Positions 1-64,000 of a stretch of 64,000 nucleotides of DNA are shown here, piece after piece. The translations under genes were made by a program, and so were the position numbers. The notes beneath the pieces were generated by a model, which was not told the DNA's origin, ran no database searches, and saw only the letters and a list, made by a program, of their open reading frames with translations. Numbering within the stretch: the first letter of the stretch is position 1; each line of letters starts with the position of its first letter. Origin of the DNA: an uncultured Verrucomicrobiota bacterium (GTDB lineage Bacteria > Verrucomicrobiota > Kiritimatiellia > SS1-B-03-39 > UBA6053); assembly GCA_937127435.1 (NCBI GenBank), contig CAKZLZ010000156.1, forward strand, positions 10,554 to 74,553, written 5' to 3'.

Positions 1-67
1 GTGCCTGGCGGGATGTAGAGGAAGTACAGGAATTTTTAGCCGAAGCCAAAAAGAGAGAAACCGGATT

Positions 68-1486
68 ATGAAACCTTTCATTCACGATGATTTTATCCTG
101 CAAACTGAAACGGCCAAACGCCTCTATCATGATTTTGCAGAAACCATGCCGATTATTGACTATCACTGTCATTTGAGTCCCCAGGAAATTGCCGAAGACA
201 AACGCTGGGAAACCCTGACCCAAATCTGGCTGGGCGGCGACCATTATAAATGGCGGGCCATGCGCAGCAACGGTATCACTGAGGAATATTGCACCGGTGA
301 CGCGGATGATTGGTCCAAATTCGAAAAGTGGGTGGAAACCCTCGAGGCCTGTTACAAAAATCCCCTTTTCCATTGGAGTCATTTGGAGTTGTCACGCTAT
401 TTCGGCATCGATGATATTCTGACTTTGGATAACGCCCGCGAAGTATATGACAAATGTAATGCCTTGCTGGCATCCCCCGACTTCTCGGCCCGCGGATTGA
501 TTCGTAAATCCGGTGTGAAAGTGATTTGCACCACCGATGACCCTATCGACGACCTGCACTGGCACCGTCAAATCCGTGAAGACGGATTTGAAACCAAAGT
601 CCTGCCCGCATGGCGTCCGGATAAAGCCATGGCCGTGGAAAATGCATCCGGGTTTAAAGCTTATGTGGCCAAATTGGCCGAAGCCGCAAATCTTGAAATC
701 ACCGATTTTGATTCGTTTATGGCTGCTCTCAAAGCACGTCACGATTTCTTCCATGCGGAAGGATGCCGTCTTTCCGATCACGGACTGAATCGTTTTTATG
801 CGGCGGATTACGGGATGGATGAAATTAAATCCATCTTCAGCCGGGTGATGGCGGGCGAATCGGTCTCCGAGCTGGAAGATGATAAATTCAAATCCTGTAT
901 GATGGTTGAATTCGGCATCATGGATCATTCCCGGGGATGGGTTCAACAGTTCCACGTAGGCGCGTTGCGCAACAACAGCAGTCGCCTGTTTGAAGAACTC
1001 GGACCGGATGTGGGTTTCGACAGCATCGGTGATGAACGCCTGGGCAATCAGCTCTCCAAATTTCTGGACCGTCTGGACAGCAACGACCAGTTGGCTCCGA
1101 CCATTTTGTACAATCTGAATCCACGCGACAACCATTTGATGGGTACCATGATTGGTAACTTCCAGGACGGATCCCGTCCGGGCAAAATGCAACACGGCAG
1201 CGGCTGGTGGTTCCTCGACCAGAAACACGGCATGGAACAGCAAATGGAAATCCTGTCTCAGTTGGGTCTGTTGAGCCGTTTTGTCGGCATGTTGACCGAT
1301 AGCCGGAGCTTCCTCAGCTATACCCGTCATGAATATTTCCGCCGTATCCTCTGCAATATGCTGGGCAACGATGTGGAGCAGGGTTTGCTGCCCGCGGATA
1401 TGAAACGACTGGGCGCCATGGTGCAGGATATCTGCTACAACAATGCCGCCAACTATTTCGATTTCGGGGTTTCCCCCCTCACTTAA
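68..1486 (+). CDS. uxaC: Glucuronate (uronate) isomerase
   Basis: 472 aa; IIDYHCHL metal motif, W..GDHYKWRAMR, VICTTDDP, GMLTDSRSFLSYTRHEYFRRILC and ICYNNA..YF, all typical of UxaC. Confidence 0.97.
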   Translation: MKPFIHDDFILQTETAKRLYHDFAETMPIIDYHCHLSPQEIAEDKRWETLTQIWLGGDHYKWRAMRSNGITEEYCTGDADDWSKFEKWVETLEACYKNPLFHWSHLELSRYFGIDDILTLDNAREVYDKCNALLASPDFSARGLIRKSGVKVICTTDDPIDDLHWHRQIREDGFETKVLPAWRPDKAMAVENASGFKAYVAKLAEAANLEITDFDSFMAALKARHDFFHAEGCRLSDHGLNRFYAADYGMDEIKSIFSRVMAGESVSELEDDKFKSCMMVEFGIMDHSRGWVQQFHVGALRNNSSRLFEELGPDVGFDSIGDERLGNQLSKFLDRLDSNDQLAPTILYNLNPRDNHLMGTMIGNFQDGSRPGKMQHGSGWWFLDQKHGMEQQMEILSQLGLLSRFVGMLTDSRSFLSYTRHEYFRRILCNMLGNDVEQGLLPADMKRLGAMVQDICYNNAANYFDFGVSPLT

Positions 1487-1505
1487 CCTATAGGAATTCC
1501 TTCAC

Positions 1506-2627
1506 ATGTCTGACAAAAAATCTCTCGTGATCCGGGTCGCGGAAGCGATCGCTCAAACCCCCGCCGATAAAGAAGTTCTGATTGGCTTCGACGGTTTCAT
1601 TGATGAAATCATCCGTCTGGTGGACACCCGCCAGTCCGGCGATGAATTCACGCCGATTGGCACCATCACCCAGTTCGGGCAGCGCGTTACCGCCGCCGCC
1701 GGAAAAAGCTGTAATATTGAAATGGTTCAGCAGCAGATCAAACTCGGTGGCAACGGGCCTATCATGGCCAACAACCTGGTGGAGCAGGGCTACACCGTTA
1801 ATTACTGCGGCGCTTTGGGTGCTGACGGGATCGTGAATTCTATTTTCACCGACTTTACCGACCGCTGTAAGGAAGTGATCACCCTGGCGGACCCCGGATA
1901 CAGCGAAGCGCTGGAATTCGACGACGGCAAAGTGATCATGGGCAAAATGACTTCTTTGGCCCAGGTAAACTGGGAGAGCGTTCTGGCGCAATTGCCCGAA
2001 GATAAACTGGCGGCCATGATCGAAAAAATGGATCTGATTGGCTGCGTCAACTGGACCATGCTTCCCAACATGAATTCCATCCTTAAAGGATTGGGCGGAT
2101 TGTTGGCCAAGCGCAGCAGCCGCGCAAAACTGTTTATTGATTTGACCGACCCGCGCAAACGCAGTCAGGCGGACATCAAAGAAGTCCTCACGATCCTCCA
2201 GGAAATTCAATCCGGCGTGGATGTGATTCTCGGACTCAACGAAGACGAGTCTATTCAGGTAGCCACGGTGCTCTTCGGTGACGAAGGGGACGACCTCACC
2301 GCCCGCGCCCAGAAGATCCGCACCGAATTGGGATTATTCCAAGTTGTGGTGCATCCGACCCGCTCCGCCGCCGTGGCTTCGGCCGAAGGCGAATGGTTTG
2401 TGGAAGGTCCTTTTACGCCCAAACCCAAACTGACGACCGGTGCCGGCGATAACTTCAATGCCGGATATTGTAACGGTCTGCTCAGCGGACTGGATCCCGA
2501 AGCCTGCTTGGTGACCGGTGTCTGCAGTTCCGGATTTTATGTGCGCAACTGCCGTTCCGCCAACCGCGAAGAATACGCGACCTTCATTCAAAGCTGGGCG
2601 GATGCCGGCTGCGGCGAAATGCCATAA
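1506..2627 (+). CDS. PfkB/ribokinase-family carbohydrate kinase
   Basis: 373 aa; GGNG.IMA near N-terminus and C-terminal TTGAGDNFNAG PfkB signature; 19 bp after uxaC, probably co-transcribed. Confidence 0.8.
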   Translation: MSDKKSLVIRVAEAIAQTPADKEVLIGFDGFIDEIIRLVDTRQSGDEFTPIGTITQFGQRVTAAAGKSCNIEMVQQQIKLGGNGPIMANNLVEQGYTVNYCGALGADGIVNSIFTDFTDRCKEVITLADPGYSEALEFDDGKVIMGKMTSLAQVNWESVLAQLPEDKLAAMIEKMDLIGCVNWTMLPNMNSILKGLGGLLAKRSSRAKLFIDLTDPRKRSQADIKEVLTILQEIQSGVDVILGLNEDESIQVATVLFGDEGDDLTARAQKIRTELGLFQVVVHPTRSAAVASAEGEWFVEGPFTPKPKLTTGAGDNFNAGYCNGLLSGLDPEACLVTGVCSSGFYVRNCRSANREEYATFIQSWADAGCGEMP

Positions 2628-2648
2628 GTGAAAATGAATTCACGTGAG

Positions 2649-2681
2649 AAAGAGGGAAGAGCATGCTCTTTCCTCTTTTTT
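2649..2681 (+). terminator. Probable intrinsic terminator after the kinase
   Basis: AAAGAGGGAAGAGC / GCTCTTTCCTCTTT stem followed by a T run. Confidence 0.6.
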
Positions 2682-2707
2682 GTGCCGAGGAGCCCTTCTA
2701 GATAGAC

Positions 2708-2760
2708 GTAGTTCCACGGCCCCCGTGGTAAACGATTTACCGCGGGGGCCGCGGAACTAC
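2708..2760. repeat. GTAG-type REP doublet (inverted repeat)
   Basis: GTAGTTCCACGGCCCCCGTGGTAAA-CGA-TTTACCGCGGGGGCCGCGGAACTAC; same family recurs at 55852-55926. Confidence 0.75.
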
Positions 2761-2773
2761 GAAGACTGTCGAT

Positions 2774-3298
2774 TCATTTTCCGCCCCGATAAATCCCCAG
2801 GATCTTGGTCACATAACGGCGGGTGCTGGGGAAGGGGATGCCTTCCACAAAAGGGATGCCGGGGAGTTGGAGATCTTCCCAGGCCCGGACCCTGCTGGGT
2901 CCTGCGTTGTAATAGGCCAGGGCGTAGGCAGTCGGATCTTCCTTGTTGGCAAATTCGTCCAGTCCTTCCCGCAAGTACCAAGCCGAAATGTTGGCATTCA
3001 CTTTTAGTTTAAAAAGTTGTTTTTCGCTCGGGACTTTATGATCGGTTTTTTGTGCCCAGTGTTTCGCGGTGTTGGGCATGATCTGAAACATCCCGATTTC
3101 CCCGGCCGCGCCCACAGCTTTGGGGTTGAGTCGGCTCTCGGTGATACCGACGGCGCGGAGCAATAGGGGATCTACGCTGTTTTTCCGCCCGGCCCGCCAG
3201 ATGTGCCGGTCGATATGATGCGTCCGCAGGCCGACGACTCCCAGGGCCAATAACAGCAGGGCGGAAACGATTTGGAGATTGGAAAGGCGCTTTCTCAT
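2774..3298 (-). CDS. Lytic transglycosylase (SLT domain) with N-terminal membrane anchor
   Basis: AVGITESRLNPKAVGAAGEIGMFQIMPNTA (catalytic Glu, GxMQ-like), ALAYYNAGP, ETRxYV-like STRRYV; start moved to ATG 3298 (MRKRLSNLQIVSALLLL) to avoid overlap with priA. Confidence 0.85.
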   Translation of the reverse strand: MRKRLSNLQIVSALLLLALGVVGLRTHHIDRHIWRAGRKNSVDPLLLRAVGITESRLNPKAVGAAGEIGMFQIMPNTAKHWAQKTDHKVPSEKQLFKLKVNANISAWYLREGLDEFANKEDPTAYALAYYNAGPSRVRAWEDLQLPGIPFVEGIPFPSTRRYVTKILGIYRGGK

Positions 3299-3335
3299 CT
3301 TTCTTTCTCCTGTAGATTCTGGCAAACGAACAGGA

Positions 3336-5588
3336 ATGTCAAACCCACCCACAGATAAAGCGTCCTTTCCTCCCATCGCCCGGGTGGTGGTGGATGTGGC
3401 GTTGGACAAAGAATTTGACTACCTTATTCCGGTGGAAATGCGCGGGAAGCTGTTGACCGGAATGCAGGTAAAGGTTCCCTTCGGACGCAGGGAAACCGAA
3501 GGTTTTGTACTGGGGTTTAAAGAGAAATCAGATTTCAGTGGCTTAAAGTCTATTTCCGGATTGGCGCAGGAAGGTGCCTTGCTCTCCCCAAAAATCATGG
3601 AATTGGCCAAGTGGATGGCGGACTATTATGTGGCCCCTATCGAACATGCGGTCAAAACCGTTTTGCCCGGCGCAGTACGTAAACGGGGTGCGGGGTTCAA
3701 AAAACAACTCTTTGCCACCCCCGGTGAAAAATCTGCAATCGAAAGTGAATTGGTGCCGTTGCGGCGACAAGCACCCAAACAAGCGGCGGCCCTGGATATT
3801 TTGCTGTCCGGCGAGCAAATGTTGATGTCTGATTTGGTGCGTGCCGCCAAAGTGACCCATGGCACTTTACGTTCGTTGGAGAAAAAAGGATTCATTCAAC
3901 TTACGGAAGGGGTGCAGGGACGGGATCCGCTGGCCAATCAGGAATTTTTGCGGACCAAAGATCTGAAACTGAACAGTGAACAGTCGGATTGTCTGGGGAA
4001 AATCAATGTGGGCATTGATAGTGGAAATTTAAAAGTGGTGCTTTTGCACGGGGTGACCGGCAGCGGAAAAACCGAAGTCTATTTGCAGGCACTTTCCCAC
4101 GCCCTGGCTTTAGGCAAGGGGGCGATTGTGTTGGTGCCGGAAATTGCATTGACCCCGCAGACGGTGGAACGTTTCCGCGGTCGCTTCGGCGAATGTCTGG
4201 CGGTTTTGCACAGCCACCTGTCCGACGGGGAACGCCACGACGAATGGCACCGGGTAAAACGGGGCGAAGCCACGGTGGTGGTGGGCGCACGATCGGCTTT
4301 GTTTGCGCCGGTCAAAAATTTAGGGCTCATCGTGGTCGATGAAGAACATGAGTCGACCTATAAACAGGAGGAAAGCCCACGCTACCACGCCCGCGACTTG
4401 GCGGTAATGCGTGGGCATCTCGAAGGCTGCACGGTGGTGTTGGGTTCGGCGACCCCGTCCGTGGAAAGTTTGGAAAATGTGCATCAGGGAAAATACGAGT
4501 TGGCGAAACTGGGGATCCGCGCGGATGACCGGCAGTTGCCTTTGGTCAAAGTGGTGGACATGCGTCATCAACGTTATGAAGGCAAACCGACATTGTTTTC
4601 CAACGATTTGGTGGAGGGGATTCGCCTGCGCATCAACTTAGGGGAGCAGGTCATGTTGTTTCTCAACCGGCGGGGCTACTCCAAAAATTTGACTTGTCCG
4701 GAATGCGGATTTGTCCCCGAGTGTCCGGACTGTTCGGTGGCGCTGACCTATCACAAGCGGCTGGGATATTTACGCTGTCACTTTTGCGGACACGCGGAAC
4801 GGGTACCCGACCGCTGTCCGCAGCCGGATTGCAAAGCGGAAGACTGGCAATACATGGGCTCGGGCACCGAGAAGATCGAAAACCAGCTGGCCCGCATTTT
4901 TCCTCATGCCCACATCCGTCGAATGGACAGTGACACCATGACTTCCAAGCACGCCTATCATCATGTGTTGGGTGCTTTCCGGAAAGGGGAGATCGATATT
5001 TTGATCGGCACCCAGATGATTGCCAAAGGCCTGCATTTTCCCAATGTGACTTTGGTGGGAGTGGTGAATGCGGATGCGACTTTGCATATGCCGGATTTCC
5101 GGGCGGGAGAGCGGGCTTTTCAATTGTTCACCCAGGTGGCGGGGCGGGCCGGACGTGGAGATGTGGCGGGAGAAGTGTTGATTCAAACCTACACGCCCAC
5201 CCATCCGGCGGTACAGGCCGCGCGGCGGGGGGATTTTGATGTATTTATCGACGAAGAACTCGAAGCCCGCAAGATGCTCAATTATCCTCCCTATTGCCGG
5301 TTGATCTGTGTGCATTTTAAAGGGGAGAATGAACAGCAGGTGGATTTTGTATCCGGTCAGGTATTTAACGAACTTGATCGGCTGCTGGGCGAAAATCCCG
5401 ATGTGAATTTGGCCCCGCCGGTCCCTTCACCCATTGCGCGTATTCAGAAGAATTACCGCTATCAGATGATCGCCCGGGTCCCGCGCACCAAACTTTTTAC
5501 AGTGCCCTTGCGGCATGTTCTCGACGGGCTCAAGCTCCCCCGGCAGGTCCAAATCATCGTGGATGTGGATGCGATCAGTTTGATGTGA
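3336..5588 (+). CDS. priA: Primosomal protein N' (replication-restart helicase)
   Basis: LLHGVTGSGKTEVY, IVVDEEHE, LGSATPS, FLNRRGY, paired CxxC zinc motifs, QVAGRAGR, IIVDVD at C-terminus; start taken at ATG 3336. Confidence 0.97.
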   Translation: MSNPPTDKASFPPIARVVVDVALDKEFDYLIPVEMRGKLLTGMQVKVPFGRRETEGFVLGFKEKSDFSGLKSISGLAQEGALLSPKIMELAKWMADYYVAPIEHAVKTVLPGAVRKRGAGFKKQLFATPGEKSAIESELVPLRRQAPKQAAALDILLSGEQMLMSDLVRAAKVTHGTLRSLEKKGFIQLTEGVQGRDPLANQEFLRTKDLKLNSEQSDCLGKINVGIDSGNLKVVLLHGVTGSGKTEVYLQALSHALALGKGAIVLVPEIALTPQTVERFRGRFGECLAVLHSHLSDGERHDEWHRVKRGEATVVVGARSALFAPVKNLGLIVVDEEHESTYKQEESPRYHARDLAVMRGHLEGCTVVLGSATPSVESLENVHQGKYELAKLGIRADDRQLPLVKVVDMRHQRYEGKPTLFSNDLVEGIRLRINLGEQVMLFLNRRGYSKNLTCPECGFVPECPDCSVALTYHKRLGYLRCHFCGHAERVPDRCPQPDCKAEDWQYMGSGTEKIENQLARIFPHAHIRRMDSDTMTSKHAYHHVLGAFRKGEIDILIGTQMIAKGLHFPNVTLVGVVNADATLHMPDFRAGERAFQLFTQVAGRAGRGDVAGEVLIQTYTPTHPAVQAARRGDFDVFIDEELEARKMLNYPPYCRLICVHFKGENEQQVDFVSGQVFNELDRLLGENPDVNLAPPVPSPIARIQKNYRYQMIARVPRTKLFTVPLRHVLDGLKLPRQVQIIVDVDAISLM

Positions 5589-5589
5589 A
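5546..5589 (+). repeat. priA 3' end; left copy of a 44-bp direct repeat (right copy 14483-14526)
   Basis: GGTCCAAATCATCGTGGATGTGGATGCGATCAGTTTGATGTGAA vs GGTCCCAATCATTGTGGATGTGGATGCGATCAGTTTGATGTGAA, 42/44 identical. Confidence 0.95.
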
Positions 5590-5612
5590 CGTTCCCGTCT
5601 GTTGAGTGCAGG

Positions 5613-5641
5613 TTGACATGGTCATTTAAAATGACTATATT
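5613..5641 (+). promoter_or_regulatory. Sigma70-type promoter of the TA operon with palindromic operator in the spacer
   Basis: TTGACA (5613-5618), 17 bp, TATATT (5636-5641); spacer holds near-perfect palindrome GTCATTTAAAATGAC (5621-5635). Confidence 0.75.
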
Positions 5642-5647
5642 GAAATT

Positions 5648-5875
5648 ATGAAAACCATGGCCATTACTGAATTTAAATCGCATGCCCTGAAAGTTCTGAA
5701 TGATCTTTCGAAAGATCAGGAATCTATTGTGATCACCAAACGGGGCAAACCCATTGCGGAAGTCGTTGCCTACAAAGAAAAACCCCTTCAAATGGGGAGT
5801 TTACGTGGGACGGTGCTTTATGAGGGGGATATCATTTCTCCACTGGGCGAAGAGATGTGGGATGCATGTAAATGA
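5648..5875 (+). CDS. Phd/YefM-family antitoxin
   Basis: 75 aa; ITEFKSH...L.......ESIVITKRGKPIAEVV Phd-type N-terminus; 4-bp overlap with the PIN gene. Confidence 0.9.
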   Translation: MKTMAITEFKSHALKVLNDLSKDQESIVITKRGKPIAEVVAYKEKPLQMGSLRGTVLYEGDIISPLGEEMWDACK

Positions 5876-6270
5876 AGTATGTATTGGATACACATACTTG
5901 GATATGGTGGAATGCCAATCCTGATAAATTATCCATTGATGTAAAAGAGTTGCTGGGTAACCCAGACCGGTTTTCAGAGATCCTTTTATCGGCAATTTCT
6001 CCATGGGAATTTTGTAAACTGATTGAGAAAAAGAGATACCTTATTTCTAATCATCCCCTCGAATGGATCGATCAGGCTTTGAAAATGACTAAATTACGGC
6101 TGGTACCCTTGACGCCTGCAATCAGCTACCGGTCAACCTCTCTTCCAGGATCTTTTCACGCGGATCCGGCCGATCAAATCATTGTCGCCACAGTAATGGA
6201 AGAAAATGCCATCCTTATCACCAAAGACGGACTGATTCAAAATTACCCACACCTGCGTACCCTATGGTAA
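5872..6270 (+). CDS. PIN-domain (VapC-like) toxin
   Basis: 132 aa; YVLDTHTWIWW, SAISPWE, HADPADQIIVAT, LITKDG. Confidence 0.92.
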   Translation: MKYVLDTHTWIWWNANPDKLSIDVKELLGNPDRFSEILLSAISPWEFCKLIEKKRYLISNHPLEWIDQALKMTKLRLVPLTPAISYRSTSLPGSFHADPADQIIVATVMEENAILITKDGLIQNYPHLRTLW

Positions 6271-6292
6271 AGATCCCGAGTTCCGGATGTTA

Positions 6293-7411
6293 TTATTCCG
6301 ATACGAGGCTGCTTAACGGTTCCTGATCCAAGTGACGAACCACGGGGCGTTTTTTGGGAGAGCGGGTGGTGCTCCCCGAGCACCAAAACCCGGGATTGAG
6401 CGCGAACACCGGATGCTCCGGCGTTCCCCGTTCCGCCCGGTGTATCTGACCAATCAGAATATCCATCATGGTTTGCAACTGACTTTCCATATCCTGATTG
6501 ATCCCGGTCACATCCTCCGATCCTTCCCCCCACTGGTCCAAGGTGGCGTAGCCCAGGTCCTTCGGAAATTTGATCCCCTCCTGCAGCAGCATGCGGTATA
6601 CCTCCTGGCCCGGACTGACCACAACATCGAGACGGTTTTTATCGATCCAGGCCAGGAGTGCGTTCGCATCATATTCTTCCGGAACAAAGATCGGGAGTTC
6701 GTTCATTACCCCTCGAAGTTGTTTCCAAAGGAGGTAGGCCGCGGACCAACGGTGATGCGTGCGAAGTTCCACATCCTGCCACATGGTGAGTCCGATTCGT
6801 TTGTATCCATCCGCTTCAAGCTCTGCCAAGGTCGTTAACATTCCCCTGAAGTGGTTATGCCGGACCCCACTGATCCGGGGGACCATCAGGGTATCGGAAA
6901 ATTCCACTGCACAGAATTTATCCCATTCCACGGGCAACGTTCTCACCCCCTGATGAAACATTTCCGGATGGATCATGGGGATGATGATTCCTTCGATTCC
7001 ACGTGTCCACATGATCCGGTTGATTCTCTCCGGAGTTGTGTCGGGATTATTCAGCCAAAAGGATTCCAGTTGGTATCCCCGGCTGTCTGTGATCTCCGTA
7101 AGCTTCGAGAAAATCTTTTGTTCCACAGGGTTCCATTCCTCGGTGGGGCCGCTGCGGATAAATCCCAAGGTCCCCTGATCTTTTAACGGTCCCTTTTTGG
7201 TGCTGGACATCAGTTTGGAGAGATGCGGGTTTGGTCGATAGCCCATCTCTTTGGCCAAAAATTTTATTTTTTCTTTGGTGGTCTTGGAAATTCTCGGGTG
7301 TCCTTTCAGAGCGAGGGAAACCGTGGCCTTGGATACCCCGGCCCGGTCGGCGATTTGCTGAAGAGAAACACTTTTGCGCTTTTGCATTCTTGGATTAGAT
7401 GCCGAATTCAC
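6293..7411 (-). CDS. LacI-family transcriptional regulator
   Basis: VSLQQIADRAGVSKATVSLAL...GYRPN helix-turn-helix plus periplasmic-binding-protein-like effector domain; true start may be a few codons later (MQKRK). Confidence 0.9.
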   Translation of the reverse strand: MNSASNPRMQKRKSVSLQQIADRAGVSKATVSLALKGHPRISKTTKEKIKFLAKEMGYRPNPHLSKLMSSTKKGPLKDQGTLGFIRSGPTEEWNPVEQKIFSKLTEITDSRGYQLESFWLNNPDTTPERINRIMWTRGIEGIIIPMIHPEMFHQGVRTLPVEWDKFCAVEFSDTLMVPRISGVRHNHFRGMLTTLAELEADGYKRIGLTMWQDVELRTHHRWSAAYLLWKQLRGVMNELPIFVPEEYDANALLAWIDKNRLDVVVSPGQEVYRMLLQEGIKFPKDLGYATLDQWGEGSEDVTGINQDMESQLQTMMDILIGQIHRAERGTPEHPVFALNPGFWCSGSTTRSPKKRPVVRHLDQEPLSSLVSE

Positions 7412-7485
7412 AGGGGAGTCAACGTTAACTTAGCTCGCGGATAAAATATCTACCAAATCAATGAAAAGAGATTTAGACTGGTGAC

Positions 7486-8595
7486 ATGATGAAAATACAA
7501 CTCCTTCCCACGATCGTTCTTTCCGCTGTCTGCTTCACTTCACTCTTCGCTCAGACCAACACTGATTGGAATGGAGGGGGGGCTACTGATATTTGGTCTG
7601 ATGCCGCCAATTGGAGTGCGGGTACGCCTGATACCAATAGTGAAGTGGCTCGTTACCTCTCTTTCCCAACCATTGATATTGAGGTGGACAGCGACCACAC
7701 CATTAACAGTTACCTCGATGGTTTCGACGGGGCGGGGCAAACAACGACCTTTTCCGGCACGGGTGTGCTTACGGTTGACCGAAACCTGGCTGGCTATAGC
7801 GTGGGTATCAACAACGCAACGGGTGGTGTGGGTGGGACGTTGAAATTCAGCGGCAAGGTCACGATCGATAATTCGCTTGGTGGAGCCACTGCCGTCCAAA
7901 ACTCGAATGGCACGAACAATATTACAGAGTTTGCTGCTGGAAGCACTTTGACACTAAACACGAATTTCCAAATTAATAACAGTGGCAGTTACCTGTTTAA
8001 CGGCACACTGGCCGGCTCTGCTGATTTTATCGCCGCCTCTTCGCCCGGTATATCCTTTGGGGTTGGGCACGATAGTAGCGGTTACACGGGTAATGTAATT
8101 TATTATTCAAACGGAAAGGTGGCGATTGATGGAGGCACTGTACTCAGTAACAGCCAAAGGTTTCAAGTGAATGGCAATAACAGTGAATTGGAGTTAAACG
8201 CTGCAGACGCGATCAATGGTGCAGGTATATCCATTGCGGGAACCAATACATTCCTCCTTGATGCGAATGCGAATCAGGATGACATGGGATTTCTTAATTT
8301 AGGTGAAGGCACATTAAATCTTGATCTTGCTGCCGGAGTAACGGGTCTCTCTTTCGCTGACAGTTCTGCGTTTGACTGGACGGGCGGTACCGTAAATATT
8401 ACCGGTTTCCGCGAAGGCGTGATTAAATTCGGGAACGATGACACCGGTCTAACCGCTGGCCAACTCGACACCATTGATGACGGAATTTACAGTCTTACCG
8501 ATGAGGGGTATCTCACCATACCCGAACCCGGCACCATCCCCTTGTTTCTGATCTTCGGTTTCGGTCTGCTGTTTTCCCGCCGCCGGAAAAACTGA
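7486..8595 (+). CDS. PEP-CTERM surface protein with beta-strand-repeat passenger-like body
   Basis: Signal peptide, WNGGG....WS..ANW motif, G/N/T-rich repeats, C-terminal IPEPGT + hydrophobic stretch + RRRKN. Confidence 0.88.
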   Translation: MMKIQLLPTIVLSAVCFTSLFAQTNTDWNGGGATDIWSDAANWSAGTPDTNSEVARYLSFPTIDIEVDSDHTINSYLDGFDGAGQTTTFSGTGVLTVDRNLAGYSVGINNATGGVGGTLKFSGKVTIDNSLGGATAVQNSNGTNNITEFAAGSTLTLNTNFQINNSGSYLFNGTLAGSADFIAASSPGISFGVGHDSSGYTGNVIYYSNGKVAIDGGTVLSNSQRFQVNGNNSELELNAADAINGAGISIAGTNTFLLDANANQDDMGFLNLGEGTLNLDLAAGVTGLSFADSSAFDWTGGTVNITGFREGVIKFGNDDTGLTAGQLDTIDDGIYSLTDEGYLTIPEPGTIPLFLIFGFGLLFSRRRKN

Positions 8596-8683
8596 AACTT
8601 TTCCCCTTCTTCTTGTCCTTCGAATCTATCCCTCCTTCGGGAGGGAACGGATGAGACTTGTAATTCAACTCAGATAAATCTTT

Positions 8684-10339
8684 ATGCGTATTTTCCGATC
8701 AGCGATATTTATATCCTCAGTGCTCATAAGCCTGGCGGCTCTGGCACAACCCAACATTGTGTTCATTTTGACGGATGATGTGGGAACGGGCTGGATTCCG
8801 CCTTACGCGGAAAAACTGACGGTGGCGGATATCGAACCGGAAATTGTAGGGCAATATCAACAGACGCATGGCCATCAGGGGGCGGTCGACCTCGAAGCCC
8901 ATCTGGCGGCGGCAAAAGTGAGCATGCCCACGCTCTCCAAACTGTCCAAACAAAGTGCCGTCTTCCACCGGGCTTTTGCCACGGCTTCTCTCTGCTCCCC
9001 CAGTCGGGCGGGGTTGCTCACGGGGAGTTTTCAACAGACCTGGGGCGCTTACTGGAATAAGGATGTGGATGACCACGGAATCCCCGCCGACCGCACTTTA
9101 CTTTCCGAATCCCTTCATAAAGCCGGATACCGTTGTGGCATTGTCGGGAAATGGCATGTGGCCAAGCAGGATCCGCGAATCATGGAGAAAGCCTGGGTGG
9201 AGGAATTGGGTGAAGAGCTGCCCATCCCAAAATATTACGGAGGGAAGTGGCCGCAATTGCAGAAGGCCATGCGTGCCAATGCCTGGAAAACTTCATCCGC
9301 ACCCGGCCAGCATCCCTTGGACCGGGGATTTGACTACTACTTCGGCTACAACAGTTATGATGATCAGGATTATGGCTCCGAAACCCTTTGGGAAGGGTGG
9401 GCGCGGGTTCCCAAAAGACCGGAGGGCGAATTTCTAACTGATCTGTTTAACCGCAAAGCGGTGGAATTTATTGAAAGCTCACTGGACCGGAAAAAACCAT
9501 TCTTCCTCTATTACGCCCCTAAAACCCTTCACGGCGGCATTAAACGTCCACCGGAATCTTACGTGCAAAACTTTGATACCGGCAACAGGTTCAGTGACCT
9601 TTTCGCGGGGCACCTGTTGGCGTTGGATGACGGAATCGGAAAAATTTTACAGACCCTGGAAACCAGAAAACAGCTGGAGAACACGCTGATTATTTTTACT
9701 TCAGACAATGGATTCACCCTCTACAATGTCCCGCCCTACAATGCCCCCAACCGGGGAGGAAAAGGAAGCGGATGGCTTGGAGGATTGAATGTGCCCCTGA
9801 TCATCTGGAACCCCAAACTGATCCGGCCGGGAGAGTACAATGACATTGTCAGCCTGGCGGATCTTATGCCCACCATTCTGAATTTCGTGGGAATGGATCC
9901 GCCGTCCGGAATTGACGGAATAAGTTTGTTTCCCTATCTGATCGGGGCCAGCGACAGGCCTCCGCGGAAATCACTCGGCGCGGCGGGAATTCATTCTTCC
10001 CGCTGGTCCTATTCATATGAAACCCATGGCGAAAACAACACCAAGGATGCCATGGAAGCCCCCATGTATGCCTGGGTTCTGGAAGAAGATATGTTGTTGA
10101 TGCAGATCACAGAAACGCCTCCCGGATTGTATGAAAATTTACCCGAAGGACTTCCCGGGAGAACGCTGCTATTTGATATAGAAAGCGACCGCGCGCAGCG
10201 TGAAAACTTGGCTGAAGCGTTTCCGGAAAAGATTCCTCTCCTTCAATCCCGCGTTTCAGAATGGTTGCAACACACGGCTGAACCCCTAACATCCCAACAG
10301 GATGCATATGAGCATCTCCAACAACCGGACACCCCCTGA
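8684..10339 (+). CDS. Formylglycine-dependent (S1) sulfatase, secreted
   Basis: PNIVFILTDD, CSPSRAGLLTG (CxPxR), GKWH, RGFDYYFG, IFTSDNG; signal peptide. Confidence 0.93.
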   Translation: MRIFRSAIFISSVLISLAALAQPNIVFILTDDVGTGWIPPYAEKLTVADIEPEIVGQYQQTHGHQGAVDLEAHLAAAKVSMPTLSKLSKQSAVFHRAFATASLCSPSRAGLLTGSFQQTWGAYWNKDVDDHGIPADRTLLSESLHKAGYRCGIVGKWHVAKQDPRIMEKAWVEELGEELPIPKYYGGKWPQLQKAMRANAWKTSSAPGQHPLDRGFDYYFGYNSYDDQDYGSETLWEGWARVPKRPEGEFLTDLFNRKAVEFIESSLDRKKPFFLYYAPKTLHGGIKRPPESYVQNFDTGNRFSDLFAGHLLALDDGIGKILQTLETRKQLENTLIIFTSDNGFTLYNVPPYNAPNRGGKGSGWLGGLNVPLIIWNPKLIRPGEYNDIVSLADLMPTILNFVGMDPPSGIDGISLFPYLIGASDRPPRKSLGAAGIHSSRWSYSYETHGENNTKDAMEAPMYAWVLEEDMLLMQITETPPGLYENLPEGLPGRTLLFDIESDRAQRENLAEAFPEKIPLLQSRVSEWLQHTAEPLTSQQDAYEHLQQPDTP

Positions 10340-10344
10340 TTCCC

Positions 10345-11043
10345 ATGCATGGTTCTCAAACCCATTCCAATAAGGCCCGCCAATCCGACGCTTTCACGCT
10401 GATTGAAATGCTGGTGGTGATTGCGATTATTGCCCTGTTGGCATCACTGATTATCCCTGCGGTCACGGGAACCCTCGCAAGGGCCAAAAAAACCTCCGCC
10501 ATGAGTAATCTGCGGCAACTTGGAATCGGCGTCGTGGCCTATGCAACAGATAATAATGGCAGGTTTCCCCGGGGCGGTTTTCAGCCCTTATACTGGCATA
10601 ATGACATTTATCCTTATGTAGGAAATGATCCCTCCGTGTTCCGGGATCCGGCGGGTCATACAGAATATGGTGACCCCTGGGTACAATTTGAAGAGGATGG
10701 TGAAGATCTTCCTTTTGACTTTGGATACAATGCCCATATCAATCCTTATTCAGGCTCCGAACTGGTAAATGAAAAACCCTGGAACCAGGGCCCAAGAGAT
10801 CTCTCGGATATTATGGGGTATCCGGTGCCTCTCATTCACACCATCGTAAACCAAAACAACTTTGTTTTCTGGACCTTCTCACTGCCTGAGAACTCCGGGA
10901 ACCGGCAGGCCTACGACCCGCGCCATTCGGGCAGAGGACTCGTGCTCTGGACCGACAGCAGTATCTCCTCGCCCACCTATGCGGAATACATGCAGATGGC
11001 CGAAGACCGGGGTGGGCCTTCAGCTTTTGTCACGGGCCAATAA
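10345..11043 (+). CDS. Prepilin-type N-terminal cleavage/methylation domain protein (pseudopilin-like)
   Basis: AFTLIEMLVVIAIIALLASLIIPAV...ARAKKTSAMSNLRQLG; C-terminal RH.G...LW.D motif of the PVC-expanded class. Confidence 0.88.
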   Translation: MHGSQTHSNKARQSDAFTLIEMLVVIAIIALLASLIIPAVTGTLARAKKTSAMSNLRQLGIGVVAYATDNNGRFPRGGFQPLYWHNDIYPYVGNDPSVFRDPAGHTEYGDPWVQFEEDGEDLPFDFGYNAHINPYSGSELVNEKPWNQGPRDLSDIMGYPVPLIHTIVNQNNFVFWTFSLPENSGNRQAYDPRHSGRGLVLWTDSSISSPTYAEYMQMAEDRGGPSAFVTGQ

Positions 11044-11047
11044 TAAA

Positions 11048-12733
11048 ATGAATCAACCTGGAATGTTTTACCTGAGAGTCTTCAGATTTTTAAAACGGCC
11101 TGCCTTATTTACCGGTTTGGCTTTGCTCGGTGGATGTATGCCGACGGTCAACCAAAACTCAAAACTCGAATTGAAATCAGAACAGAAAGCTGAACCCAAA
11201 CCAGAATATAACGCCTCGCGGGAACTTCCGAATCTCATCAGGGCGGGCATTGAAAGTGGACAAAAAATCATCCGCATTCCGGAAGGGCGTTATCACGTTC
11301 TTCCGAGTGAAGGAATTCATTTGGAGCTCCGGGATCTCCAGGGGTTCACGCTGGATATGCGCGGGGTGGAAATGATCTGCACGGAAAGCACCCTTGCCCT
11401 GCGGATCGAAAATTGTGAAGGGCTCACCATCCGCGGTCTGACCGTCGATTATGATCCGCTTCCTTTCACCCAAGGGGAGCTGATCGAAATTTCTCAAGAC
11501 CGTAAGACGCACCTGATCAAGCTGGCGGAAGGATTTCCACCGGCGGAAGCGGTGATAGCCTCCAAATACATTCTTTTTTCCCCCGACGGCGATCTGCGAT
11601 ACGGAAGCTATTATCAATTTGAAACAGAGGGGCTTCCCGATAACCATCTGCGGATCAGCGGTCTGCATCCCCGGAAAGACGGCGGCGAACAGACAGGCGA
11701 TCTGATTACCATCTCTGCCCAGCATCTGCAGGGACGTTTCAGACCGCATGCCATTCACTTGGAACGATCAGTAGGCACGGTGTTGGAGGATATCACCCTT
11801 TATGCTTCTCCCACTTTCGGGTTTTTTGAAACCCACTGTTCGGGATCCGTGTACCGGAGGTGTATCGTGGACCGTAAAGACAAGCGTCTCCGCTCTCTGA
11901 ACGCCGACGGATTTCACAGCAAGTTCGCCGAAGTGGGGCCGTTACTGGAAGAATGCCTGGCCTATTGGCAGGGGGATGACGGCATCAATATTTGCGGTGC
12001 GTATCATTTGGTCATCGGTTCAGAGGGGGATCGGCTGCGGGTATTGGCAAAACGTGAAATGGATATCCTGCCCGGGGATCCCGTGCAATTGGTGCAGCTC
12101 GGCGGGCGCCCCTTACCCAATGCCAAAGTCCTCTCCGTTACCGAGACAGGACCTGCCACGGAAGCGCAACTCAACAGCCTTGAGGGCGTTCCTGTCCTGC
12201 AAAATGTGAAGCAGCTTCTCACGACGGCGTATGAAATTCAGATCGACACCCCGGTAGAAATGGAACCCGGTGGGGTCATCGGATCTCTCAACCGAATGGG
12301 AAATGGCTTTGTGATCCGGGGCTGTGAATTTGGATTTATTCGTTCCCGGGGGATTCTGGTAAAAGCCAGTAACGGTTTGATCGAAGACAATCTCCTGGAC
12401 CATTGCGGGATGCAGGGCATCAAGGTGGCCCCCGAGTATAATTGGTTGGAGTCTGGATTCAGTGAAAACGTCACCATAAGAAACAACCGCATCATCCAAC
12501 CGGGAAAAGAGGGCATTCTGGTGGACAGCATCGGGCCTCACCCCATGCACCGGAACCTCGAGATTTTAAACAATACCATTACCACCCAAAACCTTCCTGC
12601 GGTGCGTATCCAAGGTGTAAGCGGGGGAAGCTTTCTGGAAAACGAGATCCGTGGGTTCTCCGCCGGACAAAATGAGTCCGCCGTTTCCGTGAGTGATTCC
12701 TCTCACTTCCGCCGGGACCAACAGAATCCCTAA
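11048..12733 (+). CDS. Right-handed beta-helix protein, GH110-like (alpha-galactosidase-like), probable lipoprotein
   Basis: TVDYDPLPFTQGELI, NADGFH, QGDDGINICG, IRSRGILVKASNGLIEDN; lipobox-like LLGGC; start at ATG 11048, not the 10862 ORF start inside the previous gene. Confidence 0.7.
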   Translation: MNQPGMFYLRVFRFLKRPALFTGLALLGGCMPTVNQNSKLELKSEQKAEPKPEYNASRELPNLIRAGIESGQKIIRIPEGRYHVLPSEGIHLELRDLQGFTLDMRGVEMICTESTLALRIENCEGLTIRGLTVDYDPLPFTQGELIEISQDRKTHLIKLAEGFPPAEAVIASKYILFSPDGDLRYGSYYQFETEGLPDNHLRISGLHPRKDGGEQTGDLITISAQHLQGRFRPHAIHLERSVGTVLEDITLYASPTFGFFETHCSGSVYRRCIVDRKDKRLRSLNADGFHSKFAEVGPLLEECLAYWQGDDGINICGAYHLVIGSEGDRLRVLAKREMDILPGDPVQLVQLGGRPLPNAKVLSVTETGPATEAQLNSLEGVPVLQNVKQLLTTAYEIQIDTPVEMEPGGVIGSLNRMGNGFVIRGCEFGFIRSRGILVKASNGLIEDNLLDHCGMQGIKVAPEYNWLESGFSENVTIRNNRIIQPGKEGILVDSIGPHPMHRNLEILNNTITTQNLPAVRIQGVSGGSFLENEIRGFSAGQNESAVSVSDSSHFRRDQQNP

Positions 12734-12749
12734 TTTTTTCACCCCCGCT

Positions 12750-14411
12750 ATGAAGAACAGTATGCTTGAACAGACGACCTTGGCCCCGACGCCGGAATCC
12801 TCAGCGCTTTTGACGTTGAAACCTGAAAACGGCAAAACGCTCCTCCTTCCCAAAGGTGTGCACCATTTATTTCCGGGGGACTTTCCTTTCCGCCACCTGC
12901 ACATTTCCAACAATGATGACGGGATTAAACATATTGTGTTTGATCTTTCCGGCATGGAAAATGTCACCATCGACGGAAACGGTGCCGAACTGATCCTGCA
13001 TGGTCATCTGATTCCTTTCTATATGCGGGATGCGAAGAACATCACCTTGAAGAATCTCACCATCGATTGGGAGCATCCCTTTTGTGCCCAGGGGGAAGTG
13101 GTGGACGCGGGTCCGGGTTGGGTGGAGATAAAACTCGAAGAAGCATATGACCTCCGGGTTTGCGATGGACGTCTACAGGCGCACACGCCTGATTGGATGT
13201 ATCCAGTGGGTATTCATAATCTGAATTATATCGACCCGGTCCGCGGGGAGCACGCATATCAGTCCACCGACGAATATGGGATGTTCACCCATGAGGACTA
13301 TACCGCGATTCAAAAGGAGGCGCGGGTCCTCCGGCTGGAGTCGGATGTGATGCGGAACAAACCCCAAGTCGGTCAGGTCGCGGTCTTCCATTTTGACGGC
13401 CGGACTTCTCCGGTGGTTTCGGCACAAAACTGCGAAGGCATCCGCATCGAAAACAGCACAATTTTTCATGCGGGGGCGATTGCAACCATCTTCGAAGGAT
13501 GCCGCGATGTTTATTTAGATCATCTTGAAGTCAGGCGCCGGGGGAAGCGATGGTTTTCTTCGTTGAATGACGCAACCCACTTTGTGGAGTGCAAAGGGAA
13601 TATATTCCTGACTAACTGTCTTTTTGAATTTCAAAATGATGATGCCACCAATATCCACGGGATCTACAGGTCTGTCGATGCCGCATTGAACGAAGATACC
13701 CTGCTTCTCCGCCTCATGCATTTTCAACAGTTGGGGGTTGATACCATTGGCCCCGGAGACAGCCTGGCCCTCTGCGATTGCAATTCTTTGAAGACCCTGG
13801 CCATCCGCAGGGTGTCCAAAGTTTTGCCTCAGGATCACCAGTGCACGGCCTATCAGTTTTCGGAAAAGCTTCCGGATCTGGACTGGAACCATGTAGTGGT
13901 CATGCGTTATGAAAGCGACGTGCACGTGCTGATTCAGGGCAATACCATCCGCAACAACCGTGCGCGGGGCATTCTGATCACCAGCATGGGGAAAGTGGAA
14001 ATCAGGGACAACTTTTTTCATACGCCGGGACCTGCCATTCAGATTGAATACGGGGTTACCGGAAAGTGGTTTGAATCCGGTCCGGTTGAAGATGTGGAGA
14101 TCACGGACAATATCTTTGATCAGTGTAACTTCGGGTGTTGGGGGAATGCTTTGTTTTTGCTTGGCCCCATGCATGGCGACCCCACATCGGAAAACATCCG
14201 GATTCATGGAAACCGCATTCATCACATCTACAAACCGCTGGTCCGCATCTCCAATGTGGATGGCTTTGTGTTTTCCGACAATGAGATCGTGCCCGGTACC
14301 GATTATCCGCATTGGGAAAGTTCTCCCGACATGCTGGTCCTTGGCCCCGGGGTCACAAACGAGGTCCTTTCGGATTTTACGTCAAACCGCGAAGCCGGTG
14401 ACACAGTTTGA
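12750..14411 (+). CDS. GH110-family alpha-1,3-galactosidase-like beta-helix protein
   Basis: HISNNDDG.KHIVFDL....NVTIDGNGAELILHG, IDWEHPFCAQGEV, NDATHF, QNDDATNIHG, NNRARGILI, GKWFESGPVEDV; start at ATG 12750. Confidence 0.82.
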   Translation: MKNSMLEQTTLAPTPESSALLTLKPENGKTLLLPKGVHHLFPGDFPFRHLHISNNDDGIKHIVFDLSGMENVTIDGNGAELILHGHLIPFYMRDAKNITLKNLTIDWEHPFCAQGEVVDAGPGWVEIKLEEAYDLRVCDGRLQAHTPDWMYPVGIHNLNYIDPVRGEHAYQSTDEYGMFTHEDYTAIQKEARVLRLESDVMRNKPQVGQVAVFHFDGRTSPVVSAQNCEGIRIENSTIFHAGAIATIFEGCRDVYLDHLEVRRRGKRWFSSLNDATHFVECKGNIFLTNCLFEFQNDDATNIHGIYRSVDAALNEDTLLLRLMHFQQLGVDTIGPGDSLALCDCNSLKTLAIRRVSKVLPQDHQCTAYQFSEKLPDLDWNHVVVMRYESDVHVLIQGNTIRNNRARGILITSMGKVEIRDNFFHTPGPAIQIEYGVTGKWFESGPVEDVEITDNIFDQCNFGCWGNALFLLGPMHGDPTSENIRIHGNRIHHIYKPLVRISNVDGFVFSDNEIVPGTDYPHWESSPDMLVLGPGVTNEVLSDFTSNREAGDTV

Positions 14412-14487
14412 TGCCGAACTCAAAAGGCTCGGTACAGACATGATTTCCACCATGTGGGAAGAAGAGGGGGATCGGACTGGCCGGTCC
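14374..14487 (+). pseudogene. Displaced internal fragment of a peptide deformylase gene
   Basis: 14407-14487 matches def 15349-15428 at 75/80 plus a 1-nt insertion; upstream codons read ILRQTAKPVTQFD vs resident VLREKAAPITNFD. Confidence 0.9.
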
Positions 14488-14526
14488 CAATCATTGTGGA
14501 TGTGGATGCGATCAGTTTGATGTGAA
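14483..14526 (+). pseudogene. Displaced copy of the priA 3' end, including the stop codon
   Basis: 42/44 identical to 5546-5589; encodes IIVDVDAISLM-stop. Confidence 0.93.
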
Positions 14527-14532
14527 ATAAAA

Positions 14533-15108
14533 TCAATTATGGGGATCGTATAAATCCGAACCCAGCCAACTGAGGTCGCTCAGCGCCTGTTGTGCCAAGA
14601 CGCGCGTTTTATTTTTCCACTCGACATTCAACTCCAAATAATTCCGCTCCATTTGAGCACCTAATCTCCGTTTGGGCTTGTTGTATAAAGCCTCATAGCG
14701 ATCATAATAGACGTGCCGTATATCTTCGATTTGAATCATGGCCTCAATGAAGGAAACCACATGCTGTGCATCTTCAGTGGTGAGGATATCCTGTTTGTGC
14801 ATTTCCTGCCCGTCTTTCCATGCCTGCTTTAATTCGCCTTTTTTATATAGCCTTTTGATGACTTGGTTTGAGGGATCGTCCTCGACAATATCACTGGTTA
14901 ACACTTCAAAGATATCTTCCAAATTACGGACGTATCTATTTTTGTTCGGAACGGGTACCCGCGTAGGTACAGGGGTTGGAACGGTTGGTATTTGAATGAC
15001 CGGCGTGGGAACCGGTGCCGGTAGAGGGGCGACAGATTTCGAAGGCCAGAACTTGAAAATGATGAAAGCGGTAAGGACGGTGATGATAAATTGGAAAAAA
15101 ATTTTCAT
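14533..15108 (-). CDS. Hypothetical membrane-anchored protein with Pro-rich linker
   Basis: 191 aa; hydrophobic N-terminus, PLPAPVPTPVIQIPTVPTPVPT linker; AT-richer than neighbours. Confidence 0.65.
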   Translation of the reverse strand: MKIFFQFIITVLTAFIIFKFWPSKSVAPLPAPVPTPVIQIPTVPTPVPTRVPVPNKNRYVRNLEDIFEVLTSDIVEDDPSNQVIKRLYKKGELKQAWKDGQEMHKQDILTTEDAQHVVSFIEAMIQIEDIRHVYYDRYEALYNKPKRRLGAQMERNYLELNVEWKNKTRVLAQQALSDLSWLGSDLYDPHN

Positions 15109-15282
15109 GAGCTGATTCCGATTCGATGGAAAGCAGGAAGCCTAACCCATTAGATACAAAGAATAAACGGGATATAAAGAATATATACAAATGGAAATGC
15201 GGAATGTTGGGTTCTTTACAGTGCTGAAGCTGGTTGAACACTTCTTTTTGACATGAGGAAAAGTTCAGGTTAGAGGTTTTCT

Positions 15283-15825
15283 ATGATTTATCCTCTTTGT
15301 TATTTTGGAAATTCGGTGCTTCGCGAAAAAGCTGCGCCGATTACGAATTTTGATGCCGAACTCGAAAAGCTCGGTAAAGACATGATTTCCACTATGCGGG
15401 AAGAAGAGGGGATCGGACTGGCCGGTCCGCAAATTGGGAAGTCCCTGCGAATTTTTACCATGGAAGTTCCGGTGGATATGGACGAAGATGAAAACGGCCA
15501 ACCGCTTAATGCGGGATTGGAAAGTCCGCTGGTGGTGGTGAATCCGGAAATTGAAGTTGTGGGGGACGTCGAGGAGGAAATGGAGGAGGGGTGTCTCTCT
15601 ATTCCCGAAGTTCGCGGAAAAGTGATTCGTCCTTTTGCCATCAAATTGAGGTATCAGAATGTGAAAGGCGAAAGCAAGGAACTCGAACTTCAGGGCTTGG
15701 CCGCCCGCTGTGTGCAGCATGAAACGGATCATTTGAACGGGGTGTTGTTTATCGACTATTTAAGTTCAGTCAAAAAAATGTCCATCAAAGGCAAGCTTAA
15801 GAGAATTAAGCAAAATTATGGTTAA
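15283..15825 (+). CDS. def: Peptide deformylase
   Basis: GIGLAGPQIG, EGCLSIP, QHETDHLNGVLFID motifs. Confidence 0.97.
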   Translation: MIYPLCYFGNSVLREKAAPITNFDAELEKLGKDMISTMREEEGIGLAGPQIGKSLRIFTMEVPVDMDEDENGQPLNAGLESPLVVVNPEIEVVGDVEEEMEEGCLSIPEVRGKVIRPFAIKLRYQNVKGESKELELQGLAARCVQHETDHLNGVLFIDYLSSVKKMSIKGKLKRIKQNYG

Positions 15826-15830
15826 GTGCC

Positions 15831-15956
15831 ATTTAGGGGAGATGATTTAGGGCAGGATGATTTAGGGCAGGATAATTTAGGGCAGGATAATTTAAGGCAG
15901 GATGATTTAGGGCAGGATGATTTAGGGGAGCATAATTTAGGGCAGGATAATTTTTG
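15831..15956. repeat. 15-bp tandem repeat, 8 units plus a degenerate ninth
   Basis: Unit ATTTAGGGCAGGAT(G/A) starting at 15831, 15845, 15860, 15875, 15890, 15905, 15920, 15935; two related inverted units at 16019-16045. Confidence 0.9.
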
Positions 15957-16116
15957 AGGGGAGTCAAAGAAGAATGTTTCCCTGGCCGTGGCTCGCGCCA
16001 CACGCGGGTAGGCAGATCAATCATCTTGCCCAAAATCATCTTGCCTCATGTTGTGGAATATCATTTTGCCTCTTAGAAAGCTTGCTATTCAAATGTAGTC
16101 CTTTCATACTTTTTTT

Positions 16117-17718
16117 ATGATTGGGCAAGAGGATTTTTTCAGTGACGGGTCAGACGAAGGCAACAACTTAAGTTTGGCGAGGATCCATTCTGCCGCGGTA
16201 CTGGGGGTGGATGCGATTCCGGTGGAGGTGGAGGTCAATGTCAGCCCCACCCAGGAAAACAAATTTCAACCCAACATCGTGGGACTGCCGGATGCGGCAG
16301 TAAAAGAAAGTCTGGACCGGGTAAGCACCGCCCTGGCCAACAGCGGATTGGAAACGCCTTTTGCGATGAGATGGCTCATCAACCTCGCGCCTGCGGATCT
16401 CCGCAAGCAGGGGCCCAGTTTTGATTTACCGATTGCTTTGGCGACCTTGTCCGCATTGGAAGAGCTGACGCAGGAGCAACTCAAGGGAGCGATGGCGGTG
16501 GGGGAGTTGGCACTGTCCGGCAATTTACGTCCGGTGCGCGGGGTGTTGCCTATTGCGCTGCGGGCAAAGGAGATGGGAATTCAAAGGCTGTTTGTGCCTG
16601 AGGAAAACGGCGAAGAGGCGGCGGTGGTGGAGGGGTTAAAGGTGTATCCGGTGAAACATCTGCGGGAGGTTGTGGATTTCCTGAAAGGGGATTTAGAACT
16701 GCAAGCGCTGTCGCTGGATCTGGACAAGATGTTCGATCAGTATCAACAATACCCACTCGATTTTGCGGAAGTGAAAGGACAGGAAACTGCGCGGCGGGCT
16801 TTGGAGGTTTCGGTTGCGGGAGGTCATAATTTGTTGATGATCGGCTCTCCGGGCACGGGTAAAAGCATGATCGCTAAACGCATTCCCACCATACTGCCTC
16901 CGCTCAATTTGGCGGAATCATTGGAGGCAACCAAAATACATTCGATTGCCGGGACCCTGCCCGCACATCAGGCCCTGGTGGCACAACGGGCCTTTCGTGC
17001 GCCTCATCACACCGTTTCCGACGCGGGACTTTTAGGCGGAGGAACCTATCCCATGCCCGGAGAAGTAAGTCTGGCCCATCACGGGGTATTGTTTCTCGAT
17101 GAACTTCCTGAATTTGCCCGCAACGTATTGGAAGTGATGCGTCAACCTTTAGAGGACGGGGTGGTCAATATCAGTCGGGCGGCGGCCTCGGTTACCTTTC
17201 CCTGCAGTTGCATGCTCGTCGCAGCAATGAACCCGTGTCCCTGCGGTTATTATGGTGATCCCAAACGTAAATGCCATTGCACCCCCCAGCAGATTCAGCG
17301 CTACCGCAACCGGGTGAGTGGACCGTTGTTGGACCGTATTGACATTCAGATTGATGTACCGGCAGTCCGTTACGAAGAATTGACTTCACTCGAAAAAGGA
17401 GAAAGCTCCGCCGCCATTCGGGAGCGGGTCATCCGCGCCAGAAAAGTGCAGGAAGAACGCTTTGCCGACAATGACCGCATTCACTGCAACGCCAATATGG
17501 GCACCAAAGAACTGAATGAAGTTTGCCGCCTGGATGAGCAGGGGCATCAAATGTTGCGCATGGCCATGGACGAGTTAAACCTTTCCGCCCGCGCCTATGA
17601 CCGCATCCTCAAAGTCTCCAGAACCCTCGCCGACCTGGAGGGTGCAGAAGACATTCAACCCCACCATCTCGCCGAGGCCATCCAGTACCGGAGTTTAGAT
17701 CGGCAGGGGTGGACGTAA
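16117..17718 (+). CDS. comM: YifB/ComM-family Mg-chelatase-like AAA+ ATPase
   Basis: [93 protein letters not shown]. Confidence 0.93.
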
Positions 17719-17870
17719 CGCAGCCTTTCAGGCTGAAGGGCAGGGGCTTTCCAGCCTTTTCTTCTCTTAGCGGTAAATAATGGGGAAAAAATGCGTCTAA
17801 GAGCCTTTTAAGCTCTAAAAATCTTCCTAAGTTTTTGGCCGACAACCGAAACCTGTGGCCAGCCCCCGCT
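17541..17870 (+). repeat. comM 3' end plus about 150 bp downstream; left copy of a diverged direct repeat
   Basis: Aligns to 19525-19821, which has small deletions including one that removes the stop region. Confidence 0.92.
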
Positions 17871-17873
17871 GTC

Positions 17874-19388
17874 CTAAAGTTCGAATTCGACATCCTCATC
17901 TTCTGGTGGGGTGGCCCCGCCGGGTTGCAGATTGGGTTGGGTAATGTTTTCGGCCTGGGTGGTGGGCAGATAGCGGTAGGTCACCATCAGGGCCAATGCG
18001 CTGAGGCTTGTGTCCAACACCAGTCCCTGTTCAGGGGACTCTCTGGAAAAATTATTCCAGTGACCATCGTCCGCCTGATTTTTCACCAGCGCTTCTACCA
18101 TCTTCGGGTAGAATTTTCTGAAATTCGACCCGTTCCGGTTTTCCTGAAAAAAGGCCTGCACGGCGTAATACCAAAACATCAGTTCTCCCCCGTACTCATC
18201 ACTTCCGATCCTGCTGACACCCCATTCCGGCAGCCAGTCCTGTTTGGTGTGACGTTCCATGTATTTTAGAATTTCACGTGCCTCTTTCCGGTCACCGTTT
18301 CCGGTAAGGTACATGCCCAACAGGCCGGCGGCGGACAGAATTTCTCTTCGGGAGGAAGCCTTGGGTGAGGTTTCAATCGAAAGGCGGTAGCCGAAACCCC
18401 GTCCCAAATCATCTTTCATCGATCCCAGCAGCATCCCCTCCATGGCCCGTTGCTTATACACATTCAGTTTCGGATGATCCGGGAGGGCGATGCTTGCCGC
18501 TTTCAAAGCTTGAACATGCCAGGCATCCACCGAAACGTCATGGGTGTCCGATTTTTCATATTTATATTCATAACCGCCTCTGGGATGCTGAGATTCAATC
18601 ATCACCTTAACTGCCCGTTCCAAGGGAGCGGTCAACAGGGGGTTTTGCGTCATAGTGGAAGATTCGGCAAGGGCATAGGTGGCCATGGCATGGGCATAAA
18701 CCACATGTCGGCCCACCGGCTGAAGCAATCCGCGGGAATCCTGATTTTCAACCAGAAACCTGATGCCATTGGCAACGGTTGAACCGAATTCCCGTGATGC
18801 GGGAGTTTCTCCGTGTGCCAAAAATGCCAGCAATGCGAGGCCTGTGTGTCCCGAATCACCTTTTTTTCCCTCTGCTCCCCACGATCCGTTCTCATGCTGA
18901 TTCTCTTTCAACCATCTGAGGGCTTTGAGTACTGCAGGTTCTGAAACGCCGCCCAGTCCCCGTCCGTATTGTTTTAGCGCCTTTGCGCGTCCGACGGAGG
19001 TTCGACCGGCCAATAAATTTGTCATATGTACCGGACTGGATATATCCGACATCAGGTCCGAGAGGCTGCTGACATCGGTTTGCACAGATTCTACAACCGG
19101 TTCCGGATCTTGTTCCATGTCCGTATCGATGGGTGTATCAAAGGCGAGGTCGCTGAAATTATCTATATCATCAGGATCGACGACCATCTCGGGTTCGATT
19201 TCCTCTTCGATTTCATCAATAAGTTCTTTGTCCATGGCTTCGATGACAATTACCGTAGTGTTATCCCGTTCCTGCTTGTCCTGAAAAGTAATGAAGGTGA
19301 TCAGGAGCATGATCAAAATGCCATTGATGATCAGGGAAACCAAAACACTCGAGGTGTGGGCCATTCGAAGGTATCGTTGTACGTTCAT
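17874..19388 (-). CDS. Prenyltransferase/squalene-oxidase-repeat (alpha/alpha-toroid) protein, membrane anchored
   Basis: 504 aa; N-terminal TM, acidic linker, ALRWLKENQHENGSW, TGLALLAFLAHG, GIRFLVENQ, NQADDGHW repeats. Confidence 0.8.
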   Translation of the reverse strand: MNVQRYLRMAHTSSVLVSLIINGILIMLLITFITFQDKQERDNTTVIVIEAMDKELIDEIEEEIEPEMVVDPDDIDNFSDLAFDTPIDTDMEQDPEPVVESVQTDVSSLSDLMSDISSPVHMTNLLAGRTSVGRAKALKQYGRGLGGVSEPAVLKALRWLKENQHENGSWGAEGKKGDSGHTGLALLAFLAHGETPASREFGSTVANGIRFLVENQDSRGLLQPVGRHVVYAHAMATYALAESSTMTQNPLLTAPLERAVKVMIESQHPRGGYEYKYEKSDTHDVSVDAWHVQALKAASIALPDHPKLNVYKQRAMEGMLLGSMKDDLGRGFGYRLSIETSPKASSRREILSAAGLLGMYLTGNGDRKEAREILKYMERHTKQDWLPEWGVSRIGSDEYGGELMFWYYAVQAFFQENRNGSNFRKFYPKMVEALVKNQADDGHWNNFSRESPEQGLVLDTSLSALALMVTYRYLPTTQAENITQPNLQPGGATPPEDEDVEFEL

Positions 19389-19524
19389 AGAAGTATTTGT
19401 TTTTGCATTTGTGTTTTTGTGTCCGGAATTTGTGCTGAAGTGAGCGTACGCAATTTACATGCTAATGTTTAGAATTTTCCCAATAAATCGGCACGAATGG
19501 TTAAAACGTACCTGAAATAAACGT

Positions 19525-19821
19525 GGGGCATCAAATGCTCAGCATGGATGAATTCAACCTCTCCGCCCGCACCTACGACCAGATCCTCAAAGTTTCCCGT
19601 ACCACCGCCGACCTGGATGGGCCAGAAGATATTCAACCAAACCATCTCGCCGAAGTTGTCCCATACCGCAGCCTTTCAGGCTGAAGGGGAGGGGCTTTCC
19701 AGCCTTTTTCTTATCTTAGCGATAAATAATGGGGTGAAAAAATGCGTCTAAGAACCTTTTAAGCTCTGAAAATCCTCCTAAGTTGTTGTCCGACAACCGA
19801 AAGCTGTGGCCAGCCTCCGCT
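19525..19821 (+). pseudogene. Displaced, diverged copy of the comM 3' end and downstream region
   Basis: Reads MDEFNLSARTYDQILKVSRTTADLDGPEDIQPNHLAEVVPYR vs resident [42 protein letters not shown]. Confidence 0.92.
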
Positions 19822-19939
19822 TTAGCGGGTCCGTTAATTTGAAAAGCGAAAACCTCTGTTGGAAGCCGCACAGGGGTCAAGCAGTACACTCTATCATTCT
19901 GATATAATATATGACCCTGTGTTCTAGCATCCCTCCTTT

Positions 19940-20299
19940 TCATTCTTTTTTATTTTTAAACCGGGGATGTTCGTTCACATGGACATACATTTTTAAATGG
20001 GTATCCAACAGAAAGACCTTGTCTCCTTCACTTTCATATAAACCCAGAATGAAAGCCCCATTGGGGGTATGGATGGTGAAAGAACGCATTCCATTCTCTA
20101 ATGTCAGACCCCATGCACAACTGGGTGGCATCAGCCTTCTACGTGAAAATCGTTGCGGGACGGCTTGCATTTTTTGAAGTGGTGCCAAAATTTTTTCTTC
20201 GACGACCTTCTGGGCGCGCTCATCGGCGGGGGGCTGCTCATCGGCGGGAATGAAGAGTGGAAGCAGGCATAGTAAGAGGAGGGGGGAGTACTTTTTCAT
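19940..20299 (-). CDS. Small secreted hypothetical protein
   Basis: MKKYSPLLLLCLLPLFIPA signal peptide at ATG 20299. Confidence 0.6.
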   Translation of the reverse strand: MKKYSPLLLLCLLPLFIPADEQPPADERAQKVVEEKILAPLQKMQAVPQRFSRRRLMPPSCAWGLTLENGMRSFTIHTPNGAFILGLYESEGDKVFLLDTHLKMYVHVNEHPRFKNKKE

Positions 20300-20939
20300 G
20301 AGGGAATTTTCCTTGAGGGTTGGTTTTTGGGTTGAAATAAAAGTGGATGATTCCTTCGGCAATCAAAAGATTTAGAAGGGTGCTTGCCCATGTGCTGAGA
20401 GAATAATTCAAGGTATATGAAAATCCGGCGTAGTATCCGCTTAGGTACAGCAATCGAAAAGTAAGGGCACTGAGGGCCACTGCATAACTCCGTACCATCC
20501 AACGGGTATGTGAGCGTATATGACATCGGCATAATTCATAAAGGCCGAGGAGGGTCACCGAGGTCATCCAGCATCCGGTAAGAAAAAAGCCTAATCGCCC
20601 TATAAAACCTCCGTGTGCATGTAAAGAGAGCCACAACCCTGTAGGCAACATCACTCCCAGTGTGCTAAAAGCATAAATGCTCCCCATGACGGCATGCGTG
20701 ATTCGTTTTTTAAGCAGAGGGATAAAGAGGAAAGGGCCTGTGAACAGGCAAAGCATGCCAGCCAAAACATGGGCAATCAGAACTTGCCTCCAGCCGGGAG
20801 GCGCGTCCTGAATCCGCTCCCGGTAGAACACAACCGTTCGAGGGTCAGATAAATATCCCCGGCTGTTCCAAAATAACAAACCCGTCAAAGTGAGAACAAA
20901 GGTCCAAAAGAGAAGAGGGAGTAAATGTTTTGCATGCAT
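20238..20939 (-). CDS. DUF2306-like predicted membrane protein
   Basis: Multiple TM helices; HVLAG...L..GP, HIRSHTRWMVRSYAVALSALTFR. Confidence 0.7.
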   Translation of the reverse strand: MHAKHLLPLLFWTFVLTLTGLLFWNSRGYLSDPRTVVFYRERIQDAPPGWRQVLIAHVLAGMLCLFTGPFLFIPLLKKRITHAVMGSIYAFSTLGVMLPTGLWLSLHAHGGFIGRLGFFLTGCWMTSVTLLGLYELCRCHIRSHTRWMVRSYAVALSALTFRLLYLSGYYAGFSYTLNYSLSTWASTLLNLLIAEGIIHFYFNPKTNPQGKFPHEKVLPPPLTMPASTLHSRR

Positions 20940-21258
20940 CCTCTATAAAATAATTGGAATGGCCGCAGAGGTTGTCATGGAATTGTAAAAGGTTTGTAAA
21001 TAAACCCTTTGAAAGCTGCCGGGTCAAAAAAAGTTCCGGCCGGTAATTGTTGTTCAAAAAATCTATTTGAGACCGGACTCTATGTTATTTGATTCATCCC
21101 TTCAGTTTTGATTTCCCGACAGTCTCAATACCGCCGTTTCGATAGCCAGAGTTAGATGTGATTATAGATCTAAAAAATAATTCGGATGATTTTTCCCGTT
21201 ATCAGATTTAAATTTTTTTCTATTCTTTTTTTCTGACGGTTCCGGGTAACCTGAGCTT

Positions 21259-22401
21259 ATGAGTCTAAACATTGACAGTTCCTTTCCCGGCGGGAATATT
21301 GTGGTGGAACGCATAGAGGGAAACACCATATTTTTGCATCAGGATCTCCGCACGACAAAAGGGGAGTGGTTTTATTGGTACTTTCGTTTGCGGGCGACAG
21401 AAGTGTCTCGCTTGAAATTTCATTTTACCCGGGGCCTGGCGCTGGGCGTACGCGGTCCGGCAGTATCTTTAGATAGGGGCCGTACTTGGGAATGGTTGGG
21501 TGAGGAATCGGTGGTGGGGAATTCTTTTGTGTACGCTGTGCGGCAAGCGGATGCGGAAATCCGCTTCAGTTTTGCCATGCCTTATGTGGCGTCGAATTGG
21601 CGGACTTTTCTTGAATCTCTGCCGCAGAATATATTCATCAAGCAAGGCGTCCTGTGCCGGTCGGAAGAGGGCCGGGATGTTGAGGCCTTGATCGTTGGCC
21701 CACAGGATACTGACCCCTTACACCGGATTGCCCTCACTTGCCGGCACCATAGCTGTGAGATGATGCCGAACTACAGTTTGGAGGGACTGGTGGGCTGGGT
21801 GCTGAAAGATCCTTCTAAAGATGCGAGGTGGTTACGCAGCCATGTGCAAATGCTGCTTGTCCCGTTTATGGATAAAGATGGTGTCGAGAATGGGGATCAG
21901 GGCAAAAACCGGCAACCCAGAGATCACGGACGTGACTATACGGGGACCAGTCTGTTTTCGAGTACCCAGGCGCTTCGGGATTTTCTACCGGAATGGAGCG
22001 ATGGCAAACTACGGGTATGTCTGGATCTGCACTGTCCATGGATCGCCGGTGATTTAAACGAAGAAATTTATTTGGTGGGTCGTCCTGAAGCGGAAAACCA
22101 GTGTGAACAAAAACGGTTTTCAAAAATCCTTGAGAAGGTAAAGCAGGGTCCTTTGCCTTTTTCCCATTTAAATTTTTTGTCTTTTGGCACCCACTGGAAT
22201 ACGAACGAAAATTTTACCCTGGGAGAATGCTGTGCCGGTTGGGCCTACACTTTGCCGGAAGTTCTGTTCGCTACAAGTGTGGAGCTCCCATACGCAAATG
22301 CCGGAGGTGTAGAGGTCAATCAGGAATCCGCAAGGCGGTTCGGTGAAGATCTGGGCCGAGCCCTTTCGTCATATTTGCAGAAGCAGGATGCTGGGGGATG
22401 A
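21259..22401 (+). CDS. M14-family zinc carboxypeptidase-like protein
   Basis: FPGGN N-terminus, WFYWYF, CRHHSCE (HxxE variant), DGVENG..GKNR, LDLH, VELPY. Confidence 0.75.
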   Translation: MSLNIDSSFPGGNIVVERIEGNTIFLHQDLRTTKGEWFYWYFRLRATEVSRLKFHFTRGLALGVRGPAVSLDRGRTWEWLGEESVVGNSFVYAVRQADAEIRFSFAMPYVASNWRTFLESLPQNIFIKQGVLCRSEEGRDVEALIVGPQDTDPLHRIALTCRHHSCEMMPNYSLEGLVGWVLKDPSKDARWLRSHVQMLLVPFMDKDGVENGDQGKNRQPRDHGRDYTGTSLFSSTQALRDFLPEWSDGKLRVCLDLHCPWIAGDLNEEIYLVGRPEAENQCEQKRFSKILEKVKQGPLPFSHLNFLSFGTHWNTNENFTLGECCAGWAYTLPEVLFATSVELPYANAGGVEVNQESARRFGEDLGRALSSYLQKQDAGG

Positions 22402-22490
22402 TCGAAGCCTTCTGCGCCAAATCCCTGTCAACTGTCTAAGGGGGCCGCTATCATTTTCACGATATTTCCTGATTTAGAATAAGATTTACA

Positions 22491-23303
22491 TCAGGGTAAG
22501 AGCGATTCGACAGCTTCCCTGGAAAGGGGTTGGCGCCCCTCATCGGCCACTTCAGGAATGGGCCCCTTGCGTAGAACTTTTTTCTTTTTCGGAATCCAGT
22601 ATAGTTCTTCGAAATTTGGGTCATCAATGGTGGTGACAAGGGCATAGCCGAAAAATTTGGGTTCGGCGGTGATTGTCACACCTGTTCCTCCTAAATGCTG
22701 GGCCAGTAGTGTTAATGTACTTTCCGTCTCGGATTCTGAGGGGAATGAAATAATAGCGAGGTCAACTGTCAATTTAGCGGGGACTAAAAATGCAGTTTTA
22801 TCATGAAAAGGTTCTTTAATTGTATCTGAGACACTGAAGTCGATTGGGCAGTCCTCGACAAAAAGAAGGGTAGAGGCGGAAGCGGTGGCCGCAATCTCTT
22901 TTGAGATGGCTTTCATTCTACCCGGCATCTTGTACCGCGGAAATTTTTCGAGAGGCATTTCACTAATAATGGTTTTGAGTTCTTCCCGGGTACTCATGGC
23001 ATACCCCTGTTCCAGTAATACGCGGTCCGCGACCTCTGTGAGTACAACCATGTCCCCATGATTCGGATTTTGAGTGATGTAGCGAACGCGGTCACGAATC
23101 ATTTCATGTATGACGGCCTCGCTCAGAACCACAACTTTACCAGCCTTTTCGGGTGTGGGGAATGTTGCGGCCGGAGGGGGGGCAAGTTGTGCGTTTATTC
23201 TGAAGGATTTCGGAGGAGGCGGACTTGAACATCCAACCAGAATAAAGGTGGATATTATAATTAAATCAATTGCCACGTGTCGAAGAAATGATGTTTTAAA
23301 CAT
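22491..23303 (-). CDS. Hypothetical lipoprotein
   Basis: 270 aa; lipobox ILVGC followed by SSPPPP. Confidence 0.6.
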   Translation of the reverse strand: MFKTSFLRHVAIDLIIISTFILVGCSSPPPPKSFRINAQLAPPPAATFPTPEKAGKVVVLSEAVIHEMIRDRVRYITQNPNHGDMVVLTEVADRVLLEQGYAMSTREELKTIISEMPLEKFPRYKMPGRMKAISKEIAATASASTLLFVEDCPIDFSVSDTIKEPFHDKTAFLVPAKLTVDLAIISFPSESETESTLTLLAQHLGGTGVTITAEPKFFGYALVTTIDDPNFEELYWIPKKKKVLRKGPIPEVADEGRQPLSREAVESLLP

Positions 23304-23432
23304 TTTATTTAATAGGTTGAATTTGTTACTTGTATAGGTATCCCGAGATAATAATCAAGGGCAATCGCTGATCTCAGCCTGCTTCCAAACCTATAAGTTG
23401 TGCGACAAATTGCTTAATCGGAGATAGATAAT

Positions 23433-25352
23433 ATGAACTGCTACTTTTCCCCCTTCCGATCCACTTTTATTCGTACAGTATATTTTTTATGTGTGGCACT
23501 TTGCATCTTCAGAGTCGGAAATTGTGAAGAGGCGATTATCCGTATCAAGTACAGTAAATTACCCTCACGGGCCACGGTCAGGTTGGATGGAGAGTCTCTG
23601 GGACGCATCGATGATGAGTTCGAGCCGGACAAGGATGTTGATTATAAAGAGATGACGATTAAAAACCTGGATGATACTCCCCACACCCAGTTCAAACTGC
23701 TCACGTTGGATTTTGAAGATGACCGGAGCGATGATTTTCATGTGTTCATTCCCGTTACTGTGGGAGAGGCGAATCCAAGGCCCATTGAAATTTCGTTATC
23801 AGAAATCGCACCTCTGAGTTTCTATTTTCGCCGCACCATTTTTGAGTCTGCGCCTCATCTCGTGGCAGGCGATAAAGTCAGTATGTTTGCAAACGATGCT
23901 GCAGATAAATACGAACGGCTCATTTGGCTTGCGGTTCCCAGTGTTCAGGAAAAAGGGGAGGAGGGCTCAGAGAGTGAAGTTTCTTCTGTGGTGATGGAAG
24001 AACACGACTACGGTGCCTTCTTGTTGATACGGAAAATTATTCGTCGGCAACTTGCCGGACTTGCTGACCGGGGTGGAAATGGTTTGATGTTCAGTCAAAA
24101 AGCAGATTTTCGAATAAATTATGTGATGGGGACAGGCGCGACTGCGGAGTGGCTTCCGGAATATGAAGGACAGGTTCGGATTTACCTTATCGGGCAGACC
24201 AAAGGAGACGACCCGCGCTGGATGGTGGTAAGTCGTCTGTTTAACATTGTCGATATTCGCCCCACGGTTTGGTTACGTCCACAACTTGTCAGCCGGACCA
24301 ATGTTGATGAAATGGCGGCCTTGACCCGGGAAGCCACGCGTATCAATCGGTTTTCTCCCATTCAGCATTCTTATTTGATCTTCCGCGCATTCGCGGAGAT
24401 GGAGTTTCAGGCAGAAGAGGGATCAGAGATTCAGTTTGATGTGATGCAGGGACCCTTTTTGAACGCCGAAGTCCCGGTGGATTCACTTGTCGTGGCGGTG
24501 GATGGTGAATCCGTAGCCCTCGAAACAGACGCTACGTTGTTTCGGCATACCTTTAATACGCCTGGACTTCGAATCATGGATTTCACGGTAAAGGATGTTC
24601 ACGGACTTACCCGTACACAGAGGATTCAAGTGAATGTTCTTCCTAAAAGTATTGCTGCGGGGAAAAGGCGTGAGGCACTGGATAAAATCCATGAATACTC
24701 GGGCGATTCTTTCTGGTTAGTGAATCTTGCGATGTTGGAATGGGCTGAAAAGGTGACCGCTATGGACTCGTGGAAAAATGTTCCTGCTGGAGCAAAAGTT
24801 GCAATTTCACATCCTGACAACCTCCCGGATCAACTGGAAGTGAATCTGAATGGAGTTCATCGTGACGTTGGAGATCTAGTAGACTTTCACCTTGTTGAGG
24901 CGCTTAGGCGTCGGGGTACTCCGGTTGTGGAACGTGATGAAGGTTGGGTGACGGCCGCAAGGGGGGCCGTAGGGGATGAGGGACCGCTCCCGGGGCCGGA
25001 TGTACTGCTGTTATATAAGTTGAAACAGGCGGTAGTAGAGGTGGATACCACGGGTCCCGTCTCTTTCCGTCGGGCAAATATTCTGGCCATGGTTCGGGTT
25101 CTCGATCCCGAGACGTTTGAAGTTTTGGAAAATAGGATGATTGATGCTTCCGCAAGTGATTTCACGGTGGATGTCAACTACGGTGCCCGGGACTTACGTG
25201 CTGTTGATCGGTATGCTGACGGTTTCCTGCAAACGATCCGCAGGGTCAAAAGCGCGACAGGCTCAGGCGATATGTCTTCTGTCGGTCTCACGCGGGAGGA
25301 ATACGAACGGAGTGAGGAGCGACGGGATAAAAAAAGCTCGAGCACCCGATAA
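23433..25352 (+). CDS. Hypothetical exported multidomain protein with PKD-like module
   Basis: 639 aa; signal-like N-terminus; HTFNTPGLRIMDFTVKD PKD-like motif. Confidence 0.6.
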   Translation: MNCYFSPFRSTFIRTVYFLCVALCIFRVGNCEEAIIRIKYSKLPSRATVRLDGESLGRIDDEFEPDKDVDYKEMTIKNLDDTPHTQFKLLTLDFEDDRSDDFHVFIPVTVGEANPRPIEISLSEIAPLSFYFRRTIFESAPHLVAGDKVSMFANDAADKYERLIWLAVPSVQEKGEEGSESEVSSVVMEEHDYGAFLLIRKIIRRQLAGLADRGGNGLMFSQKADFRINYVMGTGATAEWLPEYEGQVRIYLIGQTKGDDPRWMVVSRLFNIVDIRPTVWLRPQLVSRTNVDEMAALTREATRINRFSPIQHSYLIFRAFAEMEFQAEEGSEIQFDVMQGPFLNAEVPVDSLVVAVDGESVALETDATLFRHTFNTPGLRIMDFTVKDVHGLTRTQRIQVNVLPKSIAAGKRREALDKIHEYSGDSFWLVNLAMLEWAEKVTAMDSWKNVPAGAKVAISHPDNLPDQLEVNLNGVHRDVGDLVDFHLVEALRRRGTPVVERDEGWVTAARGAVGDEGPLPGPDVLLLYKLKQAVVEVDTTGPVSFRRANILAMVRVLDPETFEVLENRMIDASASDFTVDVNYGARDLRAVDRYADGFLQTIRRVKSATGSGDMSSVGLTREEYERSEERRDKKSSSTR

Positions 25353-25836
25353 CACAATCCTGATTCTTAACCGGAAAAACCGTGACCAGAGGGTTGAGTA
25401 GGCGCGGGCCCTTCCTTACGGAAGGATTTCAGAAGTAATTTTATTTGATCGGAGCGTCTGTTTACCCAGGTTCAACTCCATCGGGCCGTAGGTCATGGGC
25501 CCCGCTTCTTCAGGGCGGTGACCTATCACTAAAATAAAATTTCTCTGTTTGGAATATTTCCGGGTGGGTCCCGGAGGGTTTTCGCTACGATCTTCCACAT
25601 GAATATTTTTGAGTTTGAGGATGAGTGTCGCGTAGTTGGCAACCTGGAGGGTTTTACGGTTCGCACCTTGTGCAGTTTCCAGTGTGAGTTCTGAAGGCTG
25701 AGCATGAAGACAAAGGGTGATTGCATATGGACCCAGGGTGAAGCCGCCACTTTTTTCCAGGGAGATTAATATCACATATGAAAAACTTTGGCATGGCAAA
25801 TGTTGACTTCGGGCCATCAAAAGTACATCTACGGGC

Positions 25837-26484
25837 ATGAGGATTTTCCTGACTTTCATCTGTTTAAATTTCTGCGTTGCCCATGCGGCATTGGTTACAT
25901 TGTCCCCCACGCAGGACACATACACGACTTCACGTACCGATACCTCGCCTTTTTGGACCCAATCGTATTTTCGTACAAAAAATGATTCGGGTACGAACCC
26001 CCGTTTGGGCTTTGTTGAATTTGACAGCACTGCGGTTGGAACGGCGAGTGCCGCTACTTTGAATCTGACCCCTGAAAATTCGGAGCTTGGTGATGACCCG
26101 ACAGGTACTGCTGTGTTTGAAGTATTTGGAATAGATTCAGATGTGACCCCCTGGTCGGAAACCACCCTCACGTATTCGAATGATGACAGTTTAATCGCGG
26201 CAGGGACATCACTCGGGACTTTTAATCTTACGGACACTGGTGCGGGAAGTCCGGTAAATTTCAGTTCCGCGCCGCTGTTGAGTTTCTTAAATGCGAACCC
26301 CGGGAAAGTCACTTTTCTCATCGAGCGCATCTCCTTCACAGGTGGCAGTTATGTTCACCAGTTTAAATCCAGTAACGCCGCCAGCGGATCTCCGACACTT
26401 GATCTGATTGTGGTTCCGGAAATTTCCAGTCTGGCGCTGCTGATGATGGGCTTCGGTCTGGTTGTTTTGAACCGGCGACGCTGA
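25837..26484 (+). CDS. PEP-CTERM protein with DNRLRE/CBM96-like domain
   Basis: Signal peptide, LSPTQDTY, RLGFVEFD, ATLNLT, WSETTLTYSN, P.L.L; VPE + hydrophobic stretch + NRRR. Confidence 0.8.
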   Translation: MRIFLTFICLNFCVAHAALVTLSPTQDTYTTSRTDTSPFWTQSYFRTKNDSGTNPRLGFVEFDSTAVGTASAATLNLTPENSELGDDPTGTAVFEVFGIDSDVTPWSETTLTYSNDDSLIAAGTSLGTFNLTDTGAGSPVNFSSAPLLSFLNANPGKVTFLIERISFTGGSYVHQFKSSNAASGSPTLDLIVVPEISSLALLMMGFGLVVLNRRR

Positions 26485-26528
26485 AGGTTGATTCTTTTTC
26501 ATGTCGCCCGGTTAACGTACCCTTCCTC

Positions 26529-26897
26529 ATGAAAAAGAATGTAAAAAATGACGTCTCTGTAGAGAAGGAGCTATGGGTTGAGGAATCAGTAGCGCTCTTG
26601 GCTTCAGGCCGTGGGCATAGTGGAATCATCAACATGCTGCGTCTCAAAGGAATGGATCTCGAGATGGCACAGCGTGTTTCAGGGGAATTATTTGATGTCG
26701 CGAAACCACGGCTGGTGAAGAAGCAACGCCCCATGCTGATTCTGGGTTGGCTCTTTATTTTGATTGGGATTCTGATGCCCATCGTCATGTTCTTCAGTGG
26801 CATTGGTTATTACATTGTCTCTTTTGCGCCCTGTGCATTGGGCCTCACCATGCTTTCAAAAGTCCACAATCCGGAGCGATTGCCTGTAGGGGATTAG
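26529..26897 (+). CDS. Hypothetical membrane protein
   Basis: 122 aa; two C-terminal hydrophobic helices. Confidence 0.6.
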   Translation: MKKNVKNDVSVEKELWVEESVALLASGRGHSGIINMLRLKGMDLEMAQRVSGELFDVAKPRLVKKQRPMLILGWLFILIGILMPIVMFFSGIGYYIVSFAPCALGLTMLSKVHNPERLPVGD

Positions 26898-27084
26898 GAC
26901 CCGTTATTTTTTCACTCCGCATTTGAATATAACCAAGCGGATACACGCTGCAGTCTAGACAGATTGCATGGCCCGGCTTTTTCCAACAATTATCAGCAGG
27001 ATCCTTTCATTTTCGGGGTAATAATATTCCTGTAAGCAAACGTTTTATATTGACAGTTATCATTGAAAAATTCATTTTTGGATA

Positions 27085-27894
27085 ATGAAATCTATGAAAT
27101 GTTGGATCCGCCTCATTCTTATATCTGCAGCTTTTTTCGCTGTAAGTGATGCCGCGGTGATTTTAAGTGATACCTTTGATCGAGGGGCGGTGGGAGCCAA
27201 TGACAATGCATTGGGGGGAACGATCACCCAGAATTACATATCGGGTGGGGACGCTACTCGTAGTGTGGGTATTTCTTCCAATGAACTTGCGTTGTCCGTA
27301 TCCGCCGGAACCGCTTGGGCGATGATTGATTACGATTTTAATACCAATACCGATATTGTGAATGCAGGGGGCTTTACCGTGCAATTCGACATGGATTCAC
27401 TCCCTGTTGGGGGAGGGAGTTACGCAGGAGATCCCTGGGTCGCCTTCGCGTTAGGATTGCCTCAACTTGCGACCTCGACTTCATTTGCCGTTGTCAATGC
27501 AGGCACCTCGATGGGATCAGTTTATAAACCGACCCAGGATGGAAGTTTGGCGACCCGCGTAAACGGGGTGGTGCAAAGTCCGTTTGCTACCGTAGCCACT
27601 ACGGGAACTTACACCTTTTTATATACGGTCACCTCGAATGATTTTTCGCAAGACGGCAGTGCAACGGTTTCATTAAAGGTGAATGGCCTGGATGTCGCCC
27701 TCGGAGATGCCGGTGCGTTGTCGAACGAATTTACCTGGGAAAGCGACAACAATTATCTTTATCTGGAAAGCCGGGTGGGAGGAACCTTTGATAACTTAAT
27801 TGTCAGTACAATTCCCGAACCGCAAAGCTTTACGCTAATCGCTTTGGCCGGTAGCGCGTTAATCCTGATGGGTGCATTCCGTAGCCGGAAATGA
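27085..27894 (+). CDS. PEP-CTERM surface protein
   Basis: Signal peptide, VILSDTFD, FDNL..STIPEP + hydrophobic stretch + RSRK. Confidence 0.85.
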   Translation: MKSMKCWIRLILISAAFFAVSDAAVILSDTFDRGAVGANDNALGGTITQNYISGGDATRSVGISSNELALSVSAGTAWAMIDYDFNTNTDIVNAGGFTVQFDMDSLPVGGGSYAGDPWVAFALGLPQLATSTSFAVVNAGTSMGSVYKPTQDGSLATRVNGVVQSPFATVATTGTYTFLYTVTSNDFSQDGSATVSLKVNGLDVALGDAGALSNEFTWESDNNYLYLESRVGGTFDNLIVSTIPEPQSFTLIALAGSALILMGAFRSRK

Positions 27895-28128
27895 TCTTCA
27901 AAAGTGGGGGGGAGCCCTTCAGGAAAACGGTAAAAACAGCATCGTCGGTGGGGGCAGGGGGTTAGCTGTTCACGTTCTGTTCATTCGCCATTCTGTTGTG
28001 TTTTATTCATCCCTTCAGTCTTTTTGCTCCCTTCTTTTCCTTGAAAATAACCAAGCGGATGGGCTTCGTTGTCTTGACAGATTGCATGGCTCGAAATACC
28101 GAGAGGGAAAACGATCCAAGGATATTCT

Positions 28129-29238
28129 ATGAGTGCTTCCCCTTATCATCACCCCGACCAGCCTGTTCGACACAGTTATCCTCTCGCCATTGAAAATGCG
28201 AGTTTGGGTACCGCCATGGGCCTGCTCCTTAAAACCCTTCCTTATGCTTTGGTACGGTTCGGTATCTTATTGGCCTTTAGTGTGGGAACCATTATTTGGT
28301 TTGGCATTGTTTTTGGAGGTGCGGCCCTGCTTTCAAAACTGCATGAAATTTTTGGCGGGATCTGGATGATCGGTGGCATTGGGGTTTATGGCTGGTTTTT
28401 TTGGACGGTGATTCGTTATTTCCTCTACATGATCAAGGCCGGACACATTGCGGTGATTACCGAATTGGTGACGACGGGGTCTATCGACAATGGTGAAAAG
28501 AAAATGTTCGAATACGGCAAGGATGTGGTCAAAGAACGCTTTAAAGAGATTTCGGTTTTATTTGGACTCGATCTGCTGATCACCGGGGTGGTCAAATCTT
28601 TCAACCGAACCTTGGAAGGGGTGGCGAATTTCCTCCCCATTCCCGGTCTCGATCAACTGGCAAAAGTAGTGGGTGTAATCCTGCACGCCATGACCACATT
28701 TATTGATGAAACCCTCTTTTCCTACAACTTGGCAAGAGGGGATGACAATCCTTGGCGTTCGGGCCGTGACGGTTTAATTTATTACGCGCAAAATTCCAAA
28801 GAAATCCTCAAAACCTCCTTGTGGATTGTGGTGTTGGAAAAAGTATTGGTGGTGTTGGCCTGGATCCTTTGCATGGCACCGGCAGCGGTCTTTGCTTATC
28901 TGATGCCCGGCAATGAAAGCGGAACCTTGTGGATGATCGGTATTGCCGCGCTGTTTGCATGGAATATTAAAGCCGCCTTTCTGCATCCTTTATTTTTAAT
29001 CATGATCATGATTAAATTTCATGTCTCGGTGAAAGGGCAGGCGATTGATGAAACCTGGGACGACCGCCTTACCCGCGCCAGCGATAAGTTTGTGAAGATC
29101 AAAGACAAAATGAAAGGTTGGGCCGGCGATACCTTCGGGTCAAAAACGGCTACTCCTGAGGAAGCTCCCGCTCCCAGTGAAAATCTTCTTCCGTCAGAAG
29201 CGGAGACGCCTCCTGAACCGCCTGAGATAAAATCCTGA
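28129..29238 (+). CDS. Hypothetical integral membrane protein
   Basis: 369 aa; four clear TM segments and a Pro/Glu-rich tail. Confidence 0.7.
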   Translation: MSASPYHHPDQPVRHSYPLAIENASLGTAMGLLLKTLPYALVRFGILLAFSVGTIIWFGIVFGGAALLSKLHEIFGGIWMIGGIGVYGWFFWTVIRYFLYMIKAGHIAVITELVTTGSIDNGEKKMFEYGKDVVKERFKEISVLFGLDLLITGVVKSFNRTLEGVANFLPIPGLDQLAKVVGVILHAMTTFIDETLFSYNLARGDDNPWRSGRDGLIYYAQNSKEILKTSLWIVVLEKVLVVLAWILCMAPAAVFAYLMPGNESGTLWMIGIAALFAWNIKAAFLHPLFLIMIMIKFHVSVKGQAIDETWDDRLTRASDKFVKIKDKMKGWAGDTFGSKTATPEEAPAPSENLLPSEAETPPEPPEIKS

Positions 29239-29367
29239 TATTCGGTCTGTCGAAGTACAGGCAAAACAGCTGTAAACAACGAGGAAGTCAGCGCTTGGGG
29301 GAAAATAGAGGGATGTCCGCAAGTATTTGATCCTTGATTCTTATATGGATTCCTAAAGGGTTTACGG

Positions 29368-30657
29368 ATGTCTATTTCCTTTGCTTTGGATCGCTTCAAT
29401 TATCTTCTGAACCGGGTTCGTGAACGTTTGTGGGTCAAACCCTTGTGTACCTGTGTGTTTTCAGTGCTGGTCATTGTGATTGCGGAGAGCTTTGATGGCC
29501 ACGAAATGTTTCAGGGCCTGCCGGAAGTGACCAACAAATCAGTGGAAACGTTGCTGTCGATTTTAGCCGGTGGCATGCTGGCGATTGCGACTTTTTCGGT
29601 AGGCGCGATGGTTTCGGCGTACGGTTCGGCTAGCAGCAATGCGACCCCGCGTTCTTTTGCGGCGGTCATATCGGATGATACCTCCCAAAATGCGTTGTCC
29701 GTGTTTATCGGCTCGTTTATTTTCAGTGTGGTTGGATTATTTTTCCTGCAGAATGAGGTGTTGGGACCCGTATCCCGAACCCTGGTATTTATTTTATCCG
29801 TCATCACCTATGTGATGGTCATTTATACTTTTGTCCGCTGGGTGGACCGGATTGCCAGACTCGGGCGGATGGGAACCACCATCCAAAATGTGGAGAAGGT
29901 CTGTCTGAAAGCAGTGAAGCGAAGAAGTCTCCATCCGCATATGGATGGTTGTCCGCCAACTTCGCGGGATCCTGAAACTTCAAAAGCCATTATGGTCACC
30001 GAGATTGGATACTTGCAACGTATTGACTTGGCCGCCTTGCAGAAACTCGCGGTAGAATTTGATGCCCGGTTTCAAGTGCAGTCCCTTCCGGGTGAATATT
30101 TAGGGCAGGGGGAAGCGCTTTGCCGGGTTTGGGCGGAAAAAGAAGAATGGGATGATGCAGAAATTGCGAAAATTCAAGCCGCCTTTCAGATCGACCGGCG
30201 AAGGATCTTTGATGAAGACCCGCGGTTCGGAATCGTGGTTTTATCGGAAATCGCCAGTCGGGCATTGTCGCCGGGGGTTAATGACCCCGGAACCGCTATC
30301 GATGTCATGGGAAGTTTACACCGCCTGCTGGCCGCCTGGCAGGAGGGAACTGATAAACGCAAGGAGGGCGATCCGGGTTTTGACCGGGTTGAAGTGCCCG
30401 AATTGTTAATCGAAGAACTGATGGCCGATGCGTTTGCTTCCATGGCCCGGGACGGTGCGGGAAACATTGAAGTCAGCTCACGCTTGCAAGAAGTTCTGGG
30501 ATCTTTATCTACGCTCAAGGATCCGGGTTTTTACAATGCCGCCAAGTCCCAGTCTGAAATGTCATTTGCACGTGCCAAAATCGCGATGAATTTTGAACCG
30601 GATATTGTGGCCTTGGAAAAAATCCGGAACCAGCATTTCGCGCAAAATTTTGAATAA
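29368..30657 (+). CDS. DUF2254-like predicted membrane protein
   Basis: LLSILAGGMLAIATFS, SSNATPR, EIASRALSPGVNDPGTAI motif. Confidence 0.82.
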   Translation: MSISFALDRFNYLLNRVRERLWVKPLCTCVFSVLVIVIAESFDGHEMFQGLPEVTNKSVETLLSILAGGMLAIATFSVGAMVSAYGSASSNATPRSFAAVISDDTSQNALSVFIGSFIFSVVGLFFLQNEVLGPVSRTLVFILSVITYVMVIYTFVRWVDRIARLGRMGTTIQNVEKVCLKAVKRRSLHPHMDGCPPTSRDPETSKAIMVTEIGYLQRIDLAALQKLAVEFDARFQVQSLPGEYLGQGEALCRVWAEKEEWDDAEIAKIQAAFQIDRRRIFDEDPRFGIVVLSEIASRALSPGVNDPGTAIDVMGSLHRLLAAWQEGTDKRKEGDPGFDRVEVPELLIEELMADAFASMARDGAGNIEVSSRLQEVLGSLSTLKDPGFYNAAKSQSEMSFARAKIAMNFEPDIVALEKIRNQHFAQNFE

Positions 30658-30722
30658 AAACAAAGAAACCCGGCCCGGCCAATTTCGGACAGGATGATAT
30701 TTGGATATGGAGAAGTGAATTT

Positions 30723-31544
30723 ATGGAATCTTCTGAGGTTGAAGTATTACAAAATGTGAAGGTACAGGAAATAGACAGTTATCAGCAGTTTATGAGCATT
30801 TATCGCCCGGCCTCCCGGTCCGCTTCTCTTTCGCCGGCGTTGCTTTACGTGCATGGGGGCGGATTTCAGAATGGCCATCCTGATGAAGCGGCTTGGGTAG
30901 GGGAGTATTTGGTCAAGGAATTCGGGATGACGGTATTTTCAACCTCGTATCGTCTGGCCACCCCCGAAAATCCGACCTTTCCTCAACCGGTGCAGGATGT
31001 CGCGGATGCCTGGCGTTGGGTGCAGGCGCATGCGGAGGATTGGGGAATTGATGCTCAGAATGTGGGCATTGGAGGGTCTTCTGCAGGGGGCATGTTATCG
31101 ACCATGGTCACCCTGACGTCACAGCTGCCGGATTTAGCGGGAGGCGGCAACATACCGGGGGCCGAAATCCGGCCGGCCTATTTGTTGGATTACTGGGGCC
31201 CGCTTGATTTTATTTCCCGCTGGTTTGATAACGGGGAATCTCCGGGTGCGGAAAGTGTGATGTTGGGATGTGCATATGAAAAGAATCCCACGCTTTATCA
31301 TTTTGCGAGTCCACTCAGCTATGTCCGGAGCGGTTTACCCCCGGCATTATTGATGTATGGCAAACAGGATCCGGTGGTGCACCCGAGGCAGGCGAAGTTG
31401 GGAGCGGCCGCCTGGCAGGCCTATGGCAACCGGGCCGAAGTTGTGATGGTGGACAATATTGGTCACGGCGTCGTCGGCGACAATTTGGATTCACGCCTGG
31501 CCCAGCTTCACCACACGGCTGCGTTCCTGAAATCCCTTGCCTAG
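30723..31544 (+). CDS. Alpha/beta hydrolase (HSL-like esterase)
   Basis: HGGG oxyanion motif, GGSSAGG nucleophile elbow, catalytic Asp (QDPVV) and His (GHG). Confidence 0.85.
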   Translation: MESSEVEVLQNVKVQEIDSYQQFMSIYRPASRSASLSPALLYVHGGGFQNGHPDEAAWVGEYLVKEFGMTVFSTSYRLATPENPTFPQPVQDVADAWRWVQAHAEDWGIDAQNVGIGGSSAGGMLSTMVTLTSQLPDLAGGGNIPGAEIRPAYLLDYWGPLDFISRWFDNGESPGAESVMLGCAYEKNPTLYHFASPLSYVRSGLPPALLMYGKQDPVVHPRQAKLGAAAWQAYGNRAEVVMVDNIGHGVVGDNLDSRLAQLHHTAAFLKSLA

Positions 31545-31732
31545 TGTACTCGCCATTGCAGAAATGCAGGGTATCGTCGACCGGATGCCGGGAAAAGAAT
31601 GGGTTAAACTTTTCCCGCCCAAACCGATAAAAGGCTTCCTATGGCAATTGGAAGACAAATGGGTTATGATGTTGAATTCATATCCCATTTCCACCCCGAT
31701 ATATTCATGACAGGGGAGGGAGCTCTATAATT

Positions 31733-32269
31733 TCAGGCAAGCAGTTTCAGGTAGGCCATGTCGATTTCCATGGCGACCGTTTGCTGAATCATATCCAGGC
31801 GCAAGAGAACCGTGGTTTTCCCTTTGATTTCAGTAACTTCCGCCTCTAAGCCCTTCATGGCCCCACCGGTTATCTGAACTTTCCGTCCGGGTTCAAAGTC
31901 CGGAAAAACTTCCAGGTTCATACCGCTTTGCAGGGCTTCGGCAATGGCCTTGAGCGGGGCGAGAAAGTGCGCTTCGTCCACCACTTCTAAAATATTGGCG
32001 ACATTGGCATTTTGTTGAAACCAGCGCCGGTCCTCTTTTTGGATCATGCCAAACACGTATCCGGTGAACATCGGAATCTGATTTACCCGCTTGCGTGCAC
32101 CGTAGTTATGAATCCGTTCGATGCAGGGGAGGAAGATTTTGGCCGGCCGGAGACGCTGGAGACTTTCCACCTTTTTTTCACATCGGGGTTTGCTGTGAAA
32201 CACGACCCATTGCCACCCTTCAGGGGCGGGATGAAGAAAATCTGGGATACTGGGGGTGGGGTCACTCAT
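31733..32269 (-). CDS. NusG paralog of the UpxY/RfaH type (NGN + KOW)
   Basis: WVVFHSKPRCEKKV, PMFTGYVF, PGRKVQITGGAMKGLEAEV; start at ATG 32269. Confidence 0.8.
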   Translation of the reverse strand: MSDPTPSIPDFLHPAPEGWQWVVFHSKPRCEKKVESLQRLRPAKIFLPCIERIHNYGARKRVNQIPMFTGYVFGMIQKEDRRWFQQNANVANILEVVDEAHFLAPLKAIAEALQSGMNLEVFPDFEPGRKVQITGGAMKGLEAEVTEIKGKTTVLLRLDMIQQTVAMEIDMAYLKLLA

Positions 32270-32434
32270 GGGGCTTGGTTTACAGAGGGACTGCATTTTT
32301 GCAAGGATAGGTAAAAGGAGAATGGGAGTCCAAATTTGTATCCCGAGACTCAGAATACACAGGGAAAGTGCGCGGTTCTCCTTTCTTGCTTTCGCTTTAC
32401 AAGTTTCCTGTTCTCATGCAGGTTAGCCGTCCAA

Positions 32435-34195
32435 ATGACACACACCACTTTTTCAACAAAACTGCGCCCGATTCGGGACTATCTTCGCCTGCGCTTGTTG
32501 CTGGGGACGGTATTGTTGACCTTGGTGGCCTCGGTTTTGGCCTTGTGGTTGCCGCGTCTGCTGGGGGATTTGGTGGATGGTTTAGTGGACGGCTCTTTTT
32601 CAAAAAGTGCACTGTTAAAGCAGGTGGGTATTTATATGGGGGTTGCGCTGATAGGAGCCTTGTTCAGCAAATGGATGCGGCAGTTGCCCATGCGCTGGGG
32701 ACCGCGGGTGGGGCATCAGTTACGCATCCGGTTACACCGTCATTTATTGCAGTTGGATGAAAACCAGATTCATGACCGGCGGGTGGGGGAATTGATGAGC
32801 CGGTTGCAGTCCGATGTGAATTCAGTGGCGGATATGTTGTCGATGGGCGGACAGAGCTTGGTGAGGGCGGTTTTCACTTTGGGAATCGGATTTACCATTA
32901 TGTTCCGCCGCTCACCTTCTTTGGCTTTGATGGTGAGTTTATTGTTGCCACTCCTGATGTTTATCGGCTTTCTGCTTATTCATTCGATTCGCTTCCGCCA
33001 TTTGAAAGTGCAGGAACAGTTGGGTCTTATCTCCAGTTTTTGCCAGGAATCTTTTGGTGGTTTAAGGATTTTGAGAGGTTTGGGATTAGGAAAGATCCGG
33101 ACCGAACGTTTTAAGATTTTAAATCAGGAGTTTATCCAACGGAATTTATCTTTAAGCCGGATTGAGGTTTTTGCGATGCCACTGATCCATGCGGGCTTCG
33201 TATTGGGGAATGTTTTGTTGTTGTGGATGGGAGGGGTACAGGTGATCCGGGGCCAAATTCAAATCGGTATGTTGGTTGAGTTTCAACAATACCTGATGAT
33301 CATGCAGTGGCCGGCCCTGTCGATTGCCTGGACCCTGAGTTTGATTTTGCGGGGGCGGGCGAGCCAGGGGCGTTTGCAGGAAATACTGGATGCGGTTCCC
33401 CAGGTTACTGAAAGCAAGACCCGGGTGACCTCAGCACCGGAGAGCTTACAAAGTATCCGTTATGAAGACGTGAGTTTGACCCTGAATGAAACCCGGGTGC
33501 TGAAAAATATTTCCTTTGAAGTGCAACCCGGACAACGATTGGGAATTACCGGTCCGACCGGATCCGGCAAAACCGTTTTAATGCAGCTGCTTTTGCGGAG
33601 ACAGGATCCGGATGTAGGACGGATTCTTTTGGGCGGATATGATTTACGGGATCTGTCCTTGGACTTGCTTTATAATCAAATTCGAATCGCGCCCCAGGAA
33701 CCGATCTTATTTTCGATGTCGCTGGAAGAAAATATAAAACTGGCGGAAGGGGACGTGTCGGATGAGAATTTAGAACGTGCACTGTATGTGTCAGCACTGG
33801 ACCGTGATCTTCCCCAGCTTGCCGAGGGATTAAAAACCCGCATCGGAGAACGCGGGGTTACCCTTTCCGGTGGACAGCGTCAACGTTGTGCCATTGCCCG
33901 GGCGTTGCTTTCGAAGCCCGAAGTGCTTTTGCTGGATGATTCCCTCTCCGCAGTTGACACTTCCACCGAGAGTTTGATTTTGGAACGGCTTTTGTCTTCG
34001 TTGGACCGGCAAACCCTCTGTCTGATTAGTCACCGCTATGCCGCATTGCGTCATTGTGATCAGGTCCTGGTCTTACGTGACGGAGAAATTATTGAGCGCG
34101 GAGCTCCGGATGATTTGCTGGAAGCCGGCGGGGCTTTTGCCGACTTGGCGGAGCGGCAACGTTTACAGGCCGCATTGGAGGTGGGGGATGAGTAA
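32435..34195 (+). CDS. ABC exporter, TMD-NBD half (MdlA-like)
   Basis: GPTGSGKT, LSGGQRQR, LLLDD, ISHR; start at ATG 32435. Confidence 0.92.
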   Translation: MTHTTFSTKLRPIRDYLRLRLLLGTVLLTLVASVLALWLPRLLGDLVDGLVDGSFSKSALLKQVGIYMGVALIGALFSKWMRQLPMRWGPRVGHQLRIRLHRHLLQLDENQIHDRRVGELMSRLQSDVNSVADMLSMGGQSLVRAVFTLGIGFTIMFRRSPSLALMVSLLLPLLMFIGFLLIHSIRFRHLKVQEQLGLISSFCQESFGGLRILRGLGLGKIRTERFKILNQEFIQRNLSLSRIEVFAMPLIHAGFVLGNVLLLWMGGVQVIRGQIQIGMLVEFQQYLMIMQWPALSIAWTLSLILRGRASQGRLQEILDAVPQVTESKTRVTSAPESLQSIRYEDVSLTLNETRVLKNISFEVQPGQRLGITGPTGSGKTVLMQLLLRRQDPDVGRILLGGYDLRDLSLDLLYNQIRIAPQEPILFSMSLEENIKLAEGDVSDENLERALYVSALDRDLPQLAEGLKTRIGERGVTLSGGQRQRCAIARALLSKPEVLLLDDSLSAVDTSTESLILERLLSSLDRQTLCLISHRYAALRHCDQVLVLRDGEIIERGAPDDLLEAGGAFADLAERQRLQAALEVGDE

Positions 34196-36032
34196 AAAAT
34201 CTACCCGGAGCGGGGGCGCCTCCGCCCCCACATCAAATGAAATCAGCGGGAACAGAGGGGGGCGGGGGCGCCCCCGCTCCGACCGTCACTACCTGAAGCG
34301 TATGCTTCATTTTGCCAAACCCTATCGCTTGGGTTTGGTTGTGGGCTTGATTCTGCTTTTGTTGCAGGTCATCAGCACCAACGTGATGCCCCTGTTAATC
34401 AAAAAGGCGATAGATGGCTATTTATCCCCGGGGGCGGCGGAACTTCCTGAAGCGGATCGGATCGCCGGACTCAAACAGTTGGCCATCTGGATGGGTGCGA
34501 TGGCGGGAGGCATGTTTGTTTTTCGAATTTCCCACGCGTACTTGATGACCTGGGTGGGACAGCATGTGCTTCGGGATTTACGCATGGAGGTTTTCCGCAA
34601 AGTGTTGTCATTGCCCATGCGGCGAATTGATCAGTTGCGGATTGGACGATTGATGACCCGGGCGACAAGTGACTTGGATGCGCTGCAGGATTTGATCCGT
34701 AACGGGTTTATAGGTTTGTTGGCCAATATGCTGTTGTTGGTGGGGGCGATGATTTTCATCTGGTTAATCGAATGGCGTTTGGCGCTGGCATTTTATTTGG
34801 TTATTCCGGTGCTGGTGGGATTGTTGACTTTCATCAATCGGCGAAGCCGAAAAGCGCAACGCGAAGCGCGGTCGGCGGTTTCCATGCTGAACAGCAGCAC
34901 CCAGGAAAGTTTAAGCGGGTTGTTTACCTTGCGGGTGTTTAATCAACGGGACCGGATGCGGGAACGTTTGGTGACGCAAAGTGATGAATTCCGTGCGGCC
35001 CGCACGCGGGTGGTTGATTGGAACACCTGGCACTTTCCCATTTTGGAAATCACCCGTGCATTTGCGGTTGGCATTTTGGTTTTGGCTTGCGGATGGTGGG
35101 CACCCGCACAGACCGGAAGTCTGGTCGCCTTTCTGTATTTTATTCGTTACTTCTTCCGGCCACTGGAGGAATTGGCTGAGCAGTCTCAACAGCTGCAAAG
35201 TGGACTGGCATCGGCAGAACGGGTGTTTGCATTGTTAGACGAAGAGGAAATCCCCCCCGATCCCGAACAGCCCCAGCGCTTGGATCACGTGGAAGGGCAA
35301 ATTGAATTTAAAGACGTGAACTTCGCGTATGAGGAGGCACATCCTGTTTTGAGGAATCTTAGTCTCAAAATTCAGCCCGGACAATTTGTGGCCGTGGTAG
35401 GTGCCACCGGGGCGGGCAAATCCACATTGCTCAGTTTACTGAACCGGTTTTATGATGTGGAGTCGGGAGAGATATTATTGGACGGTTTTAATATTCAATC
35501 TTTCACTTTAAGTGATCTGAGAAAACACTTGGGAATGGTGCAGCAGGATCCCATGCTGTTCTCCGGAACGGTGGCGGACAACATCGGCCTGGGCCGGGAA
35601 GGGGCCGATCAAGAGGCCATTGAAGCCGCCGCCTGCCGGGTGAATGCCCACCGGTTCATTGAAAAAATGGAGAAGGGGTATCAGACGGATTTGGGCGAAG
35701 GCGGGTACCGTCTTTCCACCGGACAAAAACAACTCATCGCGCTGGCACGGATTTTGTTGCAGGATCCTGAGGTGATCCTGATGTTGGATGAGGCCACCGC
35801 CTCAGTGGATTCCGAAACCGAACTCCTGATTCAGGAAGGGTTGGAGGCGGTGCGGAATGGGCGGACCTGTATTGCCATCGCCCATCGCCTGTCCACCATT
35901 CAGCATGCTGATTTAATTCTGGTGATGCGCCACGGCAAATTGGTGGAGCAGGGTACCCATCAACAGCTGTTGTTGTCGGACGGATATTACCGGAGCCTGG
36001 TGGAAGCCATGCGGATTGGGTTGAAGGTGTAG
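34188..36032 (+). CDS. ABC exporter, TMD-NBD half (MdlB-like), partner of the upstream gene
   Basis: GATGAGKS, LSTGQKQ, MLDEATA, IAHRLST; start at ATG 34188 overlapping the previous stop. Confidence 0.92.
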   Translation: MSKKSTRSGGASAPTSNEISGNRGGRGRPRSDRHYLKRMLHFAKPYRLGLVVGLILLLLQVISTNVMPLLIKKAIDGYLSPGAAELPEADRIAGLKQLAIWMGAMAGGMFVFRISHAYLMTWVGQHVLRDLRMEVFRKVLSLPMRRIDQLRIGRLMTRATSDLDALQDLIRNGFIGLLANMLLLVGAMIFIWLIEWRLALAFYLVIPVLVGLLTFINRRSRKAQREARSAVSMLNSSTQESLSGLFTLRVFNQRDRMRERLVTQSDEFRAARTRVVDWNTWHFPILEITRAFAVGILVLACGWWAPAQTGSLVAFLYFIRYFFRPLEELAEQSQQLQSGLASAERVFALLDEEEIPPDPEQPQRLDHVEGQIEFKDVNFAYEEAHPVLRNLSLKIQPGQFVAVVGATGAGKSTLLSLLNRFYDVESGEILLDGFNIQSFTLSDLRKHLGMVQQDPMLFSGTVADNIGLGREGADQEAIEAAACRVNAHRFIEKMEKGYQTDLGEGGYRLSTGQKQLIALARILLQDPEVILMLDEATASVDSETELLIQEGLEAVRNGRTCIAIAHRLSTIQHADLILVMRHGKLVEQGTHQQLLLSDGYYRSLVEAMRIGLKV

Positions 36033-36062
36033 ACCTATGGGTAAAGACCATATTGGGGCGGT

Positions 36063-36091
36063 TTGACATAAATCAGATCATTTGATATATA
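36063..36091 (+). promoter_or_regulatory. Sigma70-type promoter of the second TA operon
   Basis: TTGACA (36063-36068), 17 bp, TATATA (36086-36091); imperfect ATCA...TGAT palindrome in the spacer. Confidence 0.65.
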
Positions 36092-36098
36092 TTTATGC

Positions 36099-36341
36099 AT
36101 GAGAACGACCATAGATATGCCTGATAGCTTAATGCAAAGAGTTAAAGCTGTGAGTGTTTCCCGAAAAACCAGTTTTAGAGCGTTGGTAATTGAAGCATTG
36201 GAAAAGAGTTTGGCGCAAAGCGAAAGCTCTTTTGAATTACCTGATGCATCTGCCGGAAAAGCGAAAAAGAAACCGCAGGTGACGGCTTCGCAGGTGAATG
36301 CGGAAATTGATCAGCTCCGGGAAGGGGCTTTTCGAGGATGA
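36099..36341 (+). CDS. VapB-type antitoxin (ribbon-helix-helix)
   Basis: MRTTIDMPDSLMQRVK...SFRALVIEALEKSL; 4-bp overlap with the PIN gene. Confidence 0.85.
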   Translation: MRTTIDMPDSLMQRVKAVSVSRKTSFRALVIEALEKSLAQSESSFELPDASAGKAKKKPQVTASQVNAEIDQLREGAFRG

Positions 36342-36772
36342 ACTGTCTGGATACCAATTTACTGGTCCATGCCCATCAACGCGAATCCGCATTGCATGAA
36401 CCCGCAAAACGTTTTGTTAAAAAAGTGGCTGAAACGTCAACACCATGGACCATTTGTTATCACAGCCTTATTGAATTTTATGGGATTGTAACCAAAAAAT
36501 CTTTTTGGGAAATCGCGACAACTCCGAAACAAGCATTTGATCAAATCCATGCTTGGAAAGCTTCCCCGAGTTTAACCATATTAAACGATTCGGGGACCAC
36601 CTTTGAGATACTGGAAAAAATTGTTCTCAAAGGAAAAGTTTCAGGACCTATGGTGCATGATGCACGTATTGCGGCCTGTTGTTTATCCTATGGTGTCAGC
36701 TGTCTTTATACTGTAGACCGGGATTTCAGTCGCTTTCCCCAACTGAAAACTTTGAACCCGCTTGTTGGCTAA
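36338..36772 (+). CDS. VapC-family PIN toxin
   Basis: CLDTNLLVHAH, VHDARIAACC, TVDRDFSRFPQLKTLNPL. Confidence 0.9.
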   Translation: MNCLDTNLLVHAHQRESALHEPAKRFVKKVAETSTPWTICYHSLIEFYGIVTKKSFWEIATTPKQAFDQIHAWKASPSLTILNDSGTTFEILEKIVLKGKVSGPMVHDARIAACCLSYGVSCLYTVDRDFSRFPQLKTLNPLVG

Positions 36773-36830
36773 AGTGAAATATTTCCCTTTTGACTGGCGG
36801 GTTCAGTTGTTTTGGCATTGGATTCATTTG

Positions 36831-37211
36831 ATGAAAATAGAACATCTTGCGTTTAATGTCGAAGACCCGATTGCGGTGGCGGCCTGGTATGGAGAACAGT
36901 TTGATTTAAAAATCGTCAAACATCTGCCCGAGCCCAACCAAACACATTTTCTGTCGGATGGTCAGGGGACGATTATTGAAATTTATAACAATCCACCGGA
37001 TGAAGTTCCTGCGTATGCGTCGATGAATCCTTTAATTTTTCATTTGGCATTTGTCTCCGTGGATCCGTTGGCAGATGCAGAACGTTTGAAAGCCGCTGGC
37101 GCGATAGGGGTGACGGAAGTTCTTCCGGGGGATGGATCCCATTTGATTATGATGCGTGATCCCTGGGGCTTGTCGATTCAACTTTGCAAACGTGCCAAGG
37201 CAATGCTTTAG
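36831..37211 (+). CDS. VOC (glyoxalase/bleomycin-resistance) family protein
   Basis: MKIEHLAFNV, IIEIY, FHLAFVS, MRDPWGLSIQL; start at ATG 36831. Confidence 0.88.
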   Translation: MKIEHLAFNVEDPIAVAAWYGEQFDLKIVKHLPEPNQTHFLSDGQGTIIEIYNNPPDEVPAYASMNPLIFHLAFVSVDPLADAERLKAAGAIGVTEVLPGDGSHLIMMRDPWGLSIQLCKRAKAML

Positions 37212-37220
37212 TTGTTTGGT

Positions 37221-37259
37221 TTTAACGGTCACAATGTGACCCTGCATGAGTTTGCCCAT
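37221..37259 (+). pseudogene. Displaced internal fragment of the downstream MtfA-like peptidase gene (covers the HEFAH codons)
   Basis: 38/39 identical to 39839-39877. Confidence 0.93.
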
Positions 37260-37309
37260 TCACAACTGTGGCACTGGAGGGTTATTACCGGAGCTTGGTG
37301 GAAGCGATT
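37255..37309 (+). pseudogene. Displaced, diverged copy of the ABC exporter 3' end
   Basis: 37283-37305 is 22/23 identical to 35985-36007; reads HSQL-ALEGYYRSLVEAI (1-nt deletion) vs resident HQQLLLSDGYYRSLVEAM. Confidence 0.85.
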
Positions 37310-37468
37310 GCGATGTGTATTGTTGTGATTGTGGGTAAGGATGGGTGCGGTTTGCGATTCAGAGAGAGCCGTGCCTTCAGCACTCATCCGGTGAGTTTTG
37401 TTTGTTCCCGGCCCTTGCGGACCGGGCTGCAGAGAGGCGTCCGTACCGGACTCGGAGAGTGGGATGGT
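37304..37468 (+). repeat. Left copy of a ~165-bp direct repeat (last codons of the DUF5685 gene plus downstream DNA)
   Basis: Aligns to 38647-38813 with about 7 substitutions and one 2-nt indel. Confidence 0.93.
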
Positions 37469-37619
37469 CTTGCAAAGTACAAATTTCTGGTAAGGCTAAA
37501 GTTCTTCTAAACTGTTTTATATATTCTGCCGGGACAAGCCCAACGCTTGGGGAAAATGGGGAAAGTCCTCTCTCATTTTATCTTGGCACATTTTATATGC
37601 TCAGACATAGATCATCATC

Positions 37620-38681
37620 ATGTTTGGTTTTCTCAGTGCCCCATGTTCCGGCTGTAGTGGTCAGAATCATTCCATCTACCAGTCCCATTTCTGTGGATTG
37701 TGTAACCGCTTGCGTCAGGACTACGGCTTGCCCATGCGGTTTTTAGTGAACCGTGATGCCACTTTTCTGTCGTTGTTGGGGAATGCGTTAGGCGAGAGGC
37801 CTGCGGTTCCGGTACGCGCCACTTGTTGTAACCCTTTGGGAAAACCACGTCAGTTGGTGCAGGAGGGGGATGCTGTTTCTTATGCGGCGGCGGTAACCAT
37901 GTGCGGGCTGAGAGCAAAATTGGACGACGAAGTAACGGACCGTCGCTTTCGTCCTGCGCGTTTCGCATTCCGAGGGGTGCGTGGTATTCTGTCCCGACCT
38001 ATCTCGCGGGCGGAGATGTTCTTAAATCAGCATGGGTTTCCGGTGGATGCGGTAAGAGGAAATTTGAGTGAGCAGTCGTCGGTTGAGCAACAGGCCGTGT
38101 CGCGTCGGGATCCGGATTTGGATGCCTTGAGTTTTCCTTCTGCGTTTGCTTTCGGGAAAATTGTCGCTCATAGCAGTGAGCAGGCACGGGATGCTTTGGA
38201 ATTGATGGGCAATAGTCTGGGACGTTTAATTTATACGCTGGATGCATTTGTTGACCGCAAGCGGGATCAGAAAACCGGTCAGTTTAATCCTTTTTTATTA
38301 CAGCCGGGTTTGGTGAATATCCTTCCGGATTTCATGGAGCGGGATTTGTCGGCAATTTCTGTTCATCTGGGACGTTTACCCCTGAAGTGTCATCGGGAGA
38401 TTTTGGATCAAATTCTGGGCCGGAATTTACAACGGACCTGTATATCAATTTTAGACGGAAAAGCGCCTGCTCACCAGCGCAATGAAAGGCGGAAAAAACG
38501 GAATAAGTCACAGAATAATAATGGATGTGTTTGTTGCGACGGGTGGTATGCCTGTGACTGTTGTGATGTGATCTATTGTTGTGATTGCCCTGATTCAAAC
38601 AGCGGATGTGATGGTTGCTCCGCTTGTGATTGTGGCGATGTGTGTTGCGATTGCGATGTGTGTTGTTGTGATTGCGGGTAA
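37620..38681 (+). CDS. DUF5685-like protein with Cys/Asp-rich tail
   Basis: YQSHFCGLCNRLRQDYG...RFLVNRD..FL, GRLIYTLDAFVD...D.KTGQFNP; 20 Cys in the last ~51 aa. Confidence 0.75.
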   Translation: MFGFLSAPCSGCSGQNHSIYQSHFCGLCNRLRQDYGLPMRFLVNRDATFLSLLGNALGERPAVPVRATCCNPLGKPRQLVQEGDAVSYAAAVTMCGLRAKLDDEVTDRRFRPARFAFRGVRGILSRPISRAEMFLNQHGFPVDAVRGNLSEQSSVEQQAVSRRDPDLDALSFPSAFAFGKIVAHSSEQARDALELMGNSLGRLIYTLDAFVDRKRDQKTGQFNPFLLQPGLVNILPDFMERDLSAISVHLGRLPLKCHREILDQILGRNLQRTCISILDGKAPAHQRNERRKKRNKSQNNNGCVCCDGWYACDCCDVIYCCDCPDSNSGCDGCSACDCGDVCCDCDVCCCDCG

Positions 38682-38813
38682 GGATGGGTGTGGTTTGCGA
38701 TGCAGGGAGAGAGCCGTGCCTCCAGCACTCATCCGGTGAGTTTTGTTTGTTCCCGGCCCTTGCGGACTGGGCTACAGAGAGGCGTCCGTACCGGACTCGG
38801 AGAGTGGGATGGT
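38647..38813 (+). repeat. Right copy of the ~165-bp direct repeat; an internally deleted third copy lies at ~39000-39060
   Basis: Matches 37304-37468; 39000-39060 joins the GATGG.TGCGGTTTGCGA part to the CAGA.AGGCGTCCGTA.CGGA.TCGGAG..TGGGATGGT part. Confidence 0.9.
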
Positions 38814-39206
38814 TTTTAACCAGGTGATTTCGGGTGGAGCTGCGGCTCACCTGTTTGTGAAAACTTAGAATATGAATCCCGAAGGGATGGCTCTCCACAG
38901 GCCAGTCCGTCAGGGCTGGTAATGTTGACAGAGGAGGATGGGGAGTGCTGTAAGTACGGCTCTCATACTTGCAGGTCTCAATGGGATAGGGGAGTTGAAG
39001 ATGGTTGCGGTTTGCGAAGCACAGAAAGGCGTCCGTAGCGGAATCGGAGGATGGGATGGTTTTAGGGAGTCCCCCCCTTGCGGACGGGATACATATATGC
39101 GTTAAATTGCGTTGCGAATATGCGTGCGTTGATCCTCTGATAAAGATACTTTTTTACTTTAAACTGACTCGTTTTGTCAGATGAGATGACTTCACCCGGA
39201 GCAACT

Positions 39207-39359
39207 ATGAAAATTGAAACCCTTGCATTGAACGTATCAGATCCGGTGATGGCAGGGGCTGAAGTTTTTCCCGGTGAAATCTCGCATCTACTATGGTTGC
39301 ATGATCCCCGGGGAGTGGCGCTTCAACTTTATAAATCTTTCAGTCCCTTGGGAAAATGA
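39207..39359 (+). pseudogene. Internally deleted, diverged remnant of a VOC gene
   Basis: MKIETLALNVSDP...AEVFPGEISHLLWLHDPRGVALQLYK matches the first ~13 and last ~30 residues of the 36831-37211 protein. Confidence 0.82.
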
Positions 39360-40162
39360 CGGTTTTCATTTGTATGCTTCTTATAGGAAGTGCCGGGTAT
39401 GGCTGGTACTTTATCAAACGCAAAAAACGTCGAGAGACTTTGTTGGCATCGCCTTTTCCGGAAACGTGGGATCAAATTTTATTGAAAGGCTGGCCGGTGT
39501 ATACGACCTTACCCGACGAAGTAAAAAAACGCTTGCAGGGCTATACCCGGGTTTTTGTGGAAGAGAAAAATTTTGAGGGCTGCGGTGGATTGGAGATGAC
39601 GGAAGAAATCAAAGTGACGGTGGCCGCGCAAGCCTGCCTGTTGTTGGCGGGGCGGGAGATGAAGAAGGTCTATTCCAACCTGAAATCAGTTTTGGTTTAT
39701 CCGCATACGTTTGTAGCAGGCGGGAAAGGAATTTTTGGCGGAAAATATGATGAACCCTCCGCCCGACTGGGGGAATCCTGGCAAACCGGAACCGTGATTC
39801 TCTCCTGGCATTCGGTACAGGGCGGGGCGCAAAATATTTTTGACGGTCACAATGTGACCCTGCATGAGTTTGCCCATCAACTGGATCAGGAGGACGGGGT
39901 TGGCGACGGCGCTCCGAACCTGCACGGCAAGACCGCCCGTACCTGGGCCGGATGTTTTCAGCATGAGTTTAAGGACTTTCTGGCGCAAATAGAGAAAGGG
40001 AAACGAACCGTCATCGATGACTACGGCGCCACCAACGGGGCGGAGTTTTTTGCCACTGCAACCGAGGCTTTTTTTGAAAAACCCAAACAGCTCCAGGAAA
40101 AAAGACCGGAGCTGTATCATGAACTGAAAACGTATTATCAGATGGACCCGAACGGGTGGTAA
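39356..40162 (+). CDS. MtfA/M90-family zinc-dependent peptidase
   Basis: IAAQAC-like VAAQACLLL, GESWQTG.VILSW, HNVTLHEFAHQLD, IDDYGATN.AEFFA.ATEAFFE. Confidence 0.88.
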   Translation: MTVFICMLLIGSAGYGWYFIKRKKRRETLLASPFPETWDQILLKGWPVYTTLPDEVKKRLQGYTRVFVEEKNFEGCGGLEMTEEIKVTVAAQACLLLAGREMKKVYSNLKSVLVYPHTFVAGGKGIFGGKYDEPSARLGESWQTGTVILSWHSVQGGAQNIFDGHNVTLHEFAHQLDQEDGVGDGAPNLHGKTARTWAGCFQHEFKDFLAQIEKGKRTVIDDYGATNGAEFFATATEAFFEKPKQLQEKRPELYHELKTYYQMDPNGW

Positions 40163-40247
40163 AGGGATTGGCTCCCTCCTCCTTTCATGGGTGAGTTCAT
40201 AGATCTGTACTTGCCTTTTGGGGATGAGGCTTCAAAGGGTTGGCGTT

Positions 40248-42194
40248 ATGGACTCTGAAAAAATCCCTCTCCAAACCGCTGATGTCTCTGCTGACCGTAT
40301 TGCCCGCGCCCGTGCCCGGGTGAATGATCCTGAATGGAAATGGGTAACTGCCGATGTCCTCAGAGAGTTGGAACAGTGGGATCCGCAAGCGGTTCCCTTT
40401 CCCGATTATGATGCATCCTGGTACCGTCCGGAGCAGCCTTATGCGGAAACCTATAAACAATTTCACAAGTATCTTCCCGAAGAGTTCACCCGGGATGTCT
40501 TTGATCAAATTCGCAAACGCATACTCGGCGGATTAATTTATGACCGGGAAAGTTGGCGGCGGGAAGCTATTGTACTGGGTTTGCGGCATGCGGAAGCTGT
40601 GGATTTTTCGGTAAAGCATTATGATGCGGGAATGATGTATTCCTTTTACGCGTGGTTGCTTTGCGATATACAACTGGGAGCGTCCGATTTATTGACGGAT
40701 GATGAGCAAGTACGGCTTTCAGCCAGATTGCGGATGGCCGCGGATGCGATCACGGATAATTCAGAACTGTGGCGCAGCGAACTTTCGCATATGGCGTTTA
40801 ACAATCACCGGATGTGTCACATGGCCATATTGTTGGCGTTGGGAAAAGTGCTGGACGATCCGACTTTGTACGAGCCGGTTTTTGATCCTGCGGATGACCG
40901 GAGTTTTTTCCATTATCTGAACGGATGTATGATGGATCACGGCCTTTGTTATGAATCAAGCACGATGTACCATTATGCCACCGCTTCGTTTTTACTTTCA
41001 ACCGCCATGGTGTCAGACGCATTATATGAACCGGATGAAAATTTGTTTTATCACTCTGCCGCCAATGGTTTGGGTTTGTATGATCTCCTGGAAAGTCCGG
41101 CTGCGCTTTGTTTTGCCAATGGAATCCGTCCCCGCTCAGGAGACACCTATGGAAGAAACATGGAGCTTTCACGGGCGGCAGGTCAATTTATGATTGCGCA
41201 AGGCATCTACGGAAAAAATCCTTTAGGTGCTGACCTGAAAAATCATCTTTCTCCACATGCTTTATCCGCATTGTGTTGGTTGGATGTGTTGCCGGAAGGA
41301 GACGAGAAACTTGCGTCACCGTCTTCCCGTATTTTTCCGGAACATGGATATGCGGTGCTGTGTCAGATGGCTAAACAGGCTTTTCTCAGTGGAGATGCGA
41401 ACGGGATTCATCACCATCGGGAAGGTCTCCAACTTCAGGTGGAGATGGAAGAGGTTTTGATTTTGGGTACGACGGATGTGCTTGCCCATACAAGTCATTC
41501 CTTTTCTGACTCGATTCATGAACATTTTAACCGGCATCCTTTTGCCCATAGTCAGTTGCAAGTGGATGGCCAGGACCAAAACCTTCGGCCACTCCCCATT
41601 CCAATACGCACATGGGAGCCGGAGGGAAGGGACGGGGTTGTGCGAATGTCGATGGTCGATGACCGGGGGGAGTTGAATGAGGGCGTTCACCAAGGCCGTT
41701 TTATTTTTATGGCGGACAACTGGGTGTGTGACTGTGTGTTTGGGATGGCGGACCGCGTACGGGACTGGCGATTGTTTTATCATTTGCCGGCAGGGGAGGC
41801 GCAGAGCCCTGACTTTTCTGCTGTGGAGGGGCAGCCAGATTTTCCCGCGCCGTTGATGCGGGTGGATGCATCCCTTCCCGACGGGAAAAATGCAGTTTGG
41901 GAAAGCGGCCCCTGTCAATTTGAATGTGCTTGTTTGGAACCCAGCCGCTTTGACCGGTTTGTGGTCGAGCGGGATGGGGTTTCCGTTGCCAACGGATTGG
42001 TTGCGGAGGGACCTGGCGTAATTGCGGCCTTTATTACTTTGATGCAGCCGAAAGCGGGGGAGGCGAGAATTGAAGACCTGCAATTTGTAGCGGCCGGGAA
42101 TGAGGGGTTTTTACGCTGGTCGATTCAGACCCCCGGGGGGAATAAGGATCTGCAGGCCAGAATGCGGAGGGTAGTAAATCAATCGATGGATTGA
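40248..42194 (+). CDS. Heparinase II/III-like (alginate-lyase-type fold) polysaccharide lyase candidate
   Basis: FNNH motif, GLCYESSTMYHY, P.SGD, FPEHGYAVL, HHH, AHSQLQVDGQDQ; start at ATG 40248. Confidence 0.65.
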   Translation: MDSEKIPLQTADVSADRIARARARVNDPEWKWVTADVLRELEQWDPQAVPFPDYDASWYRPEQPYAETYKQFHKYLPEEFTRDVFDQIRKRILGGLIYDRESWRREAIVLGLRHAEAVDFSVKHYDAGMMYSFYAWLLCDIQLGASDLLTDDEQVRLSARLRMAADAITDNSELWRSELSHMAFNNHRMCHMAILLALGKVLDDPTLYEPVFDPADDRSFFHYLNGCMMDHGLCYESSTMYHYATASFLLSTAMVSDALYEPDENLFYHSAANGLGLYDLLESPAALCFANGIRPRSGDTYGRNMELSRAAGQFMIAQGIYGKNPLGADLKNHLSPHALSALCWLDVLPEGDEKLASPSSRIFPEHGYAVLCQMAKQAFLSGDANGIHHHREGLQLQVEMEEVLILGTTDVLAHTSHSFSDSIHEHFNRHPFAHSQLQVDGQDQNLRPLPIPIRTWEPEGRDGVVRMSMVDDRGELNEGVHQGRFIFMADNWVCDCVFGMADRVRDWRLFYHLPAGEAQSPDFSAVEGQPDFPAPLMRVDASLPDGKNAVWESGPCQFECACLEPSRFDRFVVERDGVSVANGLVAEGPGVIAAFITLMQPKAGEARIEDLQFVAAGNEGFLRWSIQTPGGNKDLQARMRRVVNQSMD

Positions 42195-42272
42195 TTTGAC
42201 AGCCTTCCCGTCTTTGTTTTGAATATGCCGTCATACACAGAATAGTTTTACCTTTTAACGACAGGACAGAAT

Positions 42273-44339
42273 ATGAAATCAACCCTCTTATGGATGAGTC
42301 TGATTGGATGCTTGAGTTTTACGTCCCTCCATGCGGAACCGGACGCAAAAGCGTTTTTAAAAAGCACCCTTGCGAATCCCACTTTGCGGAATGGACAGTA
42401 TGGTGAGCAGTACTGCTGGTATGTGAATTTCAGCGCGGGTGCATTTTTGGATGCGTATGAGGCATATAAAAATCCGGAATGGCTGGAGGCGGCCGCCGCT
42501 TATTATGATGCGGCCATAGAAAATCTTTCGACGGATCCGGATGGCTATCCGGGTTGGATTGGAATTCCGATTGGCACGAAGGCACCACAGCCTTATCTTA
42601 CCGACACGGTGGTGGGGGATGCGATTGTTCTGAATCACTTTGTTCGGTTTGCAGAAATCGTGAAGTCGGATACTTCTCTGAATAATCGGTTTGGTGCGAA
42701 AGCAGATGAATATATTGCCCTGGCCACCAAAATTGCCTGGGATAAATTTGAGGCCCGCGGACAAACCTATCAGTGCGAAGACGGTTACGTCAGTTATCCC
42801 ACTTATTCCAAAATGGTGGATGCCAAAACGGGAGAATGGGTGGAGTTCCCCAGCCGGGTGATCAGTAACAATCTGAACAAACATTATGATATTGGGATCA
42901 CCTTGTTACGTTTGTGGCGGGTGACCGGCCGCGAAGAGTTTAAAGAACGGGCGATGCGGATTTTTGCCCGGAACAAAGCGATGATCCGTTATTATCCTGA
43001 AGAGGACCGGGTGGTGTGGAATTTTTGGATGCCCCACGGACCTTATGATATTGTGGGGAGTTCCACCAAGAGCTGGGTATCCGTTCATCCCAGCCGCAGC
43101 GGATATCAGAATGGCGAAGTGAAAATGTTTGTAGAGATGTATAACTCGGGGTTGGTGTACACGCCTGAAGACATTGAACGCATGGTAAGGACCAACATTT
43201 GGATGTCCGAAAACGGATGGAAGAACGCGGAAGGGGGAACGGCAGGTCAGTTGTGGAGCCCGCTGGTACGTTTCAGTCCGGAGCTCCGGGCGATGTACGA
43301 GAAAAAAATTGCCCAGGCGGGAAGCGCCCGTGATGAGATCACCCGGGATTATTTCCAGAATGTGACGGCCAAGCATTTGAACTTTGACCGGCTCTATGTG
43401 AAGGATCCGAATCAGGTGCAGGTGGTGAACCCTCCCTTGCAACCCGGGGTGGAATTGAGCATGGCGTTGCCGATACCGAACCGGCTTGAGCTTCAGGGAG
43501 CCAGCATTCAGTTGGCTTGTAAAACCCGTAGTGCGGGTGAACTCACGATCGATTTATTGGCGGCAGACAAACAAACCGTATTGCAGAATCTCAATACCAT
43601 TTCGGTGAATGCCAAAACCGGTGAGTATGCGGCACCCCTCTGGGATGGCAGTGGCGCGAACAAACCGGGTGAATATTACATCCGCTGGACCATAAACGGG
43701 GAGAGCCGTATGGAAAGGGTAGTGGTCGCTGAAGCTTCGGCAAATGCCTCTGCGGATACGGATCCAGCCTTAAAACCCGGTCAATCGGTGAAGGTTGATT
43801 TTGAAAAAGAACTGGATGCCCGAATCTGGACGGTGGAAGATGCGGAGGTCAGCGAGATGATGGCGCACGGCGGAAAGGCCTCTCTGGAAGTGAAACGCAA
43901 TGCGGTTTTGAAATTCGGCCGCGACAAACATAAGGACCTGCCGGTAAAAGTTTCGATGTGGGTTTATGACAGTGGCGTACAGAATCGCGGGAATGGCAAC
44001 GGACCCGCCTGGGGGATTTTGGATACTCTTGGCAATAAATTCTGCATTCGCATGGTGTGGCGCGGATACCTGAACGGCAATCAACAATACAGTTGGTTAA
44101 ACACCGGCGAGAATCAATGGTTCACTCCCCACGGTACCGGGATTGGCCGGAGCAAAGGATGGAATCAATGGATCTTTGATTTTACCGGTGAACGCACGAC
44201 CGTCACTTTAAACGGAAAAGAAATTCGTGAAGCGGACAGTAAATTTATTCCTGAAGGGGCCGTGGGGATTTATTTGCTGAACGGGAATCCGGGTGGGCCG
44301 CTGTATGTGGATGATGTGGAAGTTACGTATCCGCAGTGA
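42273..44339 (+). CDS. Large secreted hypothetical protein (helical N-domain, WDG/FlgD-like Ig module, lectin-like C-domain)
   Basis: Signal peptide; DPDGYPGW; WDG....PGEYYIRW; GW.QWIFDF...TVTLNG...LYVDDVEV. Confidence 0.6.
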   Translation: MKSTLLWMSLIGCLSFTSLHAEPDAKAFLKSTLANPTLRNGQYGEQYCWYVNFSAGAFLDAYEAYKNPEWLEAAAAYYDAAIENLSTDPDGYPGWIGIPIGTKAPQPYLTDTVVGDAIVLNHFVRFAEIVKSDTSLNNRFGAKADEYIALATKIAWDKFEARGQTYQCEDGYVSYPTYSKMVDAKTGEWVEFPSRVISNNLNKHYDIGITLLRLWRVTGREEFKERAMRIFARNKAMIRYYPEEDRVVWNFWMPHGPYDIVGSSTKSWVSVHPSRSGYQNGEVKMFVEMYNSGLVYTPEDIERMVRTNIWMSENGWKNAEGGTAGQLWSPLVRFSPELRAMYEKKIAQAGSARDEITRDYFQNVTAKHLNFDRLYVKDPNQVQVVNPPLQPGVELSMALPIPNRLELQGASIQLACKTRSAGELTIDLLAADKQTVLQNLNTISVNAKTGEYAAPLWDGSGANKPGEYYIRWTINGESRMERVVVAEASANASADTDPALKPGQSVKVDFEKELDARIWTVEDAEVSEMMAHGGKASLEVKRNAVLKFGRDKHKDLPVKVSMWVYDSGVQNRGNGNGPAWGILDTLGNKFCIRMVWRGYLNGNQQYSWLNTGENQWFTPHGTGIGRSKGWNQWIFDFTGERTTVTLNGKEIREADSKFIPEGAVGIYLLNGNPGGPLYVDDVEVTYPQ

Positions 44340-44345
44340 GTCGGT

Positions 44346-44602
44346 GATGCATCCCTTCAGGATGCAATTGGGTTTGGTGAACTATTCCCCGGGTACGCTT
44401 CGCGACCCGGGGCTACGGTGAGGCACCCGCTTCGGGGTGCAAATTCAGGGGGAACACACAGTAACAGGGGAAATTTAGTTGCGGTATCCATTTCGGGCCG
44501 CCCATGTTTGATGTTCGCACCCCGAAGCGAGTGCCTCACCGCCCCCGGGGGCAACACCCCTTGATGGGGCCGAAATGAATTTGCAACCTCAAGGGATGCT
44601 TC
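44346..44602. repeat. ~257-bp nested inverted-repeat element between convergent genes
   Basis: Outer arms 44346-44367 / 44581-44602 (19/22); inner arms 44417-44440 / 44517-44540 (23/24). Confidence 0.8.
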
Positions 44603-45887
44603 ACCCTTGTTTCGGTACAATCCCGCCCTGATTTTCGATGGCCTGTTTCCAATCGGCTTTGGGGACTTGTTGGGCATCGTGTATGCCTGCTTTTGCTGCG
44701 CAGGCCGCGACGGCGCCCACGGCTTGGCCCATGGCCATACAGGATCCCTGGACCCGGAAGGCGGAGTTGGCGAGGCGGTCGCCACTGATGCAGCGTCCTG
44801 CCACCAACAATTGTTTGCGACCTTTGGGAATCATCGCGGACAAGGGCAGGGTGGGAAAAGTTCCGGGGGAGAGGATTCGGTAATCCAATCCTTCGTCGGT
44901 ATGCAAATCGATGGGATAGAAGCTGTAGCAGAGGGAATCTTCCCACAGGCGTCCACTCATATAATCATCGACGCTGACTGAAGTTTCTCCGACAATCGTG
45001 CGGGTTTCGCGTATCCCGCATTCCGATGCGCACCAGGATATTTTCAGGTCTTCCATTCCCGGCTGTTTCTTGAGGAAACGGACAGCCCGGATCACCGCTT
45101 TGCGGGCAGTGAGTTCGATTTCCGTTTTGCCCTGGCTGTCCATGGCATTGACTTTCGGGATATGAATCGAATTTTGTCCGTAGGTCTGGATGAGGTGGGC
45201 GAGAGATTTTCCTCCCCAGCCCAAATCGCTGGCATGGAGTTCTCCGGAGCGGAGGGCTTCAGGAATTTGGGCGTCAATGGCGGGGATGTCGAGTTCGGAG
45301 CTTTTATAGCCTTCCAGTTTAAACATCAGTGTGCCGGGTTGAAGTTCAGGGGGGAGCAGAAGCTCACAGCCGGCGATGGCCGAGAGATTGGCGTCTCCGG
45401 TGCAATCGATCAGCCATTTAGCAGAGACGGATTGTAATCCATCTTTGCCACAGAGTTGAACCTGCCAGTCTTCGCCTTCACCCCCGCTGACAGAGGCGAC
45501 CATGGTATGCAACTGCAGTTTGCATCCTGATTCGAGTACGGCCTCGTCGATTAATAACGCCAGCGTGGTGGGGCAGAGGCGGATCTGATGGTGCCAATGA
45601 CGTTCGGCCACTTCACTGAAATCAGGCAGGGCTTTGCCTGAATCCAGGGCTGCCTGTTTGACCAGGTTCCAACCGATGCCACTGATGACCTGTTTGCCCC
45701 AGGCATCAAATAATCCGGGAAAAGCTACGCCATTCAAGGTGGTGGTGCCACCCAGCATCCCGCTTTTTTCAACCAACAAAACGTTGGCGCCCTGTCGGGC
45801 GGCTTGAATGGCTGCGGGAAACCCAGCCGGGCCTCCACCGCAAACCACGACATCATAATGAGAATTTTCGTTGTTCGTGCTGTTCAT
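44601..45887 (-). CDS. FAD-dependent oxidoreductase (PF12831-like)
   Basis: DVVVCGGGPAG, LIDCTGDA, IRETRTIVGE, LLVAGRCIS, CMAMGQAVG. Confidence 0.88.
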   Translation of the reverse strand: MNSTNNENSHYDVVVCGGGPAGFPAAIQAARQGANVLLVEKSGMLGGTTTLNGVAFPGLFDAWGKQVISGIGWNLVKQAALDSGKALPDFSEVAERHWHHQIRLCPTTLALLIDEAVLESGCKLQLHTMVASVSGGEGEDWQVQLCGKDGLQSVSAKWLIDCTGDANLSAIAGCELLLPPELQPGTLMFKLEGYKSSELDIPAIDAQIPEALRSGELHASDLGWGGKSLAHLIQTYGQNSIHIPKVNAMDSQGKTEIELTARKAVIRAVRFLKKQPGMEDLKISWCASECGIRETRTIVGETSVSVDDYMSGRLWEDSLCYSFYPIDLHTDEGLDYRILSPGTFPTLPLSAMIPKGRKQLLVAGRCISGDRLANSAFRVQGSCMAMGQAVGAVAACAAKAGIHDAQQVPKADWKQAIENQGGIVPKQG

Positions 45888-46026
45888 AAATTTTTGGGGG
45901 GATGTTTTTTCTACCTTTGTAGCTTTGGGAAGGATTTACATTTTTTTCAAAACAATTCAGTACATTGATTTGACAGAACTTGTCAGAGTAGGCTTTTATT
46001 GAATCCAGACACACTCCCAAGGTCCC

Positions 46027-47583
46027 ATGAAAAAATATATCCCCATCATTTGTAGTTTCTTTGTTTGTTTCCCTTCGTTTGCATCCCAGGTCATCGCCAA
46101 CTGGGATCTGGTTCCATTTCAGGAAGTGAGGGAGGCCATGCCTATCGGGGTGGTCGCTTTTCACGAAACGGGTGTGACTGTAGAATTTTTTGTGAATGGA
46201 GAAAAGGTGGCGGAATCAAAAATGCCCACGCCGAATCCGCGGACGCGGGTGGTGGAATATCAGTTTACGCTCGACCCTGCAGCATATGCCGACGGTCCCC
46301 TCTTACTGACGGCTACCGCACAACCGAAAGGAGAAGGGCACGAGTCGCGAGTGTTGGCCGAGCTCACCCTGTATGCAAACTCCGGGGGAAGCTTATCCAT
46401 TGATCATGTGCTGTGGGCGGATGCGGAAAATGGAAGTGATGAAACCGGAGATGGAACGGAAACATCCCCCTTTGCGACCCTTCAAAAAGCAGTGGCGGAA
46501 GTGGCGGAGGGAGGAACCGTTTACCTTAAAGCGGGTAAAAACTATAAACTCACTTCATTGACGAAAAGCAAAGAAAAGCGGTGGACCACCATTTCCTCCG
46601 CACCGGGGCTGACCGCAGATGATGTGCATATTCTCACCTATGGGCCGGATAAAAGTTCCTCCGGCCGTTATGGACGTTCAATGGTTCGATGGAAGAATGT
46701 CAGTGTTTATTGTGACCGTCCGAAGGCGGGGTACGGGAATATTATGTATTTTGAAAAGGGGATGCTGACCTGGTTTGACGGGTCGGTGATTTATGATGCG
46801 AACGGCCGCTTTGCAGGAACCCAGCCTTTTAACGGCAAAGGGGCAAAGGTTTATCTGACCGACAGCCTGCAACGGGATCTCGCCAATGCCGGAGGGGGTT
46901 TTCAGCGGAACGTGAAAATGAAAGATATCTGTTCCGACATTTTCCGGGCCCACTCGAATTTGGTGGCGATCAATGTGAGCATTGACACCATTGACCGCGG
47001 GGACACCGCCGCGCATCCGGATTTTTTTCAACTGCACAGCCCGAATGGGGTCGAGGAGAACCTGATTGTCTACAATGTGCGGGCGGTCAATATGGGGGCG
47101 CAGGGGATCTTTGGCGGTGGCGGTGAAGTGAAAGATGCGGCTTTCGTTAATATTCTGCTCGAGAAACGTCCGAAGGACAGTCATCTGAAATCGCAATTAA
47201 CCGGGACCTGGACCCATGTTTTGTTTTGGAATATGACCATCGATTCCCAGACTTTTATGTTCAGGAGAGTTGCCGGATTGACGGAAATCGACGTGCGGAA
47301 TTGCATTTTCCAGAATGTCACTTCGGAAGATCCGGCGCATCCGGGCATCAGGGTACAAAATTCCCATTTCAGTTCGAGTAAGTTGAAGCTGGGTGAGAAT
47401 GCGACCCAAGGGGATCCGGAGTTTGTTAGTCAGGAAGAATCCGATTATCGACTGAGCAAAACGTCTCCTGCCTATCAGAGCGGTGAACCGCTTCCCGGCG
47501 TGCCTGCGGATATGGATGGATATCCGTATGATCCGGCGCGCCCGAACCGCGGGGCGTTCTCGGTCTCAAATCCCGGGAAATAG
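46027..47583 (+). CDS. Secreted beta-helix protein (DUF1565/pectin-lyase-like fold)
   Basis: Signal peptide, Ig-like N-terminus, GSDETGDGTETSPFATLQKA, HPDFFQ, GDPEFV...DYRLSKTSPA. Confidence 0.65.
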   Translation: MKKYIPIICSFFVCFPSFASQVIANWDLVPFQEVREAMPIGVVAFHETGVTVEFFVNGEKVAESKMPTPNPRTRVVEYQFTLDPAAYADGPLLLTATAQPKGEGHESRVLAELTLYANSGGSLSIDHVLWADAENGSDETGDGTETSPFATLQKAVAEVAEGGTVYLKAGKNYKLTSLTKSKEKRWTTISSAPGLTADDVHILTYGPDKSSSGRYGRSMVRWKNVSVYCDRPKAGYGNIMYFEKGMLTWFDGSVIYDANGRFAGTQPFNGKGAKVYLTDSLQRDLANAGGGFQRNVKMKDICSDIFRAHSNLVAINVSIDTIDRGDTAAHPDFFQLHSPNGVEENLIVYNVRAVNMGAQGIFGGGGEVKDAAFVNILLEKRPKDSHLKSQLTGTWTHVLFWNMTIDSQTFMFRRVAGLTEIDVRNCIFQNVTSEDPAHPGIRVQNSHFSSSKLKLGENATQGDPEFVSQEESDYRLSKTSPAYQSGEPLPGVPADMDGYPYDPARPNRGAFSVSNPGK

Positions 47584-47638
47584 AACAGGCGTTTTTCGGC
47601 CAGGGGGCATCCCTGCCCGATGTATTCTGTCTTGCGGT

Positions 47639-49243
47639 TTAGTCTGCTTTCTGTTCGAGGACTTGTCCCTCTGCCAGTAGCTTTTCCCGTAGCTGTGGAT
47701 AGTCCAAATCCTGTAAGGCGCAGGTACTTTCCAGCGCAAGGTCGGCCGCCACTGCGGCACTGTGGGCCATGGCCATAAATACCGGTTCCATGCGCACGGA
47801 TCCATAGGCGATGTGGGAAGAGGAAAGGCAAACCGGTACCAGGATGTTTTCACATTCACCTTTGGCGGGGATGATGGAACGGTAGCTGACGCCGTAGGGG
47901 GCTTTGGGTTTTAACTGCACATCCCCCTCGTTCATCACCCGTCCGTCCCGAACGAAGCGTTGGCAGTTGTGACTGTCCATCGCGTAGGATCCCATGGCGA
48001 TGGGGTCGGCGGGCTGACGGAAATGTTGGGTGTCCTGTTCATTCAACACGTAGTCGGAGATCATGCGGCGCCCTTCACGGACATAAAGTTGATGGGGCCA
48101 GTGGGCAGTGTCGGTAAACTCATCTTTGGGAAGTCCCCAGCGGGCGTAGCCTGCGCGATAGCGCTCTGGAATAGAAGGGTCATTGGCCATAAACCAAAAT
48201 TGTCCTTTGATGTAGGTGACGTGATCCTGAAAGATTTTTTCACGCTCCTGATACCCCGCTTCGGGCCAGGCGTAGTTTGCACCAATATAATCGCTGGAGA
48301 CCGGACCGTGATTGTTGGTATCGGTTTTGGAAAAGCCCCCGGCAGTTTTCGGGCGCAGGATATCAAATTTCATCAAACGGTCCCCGGGTTTTGCATCCGG
48401 GTCCCGCAGGTGTTCGTTATACCAGTCTTTCTCGGAATTGAACCAGCGGCGGGCCAGCTCGTATTCTTCCGGATTGTAGTTTTCGGGTTTTTCCCAATCG
48501 ATTTTGAGATCGGGATCATCGGTCATGCAGACCCGGAAATTGTAGGCCTGAATTCGATGGTCGCCGGAACCTGAAGGATTACAGTCTTGCTCATTGATCC
48601 AGGGCAGGGTGCCGCTTTGAGGATCACCGGGGATCACATAGGGATCGACAAAATGGCTGAACTGATGTTTGTCGCGGTACTGTACGCCGTTAATGGTCTC
48701 ACCGTAGACGGAATTCGCTTCGCGTCCGACGTGGTAACTTACTCCTGCCTTGGCGTAGAGGTCACCTTCGTAGGTGCAGTCCATAAAGTAGGAACCACTC
48801 ACTTCCAATCCGCCCAGCATTTTGATCGAAGTGATACGGTTGTTTTCCAGTTTCACCTGATCCAGGTACTGAAGTTGATAAACGGTGATGCCCTCGGTTT
48901 CGGCATAGCGGTCTATAACCGCTTGGGCGGCTTTGGGTTCAAACAACCATTCAGGTTCCTCCAGACCGTAATAGTCGCCTAAATCTTTGTAGAAAAGGTA
49001 GGACATACCACCGATCACGCCTTTTTTGCCGAAGTCTGTCCATCCCAAACCGCCGGTGGTCATGCCGCCGAGGTGGCGGGCCGGATTGAGAATGACGACT
49101 TTGCGTCCTTTTTCAGCCAGGTTCTTGGCGGCGATAACCCCGGCGGCGGTGCCGCCGTAAATGACGACTTCGGTATCAATTTTTTCAGTGCGGGTTTGAA
49201 TCCATTCCGGAAGAAAATAGTGGGGGGCATTGGGTGTGTTCAT
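47639..49243 (-). CDS. FAD-dependent oxidoreductase (PF12831-like)
   Basis: VVIYGGTAAG, HLGGMTTGGLG, DCTYEGDL, QAYNFRVC, LYVREGRRM, GSVRMEPVFM. Confidence 0.9.
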   Translation of the reverse strand: MNTPNAPHYFLPEWIQTRTEKIDTEVVIYGGTAAGVIAAKNLAEKGRKVVILNPARHLGGMTTGGLGWTDFGKKGVIGGMSYLFYKDLGDYYGLEEPEWLFEPKAAQAVIDRYAETEGITVYQLQYLDQVKLENNRITSIKMLGGLEVSGSYFMDCTYEGDLYAKAGVSYHVGREANSVYGETINGVQYRDKHQFSHFVDPYVIPGDPQSGTLPWINEQDCNPSGSGDHRIQAYNFRVCMTDDPDLKIDWEKPENYNPEEYELARRWFNSEKDWYNEHLRDPDAKPGDRLMKFDILRPKTAGGFSKTDTNNHGPVSSDYIGANYAWPEAGYQEREKIFQDHVTYIKGQFWFMANDPSIPERYRAGYARWGLPKDEFTDTAHWPHQLYVREGRRMISDYVLNEQDTQHFRQPADPIAMGSYAMDSHNCQRFVRDGRVMNEGDVQLKPKAPYGVSYRSIIPAKGECENILVPVCLSSSHIAYGSVRMEPVFMAMAHSAAVAADLALESTCALQDLDYPQLREKLLAEGQVLEQKAD

Positions 49244-49315
49244 GGGGAAAGCTCTACTGAATATTGGCTGGACTGCTACATTAAATCCGGGGAAATTTTG
49301 GAAGGTAACTTGTCG

Positions 49316-52222
49316 ATGAAAGGTTTTGATCTAAAGGCTGTCTACTCTATAACCCCCGTTCTCATGCTTTTAGTTTACCAATTTTATGCCGTAGATTCCC
49401 TTCATTTGAGTGTACGTTGTTTTTCGCTGGATTTGCCTCAGGGTGACCGTTGGACGGGTACGGCTTATCCTTTAAAGCTGGATCACATCCTTGCCGGAAA
49501 GGTGAAAGGGTTACGCGTCACCAAGTTGGATCGCAAAATCCTGACCTCCATGCAAATGCATCAAAAGATTGGGGGAAATGAGAGTCTTTTTCAGGGTTTG
49601 GATGTAACGCGTCTGTTGGACCGGCTCATTGAATCGGGTCGGGCTTATCCCGCGGGCAAAAAAAATGCCTGGCCGCTCTCCGCCGGGGAAAATCCGGAAC
49701 CGAGCCTGGAATGGGTTCTGGAACCTGAAGGGTTAAAAACGACCGTAAACCTGGAGGAGGGCTGGCATTTGATTCCGGGGAGACCGGCCTATGGGTTGCA
49801 TGCGGATACCGGAAAGTGCGCTTCCGTGAAGTTGACGGTTTCCGATAAAGTGTTGTGGAAATGGATCACCATGCCCCTGATGACTGAACAGGCGGCCACT
49901 GATTTTTGGATAAAATTGGGTGAAGAATTTCCAGAAGATCTTTTGCCCGCACCTCCCAGTTTGAAAGTGAAGAGGAAAGAAGGGGTGAGGCCGGTACCGG
50001 TGCTTGAAGTGATGGAGCCGGATCAGACTTTGCAGATTCCGCGCACCGCGCGTCTGATGTTTCAATACGGGAAACAAATCATCTGCATTGATCAGGAGGG
50101 CGAGCTGGTGCGTTGGCTGGAAAAGGGCGGGGGAGTCGAGGTACAAAGAGACCATGCGGAGGAAGCAAAATATAAAAAGGTTCTGCCGACGATGGGTTTG
50201 CGGGAGTATCAAACGGCTTCCGACCAATTGTTTGCGGTTTCGCTGCCTGAAACCCGCTATGAATTGGATCCGGCTGCGCATAGTAGTTGGGATCTGTTTG
50301 TGATGAATGCGGAACCCGACTTTCGGGAAGCGGGCTGGCTACTGAATTTACCGCAGGCTTTGCGTCCGACCTGGGTGGACAACGATCAGTGGTACCGCAG
50401 TTTTGAGTCGGGCGGGAAAGAGGGGCTTTGTTATGAGCAGGGGATTGAAGTGGACGGGAAGCGGATCAATCTTCTGCCGGTGTTGCAGGATTTTTTGATG
50501 TATCGCAAACAAAATTCACTGGGAGAAATTTTAGAGGAGATTGGTACGGGGTCTTTTCCTCTACATAGTGAAGTGGGCTTGTTGATGATTGATGCGGGTC
50601 GTTTTCAGCAAATGGTGAAAACCTTATTCGAGTTGTTTGGGGGCGGCAGCCTGGATCGGCAAAACCGCTTGCGGATCAGCGACTGGCGGGCGGCGGAATT
50701 GTACGACGAAGAGGTCGAAGGATGGCAGCCGACCCCGGAACTGCTCAAAGCGGTGGAAGGCTTGGGGGCGCAGGATTTGCAGGTGCAGAGCCTCGAACCA
50801 CCGACAGGTTTTGTCGGCGAGTTGCGGGATTATCAAAAACGGGGCTTAGGCTGGATCGATTTTCTTTCCAAGTACCATTTGGGCGGCATCCTGGCCGATG
50901 ATATGGGGTTGGGGAAAACGGTGCAAGTGATTGCGGCTTTCTTGGAAATAAAAAATAATGTCTCAGGTGAGACATTATTTTTGGTGGTTTGTCCGACCAG
51001 TGTTCTGCCCAACTGGAAATCGGAAATAAAAAAATTTGCGCCGGGTTTACGAGTCCACACCCATCACGGCAGCGACCGGAATCAGCGTCAGGACAACTTG
51101 CGCAATGCGGAGGTGCTGATCACCACGTACGGAACCTTGCTGCGGGATGAAGGCCAATTCAAAGACATGAAATTTTCGGGCATCATTTTGGATGAAGCCC
51201 AGGCGATCAAAAATCCCCGGGCAAAAATCAGTAAAGTGGTCTGCGGATTACAGGCGGATCTGCGATTGGCTTTGTCGGGGACTCCCCTGGAAAATCATTT
51301 GGGTGAACTACGCTCGCTGTTTCAGTTTGCTTTGCCGGGATATTTGGGAAGTGAAAAGATTTTTAATGCGGTGATCCGTCATCCGATTGAAAAAGACAAT
51401 TCGTCCCGGGCGAAAGAATTGTTGCGTCAGAAGACCGCGCCCATCCTGTTGCGCCGCAGCAAAGATGCGGTGGCCACGGAGTTGCCTCCCAAAACGGAGA
51501 TCGTGCAGGAGCTGCCTTTAACGCCCCAGCAAGTAGATCTATATGAAGTGATTCGGGCCGCAGGTGAAAAGGATTTAATGGAAACCATCCAGGATCAGGG
51601 TTTTGAGCGTTCGCAGATTCAGGTCTTGGATGTGTTGTTGAAGTTGCGGCAGATCTGTTGTGATCCGCGGATTTGTAAAGCGGTTCCCAAAGATGTGAAA
51701 TTGGAGTCGCCGGTGAAGATCCAGTGGTTGCGGGAAGTCTTGCCGGAAATGCTGGAAGAGGGACGGCGGATTTTGTTGTTCTCCCAGTTTACTTCGATGC
51801 TGGATTTGATTCAGGTGGAAATGAAGGATCTGAAGATTCCCTTTGTGGAGATTCGGGGATCGACCAAAGACCGGGAAAAACCGGTGAAAGATTTTCAAAG
51901 TGGAAAGGTGCCGGTGTTCCTGATCAGCCTCAAAGCGGGTGGAACCGGATTAAATCTGACGGCGGCGGATACGGTGATCTTCTTTGATCCCTGGTGGAAT
52001 CCGGCGGTGGAAGCGCAGGCCGCCGATCGCGCGTACCGTATCGGACAGGACAAGCCGGTATTTGTGTATAAACTGATTTGTGCCGGCACGGTGGAGTCAC
52101 GGATCATCGAACTGCAAGAGCAGAAGAAGGCTTTGCAGGATGTGCTTCATTCGGATGCGGGTGGCGGCATGAAACTCAGTGAAGACGATTTCCGGGCCCT
52201 GCTGTCTCCGCTAGAGAAGTGA
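49316..52222 (+). CDS. SNF2-family helicase-like ATPase
   Basis: LRDYQ, GILADDMGLGKT, ILDEAQAIKN, LSGTPLENHL, LFSQF, SLKAGGTGLNLT, DRAYRIGQ; start at ATG 49316 after GAAGGT. Confidence 0.92.
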   Translation: MKGFDLKAVYSITPVLMLLVYQFYAVDSLHLSVRCFSLDLPQGDRWTGTAYPLKLDHILAGKVKGLRVTKLDRKILTSMQMHQKIGGNESLFQGLDVTRLLDRLIESGRAYPAGKKNAWPLSAGENPEPSLEWVLEPEGLKTTVNLEEGWHLIPGRPAYGLHADTGKCASVKLTVSDKVLWKWITMPLMTEQAATDFWIKLGEEFPEDLLPAPPSLKVKRKEGVRPVPVLEVMEPDQTLQIPRTARLMFQYGKQIICIDQEGELVRWLEKGGGVEVQRDHAEEAKYKKVLPTMGLREYQTASDQLFAVSLPETRYELDPAAHSSWDLFVMNAEPDFREAGWLLNLPQALRPTWVDNDQWYRSFESGGKEGLCYEQGIEVDGKRINLLPVLQDFLMYRKQNSLGEILEEIGTGSFPLHSEVGLLMIDAGRFQQMVKTLFELFGGGSLDRQNRLRISDWRAAELYDEEVEGWQPTPELLKAVEGLGAQDLQVQSLEPPTGFVGELRDYQKRGLGWIDFLSKYHLGGILADDMGLGKTVQVIAAFLEIKNNVSGETLFLVVCPTSVLPNWKSEIKKFAPGLRVHTHHGSDRNQRQDNLRNAEVLITTYGTLLRDEGQFKDMKFSGIILDEAQAIKNPRAKISKVVCGLQADLRLALSGTPLENHLGELRSLFQFALPGYLGSEKIFNAVIRHPIEKDNSSRAKELLRQKTAPILLRRSKDAVATELPPKTEIVQELPLTPQQVDLYEVIRAAGEKDLMETIQDQGFERSQIQVLDVLLKLRQICCDPRICKAVPKDVKLESPVKIQWLREVLPEMLEEGRRILLFSQFTSMLDLIQVEMKDLKIPFVEIRGSTKDREKPVKDFQSGKVPVFLISLKAGGTGLNLTAADTVIFFDPWWNPAVEAQAADRAYRIGQDKPVFVYKLICAGTVESRIIELQEQKKALQDVLHSDAGGGMKLSEDDFRALLSPLEK

Positions 52223-52223
52223 T

Positions 52224-52320
52224 GGAGCGCGGACACTCCTGTCCTAGCAGAACCTCTAGCATAAGCCACAGCATAAGAAACATGCGGGAGGTTTCGCCAG
52301 GACAGGAGTGTCCGCGCTCC
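52224..52320. repeat. REP-like element with perfect 22-bp terminal inverted repeats
   Basis: GGAGCGCGGACACTCCTGTCCT (52224-52245) / AGGACAGGAGTGTCCGCGCTCC (52299-52320). Confidence 0.85.
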
Positions 52321-52343
52321 GTTAAACTACGTTTTTTATTCTA

Positions 52344-53354
52344 TCACGACGGTCTCAAGCTGGACCCCTCCACCCATTTTCCGTTGTGAAGCAGGGTTTT
52401 GGGGATTTCGGGGATGCCGGTTTCTTTGCGTAGACGGGCGTTCATCACTAGATCTACTGCTGATTCCGCAATGAGCGCGAAGGGCTGAAGAATGCCTGCG
52501 ATGATGCCGTCATCACGAAAACAGCTCATAGATGCAAACCCCATCTCAGGACAATGCGCCTTCTGAAAGGCGTGCCATTGAGACTTGTTCCCTATGATCA
52601 TATCTGGATCCATTTTCTTTAACCAGCCGACTTTTTCAGATGCATTTTCTATTTTCGATCTGAAAATTCTGTTTTCCCCACCTGTTTCCCAGGCCATAAA
52701 GGCTGCGGAGTAGGCCCGGTGGGTCCGCGCTTCAAAATCCATATCAAGCATGAGCACGGGTCGTCTGTAGCCCTTTTGATGGATTTGTTCTAAGGCATGA
52801 ATCATCGAATAAAAGTGGCTGACTTGTGACCGGTGCAAGGGGGGATCTTTCAAACTGCTTCCAATGTGAACGGCACTGAAGTCCTGCCAATCCAATTCAG
52901 GTGCCGGAATATCTGCATCATTTGAAGGCGTGATGATGATACTTTGGATGCCTCGTGCTTTTAGAATACGGTTCAGGGCTTTTGCGTTTAAATCTGGCGT
53001 GAGTGGAATGTGTTCCAGTTTAAATCCATGATGTTGAGCGCCGCTTTCCAGACCCTTACAGGTTTGTTGAGCGTAGCTATGCATGTTTTTAACCCCTTTC
53101 CAGCGGGCGGGCCACCAAATGACGGCCACCGTTTCCTGATAGGTTACAGGTTTTCGGGCCGCGAAACTACTCATTAATTCGCTCACCATATGATCAGGTT
53201 TGTAGCCCATCTCCTCAGCCTTTTTGAGGATTTTCACCCGCATTTCTGGTCGAATGGATGCTTCGGGTGAGAATGCCCGTGACACCATCATACGAGAAAC
53301 GCCAACGGCTTCTGCAATTTGGCGCAGAGAGGGAGGAGGGCTTGAATTATTCAT
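52344..53354 (-). CDS. LacI-family transcriptional regulator
   Basis: SLRQIAEAVGVSRMMVSRAF...MGYKPD helix-turn-helix; same subtype as 6293-7411. Confidence 0.88.
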   Translation of the reverse strand: MNNSSPPPSLRQIAEAVGVSRMMVSRAFSPEASIRPEMRVKILKKAEEMGYKPDHMVSELMSSFAARKPVTYQETVAVIWWPARWKGVKNMHSYAQQTCKGLESGAQHHGFKLEHIPLTPDLNAKALNRILKARGIQSIIITPSNDADIPAPELDWQDFSAVHIGSSLKDPPLHRSQVSHFYSMIHALEQIHQKGYRRPVLMLDMDFEARTHRAYSAAFMAWETGGENRIFRSKIENASEKVGWLKKMDPDMIIGNKSQWHAFQKAHCPEMGFASMSCFRDDGIIAGILQPFALIAESAVDLVMNARLRKETGIPEIPKTLLHNGKWVEGSSLRPS

Positions 53355-53465
53355 AGAGGTGTTTTGCTTTGTGACAGTAACAAAATCAAGAAGCTATTTG
53401 ACGCCGTTTATCCATGGTATGAGAGATTTACACGTATGCCTAACGCTACGAAAGGAGCCTTCTCT

Positions 53466-54164
53466 ATGAAAAAACTAAAACGCACCCTTCTTTGTACAGC
53501 ATCTGCAGTCCTCTGCTTAACACCTGCTCGCACAGATATCCTGGTTCATTATGCTTTCACGGGTGGTTCCTCAGCCCCGAACAGTGAGTGGACGGGTGTC
53601 GATGCCGATAATTTTGTTGCCAACTTTGGTGTAAATACATCTGCCTCGTCGGGCGATGATGCCGGGTTTTCTTCGTTCTCAGAAAATGCCTATATCCGGA
53701 CGGATGCCACGGGTTCAACTGAAGCAGCAGCGCTTTCAGATGATGATTATTTCAGCTTTGAGATCTCAGCCGCAAACCCAGGAGAATTCCTGAATTTGGC
53801 ATCACTCGTGTTTGATTTTGGCGGTTCTTCGGGTTCGGAATATGATAGCGAGATTTATGTGCAGTCAAGTGTGGGTGGATTCGGTACTGGAAACCCAGTC
53901 ATTTTTACCAGTACCCATACTGTGCCTGCAAGTTCAGCGGATGCTGCGGGATTGACCTCTGGAACATCCGTAGATCTGACAGGATTTGCTCCTGTGGAAA
54001 CGATCTCTTTTCAATTTCGTTTTTCAGATGATGCAGGTACTCTCAGCCAATTAAATCGTCTCGACAACGTGATCTTAAATGGGGCGGTGGTAATTCCTGA
54101 GCCTTCTTCCCTCTTTTTACTGAGTATTGCTGTGCTGGGTCTAATCTTTTATAAAAGAAAATAA
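53466..54164 (+). CDS. PEP-CTERM surface protein
   Basis: AAGGAG RBS, signal peptide, RLDNVILNG, IPEPSS + hydrophobic stretch + YKRK. Confidence 0.87.
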   Translation: MKKLKRTLLCTASAVLCLTPARTDILVHYAFTGGSSAPNSEWTGVDADNFVANFGVNTSASSGDDAGFSSFSENAYIRTDATGSTEAAALSDDDYFSFEISAANPGEFLNLASLVFDFGGSSGSEYDSEIYVQSSVGGFGTGNPVIFTSTHTVPASSADAAGLTSGTSVDLTGFAPVETISFQFRFSDDAGTLSQLNRLDNVILNGAVVIPEPSSLFLLSIAVLGLIFYKRK

Positions 54165-54166
54165 AT

Positions 54167-55759
54167 ATGTTTGATATCGTCATTTACGGTGGAACGAGTG
54201 CAGGGGTCATGGCCGCGATCCAGGCCGCTCGGATGGGTAAATCTGTTGCATTAATTGAACCTGGAAAACACCTCGGGGGCATGACCACCGGGGGACTCGG
54301 GTGGGTGGATGTGGGAAATCCGCAAACCATCGGCGGACTTGCCCGGGAGTATTTCCACAGCGTTTGGAAACACTATCAGGATGAAGCCGCATGGAAATGG
54401 GAGACCAAGCGGCAAATGAAGGGACAGCATGCTCCGCTGTCTCCTGATGAACAAACCATGTGGATACTTGAACCTTCCGTCGCGGAGCACCTGTTTGAAA
54501 AAATGGTGGGCGAAGCAAACGTGTTGGTTTTACGCAACCAGTGGCTGAACCGCGAAAGCGGGGTGAAAATGGAAGGAGAAAAGATCGTCAGTATCGGTAT
54601 GGAATCGGGCCGGATTTTTGAAGCAAAGATGTTTATTGACGCCAGTTATGAGGGAGATCTCATGGCAGCTGCAGGGGTCTCGTATACAGTTGGACGCGAA
54701 TCAAATAGTCAATACAACGAAACCGTAAATGGAAAAACATCTCTGCCAAAAGCAGGGACCCTGCCCGATATAGATCCTTATCAAATACCAGGAGATGCGA
54801 GCAGCGGACTCCTGCCCCGCATTCATGCCGACAGGGGTGGAGAAGTGGGCGGGGGCGATCAGGAAGTACAAGCGTACAACTATCGAATGTGTCTTACAAA
54901 GGTTCCTGAAAACCGTATAAGCATTGAAAAGCCCGCCACATACGACGAAAAAAACTACGAGATCGTATTCCGCTTCATCGAAGCGGGTGGAATGGAGAAT
55001 GATTTTTTCATACATCATCTGCATGGGTCCATACTCAAGAATGACCCGCTCCCCAATGGAAAGACGGACACCAATAACAATGGATATATTTCCACGGATT
55101 ATGTGGGAATGAGCGGGGAGTATCCAGAGGCGGATTACGCCACCCGTAAGCGCATTGCCCACGCACATGAACAATGGCAAAGAGGCTTGGTCTGGACCCT
55201 GCAAAATCATCCGCGCATTCCCGAACCCCTGCGCAATCAATACGCGCCATGGGGTCTGGCCAAGGACGAATTTATCGATAACGGGCACTGGCCCACCCAG
55301 CTGTATATTCGGGAAGCCCGCCGAATGATCTCAGATCATGTTATCACTGAGCATATCGCCCGTAGCAAAGAAATTGCCCCGGATCCATTGGGACTGGGTT
55401 CTTATGCCATCGATTCTCATGCGACAAAATGGTTCGTTTCCCCTGAAGGCTTTATGAGCCGGGACGGCGGCATGTTCCACAGACTGCCTCAACCCTTTGG
55501 AATCAGCTATCGTGCCCTGATACCCAAACGCAATGAATGCCAAAATCTCTTGGTGCCTGTCTGCGTCTCCGCCACCCATGCCGCATATGGATCCATTCGG
55601 ATGGAACCGGCTTTTATGGTGTTGGGACAATCCGTTGCGACTGCCGCAAGTCTTGCGATTGACCGTAATAACATCCCCTTGCAGGATTTACCCTACGATG
55701 TGCTGCGGGCGTGTTTATTGTCGGACGGGCAAATTATCGATTGGCCAGCGGGGGAATGA
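54167..55759 (+). CDS. FAD-dependent oxidoreductase (PF12831-like)
   Basis: DIVIYGGTSAG, HLGGMTTGGLG, DASYEGDL, QAYNYRMCLT, LYIREARRM, GSIRMEPAFM. Confidence 0.9.
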   Translation: MFDIVIYGGTSAGVMAAIQAARMGKSVALIEPGKHLGGMTTGGLGWVDVGNPQTIGGLAREYFHSVWKHYQDEAAWKWETKRQMKGQHAPLSPDEQTMWILEPSVAEHLFEKMVGEANVLVLRNQWLNRESGVKMEGEKIVSIGMESGRIFEAKMFIDASYEGDLMAAAGVSYTVGRESNSQYNETVNGKTSLPKAGTLPDIDPYQIPGDASSGLLPRIHADRGGEVGGGDQEVQAYNYRMCLTKVPENRISIEKPATYDEKNYEIVFRFIEAGGMENDFFIHHLHGSILKNDPLPNGKTDTNNNGYISTDYVGMSGEYPEADYATRKRIAHAHEQWQRGLVWTLQNHPRIPEPLRNQYAPWGLAKDEFIDNGHWPTQLYIREARRMISDHVITEHIARSKEIAPDPLGLGSYAIDSHATKWFVSPEGFMSRDGGMFHRLPQPFGISYRALIPKRNECQNLLVPVCVSATHAAYGSIRMEPAFMVLGQSVATAASLAIDRNNIPLQDLPYDVLRACLLSDGQIIDWPAGE

Positions 55760-55809
55760 AACGCAGCGAAGACGATTTTCGCAAGGTGCTGTCGCCGCTT
55801 GAGAAGTAA
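55756..55809 (+). pseudogene. Displaced, diverged copy of the SNF2 gene 3' end
   Basis: 43/54 identical to 52169-52222; MKRSEDDFRKVLSPLEK-stop vs MKLSEDDFRALLSPLEK-stop. Confidence 0.9.
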
Positions 55810-55851
55810 AAGGTTTCGTTCATTCCGCTACAGCATTCGTTTTGCAAAAAC

Positions 55852-55926
55852 GTCGTTCCACGGCCCCCGTGGTAAACGAATGCTTCGGCTTTGGATTCGG
55901 TTTTACCACGAGGGCCGTGGAACGAC
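55852..55926. repeat. REP doublet of the same family as 2708-2760
   Basis: GTCGTTCCACGGCCCCCGTGGTAAA ... TTTACCACGAGGGCCGTGGAACGAC (24/25 inverted). Confidence 0.8.
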
Positions 55927-55940
55927 CTGACCCAGATCAG

Positions 55941-56342
55941 CTATCGATGTTTGATCCATTCGCAATCATACAACTCAAATTGGCGGTCGGAGGAAAACAG
56001 GGGAATGCTTTTTGAAATGGAGAGTGAAAGAATCATCCTGTCAACCGGATCCTTATGGTGCATGGGTAAGCTTTCGGCATGGCAGGCATTTTGAGCGTCT
56101 AAGCTGTACCAGGTTAATTGGAAATGGGTCATAACCTCTGTTAAAAATTCAGAGAGGGTCTCCGTTTCACAGGGAAGTGACAGTTTTCCGATTCTTAATT
56201 TTCGGGCGATTTCCCATGCCGATAAGCTGTGTACAACCGGGTGGGTGGCATTTTCCAGTTCTTGGATGGCAGATTGGTTTTGCCATCTTCCGGCCACAAG
56301 GTCCACTAAAGCACAAGTATCCAGAACATGCGTAACTCTCAT
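55941..56342 (-). CDS. PIN-domain (VapC-like) toxin
   Basis: VLDTCALV, SLSAWEI, HHKDPVDRMI, SSDRQF. Confidence 0.88.
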   Translation of the reverse strand: MRVTHVLDTCALVDLVAGRWQNQSAIQELENATHPVVHSLSAWEIARKLRIGKLSLPCETETLSEFLTEVMTHFQLTWYSLDAQNACHAESLPMHHKDPVDRMILSLSISKSIPLFSSDRQFELYDCEWIKHR

Positions 56343-56563
56343 TCCTCATCCCACTCGGATTCCCACAGGGCTTCATCCGAAACCGAAGTTTGGGCTTTCC
56401 ATTCCGCTACCGGCTCCAAGCAACGTGCGGGTGGGTTTTCCACCGCCACAATTCGGAAAGCCTGTCCGTAAACGCCTCTACGAATAAACACCGATTCTCC
56501 CTCTTCTACTTTTTTCAGTAGAGCAGATAATTGTGTTTTGGCTTTGTGTACAGTTACTTCCAT
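56339..56563 (-). CDS. Phd/YefM-family antitoxin
   Basis: VTVHKAKTQLSALLKKVEEGESVFIRR; 4-bp overlap with the PIN gene. Confidence 0.88.
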   Translation of the reverse strand: MEVTVHKAKTQLSALLKKVEEGESVFIRRGVYGQAFRIVAVENPPARCLEPVAEWKAQTSVSDEALWESEWDEE

Positions 56564-56570
56564 ATAGCTA

Positions 56571-56582
56571 AGTTAGCTAACT
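56571..56582. promoter_or_regulatory. Probable TA autorepression operator
   Basis: Perfect 12-bp palindrome AGTTAGCTAACT 8 bp upstream of the antitoxin start. Confidence 0.55.
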
Positions 56583-56678
56583 TCTATGGATGTTGCAAGA
56601 TGAAATTAGGTCCATAAAAGAACGCAGGTTCGTAAACGGTGCATTCTGAACGAATGATCATGTTGAAGACGGCGCCAT

Positions 56679-56706
56679 AAAAAAACCCCGGCGCAGGCCG
56701 GGGTTC
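56679..56706 (-). terminator. Intrinsic terminator of the gap-pgk-tpiA-secG operon
   Basis: AACCCCGGC-GCAG-GCCGGGGTT stem with an A run on + (U run on -) next to the secG stop. Confidence 0.8.
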
Positions 56707-56729
56707 TTAGGTGAAGAAGGGTACAGAGG

Positions 56730-57113
56730 TTATTCTGCAGCTTCAGCTTCTTCGGTCGCGGTTTCCACAGGTGCTTCCACAGGAGTTTCAACCTCTGCAG
56801 GCAGCGTTTCAGCTTCAACCGGCGCAGACATTCCCGGAGGAGGCGCCATTTCCGGTACGCTGTATTCGCTACCGCGGGAATAAAGTACCGCCAATGCAAT
56901 CGTGTTCAACAGAAAGACAGAGGCGAATACGATCGTCGCTTTGGTGAGCACATTTCCGGTGCGGGCGCCAAAGAGCTGTTCGCTCATGCCGCCTCCACCC
57001 AATGCGCCACCCAGTCCGCCTCCACTTTTGGAAGGTTGAACCAGGATGATCAAGGTCAGCAGGATGCTGACCAGGATCTCGACCACAATTAAAAGTCCGA
57101 TAAGAATGTTCAT
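56730..57113 (-). CDS. secG: Preprotein translocase subunit SecG
   Basis: ILVQPSKSGGGLGGALGGG, LFGARTGNVLTKAT; follows tpiA. Confidence 0.92.
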   Translation of the reverse strand: MNILIGLLIVVEILVSILLTLIILVQPSKSGGGLGGALGGGGMSEQLFGARTGNVLTKATIVFASVFLLNTIALAVLYSRGSEYSVPEMAPPPGMSAPVEAETLPAEVETPVEAPVETATEEAEAAE

Positions 57114-57122
57114 ACCGGTCTC

Positions 57123-57884
57123 TTACGCTTCAATCGCGGCTTTGACAATCCCAATAAAGGATGGAGCGTCCAGAGCGGCACCGCCGATCAATCCGCCGTC
57201 AATGTCGGGTTTAGACAGCAATTCCGCTGCATTTGCGGGTTTCATGCTGCCGCCGTACTGAATGCGCACGGTATCTGCGATGGCCTGACTGCTCAGTTCA
57301 ACCAGCAAAGAGCGGATGAAAGCGTGAACTTCCTGTGCCTGCTCGGGGCTGGCGGTTTTGCCGGTGCCGATGGCCCAGACGGGTTCGTAAGCCACTACCA
57401 GGTTTTTGAAGTCGGCTTCAGACAGCCCGGCGAGTCCGCCGTTGATCTGGGTGCGAATCACGTCCTGGTATTTGTCCGCTTCACGTTCTTCGAGGGTTTC
57501 ACCTACGCAAACGATGGGTTTTAAGCCGGCAGCCAGGGCCGCTTTGGTCTTTTGGTTGACGGATTCGTCGGTTTCACCGAAGTACTGGCGGCGTTCGCTG
57601 TGTCCGAGGATCACGTAGCGGCAGTATTGCTCGCGCAGCATTTCCGCGGAGATTTCACCGGTGTAAGCGCCGGAAGCTTCGAAGTGCATGTTTTGTGCAC
57701 CTACGGCGATCTGGGTGCCGGATACGGCCTGACTCACTGCGCTGATGGCGGTGAAGGGAGGGCAAAGGACTACGTCGACTTTGGCTTCGGAATCGAGATC
57801 CCGTTTGATCGCGTCCGCGAGGTTTTGGGCCTCGGAGACGGTTTTGTTCATCTTCCAGTTACCTGCAATAATTTTTTTTCTCAT
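57123..57884 (-). CDS. tpiA: Triosephosphate isomerase
   Basis: IAGNWKMNK, GHSERR, AYEPVWAIGTG, YGGSMKP, GGAAL. Confidence 0.98.
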   Translation of the reverse strand: MRKKIIAGNWKMNKTVSEAQNLADAIKRDLDSEAKVDVVLCPPFTAISAVSQAVSGTQIAVGAQNMHFEASGAYTGEISAEMLREQYCRYVILGHSERRQYFGETDESVNQKTKAALAAGLKPIVCVGETLEEREADKYQDVIRTQINGGLAGLSEADFKNLVVAYEPVWAIGTGKTASPEQAQEVHAFIRSLLVELSSQAIADTVRIQYGGSMKPANAAELLSKPDIDGGLIGGAALDAPSFIGIVKAAIEA

Positions 57885-57901
57885 AATTTTTCTCGGTTGA
57901 T

Positions 57902-59107
57902 TTATTTGTCGGAAAGGGCGTCAAGTCCGGGGAGAACTTTGCCTTCCATTAATTCCAAACTTGCACCGCCACCGGTGCTGATGTGGGTAATTTTGTCATC
58001 GAGGCCGGCCAGTTTGATGGCCGCCACGGAATCACCGCCGCCGATGATACTGATACATTCGGTGTTGTCTGCAACCGCCTGGGCAATGGTATTGGTACCG
58101 GAAGCAAAGGGGGCCATTTCGAAGCAACCCATGGGGCCGTTCCAAACCACGGTTTTTGCAGAAGCAATTTCCGCAGCAAACAGTGCCTGGGTTTTGGGTC
58201 CGATGTCCAAACCTTCCCAACCGTCGGGAATGTCGCCATCCACGATGTCGGTGTTGGCGGATTCACTGAAGTCATCCCCGATTTTATTATCGATGGGCAG
58301 GAGCAGTTTTACGCCTTTGGCTTTGGCATCGGCCATGATCTGGGTAGCCAAATCGAGTTTGTCATCTTCATGGATGGATCCGCCAATCTTCTGGCCCATG
58401 GCTTTGAAGAAGGTGTATGCCATGCCGCCACCGATGAGGATGGTGTCGCATTTGTCCATGAGATTGATGACCACATCAATTTTACCGGAGATTTTTGCGC
58501 CGCCGATGATGGCCACAAAGGGATGCTCGGGGGCTTCCAGGGTTTTAGACAAATAGTTGATTTCTTTTTCCAGCAGGAGGCCGGCCGCACATTCTTCAAT
58601 GTATTCCGTGACCCCGGCGGTGGAGGCGTGGGCGCGGTGGGCGGTGCCGAAAGCATCGTTCACGTAGACTTCGCCTAAAGAAGCGAGGGCTTTGGTGAAG
58701 GTGGTTTTGGCTTCGTCGGTGCAGCCTTTGCCTTCTTCTTCGGCGTAGAAACGCAGATTTTCGAGCAAAAGAATTTCTCCGGCCTGCAGGGCCGCAGCTT
58801 TGGCCTGTGCATCTTCACCGACAGAGTCGCTGGCGAAGGCTACCGGTTTCCCGAGTTTAGCAGACAGGGCCGCGGCCACAGGTTTCAGGGTAAATTCGGG
58901 TTTTACTTCACCCTTCGGACGGCCGAGATGGCTCATCAGAATGATCGAAGCATTTTGTTCCAGCAAGTACTGGATGGTCGGCAGGGCGGCCTCAATCCGG
59001 GTGTCGTCGCCGACAGATCCGTCTTCATTCACGGGCACGTTAAAATCGACCCGCATCAGGACTTTTTTGCCCTGAACATCAATATCTTTTACTGTTTTTT
59101 TGTTCAT
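57902..59107 (-). CDS. pgk: Phosphoglycerate kinase
   Basis: RVDFNVP, SHLGRPKG, LENLRF, NDAFGTAHRAHAS, WNGPMG, HISTGGGASLE. Confidence 0.98.
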   Translation of the reverse strand: MNKKTVKDIDVQGKKVLMRVDFNVPVNEDGSVGDDTRIEAALPTIQYLLEQNASIILMSHLGRPKGEVKPEFTLKPVAAALSAKLGKPVAFASDSVGEDAQAKAAALQAGEILLLENLRFYAEEEGKGCTDEAKTTFTKALASLGEVYVNDAFGTAHRAHASTAGVTEYIEECAAGLLLEKEINYLSKTLEAPEHPFVAIIGGAKISGKIDVVINLMDKCDTILIGGGMAYTFFKAMGQKIGGSIHEDDKLDLATQIMADAKAKGVKLLLPIDNKIGDDFSESANTDIVDGDIPDGWEGLDIGPKTQALFAAEIASAKTVVWNGPMGCFEMAPFASGTNTIAQAVADNTECISIIGGGDSVAAIKLAGLDDKITHISTGGGASLELMEGKVLPGLDALSDK

Positions 59108-59132
59108 GTGTATTCTTTTCCTAAGCGCAACA

Positions 59133-59166
59133 CATCCCGAAGCCTTCCGTGGAAGCCTTCGGGATG
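59133..59166. other. Intercistronic hairpin between gap and pgk
   Basis: CATCCCGAAG ... CTTCGGGATG perfect 10-bp stem; no clear U tail. Confidence 0.5.
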
Positions 59167-59190
59167 CGAATTAGTTCATCTGGAGGTTGT

Positions 59191-60246
<1,056 letters not shown>

Positions 60247-60346
60247 CTATTCTGCAGACTTGCGCGATATAACCCAGCATTGCCCGTAGGTCAAACAAGT
60301 TTCGGGAGTTTTTTCTGATAATTCAGACAAACGATATCTTATATTA

Positions 60347-61135
60347 TTAGGTTTCGATGAGCTGCACGCTGATGTTTTGGGACAGAACGGTGGCCGGGGG
60401 GCCGAATTGATTGTAGACGGCAACGTCGGCCGCATCCCGTCCATAGCCGATGGCGACATATCCGCCGGTCAGGTTATATTGGGTGGCGTCAAAAGCGTAC
60501 CAGCGGCCGGCCACATAGGCTTCGAACCACGCATGCAGGGCCATGGGTTCCAGTCCGTATAAATAACCGACAGCCATGCGTGCGGGAATGCTGAGGCTTC
60601 GGCACAGGGCAATCCCCAGGTGGGCAAAATCCCGGCACACCCCCCAACCGCGCTCATTGATTTCTCCGGCGGACAAAAAACTGTCGCTTCCAAAGGGTTC
60701 GAAGCGGATCGAATTGCGCACCCAGCTCTCAATCGCTTTCACTTGGTCATAACCGGGAATACAGTTGCCGGTAATTTCAGCCGCCAACTGGCCAAAGCGT
60801 TCCGATTCACAATAGCGGCTGGGCAGAAGATAGCTCAACACCCCGTCCGGCAAACAGCCGATTTCAACATAGGGCGCTCCCGGGGCCTGCTCGACCTGGT
60901 CATGGGTTTTTACTTCCGCCGAGGTGTACACCCCGAAGACGCCGGGCGGGGCGATCAGTCGTTGGCAAAGATTTCCATGGGTATCGGTAAATTCAAAGGC
61001 CGGCACACTGGGTACGATCTTGTATTCTTCCCGTGCGATCCAATGCTGTGCACCGCCGCGGGGGCGCAACATAAGTACAAAGGGGGTGGGCACTTGAATG
61101 TCGAATACCAGGTCACAACTTGTTTTGAGCCACAT
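60347..61135 (-). CDS. Transglutaminase-like superfamily protein
   Basis: GVCRDFAHL, LHAWFE, FDAT catalytic triad motifs. Confidence 0.88.
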   Translation of the reverse strand: MWLKTSCDLVFDIQVPTPFVLMLRPRGGAQHWIAREEYKIVPSVPAFEFTDTHGNLCQRLIAPPGVFGVYTSAEVKTHDQVEQAPGAPYVEIGCLPDGVLSYLLPSRYCESERFGQLAAEITGNCIPGYDQVKAIESWVRNSIRFEPFGSDSFLSAGEINERGWGVCRDFAHLGIALCRSLSIPARMAVGYLYGLEPMALHAWFEAYVAGRWYAFDATQYNLTGGYVAIGYGRDAADVAVYNQFGPPATVLSQNISVQLIET

Positions 61136-62092
61136 TTATAACCACCAGTATTGTGATTGTTGTTGCTGTTGCTGGTGTAAAGACTGATGTTGGGGGCGAT
61201 TTTGTTGGGCCTGGATGATTTCGCTTTCGGGAATCATATCGACCTGGGCATGTACGGTATGTTTGCCGCCTCCAAGTAACACGCCTTTGGCGGGACTGAC
61301 ATCCTGATAATCCCGGCCCCAGCCCAGAGTAATGTATTGTTCATCCGCCATCTGATTGTTGGTGGGGTCGAGTTCCAGCCAGCCGGCCTGCGGACAATAG
61401 ACCGAGACCCAGGCGTGGGAAGCGTCCGCTCCGGCGAGACGGGCCTGACCCGGAGGAGGGGCGGTTTGGATATAACCGCTCATGTAGCGTGCCGCCAATC
61501 CGACACTGCGCAGGCAGGAGATCATGGTATGGGCAAAATCCTGGCAAACCCCGCGGCGGTTCTTCAGCACTTCCGTTACCGGCGTGGCGACGGTGGTGGC
61601 CTTGGGGTCAAAAGTGAAATCCGTATCGATTCGTGCCATCAGTTCGGTGGCAACCGCGTGGATGGACATTCCCGGGCGGCAGGAGGAGAGGGCATAGGCG
61701 CGGGCTGCTTCAAGAGGTTTGGCATAACGCGATCCAAAGCTGTATTGGTAGGCGTCCAATCCGTTGGCGGTGGTGTCTGCCCGCATGATATGCTGGGCGG
61801 TATCCCAGGGAATACTGGGTTGCAGGGCGGCCGGACGGGGCAGCACTTCAATAATGGACTGGGTTGTCACCTTCATGGCATCATGCGGAGAATGAATCAT
61901 AAAGAAGGTGGTGCTGTTGCCAAAATAGTCGATGCCCTCGGTTTGAACCGCCGGTTCAGGTTCGATCTCCAGTTTGAAGGTCTTTATTTTTTGCCAAGGC
62001 AGCTCCCGGGGCTTTAAATGCAGCATGTTATAAACAAAGGTTACCGGGTGGGTATAACGGAATGAGGTCAGATGCCGGAGATGATAAATCAT
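61136..62092 (-). CDS. Transglutaminase family protein with Gln-rich tail
   Basis: HLTSFRY N-terminus, GVCQDFAH, SHAWVSV, LDPTN, GRDYQDVSP. Confidence 0.9.
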   Translation of the reverse strand: MIYHLRHLTSFRYTHPVTFVYNMLHLKPRELPWQKIKTFKLEIEPEPAVQTEGIDYFGNSTTFFMIHSPHDAMKVTTQSIIEVLPRPAALQPSIPWDTAQHIMRADTTANGLDAYQYSFGSRYAKPLEAARAYALSSCRPGMSIHAVATELMARIDTDFTFDPKATTVATPVTEVLKNRRGVCQDFAHTMISCLRSVGLAARYMSGYIQTAPPPGQARLAGADASHAWVSVYCPQAGWLELDPTNNQMADEQYITLGWGRDYQDVSPAKGVLLGGGKHTVHAQVDMIPESEIIQAQQNRPQHQSLHQQQQQQSQYWWL

Positions 62093-64000
62093 TCTTCATC
62101 CTCCTCACCGTCCCAAATTTCAGATCCGAAAGCCGAGGTGAGTTTGCTGGTGGTATCCACGTGCGACAGATAGCGCCGGGTCACCAGGGTGCTGAGTTCC
62201 TGCACGTATCTATTAATGTCACCAAGCAGCGTATTGAGTAATCTACGCCGTCCTTTGGCATCGGTTTGAATGAGCGTATGGAGATCACAGCTTTTGATCC
62301 GTTGCACCAGTTCGTCGGTCAGACTCTGCTCGGGTTGCACACCGGATCCGGACATTTCCGAGAGGGCGCGAATGTGTTGGCTGATCATCACCAACTGATA
62401 GGTGATACTCCGCGGGTTGGACTCATCGCAAAGTAAAAGGTCGAGCAGTGGCAAGGGAGCGACCCGGCTTTGATAGCGTGAACGGTAAGTCATGGAGCTG
62501 TTGGCCACTTCAAGAATGGCATCGAGCATGGGGGCTTCGTACTTAAAGGGTTTGATGAGGAGTTCTTGTAGCAATTGCGCACTCATCACCGCCCGCTCCA
62601 TCCGAAATCCCATGTCCATGAAGCGCCAGCCATAGCCGTGGGTCATGCTTTCGGAACTGAGTCCTGAAAAGGCGGCCAGCGACATCAGTAACTGGTCGAG
62701 CATATCGAGTGCATCCGAAAGATCCCCGTCGCCGGATGCGGATTGCAGTTCACTGTTCATACGGTCGAGAATGTGCCAGGTATCAATACTGATTCGTTCG
62801 CGGACGGTGGAGGCGATGCTGCAGGCGCTGGTGAGGGCGCTGTGCAGGTTTCCGGAAAGATTGGGATCAAAAATGATCCCTAAGAGAAAGGCTTTTGTTT
62901 CGGGGATCTGGTTGTCTACATCCGTAATCAAAAGTGAATCAGGCAGGTCCGTGGTCATTTTGGAAAGTGCCCGAAACAACTCCGGAAGTTCGGGCGATCC
63001 GTTGGGCCTGTTTTCTTCGGTAAGCCAGCGAAGAATGGTGCGCAACAAACGCGCGTCCATATCGGCACGCTGGACATAACGCCCCAGCCACAGAAGATTG
63101 TCAGCCACGCGGCTCGAGAGATTGGTGTCGCTGCGTGATGGTTCGATGTCATATTCGTCCGGCGGGAGTAAGCTGACGTGTTCGACCACACCCCGGGCCT
63201 GCACCCATGCGTCTTTGGAGCCGCCGCCCTGTTCAATATTCACCAGCGGGGAGTCTGCCTGTTGCGAAGTCCGAACCAGACCGCCGGGCATCACTTTCCA
63301 TCCGTCGCGGGTGGCAACGATGAATGCGCGTAACATAATATTGCGGGGAACAAGTTTCGAATCCTGCCAGCAGGGGGATGACGAAAGGACGACGCGTTCC
63401 TGGGCAATATATTGTTGGGGAGCGGCCTTGATCTGGCTGGCCAGGATACTGCGGTCGGCAGGGGAGAGGGAGCGGACAAATACGGCTTTTTCCCGTGGAT
63501 CGGAAAAGGCGCGCTTGATCACCCATTGGTCAAATTGGTCGAGCACTTGCTTGCATTCTTTTTCCTGACCGCACCAGAAGGTAGGCGTGGTTTGCAAGCG
63601 GGGTTCTTCACCGGTAAGATTCCGGCAGAGGGTCGCGAAAAAGGGAAGCAGGGCCGGGGTTTCCGCCAAGCCACTGCCAAGAGAATTGGCAATCGCCACT
63701 TTGCCGGCGATGGCGGCCTGAACCAGTCCGGGAACACCTAAAAGTGAATCGCCTGACAGTTCCAGCGGGTCGCAAAGGGTATCCGCCTGTCGGCGGAGGA
63801 TCACATCCACCTTGCGCAGGCCTGCCAAAGTTTTGAGAAAAACCTCGTTCCCGCGTACGGTAAGGTCGTTGCCAAGAACCAGTGGAAATCCGAGGTAACG
63901 GGCAATGTAAGCGTGCTCAAAATAGCTGCTGCTGTGTGCGCCGGGGGTCAGAACCACAATATGCGGATTGTTTGTCCAGTCCCCCGCGAGGCTTTCCAGG
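62089..64000 (-). CDS. Circularly permuted type-2 ATP-grasp protein fused to an alpha-E domain (5' part outside the window)
   Basis: LTPG....YFEHAYIARYLGFPLV.G.DL, DPLEL.GDSLLGVPGL, VMPGGL.R, GGGSKDAWV, then LLWLGRYVQRA alpha-E; frame continues to the window edge. Confidence 0.9.
   Translation of the reverse strand, partial: LESLAGDWTNNPHIVVLTPGAHSSSYFEHAYIARYLGFPLVLGNDLTVRGNEVFLKTLAGLRKVDVILRRQADTLCDPLELSGDSLLGVPGLVQAAIAGKVAIANSLGSGLAETPALLPFFATLCRNLTGEEPRLQTTPTFWCGQEKECKQVLDQFDQWVIKRAFSDPREKAVFVRSLSPADRSILASQIKAAPQQYIAQERVVLSSSPCWQDSKLVPRNIMLRAFIVATRDGWKVMPGGLVRTSQQADSPLVNIEQGGGSKDAWVQARGVVEHVSLLPPDEYDIEPSRSDTNLSSRVADNLLWLGRYVQRADMDARLLRTILRWLTEENRPNGSPELPELFRALSKMTTDLPDSLLITDVDNQIPETKAFLLGIIFDPNLSGNLHSALTSACSIASTVRERISIDTWHILDRMNSELQSASGDGDLSDALDMLDQLLMSLAAFSGLSSESMTHGYGWRFMDMGFRMERAVMSAQLLQELLIKPFKYEAPMLDAILEVANSSMTYRSRYQSRVAPLPLLDLLLCDESNPRSITYQLVMISQHIRALSEMSGSGVQPEQSLTDELVQRIKSCDLHTLIQTDAKGRRRLLNTLLGDINRYVQELSTLVTRRYLSHVDTTSKLTSAFGSEIWDGEEDEE

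Follow-up and report, generated by a model that had tools for sequence, protein, structure and literature searches.

Within a stretch of 64,000 nucleotides from an uncultured Verrucomicrobiota bacterium (hereafter the window), the short open reading frame behind a FAD-dependent oxidoreductase gene is a dead relic of the 3′ end of an SNF2-family helicase gene; the relic is decaying now and supplies the oxidoreductase with its stop codon. With moderate confidence, we take it to have been stranded there when an accessory block recombined into the last codons of the SNF2 gene, the resident and the displaced end both having been working alleles before the latter began to decay. The features concerned, from left to right, are as follows.

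49364..52222, plus strand, SNF2-family helicase gene (Pfam SNF2-rel_dom 1.5e-68, Helicase_C 4e-23)
52163..52222, plus strand, T1, resident functional SNF2 3′ end, GG MKLSEDDFRALLSPLEK and stop, left member of the direct repeat
52224..52320, no strand, I1, long imperfect palindrome between the convergent SNF2 and LacI genes (39-nt arms, 87% complementary)
52344..53354, minus strand, LacI-family regulator, first cargo gene (Pfam LacI HTH 1.1e-7; dS 0.31 to Kiritimatiellaeota bacterium B1221; GC3 0.50)
53436..54164, plus strand, PEP-CTERM-anchored secreted protein (Pfam PEP-CTERM, residues 244-266; dS 0.34; GC3 0.38)
54167..55759, plus strand, FAD-dependent oxidoreductase (PF12831), last cargo gene (Pfam 1.9e-106; dS 0.34)
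55750..55809, plus strand, T2, copy of the SNF2 3′ end, displaced and without function, GG MKRSEDDFRKVLSPLEK and stop, the central finding
55852..55926, no strand, I4, pair of inverted REP-like units between T2 and the convergent vapC (25-nt arms, 96% complementary)
55941-56342, minus strand, vapC (PIN; Pfam PIN 5.9e-11), resident downstream neighbor
56339-56563, minus strand, small antitoxin-like ORF upstream of vapC, resident downstream neighbor
56730..57113, minus strand, secG, with which the conserved run secG-tpiA-pgk-gap opens

The two ends can be compared codon by codon. T1 has at 52169-52222 the codons ATG AAA CTC AGT GAA GAC GAT TTC CGG GCC CTG CTG TCT CCG CTA GAG AAG TGA, and T2 has at 55756-55809 the codons ATG AAA CGC AGC GAA GAC GAT TTT CGC AAG GTG CTG TCG CCG CTT GAG AAG TAA; 43/54 bases are identical and there is no indel. 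An earlier note on this DNA had counted nine differing codons, six synonymous with the stop included and three replacements, a count that re-reading matches exactly: five synonymous codon differences, the TGA/TAA stop difference, and L/R, A/K and L/V. A repeat search of the window returns the pair 52163-52220 / 55750-55807, 6 nt further upstream, as the top direct repeat (79% identical), and the chance expectation for at least 43/54 matches anywhere in the window is ~1e-10. On the 3′ side the likeness ends at the stop codon, as the note had said of the copy. At the 5′ edge of the repeat, the identical stretch comprises only ATGAAAC (7 nt), and where T2 now begins on its 5′ side may be the end of a secondary deletion rather than the original join.

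The SNF2 gene itself is full length. Its mechanical ORF opens at GTG 49073 (49073-52222), homologues begin at MLLVYQF (49364), and the protein, which is 93% identical to a DEAD/DEAH helicase of B1221, aligns to its last residue with homologues P0001-P0007. At the far side, the oxidoreductase ORF (54167-55759) runs into T2, its TGA overlapping the ATG of T2 (ATGA), such that its last two codons and stop are read from T2 in another frame; the C-terminus is ...DWPAGE before the stop in the window versus ...DWPA in the orthologue of B1221. In annotation, the 17-codon ORF should carry the label of a pseudo-end and not of a gene. The oxidoreductase C-terminus (..AGE) is borrowed sequence.

Between the two ends lies a block of ~3.5 kb that carries a REP-like hairpin, the LacI regulator, the PEP-CTERM protein (whose ORF opens at TTG 53364, with a likely start at ATG 53436 or 53466) and the FAD oxidoreductase. 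The earlier reading of T1 and T2 as bracketing this block, T2 being a displaced SNF2 3′ end, is supported. A Pfam search of the block gives only LacI, PEP-CTERM and FAD_oxidored, with no integrase, recombinase or transposase domain, and the block leaves no spare space for remnants. Between the window and B1221, dS is 0.31-0.34 (pS 0.25-0.27) in the block and 0.96-1.05 (pS 0.54-0.57) in SNF2 and the upstream genes, and GC3 is 0.38-0.54 in the cargo versus 0.57-0.65. Because the divergence of the block from B1221 lies so far below that of SNF2 and the upstream genes, and because its GC3 is low, the block can be said to have moved laterally and to have been shared recently between the lineage of the window and B1221, in agreement with the lateral arrival claimed earlier. 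The tract of low divergence begins only after the SNF2 stop codon, and sliding pS against B1221 and B12222 finds no recombination breakpoint inside SNF2. The genes secG-tpiA-pgk-gap also have a low dS, but they are equally slow versus B12222 and L089, and the idea that they belong to the transferred tract was rejected.

The earlier note as a whole is supported in part. Either end may be the one that came in with the block. Versus the SNF2 end of B1221, the resident end T1 has a pS of 0.51, like the rest of the gene (0.54). T2 is, if anything, nearer to the working end of B1221 at synonymous sites, with a pS of 0.27 and 3 synonymous differences versus 6 for T1, which is not significant.

Relatives show what the locus looks like elsewhere. 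In the distant relative L089, SNF2 directly faces secG-tpiA-pgk-gap, the run starting 73 nt from the SNF2 stop, and the cargo between SNF2 and secG differs by lineage, being of one kind in B12222, another in L085/L086 and another in the window and B1221. T2 is also found behind the oxidoreductase in ~95% and ~92% identical relatives (metagenome contigs from runs X1 and X3). At codon 3, where the window has Arg, the copy in X3 still reads Leu (CTC), so the Arg is a late change of decay. B1221 carries the block, lacks T2 and has a different right junction. The right join lies in the last codons of the oxidoreductase, with ...CCCGCATAA in B1221 versus ...CCAGC, followed past the join by GGGGGAATGA, in the window, and at most ~2-5 nt could be common. 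The 64 nt that stand in place of T2 in B1221 have no match in the window, and B1221 retains both ends of the vapC/antitoxin-like region, the middle of vapC being gone. That B1221 has the block without the copy, and with another right junction, calls for at least one extra event, be it a deletion or an acquisition that was independent or cleanly homologous.

No intact SNF2 among these relatives ends in exactly ...RKVLSPLEK, the sequence of T2, and B1221, the closest block-bearing relative, is without any copy. In wider searches, the C-terminal 349 aa of SNF2 gave only distant SNF2 genes (≤56% identity) among the matches listed for genome contigs, and the 80 listed distant SNF2 loci surveyed held no displaced SNF2 ends. 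Metagenome contigs had no match to E[DE]DFRx[LV]LSPLE, a degenerate form of the tail, and none to the SNF2 N-terminal domain, and viral contigs had none to the tail pattern, their SNF2 matches being genes that span the whole helicase domain, except L102, which is cut at the contig start. Oxidoreductase homologues at 75-77% lie in polysaccharide-degradation clusters without the LacI/PEP-CTERM/oxidoreductase trio and hence point to no donor. The collections and runs searched yielded no donor, block-free genome of this clade, empty site or circular junction; no joint skipping ~3.59 kb occurred in runs X1 or X2 (same species, 3-5x contig depth), and a joint in X3 that "goes back 3578" was rejected as a circle junction, its shorter side being 33 nt, the contig running on into REP-type sequence, and B1221-type ends matching T2 better in alignment than T1.

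A contig from run SRR13704942 (L084), whose SNF2 protein is 59% identical to that of the window, has a displaced SNF2 end of 255 nt that lies past another cargo, one of 9.7 kb. The repeat, ~255 nt and 77% identical, brackets this cargo, in which a domain search finds only ILEI and weak TPR matches and no integrase or transposase. The copy has an internal TAA and begins just past a TGA. Relative to the SNF2 stop, the repeat starts ~70 codons before in L084 versus 19 codons before in the window. It opens with a 20-nt identity block, GCAGACCGCGCCCACCGCAT, in helicase motif VI, by far the longest identical run, for which the chance of standing at that position is ~0.5%; this block resembles an att core and favors a site-specific recombinase. 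L084 is a second, independent case of a stranded SNF2 end, one that would settle what the codons of the window leave weak. Given a like scar behind different cargo in a relative with an SNF2 protein only 59% identical, accessory genes have entered at the SNF2/secG junction recurrently.

The history that we favor would run as follows. In the group of Kiritimatiellota to which the window belongs, SNF2 would at first have faced secG-tpiA-pgk-gap, with vapBC between them in this lineage. A self-contained block, made up of the LacI regulator and the divergent PEP-CTERM/FAD oxidoreductase operon, would then have recombined into the last SNF2 codons, with two versions of the helicase end involved, one carried by the incoming DNA and the other by the chromosome that received it. 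Recombination probably had its anchor in the SNF2 3′ coding sequence, which is conserved, and the other join could have formed in the same homology, by a single crossover of a circular piece, or illegitimately, by homology-facilitated illegitimate recombination, where a few bases of microhomology would be expected at that join. T1 completes SNF2 now, and T2 would have been stranded behind the cargo, beside the old downstream sequence. The differences between T1 and T2, mostly synonymous, would have built up at a time when each served as the working end of the gene in one of several related lineages, and not by present selection on the relic. After stranding, T2 would have decayed, as in the change from Leu to Arg in the window strain, its first bases now having no other role than to close the oxidoreductase ORF. 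What we infer here is how the recombination took place and which end came in; the repeat, the intactness of the gene, the lateral sharing of the block, the variability of the locus, the second case and the lack of an integrase can be read directly.

The anatomy has a known parallel. In E. coli K-12, e14 (and phage 21) lies in icd, with the block inside the 3′ end of the gene, a second version of the end that keeps the gene intact, and icdC left as a pseudo-end (PMC13626634). According to that source, where Hill et al. 1989 is cited, most differences between the two ends are synonymous, and their recombination would restore a hybrid gene. The window likewise has target-derived direct repeats around the block, a full-length SNF2 and a displaced pseudo-end at the far side. 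It differs in that e14 is a 15 kb prophage remnant with its own integrase and excisionase, whereas the block consists of three accessory genes of an ordinary kind, has no recombinase gene and was not seen to excise. The e14 repeat, which we take to be ~165 nt, is longer than the 58 nt of the window. As a helicase end left stranded, T2 belongs with e14/icdC and adds an example to a known type of scar, here without a recombinase gene in the block.

This parallel raises the possibility, which we hold to be real if well short of even, that the block is a decayed island of the integrase type: an element that encoded a recombinase of the tyrosine or serine type would have integrated at an att site in the SNF2 3′ coding region, carrying a surrogate end in attP, and its recombinase module would later have been deleted, leaving what is now a cis-mobilizable element. 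In the window, the deletion would have run from the stop of the oxidoreductase into T2, and in B1221 a larger one would also have removed T2; both right junctions do look like deletion ends. Elements left by decayed ICEs or IMEs, known as CIMEs, by definition keep attL and attR and lose the integration genes (PMC5704250), and the block, without integration or transfer genes and flanked by repeats from the 3′ end of a target gene, resembles them, as it resembles e14 in its intact target, mostly synonymous alternative end and far-side pseudo-end. The motif VI block at the edge of the L084 repeat points the same way. CIMEs, however, are recognized by att sites common to a known ICE/IME integrase system, none of which is known here or was found within the 64 kb of the window, and the repeats are only 79% identical. 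In addition, an integrase is missing from the cargo of the window and of L084 and from the other cargoes at the SNF2/secG locus of the relatives examined, the block is too tightly filled for remnants, the point of SNF2 at which the repeat starts differs between the window and L084, the runs show no excision product, and no viral contig carries the tail pattern.

It would be bolder, and we regard it as unlikely, to see the SNF2 end as a dedicated landing pad in Kiritimatiellota, where integrase-less blocks, each with a spare helicase end, move between species by recombination of helicase ends, through circles and single crossover or through an unlinked recombinase that recognizes the motif VI stretch. 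If so, the stranded ends would be working attachment sites and not scars.

The pattern of substitution bears on whether the copy instead arose in place, the insertion having copied ~58 nt of the recipient's own SNF2 end, by long target duplication or staggered-break repair, after which the copies diverged with one selected and one free. The earlier note argued that a dead duplicate should decay mostly by non-synonymous changes, which is the wrong null, since a pN/pS of ~0.5 is expected of a duplicate that arose in place and of which one copy stays under selection. For T1 and T2 (17 codons), pN/pS is 0.23, and the counts reject pure neutrality marginally (P=0.02-0.05) and are compatible with a duplicate made in place (P=0.12-0.27). 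When the changes are polarized with B1221 and B12222, replacements (L to R, L to V, N/K) predominate among those found in T2 alone and synonymous changes among those found in T1 alone, as this origin would have it. In L084, by contrast, the copy and the resident end differ by 30 synonymous and 18 non-synonymous changes (pS 0.66, pN 0.11; pN/pS 0.08 in the first 40 codons), counts by which an origin in place is rejected at P=2e-4 and neutrality at P=3e-9. The claim that both ends evolved as functional C-termini therefore gains its support from L084 (P=2e-4) and not from the 17 codons of the window alone (P=0.12). Pooling, by which the note would have judged the synonymous excess, strengthens it, with pN/pS at 0.18 once the L084 copy is added. 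Against an origin in place also stand the lack of a transposase and of terminal inverted repeats, the distance of T2 from the end of B1221, which is no greater than that of T1 (9 vs 10 differences in total), and the length of the repeats, target duplications of 58-255 nt being foreign to known transposition; we consider it quite improbable. A transposon or insertion sequence with a target-site duplication was rejected, as there is no transposase domain, the repeat search shows that the ends of the block are not inverted repeats of each other, and L084 rejects copies identical at birth. That T2 is what remains of a second, otherwise deleted downstream SNF2 paralogue, unconnected with the arrival of the block, has only the presence of a gene fragment in its favor and is hardly credible, given that L089, B12222, L085 and L090 have a single SNF2 at the locus, that T2 is as close to orthologous SNF2 ends as those are to each other, and that L084 repeats the same bracketing geometry.

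Other systems share parts of this picture. Illegitimate recombination facilitated by homology is an explanation given for effector ends that were displaced and immunity genes left as orphans in T6SS, Rhs and CDI loci (PMC5361080), which likewise have one conserved anchor gene, new cargo behind it, older pieces orphaned downstream and no mobile-element genes. There, however, the 5′ region is conserved and variable 3′ toxin tips are displaced with immunity genes, whereas here the duplicated part is a conserved gene end, and the cargo has no relation to the anchor gene. The SNF2/secG interval, with its lineage-specific accessory genes and no mobile-element genes, is also like the integration hotspots between conserved core genes that Oliveira, Touchon and Rocha reportedly described in 2017, but the hotspot concept alone does not predict a stranded copy of the end of a flanking gene. 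The locus offers a dated, readable scar of the entry of accessory genes into a chromosome of a poorly studied phylum, in which a small block of a regulator and an operon moved between species into the end of a conserved helicase gene, with the gene not disabled and no mobile-element gene at hand.

Past both ends stand strong palindromes (52224-52320 and 55852-55926), both of repeated REP-like families. A promoter and terminator scan stayed at chance level, and Rfam gave only sub-threshold miRNA-like matches for the two. I1 folds at -72.7 kcal/mol (z -11), is mostly missing in B1221 and is a member of a multi-copy REP-like family, the depth of its arms in run X3 being ~895 versus ~34 in the flanks, which differ. 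I4 folds at -58.5 kcal/mol (z -5.2), and its unit recurs at 2708-2760 of the window.

The ORF of the SNF2-family helicase ends at 52222, and a second version of its 3' end lies behind a block of three genes encoding a LacI-family regulator, a PEP-CTERM protein, and an FAD-dependent oxidoreductase (ox). The resident functional end is referred to here as T1 and the displaced copy as T2, and the region is organized as follows:

Stop at 52222: end of the SNF2-family helicase ORF (T1), ...GGG MKLSEDDFRALLSPLEK and stop
52224-52320: I1, a 97-nt palindrome directly 3' of the SNF2 stop (-72.7 kcal/mol)
52344-53354, minus strand: LacI-family regulator
To 54164: PEP-CTERM protein
54167-55759: ox, a PF12831 FAD-dependent oxidoreductase
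55756-55809, orientation as T1: T2, MKRSEDDFRKVLSPLEK and stop
Between T2 and I4: spacer of 42 nt
55852-55926: I4, a pair of inverted 25-nt units
Beyond I4, all minus strand: vapC/vapB, secG, tpiA, pgk, and gap

An ungapped alignment of T1 and T2 matches at 43 of 54 bases, a grade of match expected by chance ~1e-10 times per window. The pair forms the top-ranked direct repeat of the region, extended by a repeat search to 52163-52220 and 55750-55807. The codon differences listed in the earlier note (five synonymous, one TGA/TAA, three replacements) are exact, as is its observation that the copy ends precisely at the stop codon, where similarity ceases on the 3' side. The first T2 codon, ATG, overlaps the TGA stop of ox in the tetranucleotide ATGA, and the final two ox codons and the stop are read from the copied helicase sequence in a different frame. 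Apart from donating this stop codon, T2 has no evident function; coupled translation of a 17-residue peptide via the ATGA overlap is conceivable in principle only.

The I1 and I4 hairpins are REP-like intergenic repeats outside the T1/T2 repeat pair, since the I1 arm is multi-copy in X3, a related metagenome run (contig depth ~895, compared with ~34 for the flanking sequence), and its copies have differing flanks; the I4 unit is found again at 2708-2760. There are two such palindromic families (52224-52320; 2708-2760 plus 55852-55926), the first with an arm ~25-fold over-represented in X3 contigs and the second with its other copy pair 53 kb off in the window. In X3 contigs aligned to window 52100-52460 and 55400-56300, one SNF2-end variant, ...KLNIDDFRNLL-SALR and stop, enters the last bases of the I1 right arm and then the LacI end, joining at window 52309-52325 as though a stretch of ~104 nt flanked by TGTC microhomologies had dropped out; part of the helicase C-terminus there is thus repeat-encoded. 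The X3 copy of T2 has the same join.

The closest SNF2 proteins are from Kiritimatiellota: those of strains B1221 (93% identical) and B12222 (78%), and those encoded on several metagenome contigs (53-75%). B1221 has the block and no T2: its ox ends with ...DWPA TAA, after which come 64 nt without any match to window sequence and the vapC 3' end, homology to the window picking up at ACCCAGA, just beyond the I4 hairpins. The window has an intact vapC/vapB pair (55941-56563), and in B1221 the middle of vapC (~300 nt) is deleted with both ends kept (L081:11660-11903). The right junctions differ between the two, and both look like deletions or illegitimate joins. T2 lies directly behind ox in relatives from X3 (2548-nt contig, ~92% identical) and from another run, X1 (281-nt contig, ~95% identical), and the relic predates the splits among these two and the window. 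At the codon that is CGC (Arg) in the window, the X3 copy reads CTC (Leu), which makes the Arg a decay change that arose late, at strain level.

Between the window and B1221, dS is 0.31 for LacI, 0.34 for the PEP-CTERM protein, and 0.34 for ox, as against 0.96 for SNF2, 0.98 and 1.05 for the two genes upstream of it, and 1.1 and 1.5 for two transglutaminase-like genes; dN/dS is raised in the block genes. Given this low dS and the lower GC3 of the cargo (0.38-0.54, vs 0.57-0.65 in neighbours), the block in the two genomes has a more recent common ancestor than the surrounding chromosome and has moved laterally. Block-like low divergence was found in no part of SNF2 (pS 0.41 in the last 70 codons, 0.48 in the last 19), and thus the recently shared tract is bounded at or just past the stop codon of SNF2. 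The glycolytic genes right of the block also have low dS vs B1221; co-transfer with the block was rejected in favour of codon constraint, because they are equally slow vs B12222 and the contig L089. Against every relative, tpiA, pgk, and gap (57123-60195) show far lower synonymous divergence than their neighbours (for gap, pS is 0.20-0.39), in keeping with strong codon constraint.

The simplest layout, probably the ancestral arrangement, is that of L089, where secG-tpiA-pgk-gap follow convergently 73 nt after SNF2 (10666-10737) with no cargo. At the same spot, B12222 carries GerE-type regulators and a 1812-aa protein (L082:12857-21374), contigs L085 and L086 carry two ABC transporters, and the window and B1221 have the LacI/PEP-CTERM/ox block in common. 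As the cargo differs from lineage to lineage, the SNF2/secG junction is a recurrent entry point, an integration hotspot, for unrelated cargo. The L085 interval (L085:12872-17530) encodes DUF1214 in addition to ABC transporters.

It had been argued in the earlier note that a dead duplicate should show mostly non-synonymous changes. As a null this is too simple, because the working copy keeps gaining synonymous changes, and an in-place duplicate is expected to have a pN/pS of ~0.5, not 1. For T1 vs T2, pS is 0.49 (5.5 synonymous differences) and pN 0.11 (4.5 non-synonymous). Simulation with these counts yields P=0.023 for a model in which the copy alone decays and P=0.12 for an in-place duplicate; the synonymous excess in the window is by itself not decisive. 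The working SNF2 end of B1221, TB, is roughly equidistant from both (10 differences to T1, 9 to T2). When polarised with B12222, replacements predominate among the T2-private changes (L to R, L to V, N/K) and synonymous changes among the T1-private ones. At synonymous sites T2 vs TB is block-like (pS 0.27) and T1 vs TB SNF2-like (pS 0.51), which, at 3 vs 6 differences, may be taken as a hint only. The divergence pattern weakly suggests T1 as the native end; position, in that T2 adjoins the old downstream sequence, argues for T2.

A second copy of the gene's own SNF2 end was sought in every related locus, and one further case emerged, on the Logan contig L084, whose SNF2 is 59% identical to that of the window. 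The real end of that gene is at 6479 and the copy (16163-16372) 9.7 kb further downstream, and the repeat pair (6225-6514 and 16163-16407) covers the last 70 codons and ~35 nt past the stop (~255 nt, 77% identical). The intervening cargo is unlike that of the window, consisting of an ILEI-domain protein, a 1021-aa protein, four small proteins, and a 649-aa TPR-like protein. The copy begins just past the TGA of a cargo gene and is dead, with an internal TAA. Between it and the resident end there are 30 synonymous and 18 non-synonymous changes (pS 0.66, pN 0.11; pN/pS 0.08 over the first 40 codons), which reject neutrality (P=3e-9) and an in-place duplicate (P=2e-4). In L084, then, both ends were certainly working gene ends, evolving in separate lineages before they came together. 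Pooling copies, suggested as a check, leaves the excess in place (pN/pS 0.18 for window plus L084), and the refuting outcome named in the earlier note did not arise. Among the 80 distant SNF2 loci listed, no displaced copy was found.

Observed together are an intact gene beside a stranded alternative end, laterally shared cargo, and a lineage-variable locus. The mechanism inferred is recombination anchored at the SNF2 end: incoming DNA would have brought its own SNF2 end adjoining the cargo and recombined with the resident DNA in conserved SNF2 3' coding sequence. A homology-driven insertion is given slightly less than an even chance. It could have come about by a single crossover with a circular piece, or by HFIR, in which one side is exchanged by homology and the other joined illegitimately, a process invoked for the displaced pieces of T6SS and Rhs loci (PMC5361080). 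It is favoured by the untidy right joins, by the different SNF2 codons at which the repeat begins in the window and L084, and by the missing recombinase: the window and L084 cargoes contain no integrase or transposase, that of L084 no recombinase, and no SNF2/secG cargo of the lineages compared a recombinase domain or mobile-element genes. A cis-mobilizable element, derived from an e14/icd-type integrase island by later loss of the recombinase (PMC13626634; PMC5704250), is on the unlikely side; it would explain both right joins as deletions that took out the recombinase module, and the L084 repeat opens with an att-core-like 20-nt perfect identity in helicase motif VI, by far its longest identical run and ~0.5% likely at that position. 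An in-place duplicate, which fits the window and fails in L084, is improbable, and a lost paralogue hardly credible.

Among known systems, the icd/icdC pair flanking e14 in E. coli comes closest to the window feature, with the difference that e14 has its own integrase and the window block has none; the window feature shows the structural features of an integrase-bearing island and lacks the one defining feature, the integrase. T2 is best classed as another scar of a known type, unusual in having no mobility genes and located in a phylum that has received little study. A reading in which gene blocks lacking an integrase use helicase ends as functioning attachment sites is rather doubtful. Three IMG/VR contigs predicted to be viral or prophage (L101, L107, L109) end ~20 nt or less from the stop of SNF2 genes 51-55% identical, which could mean that prophages elsewhere among bacteria border on SNF2 ends, or merely reflect contig trimming. 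Lastly, three PF12831 FAD oxidoreductase paralogues occur within 12 kb (44601-45887, 47639-49243, and 54167-55759); ox and its B1221 orthologue begin, without an N-terminal signal peptide, at the Rossmann fold, and such a peptide is present in all 70-77% identical ox homologues.
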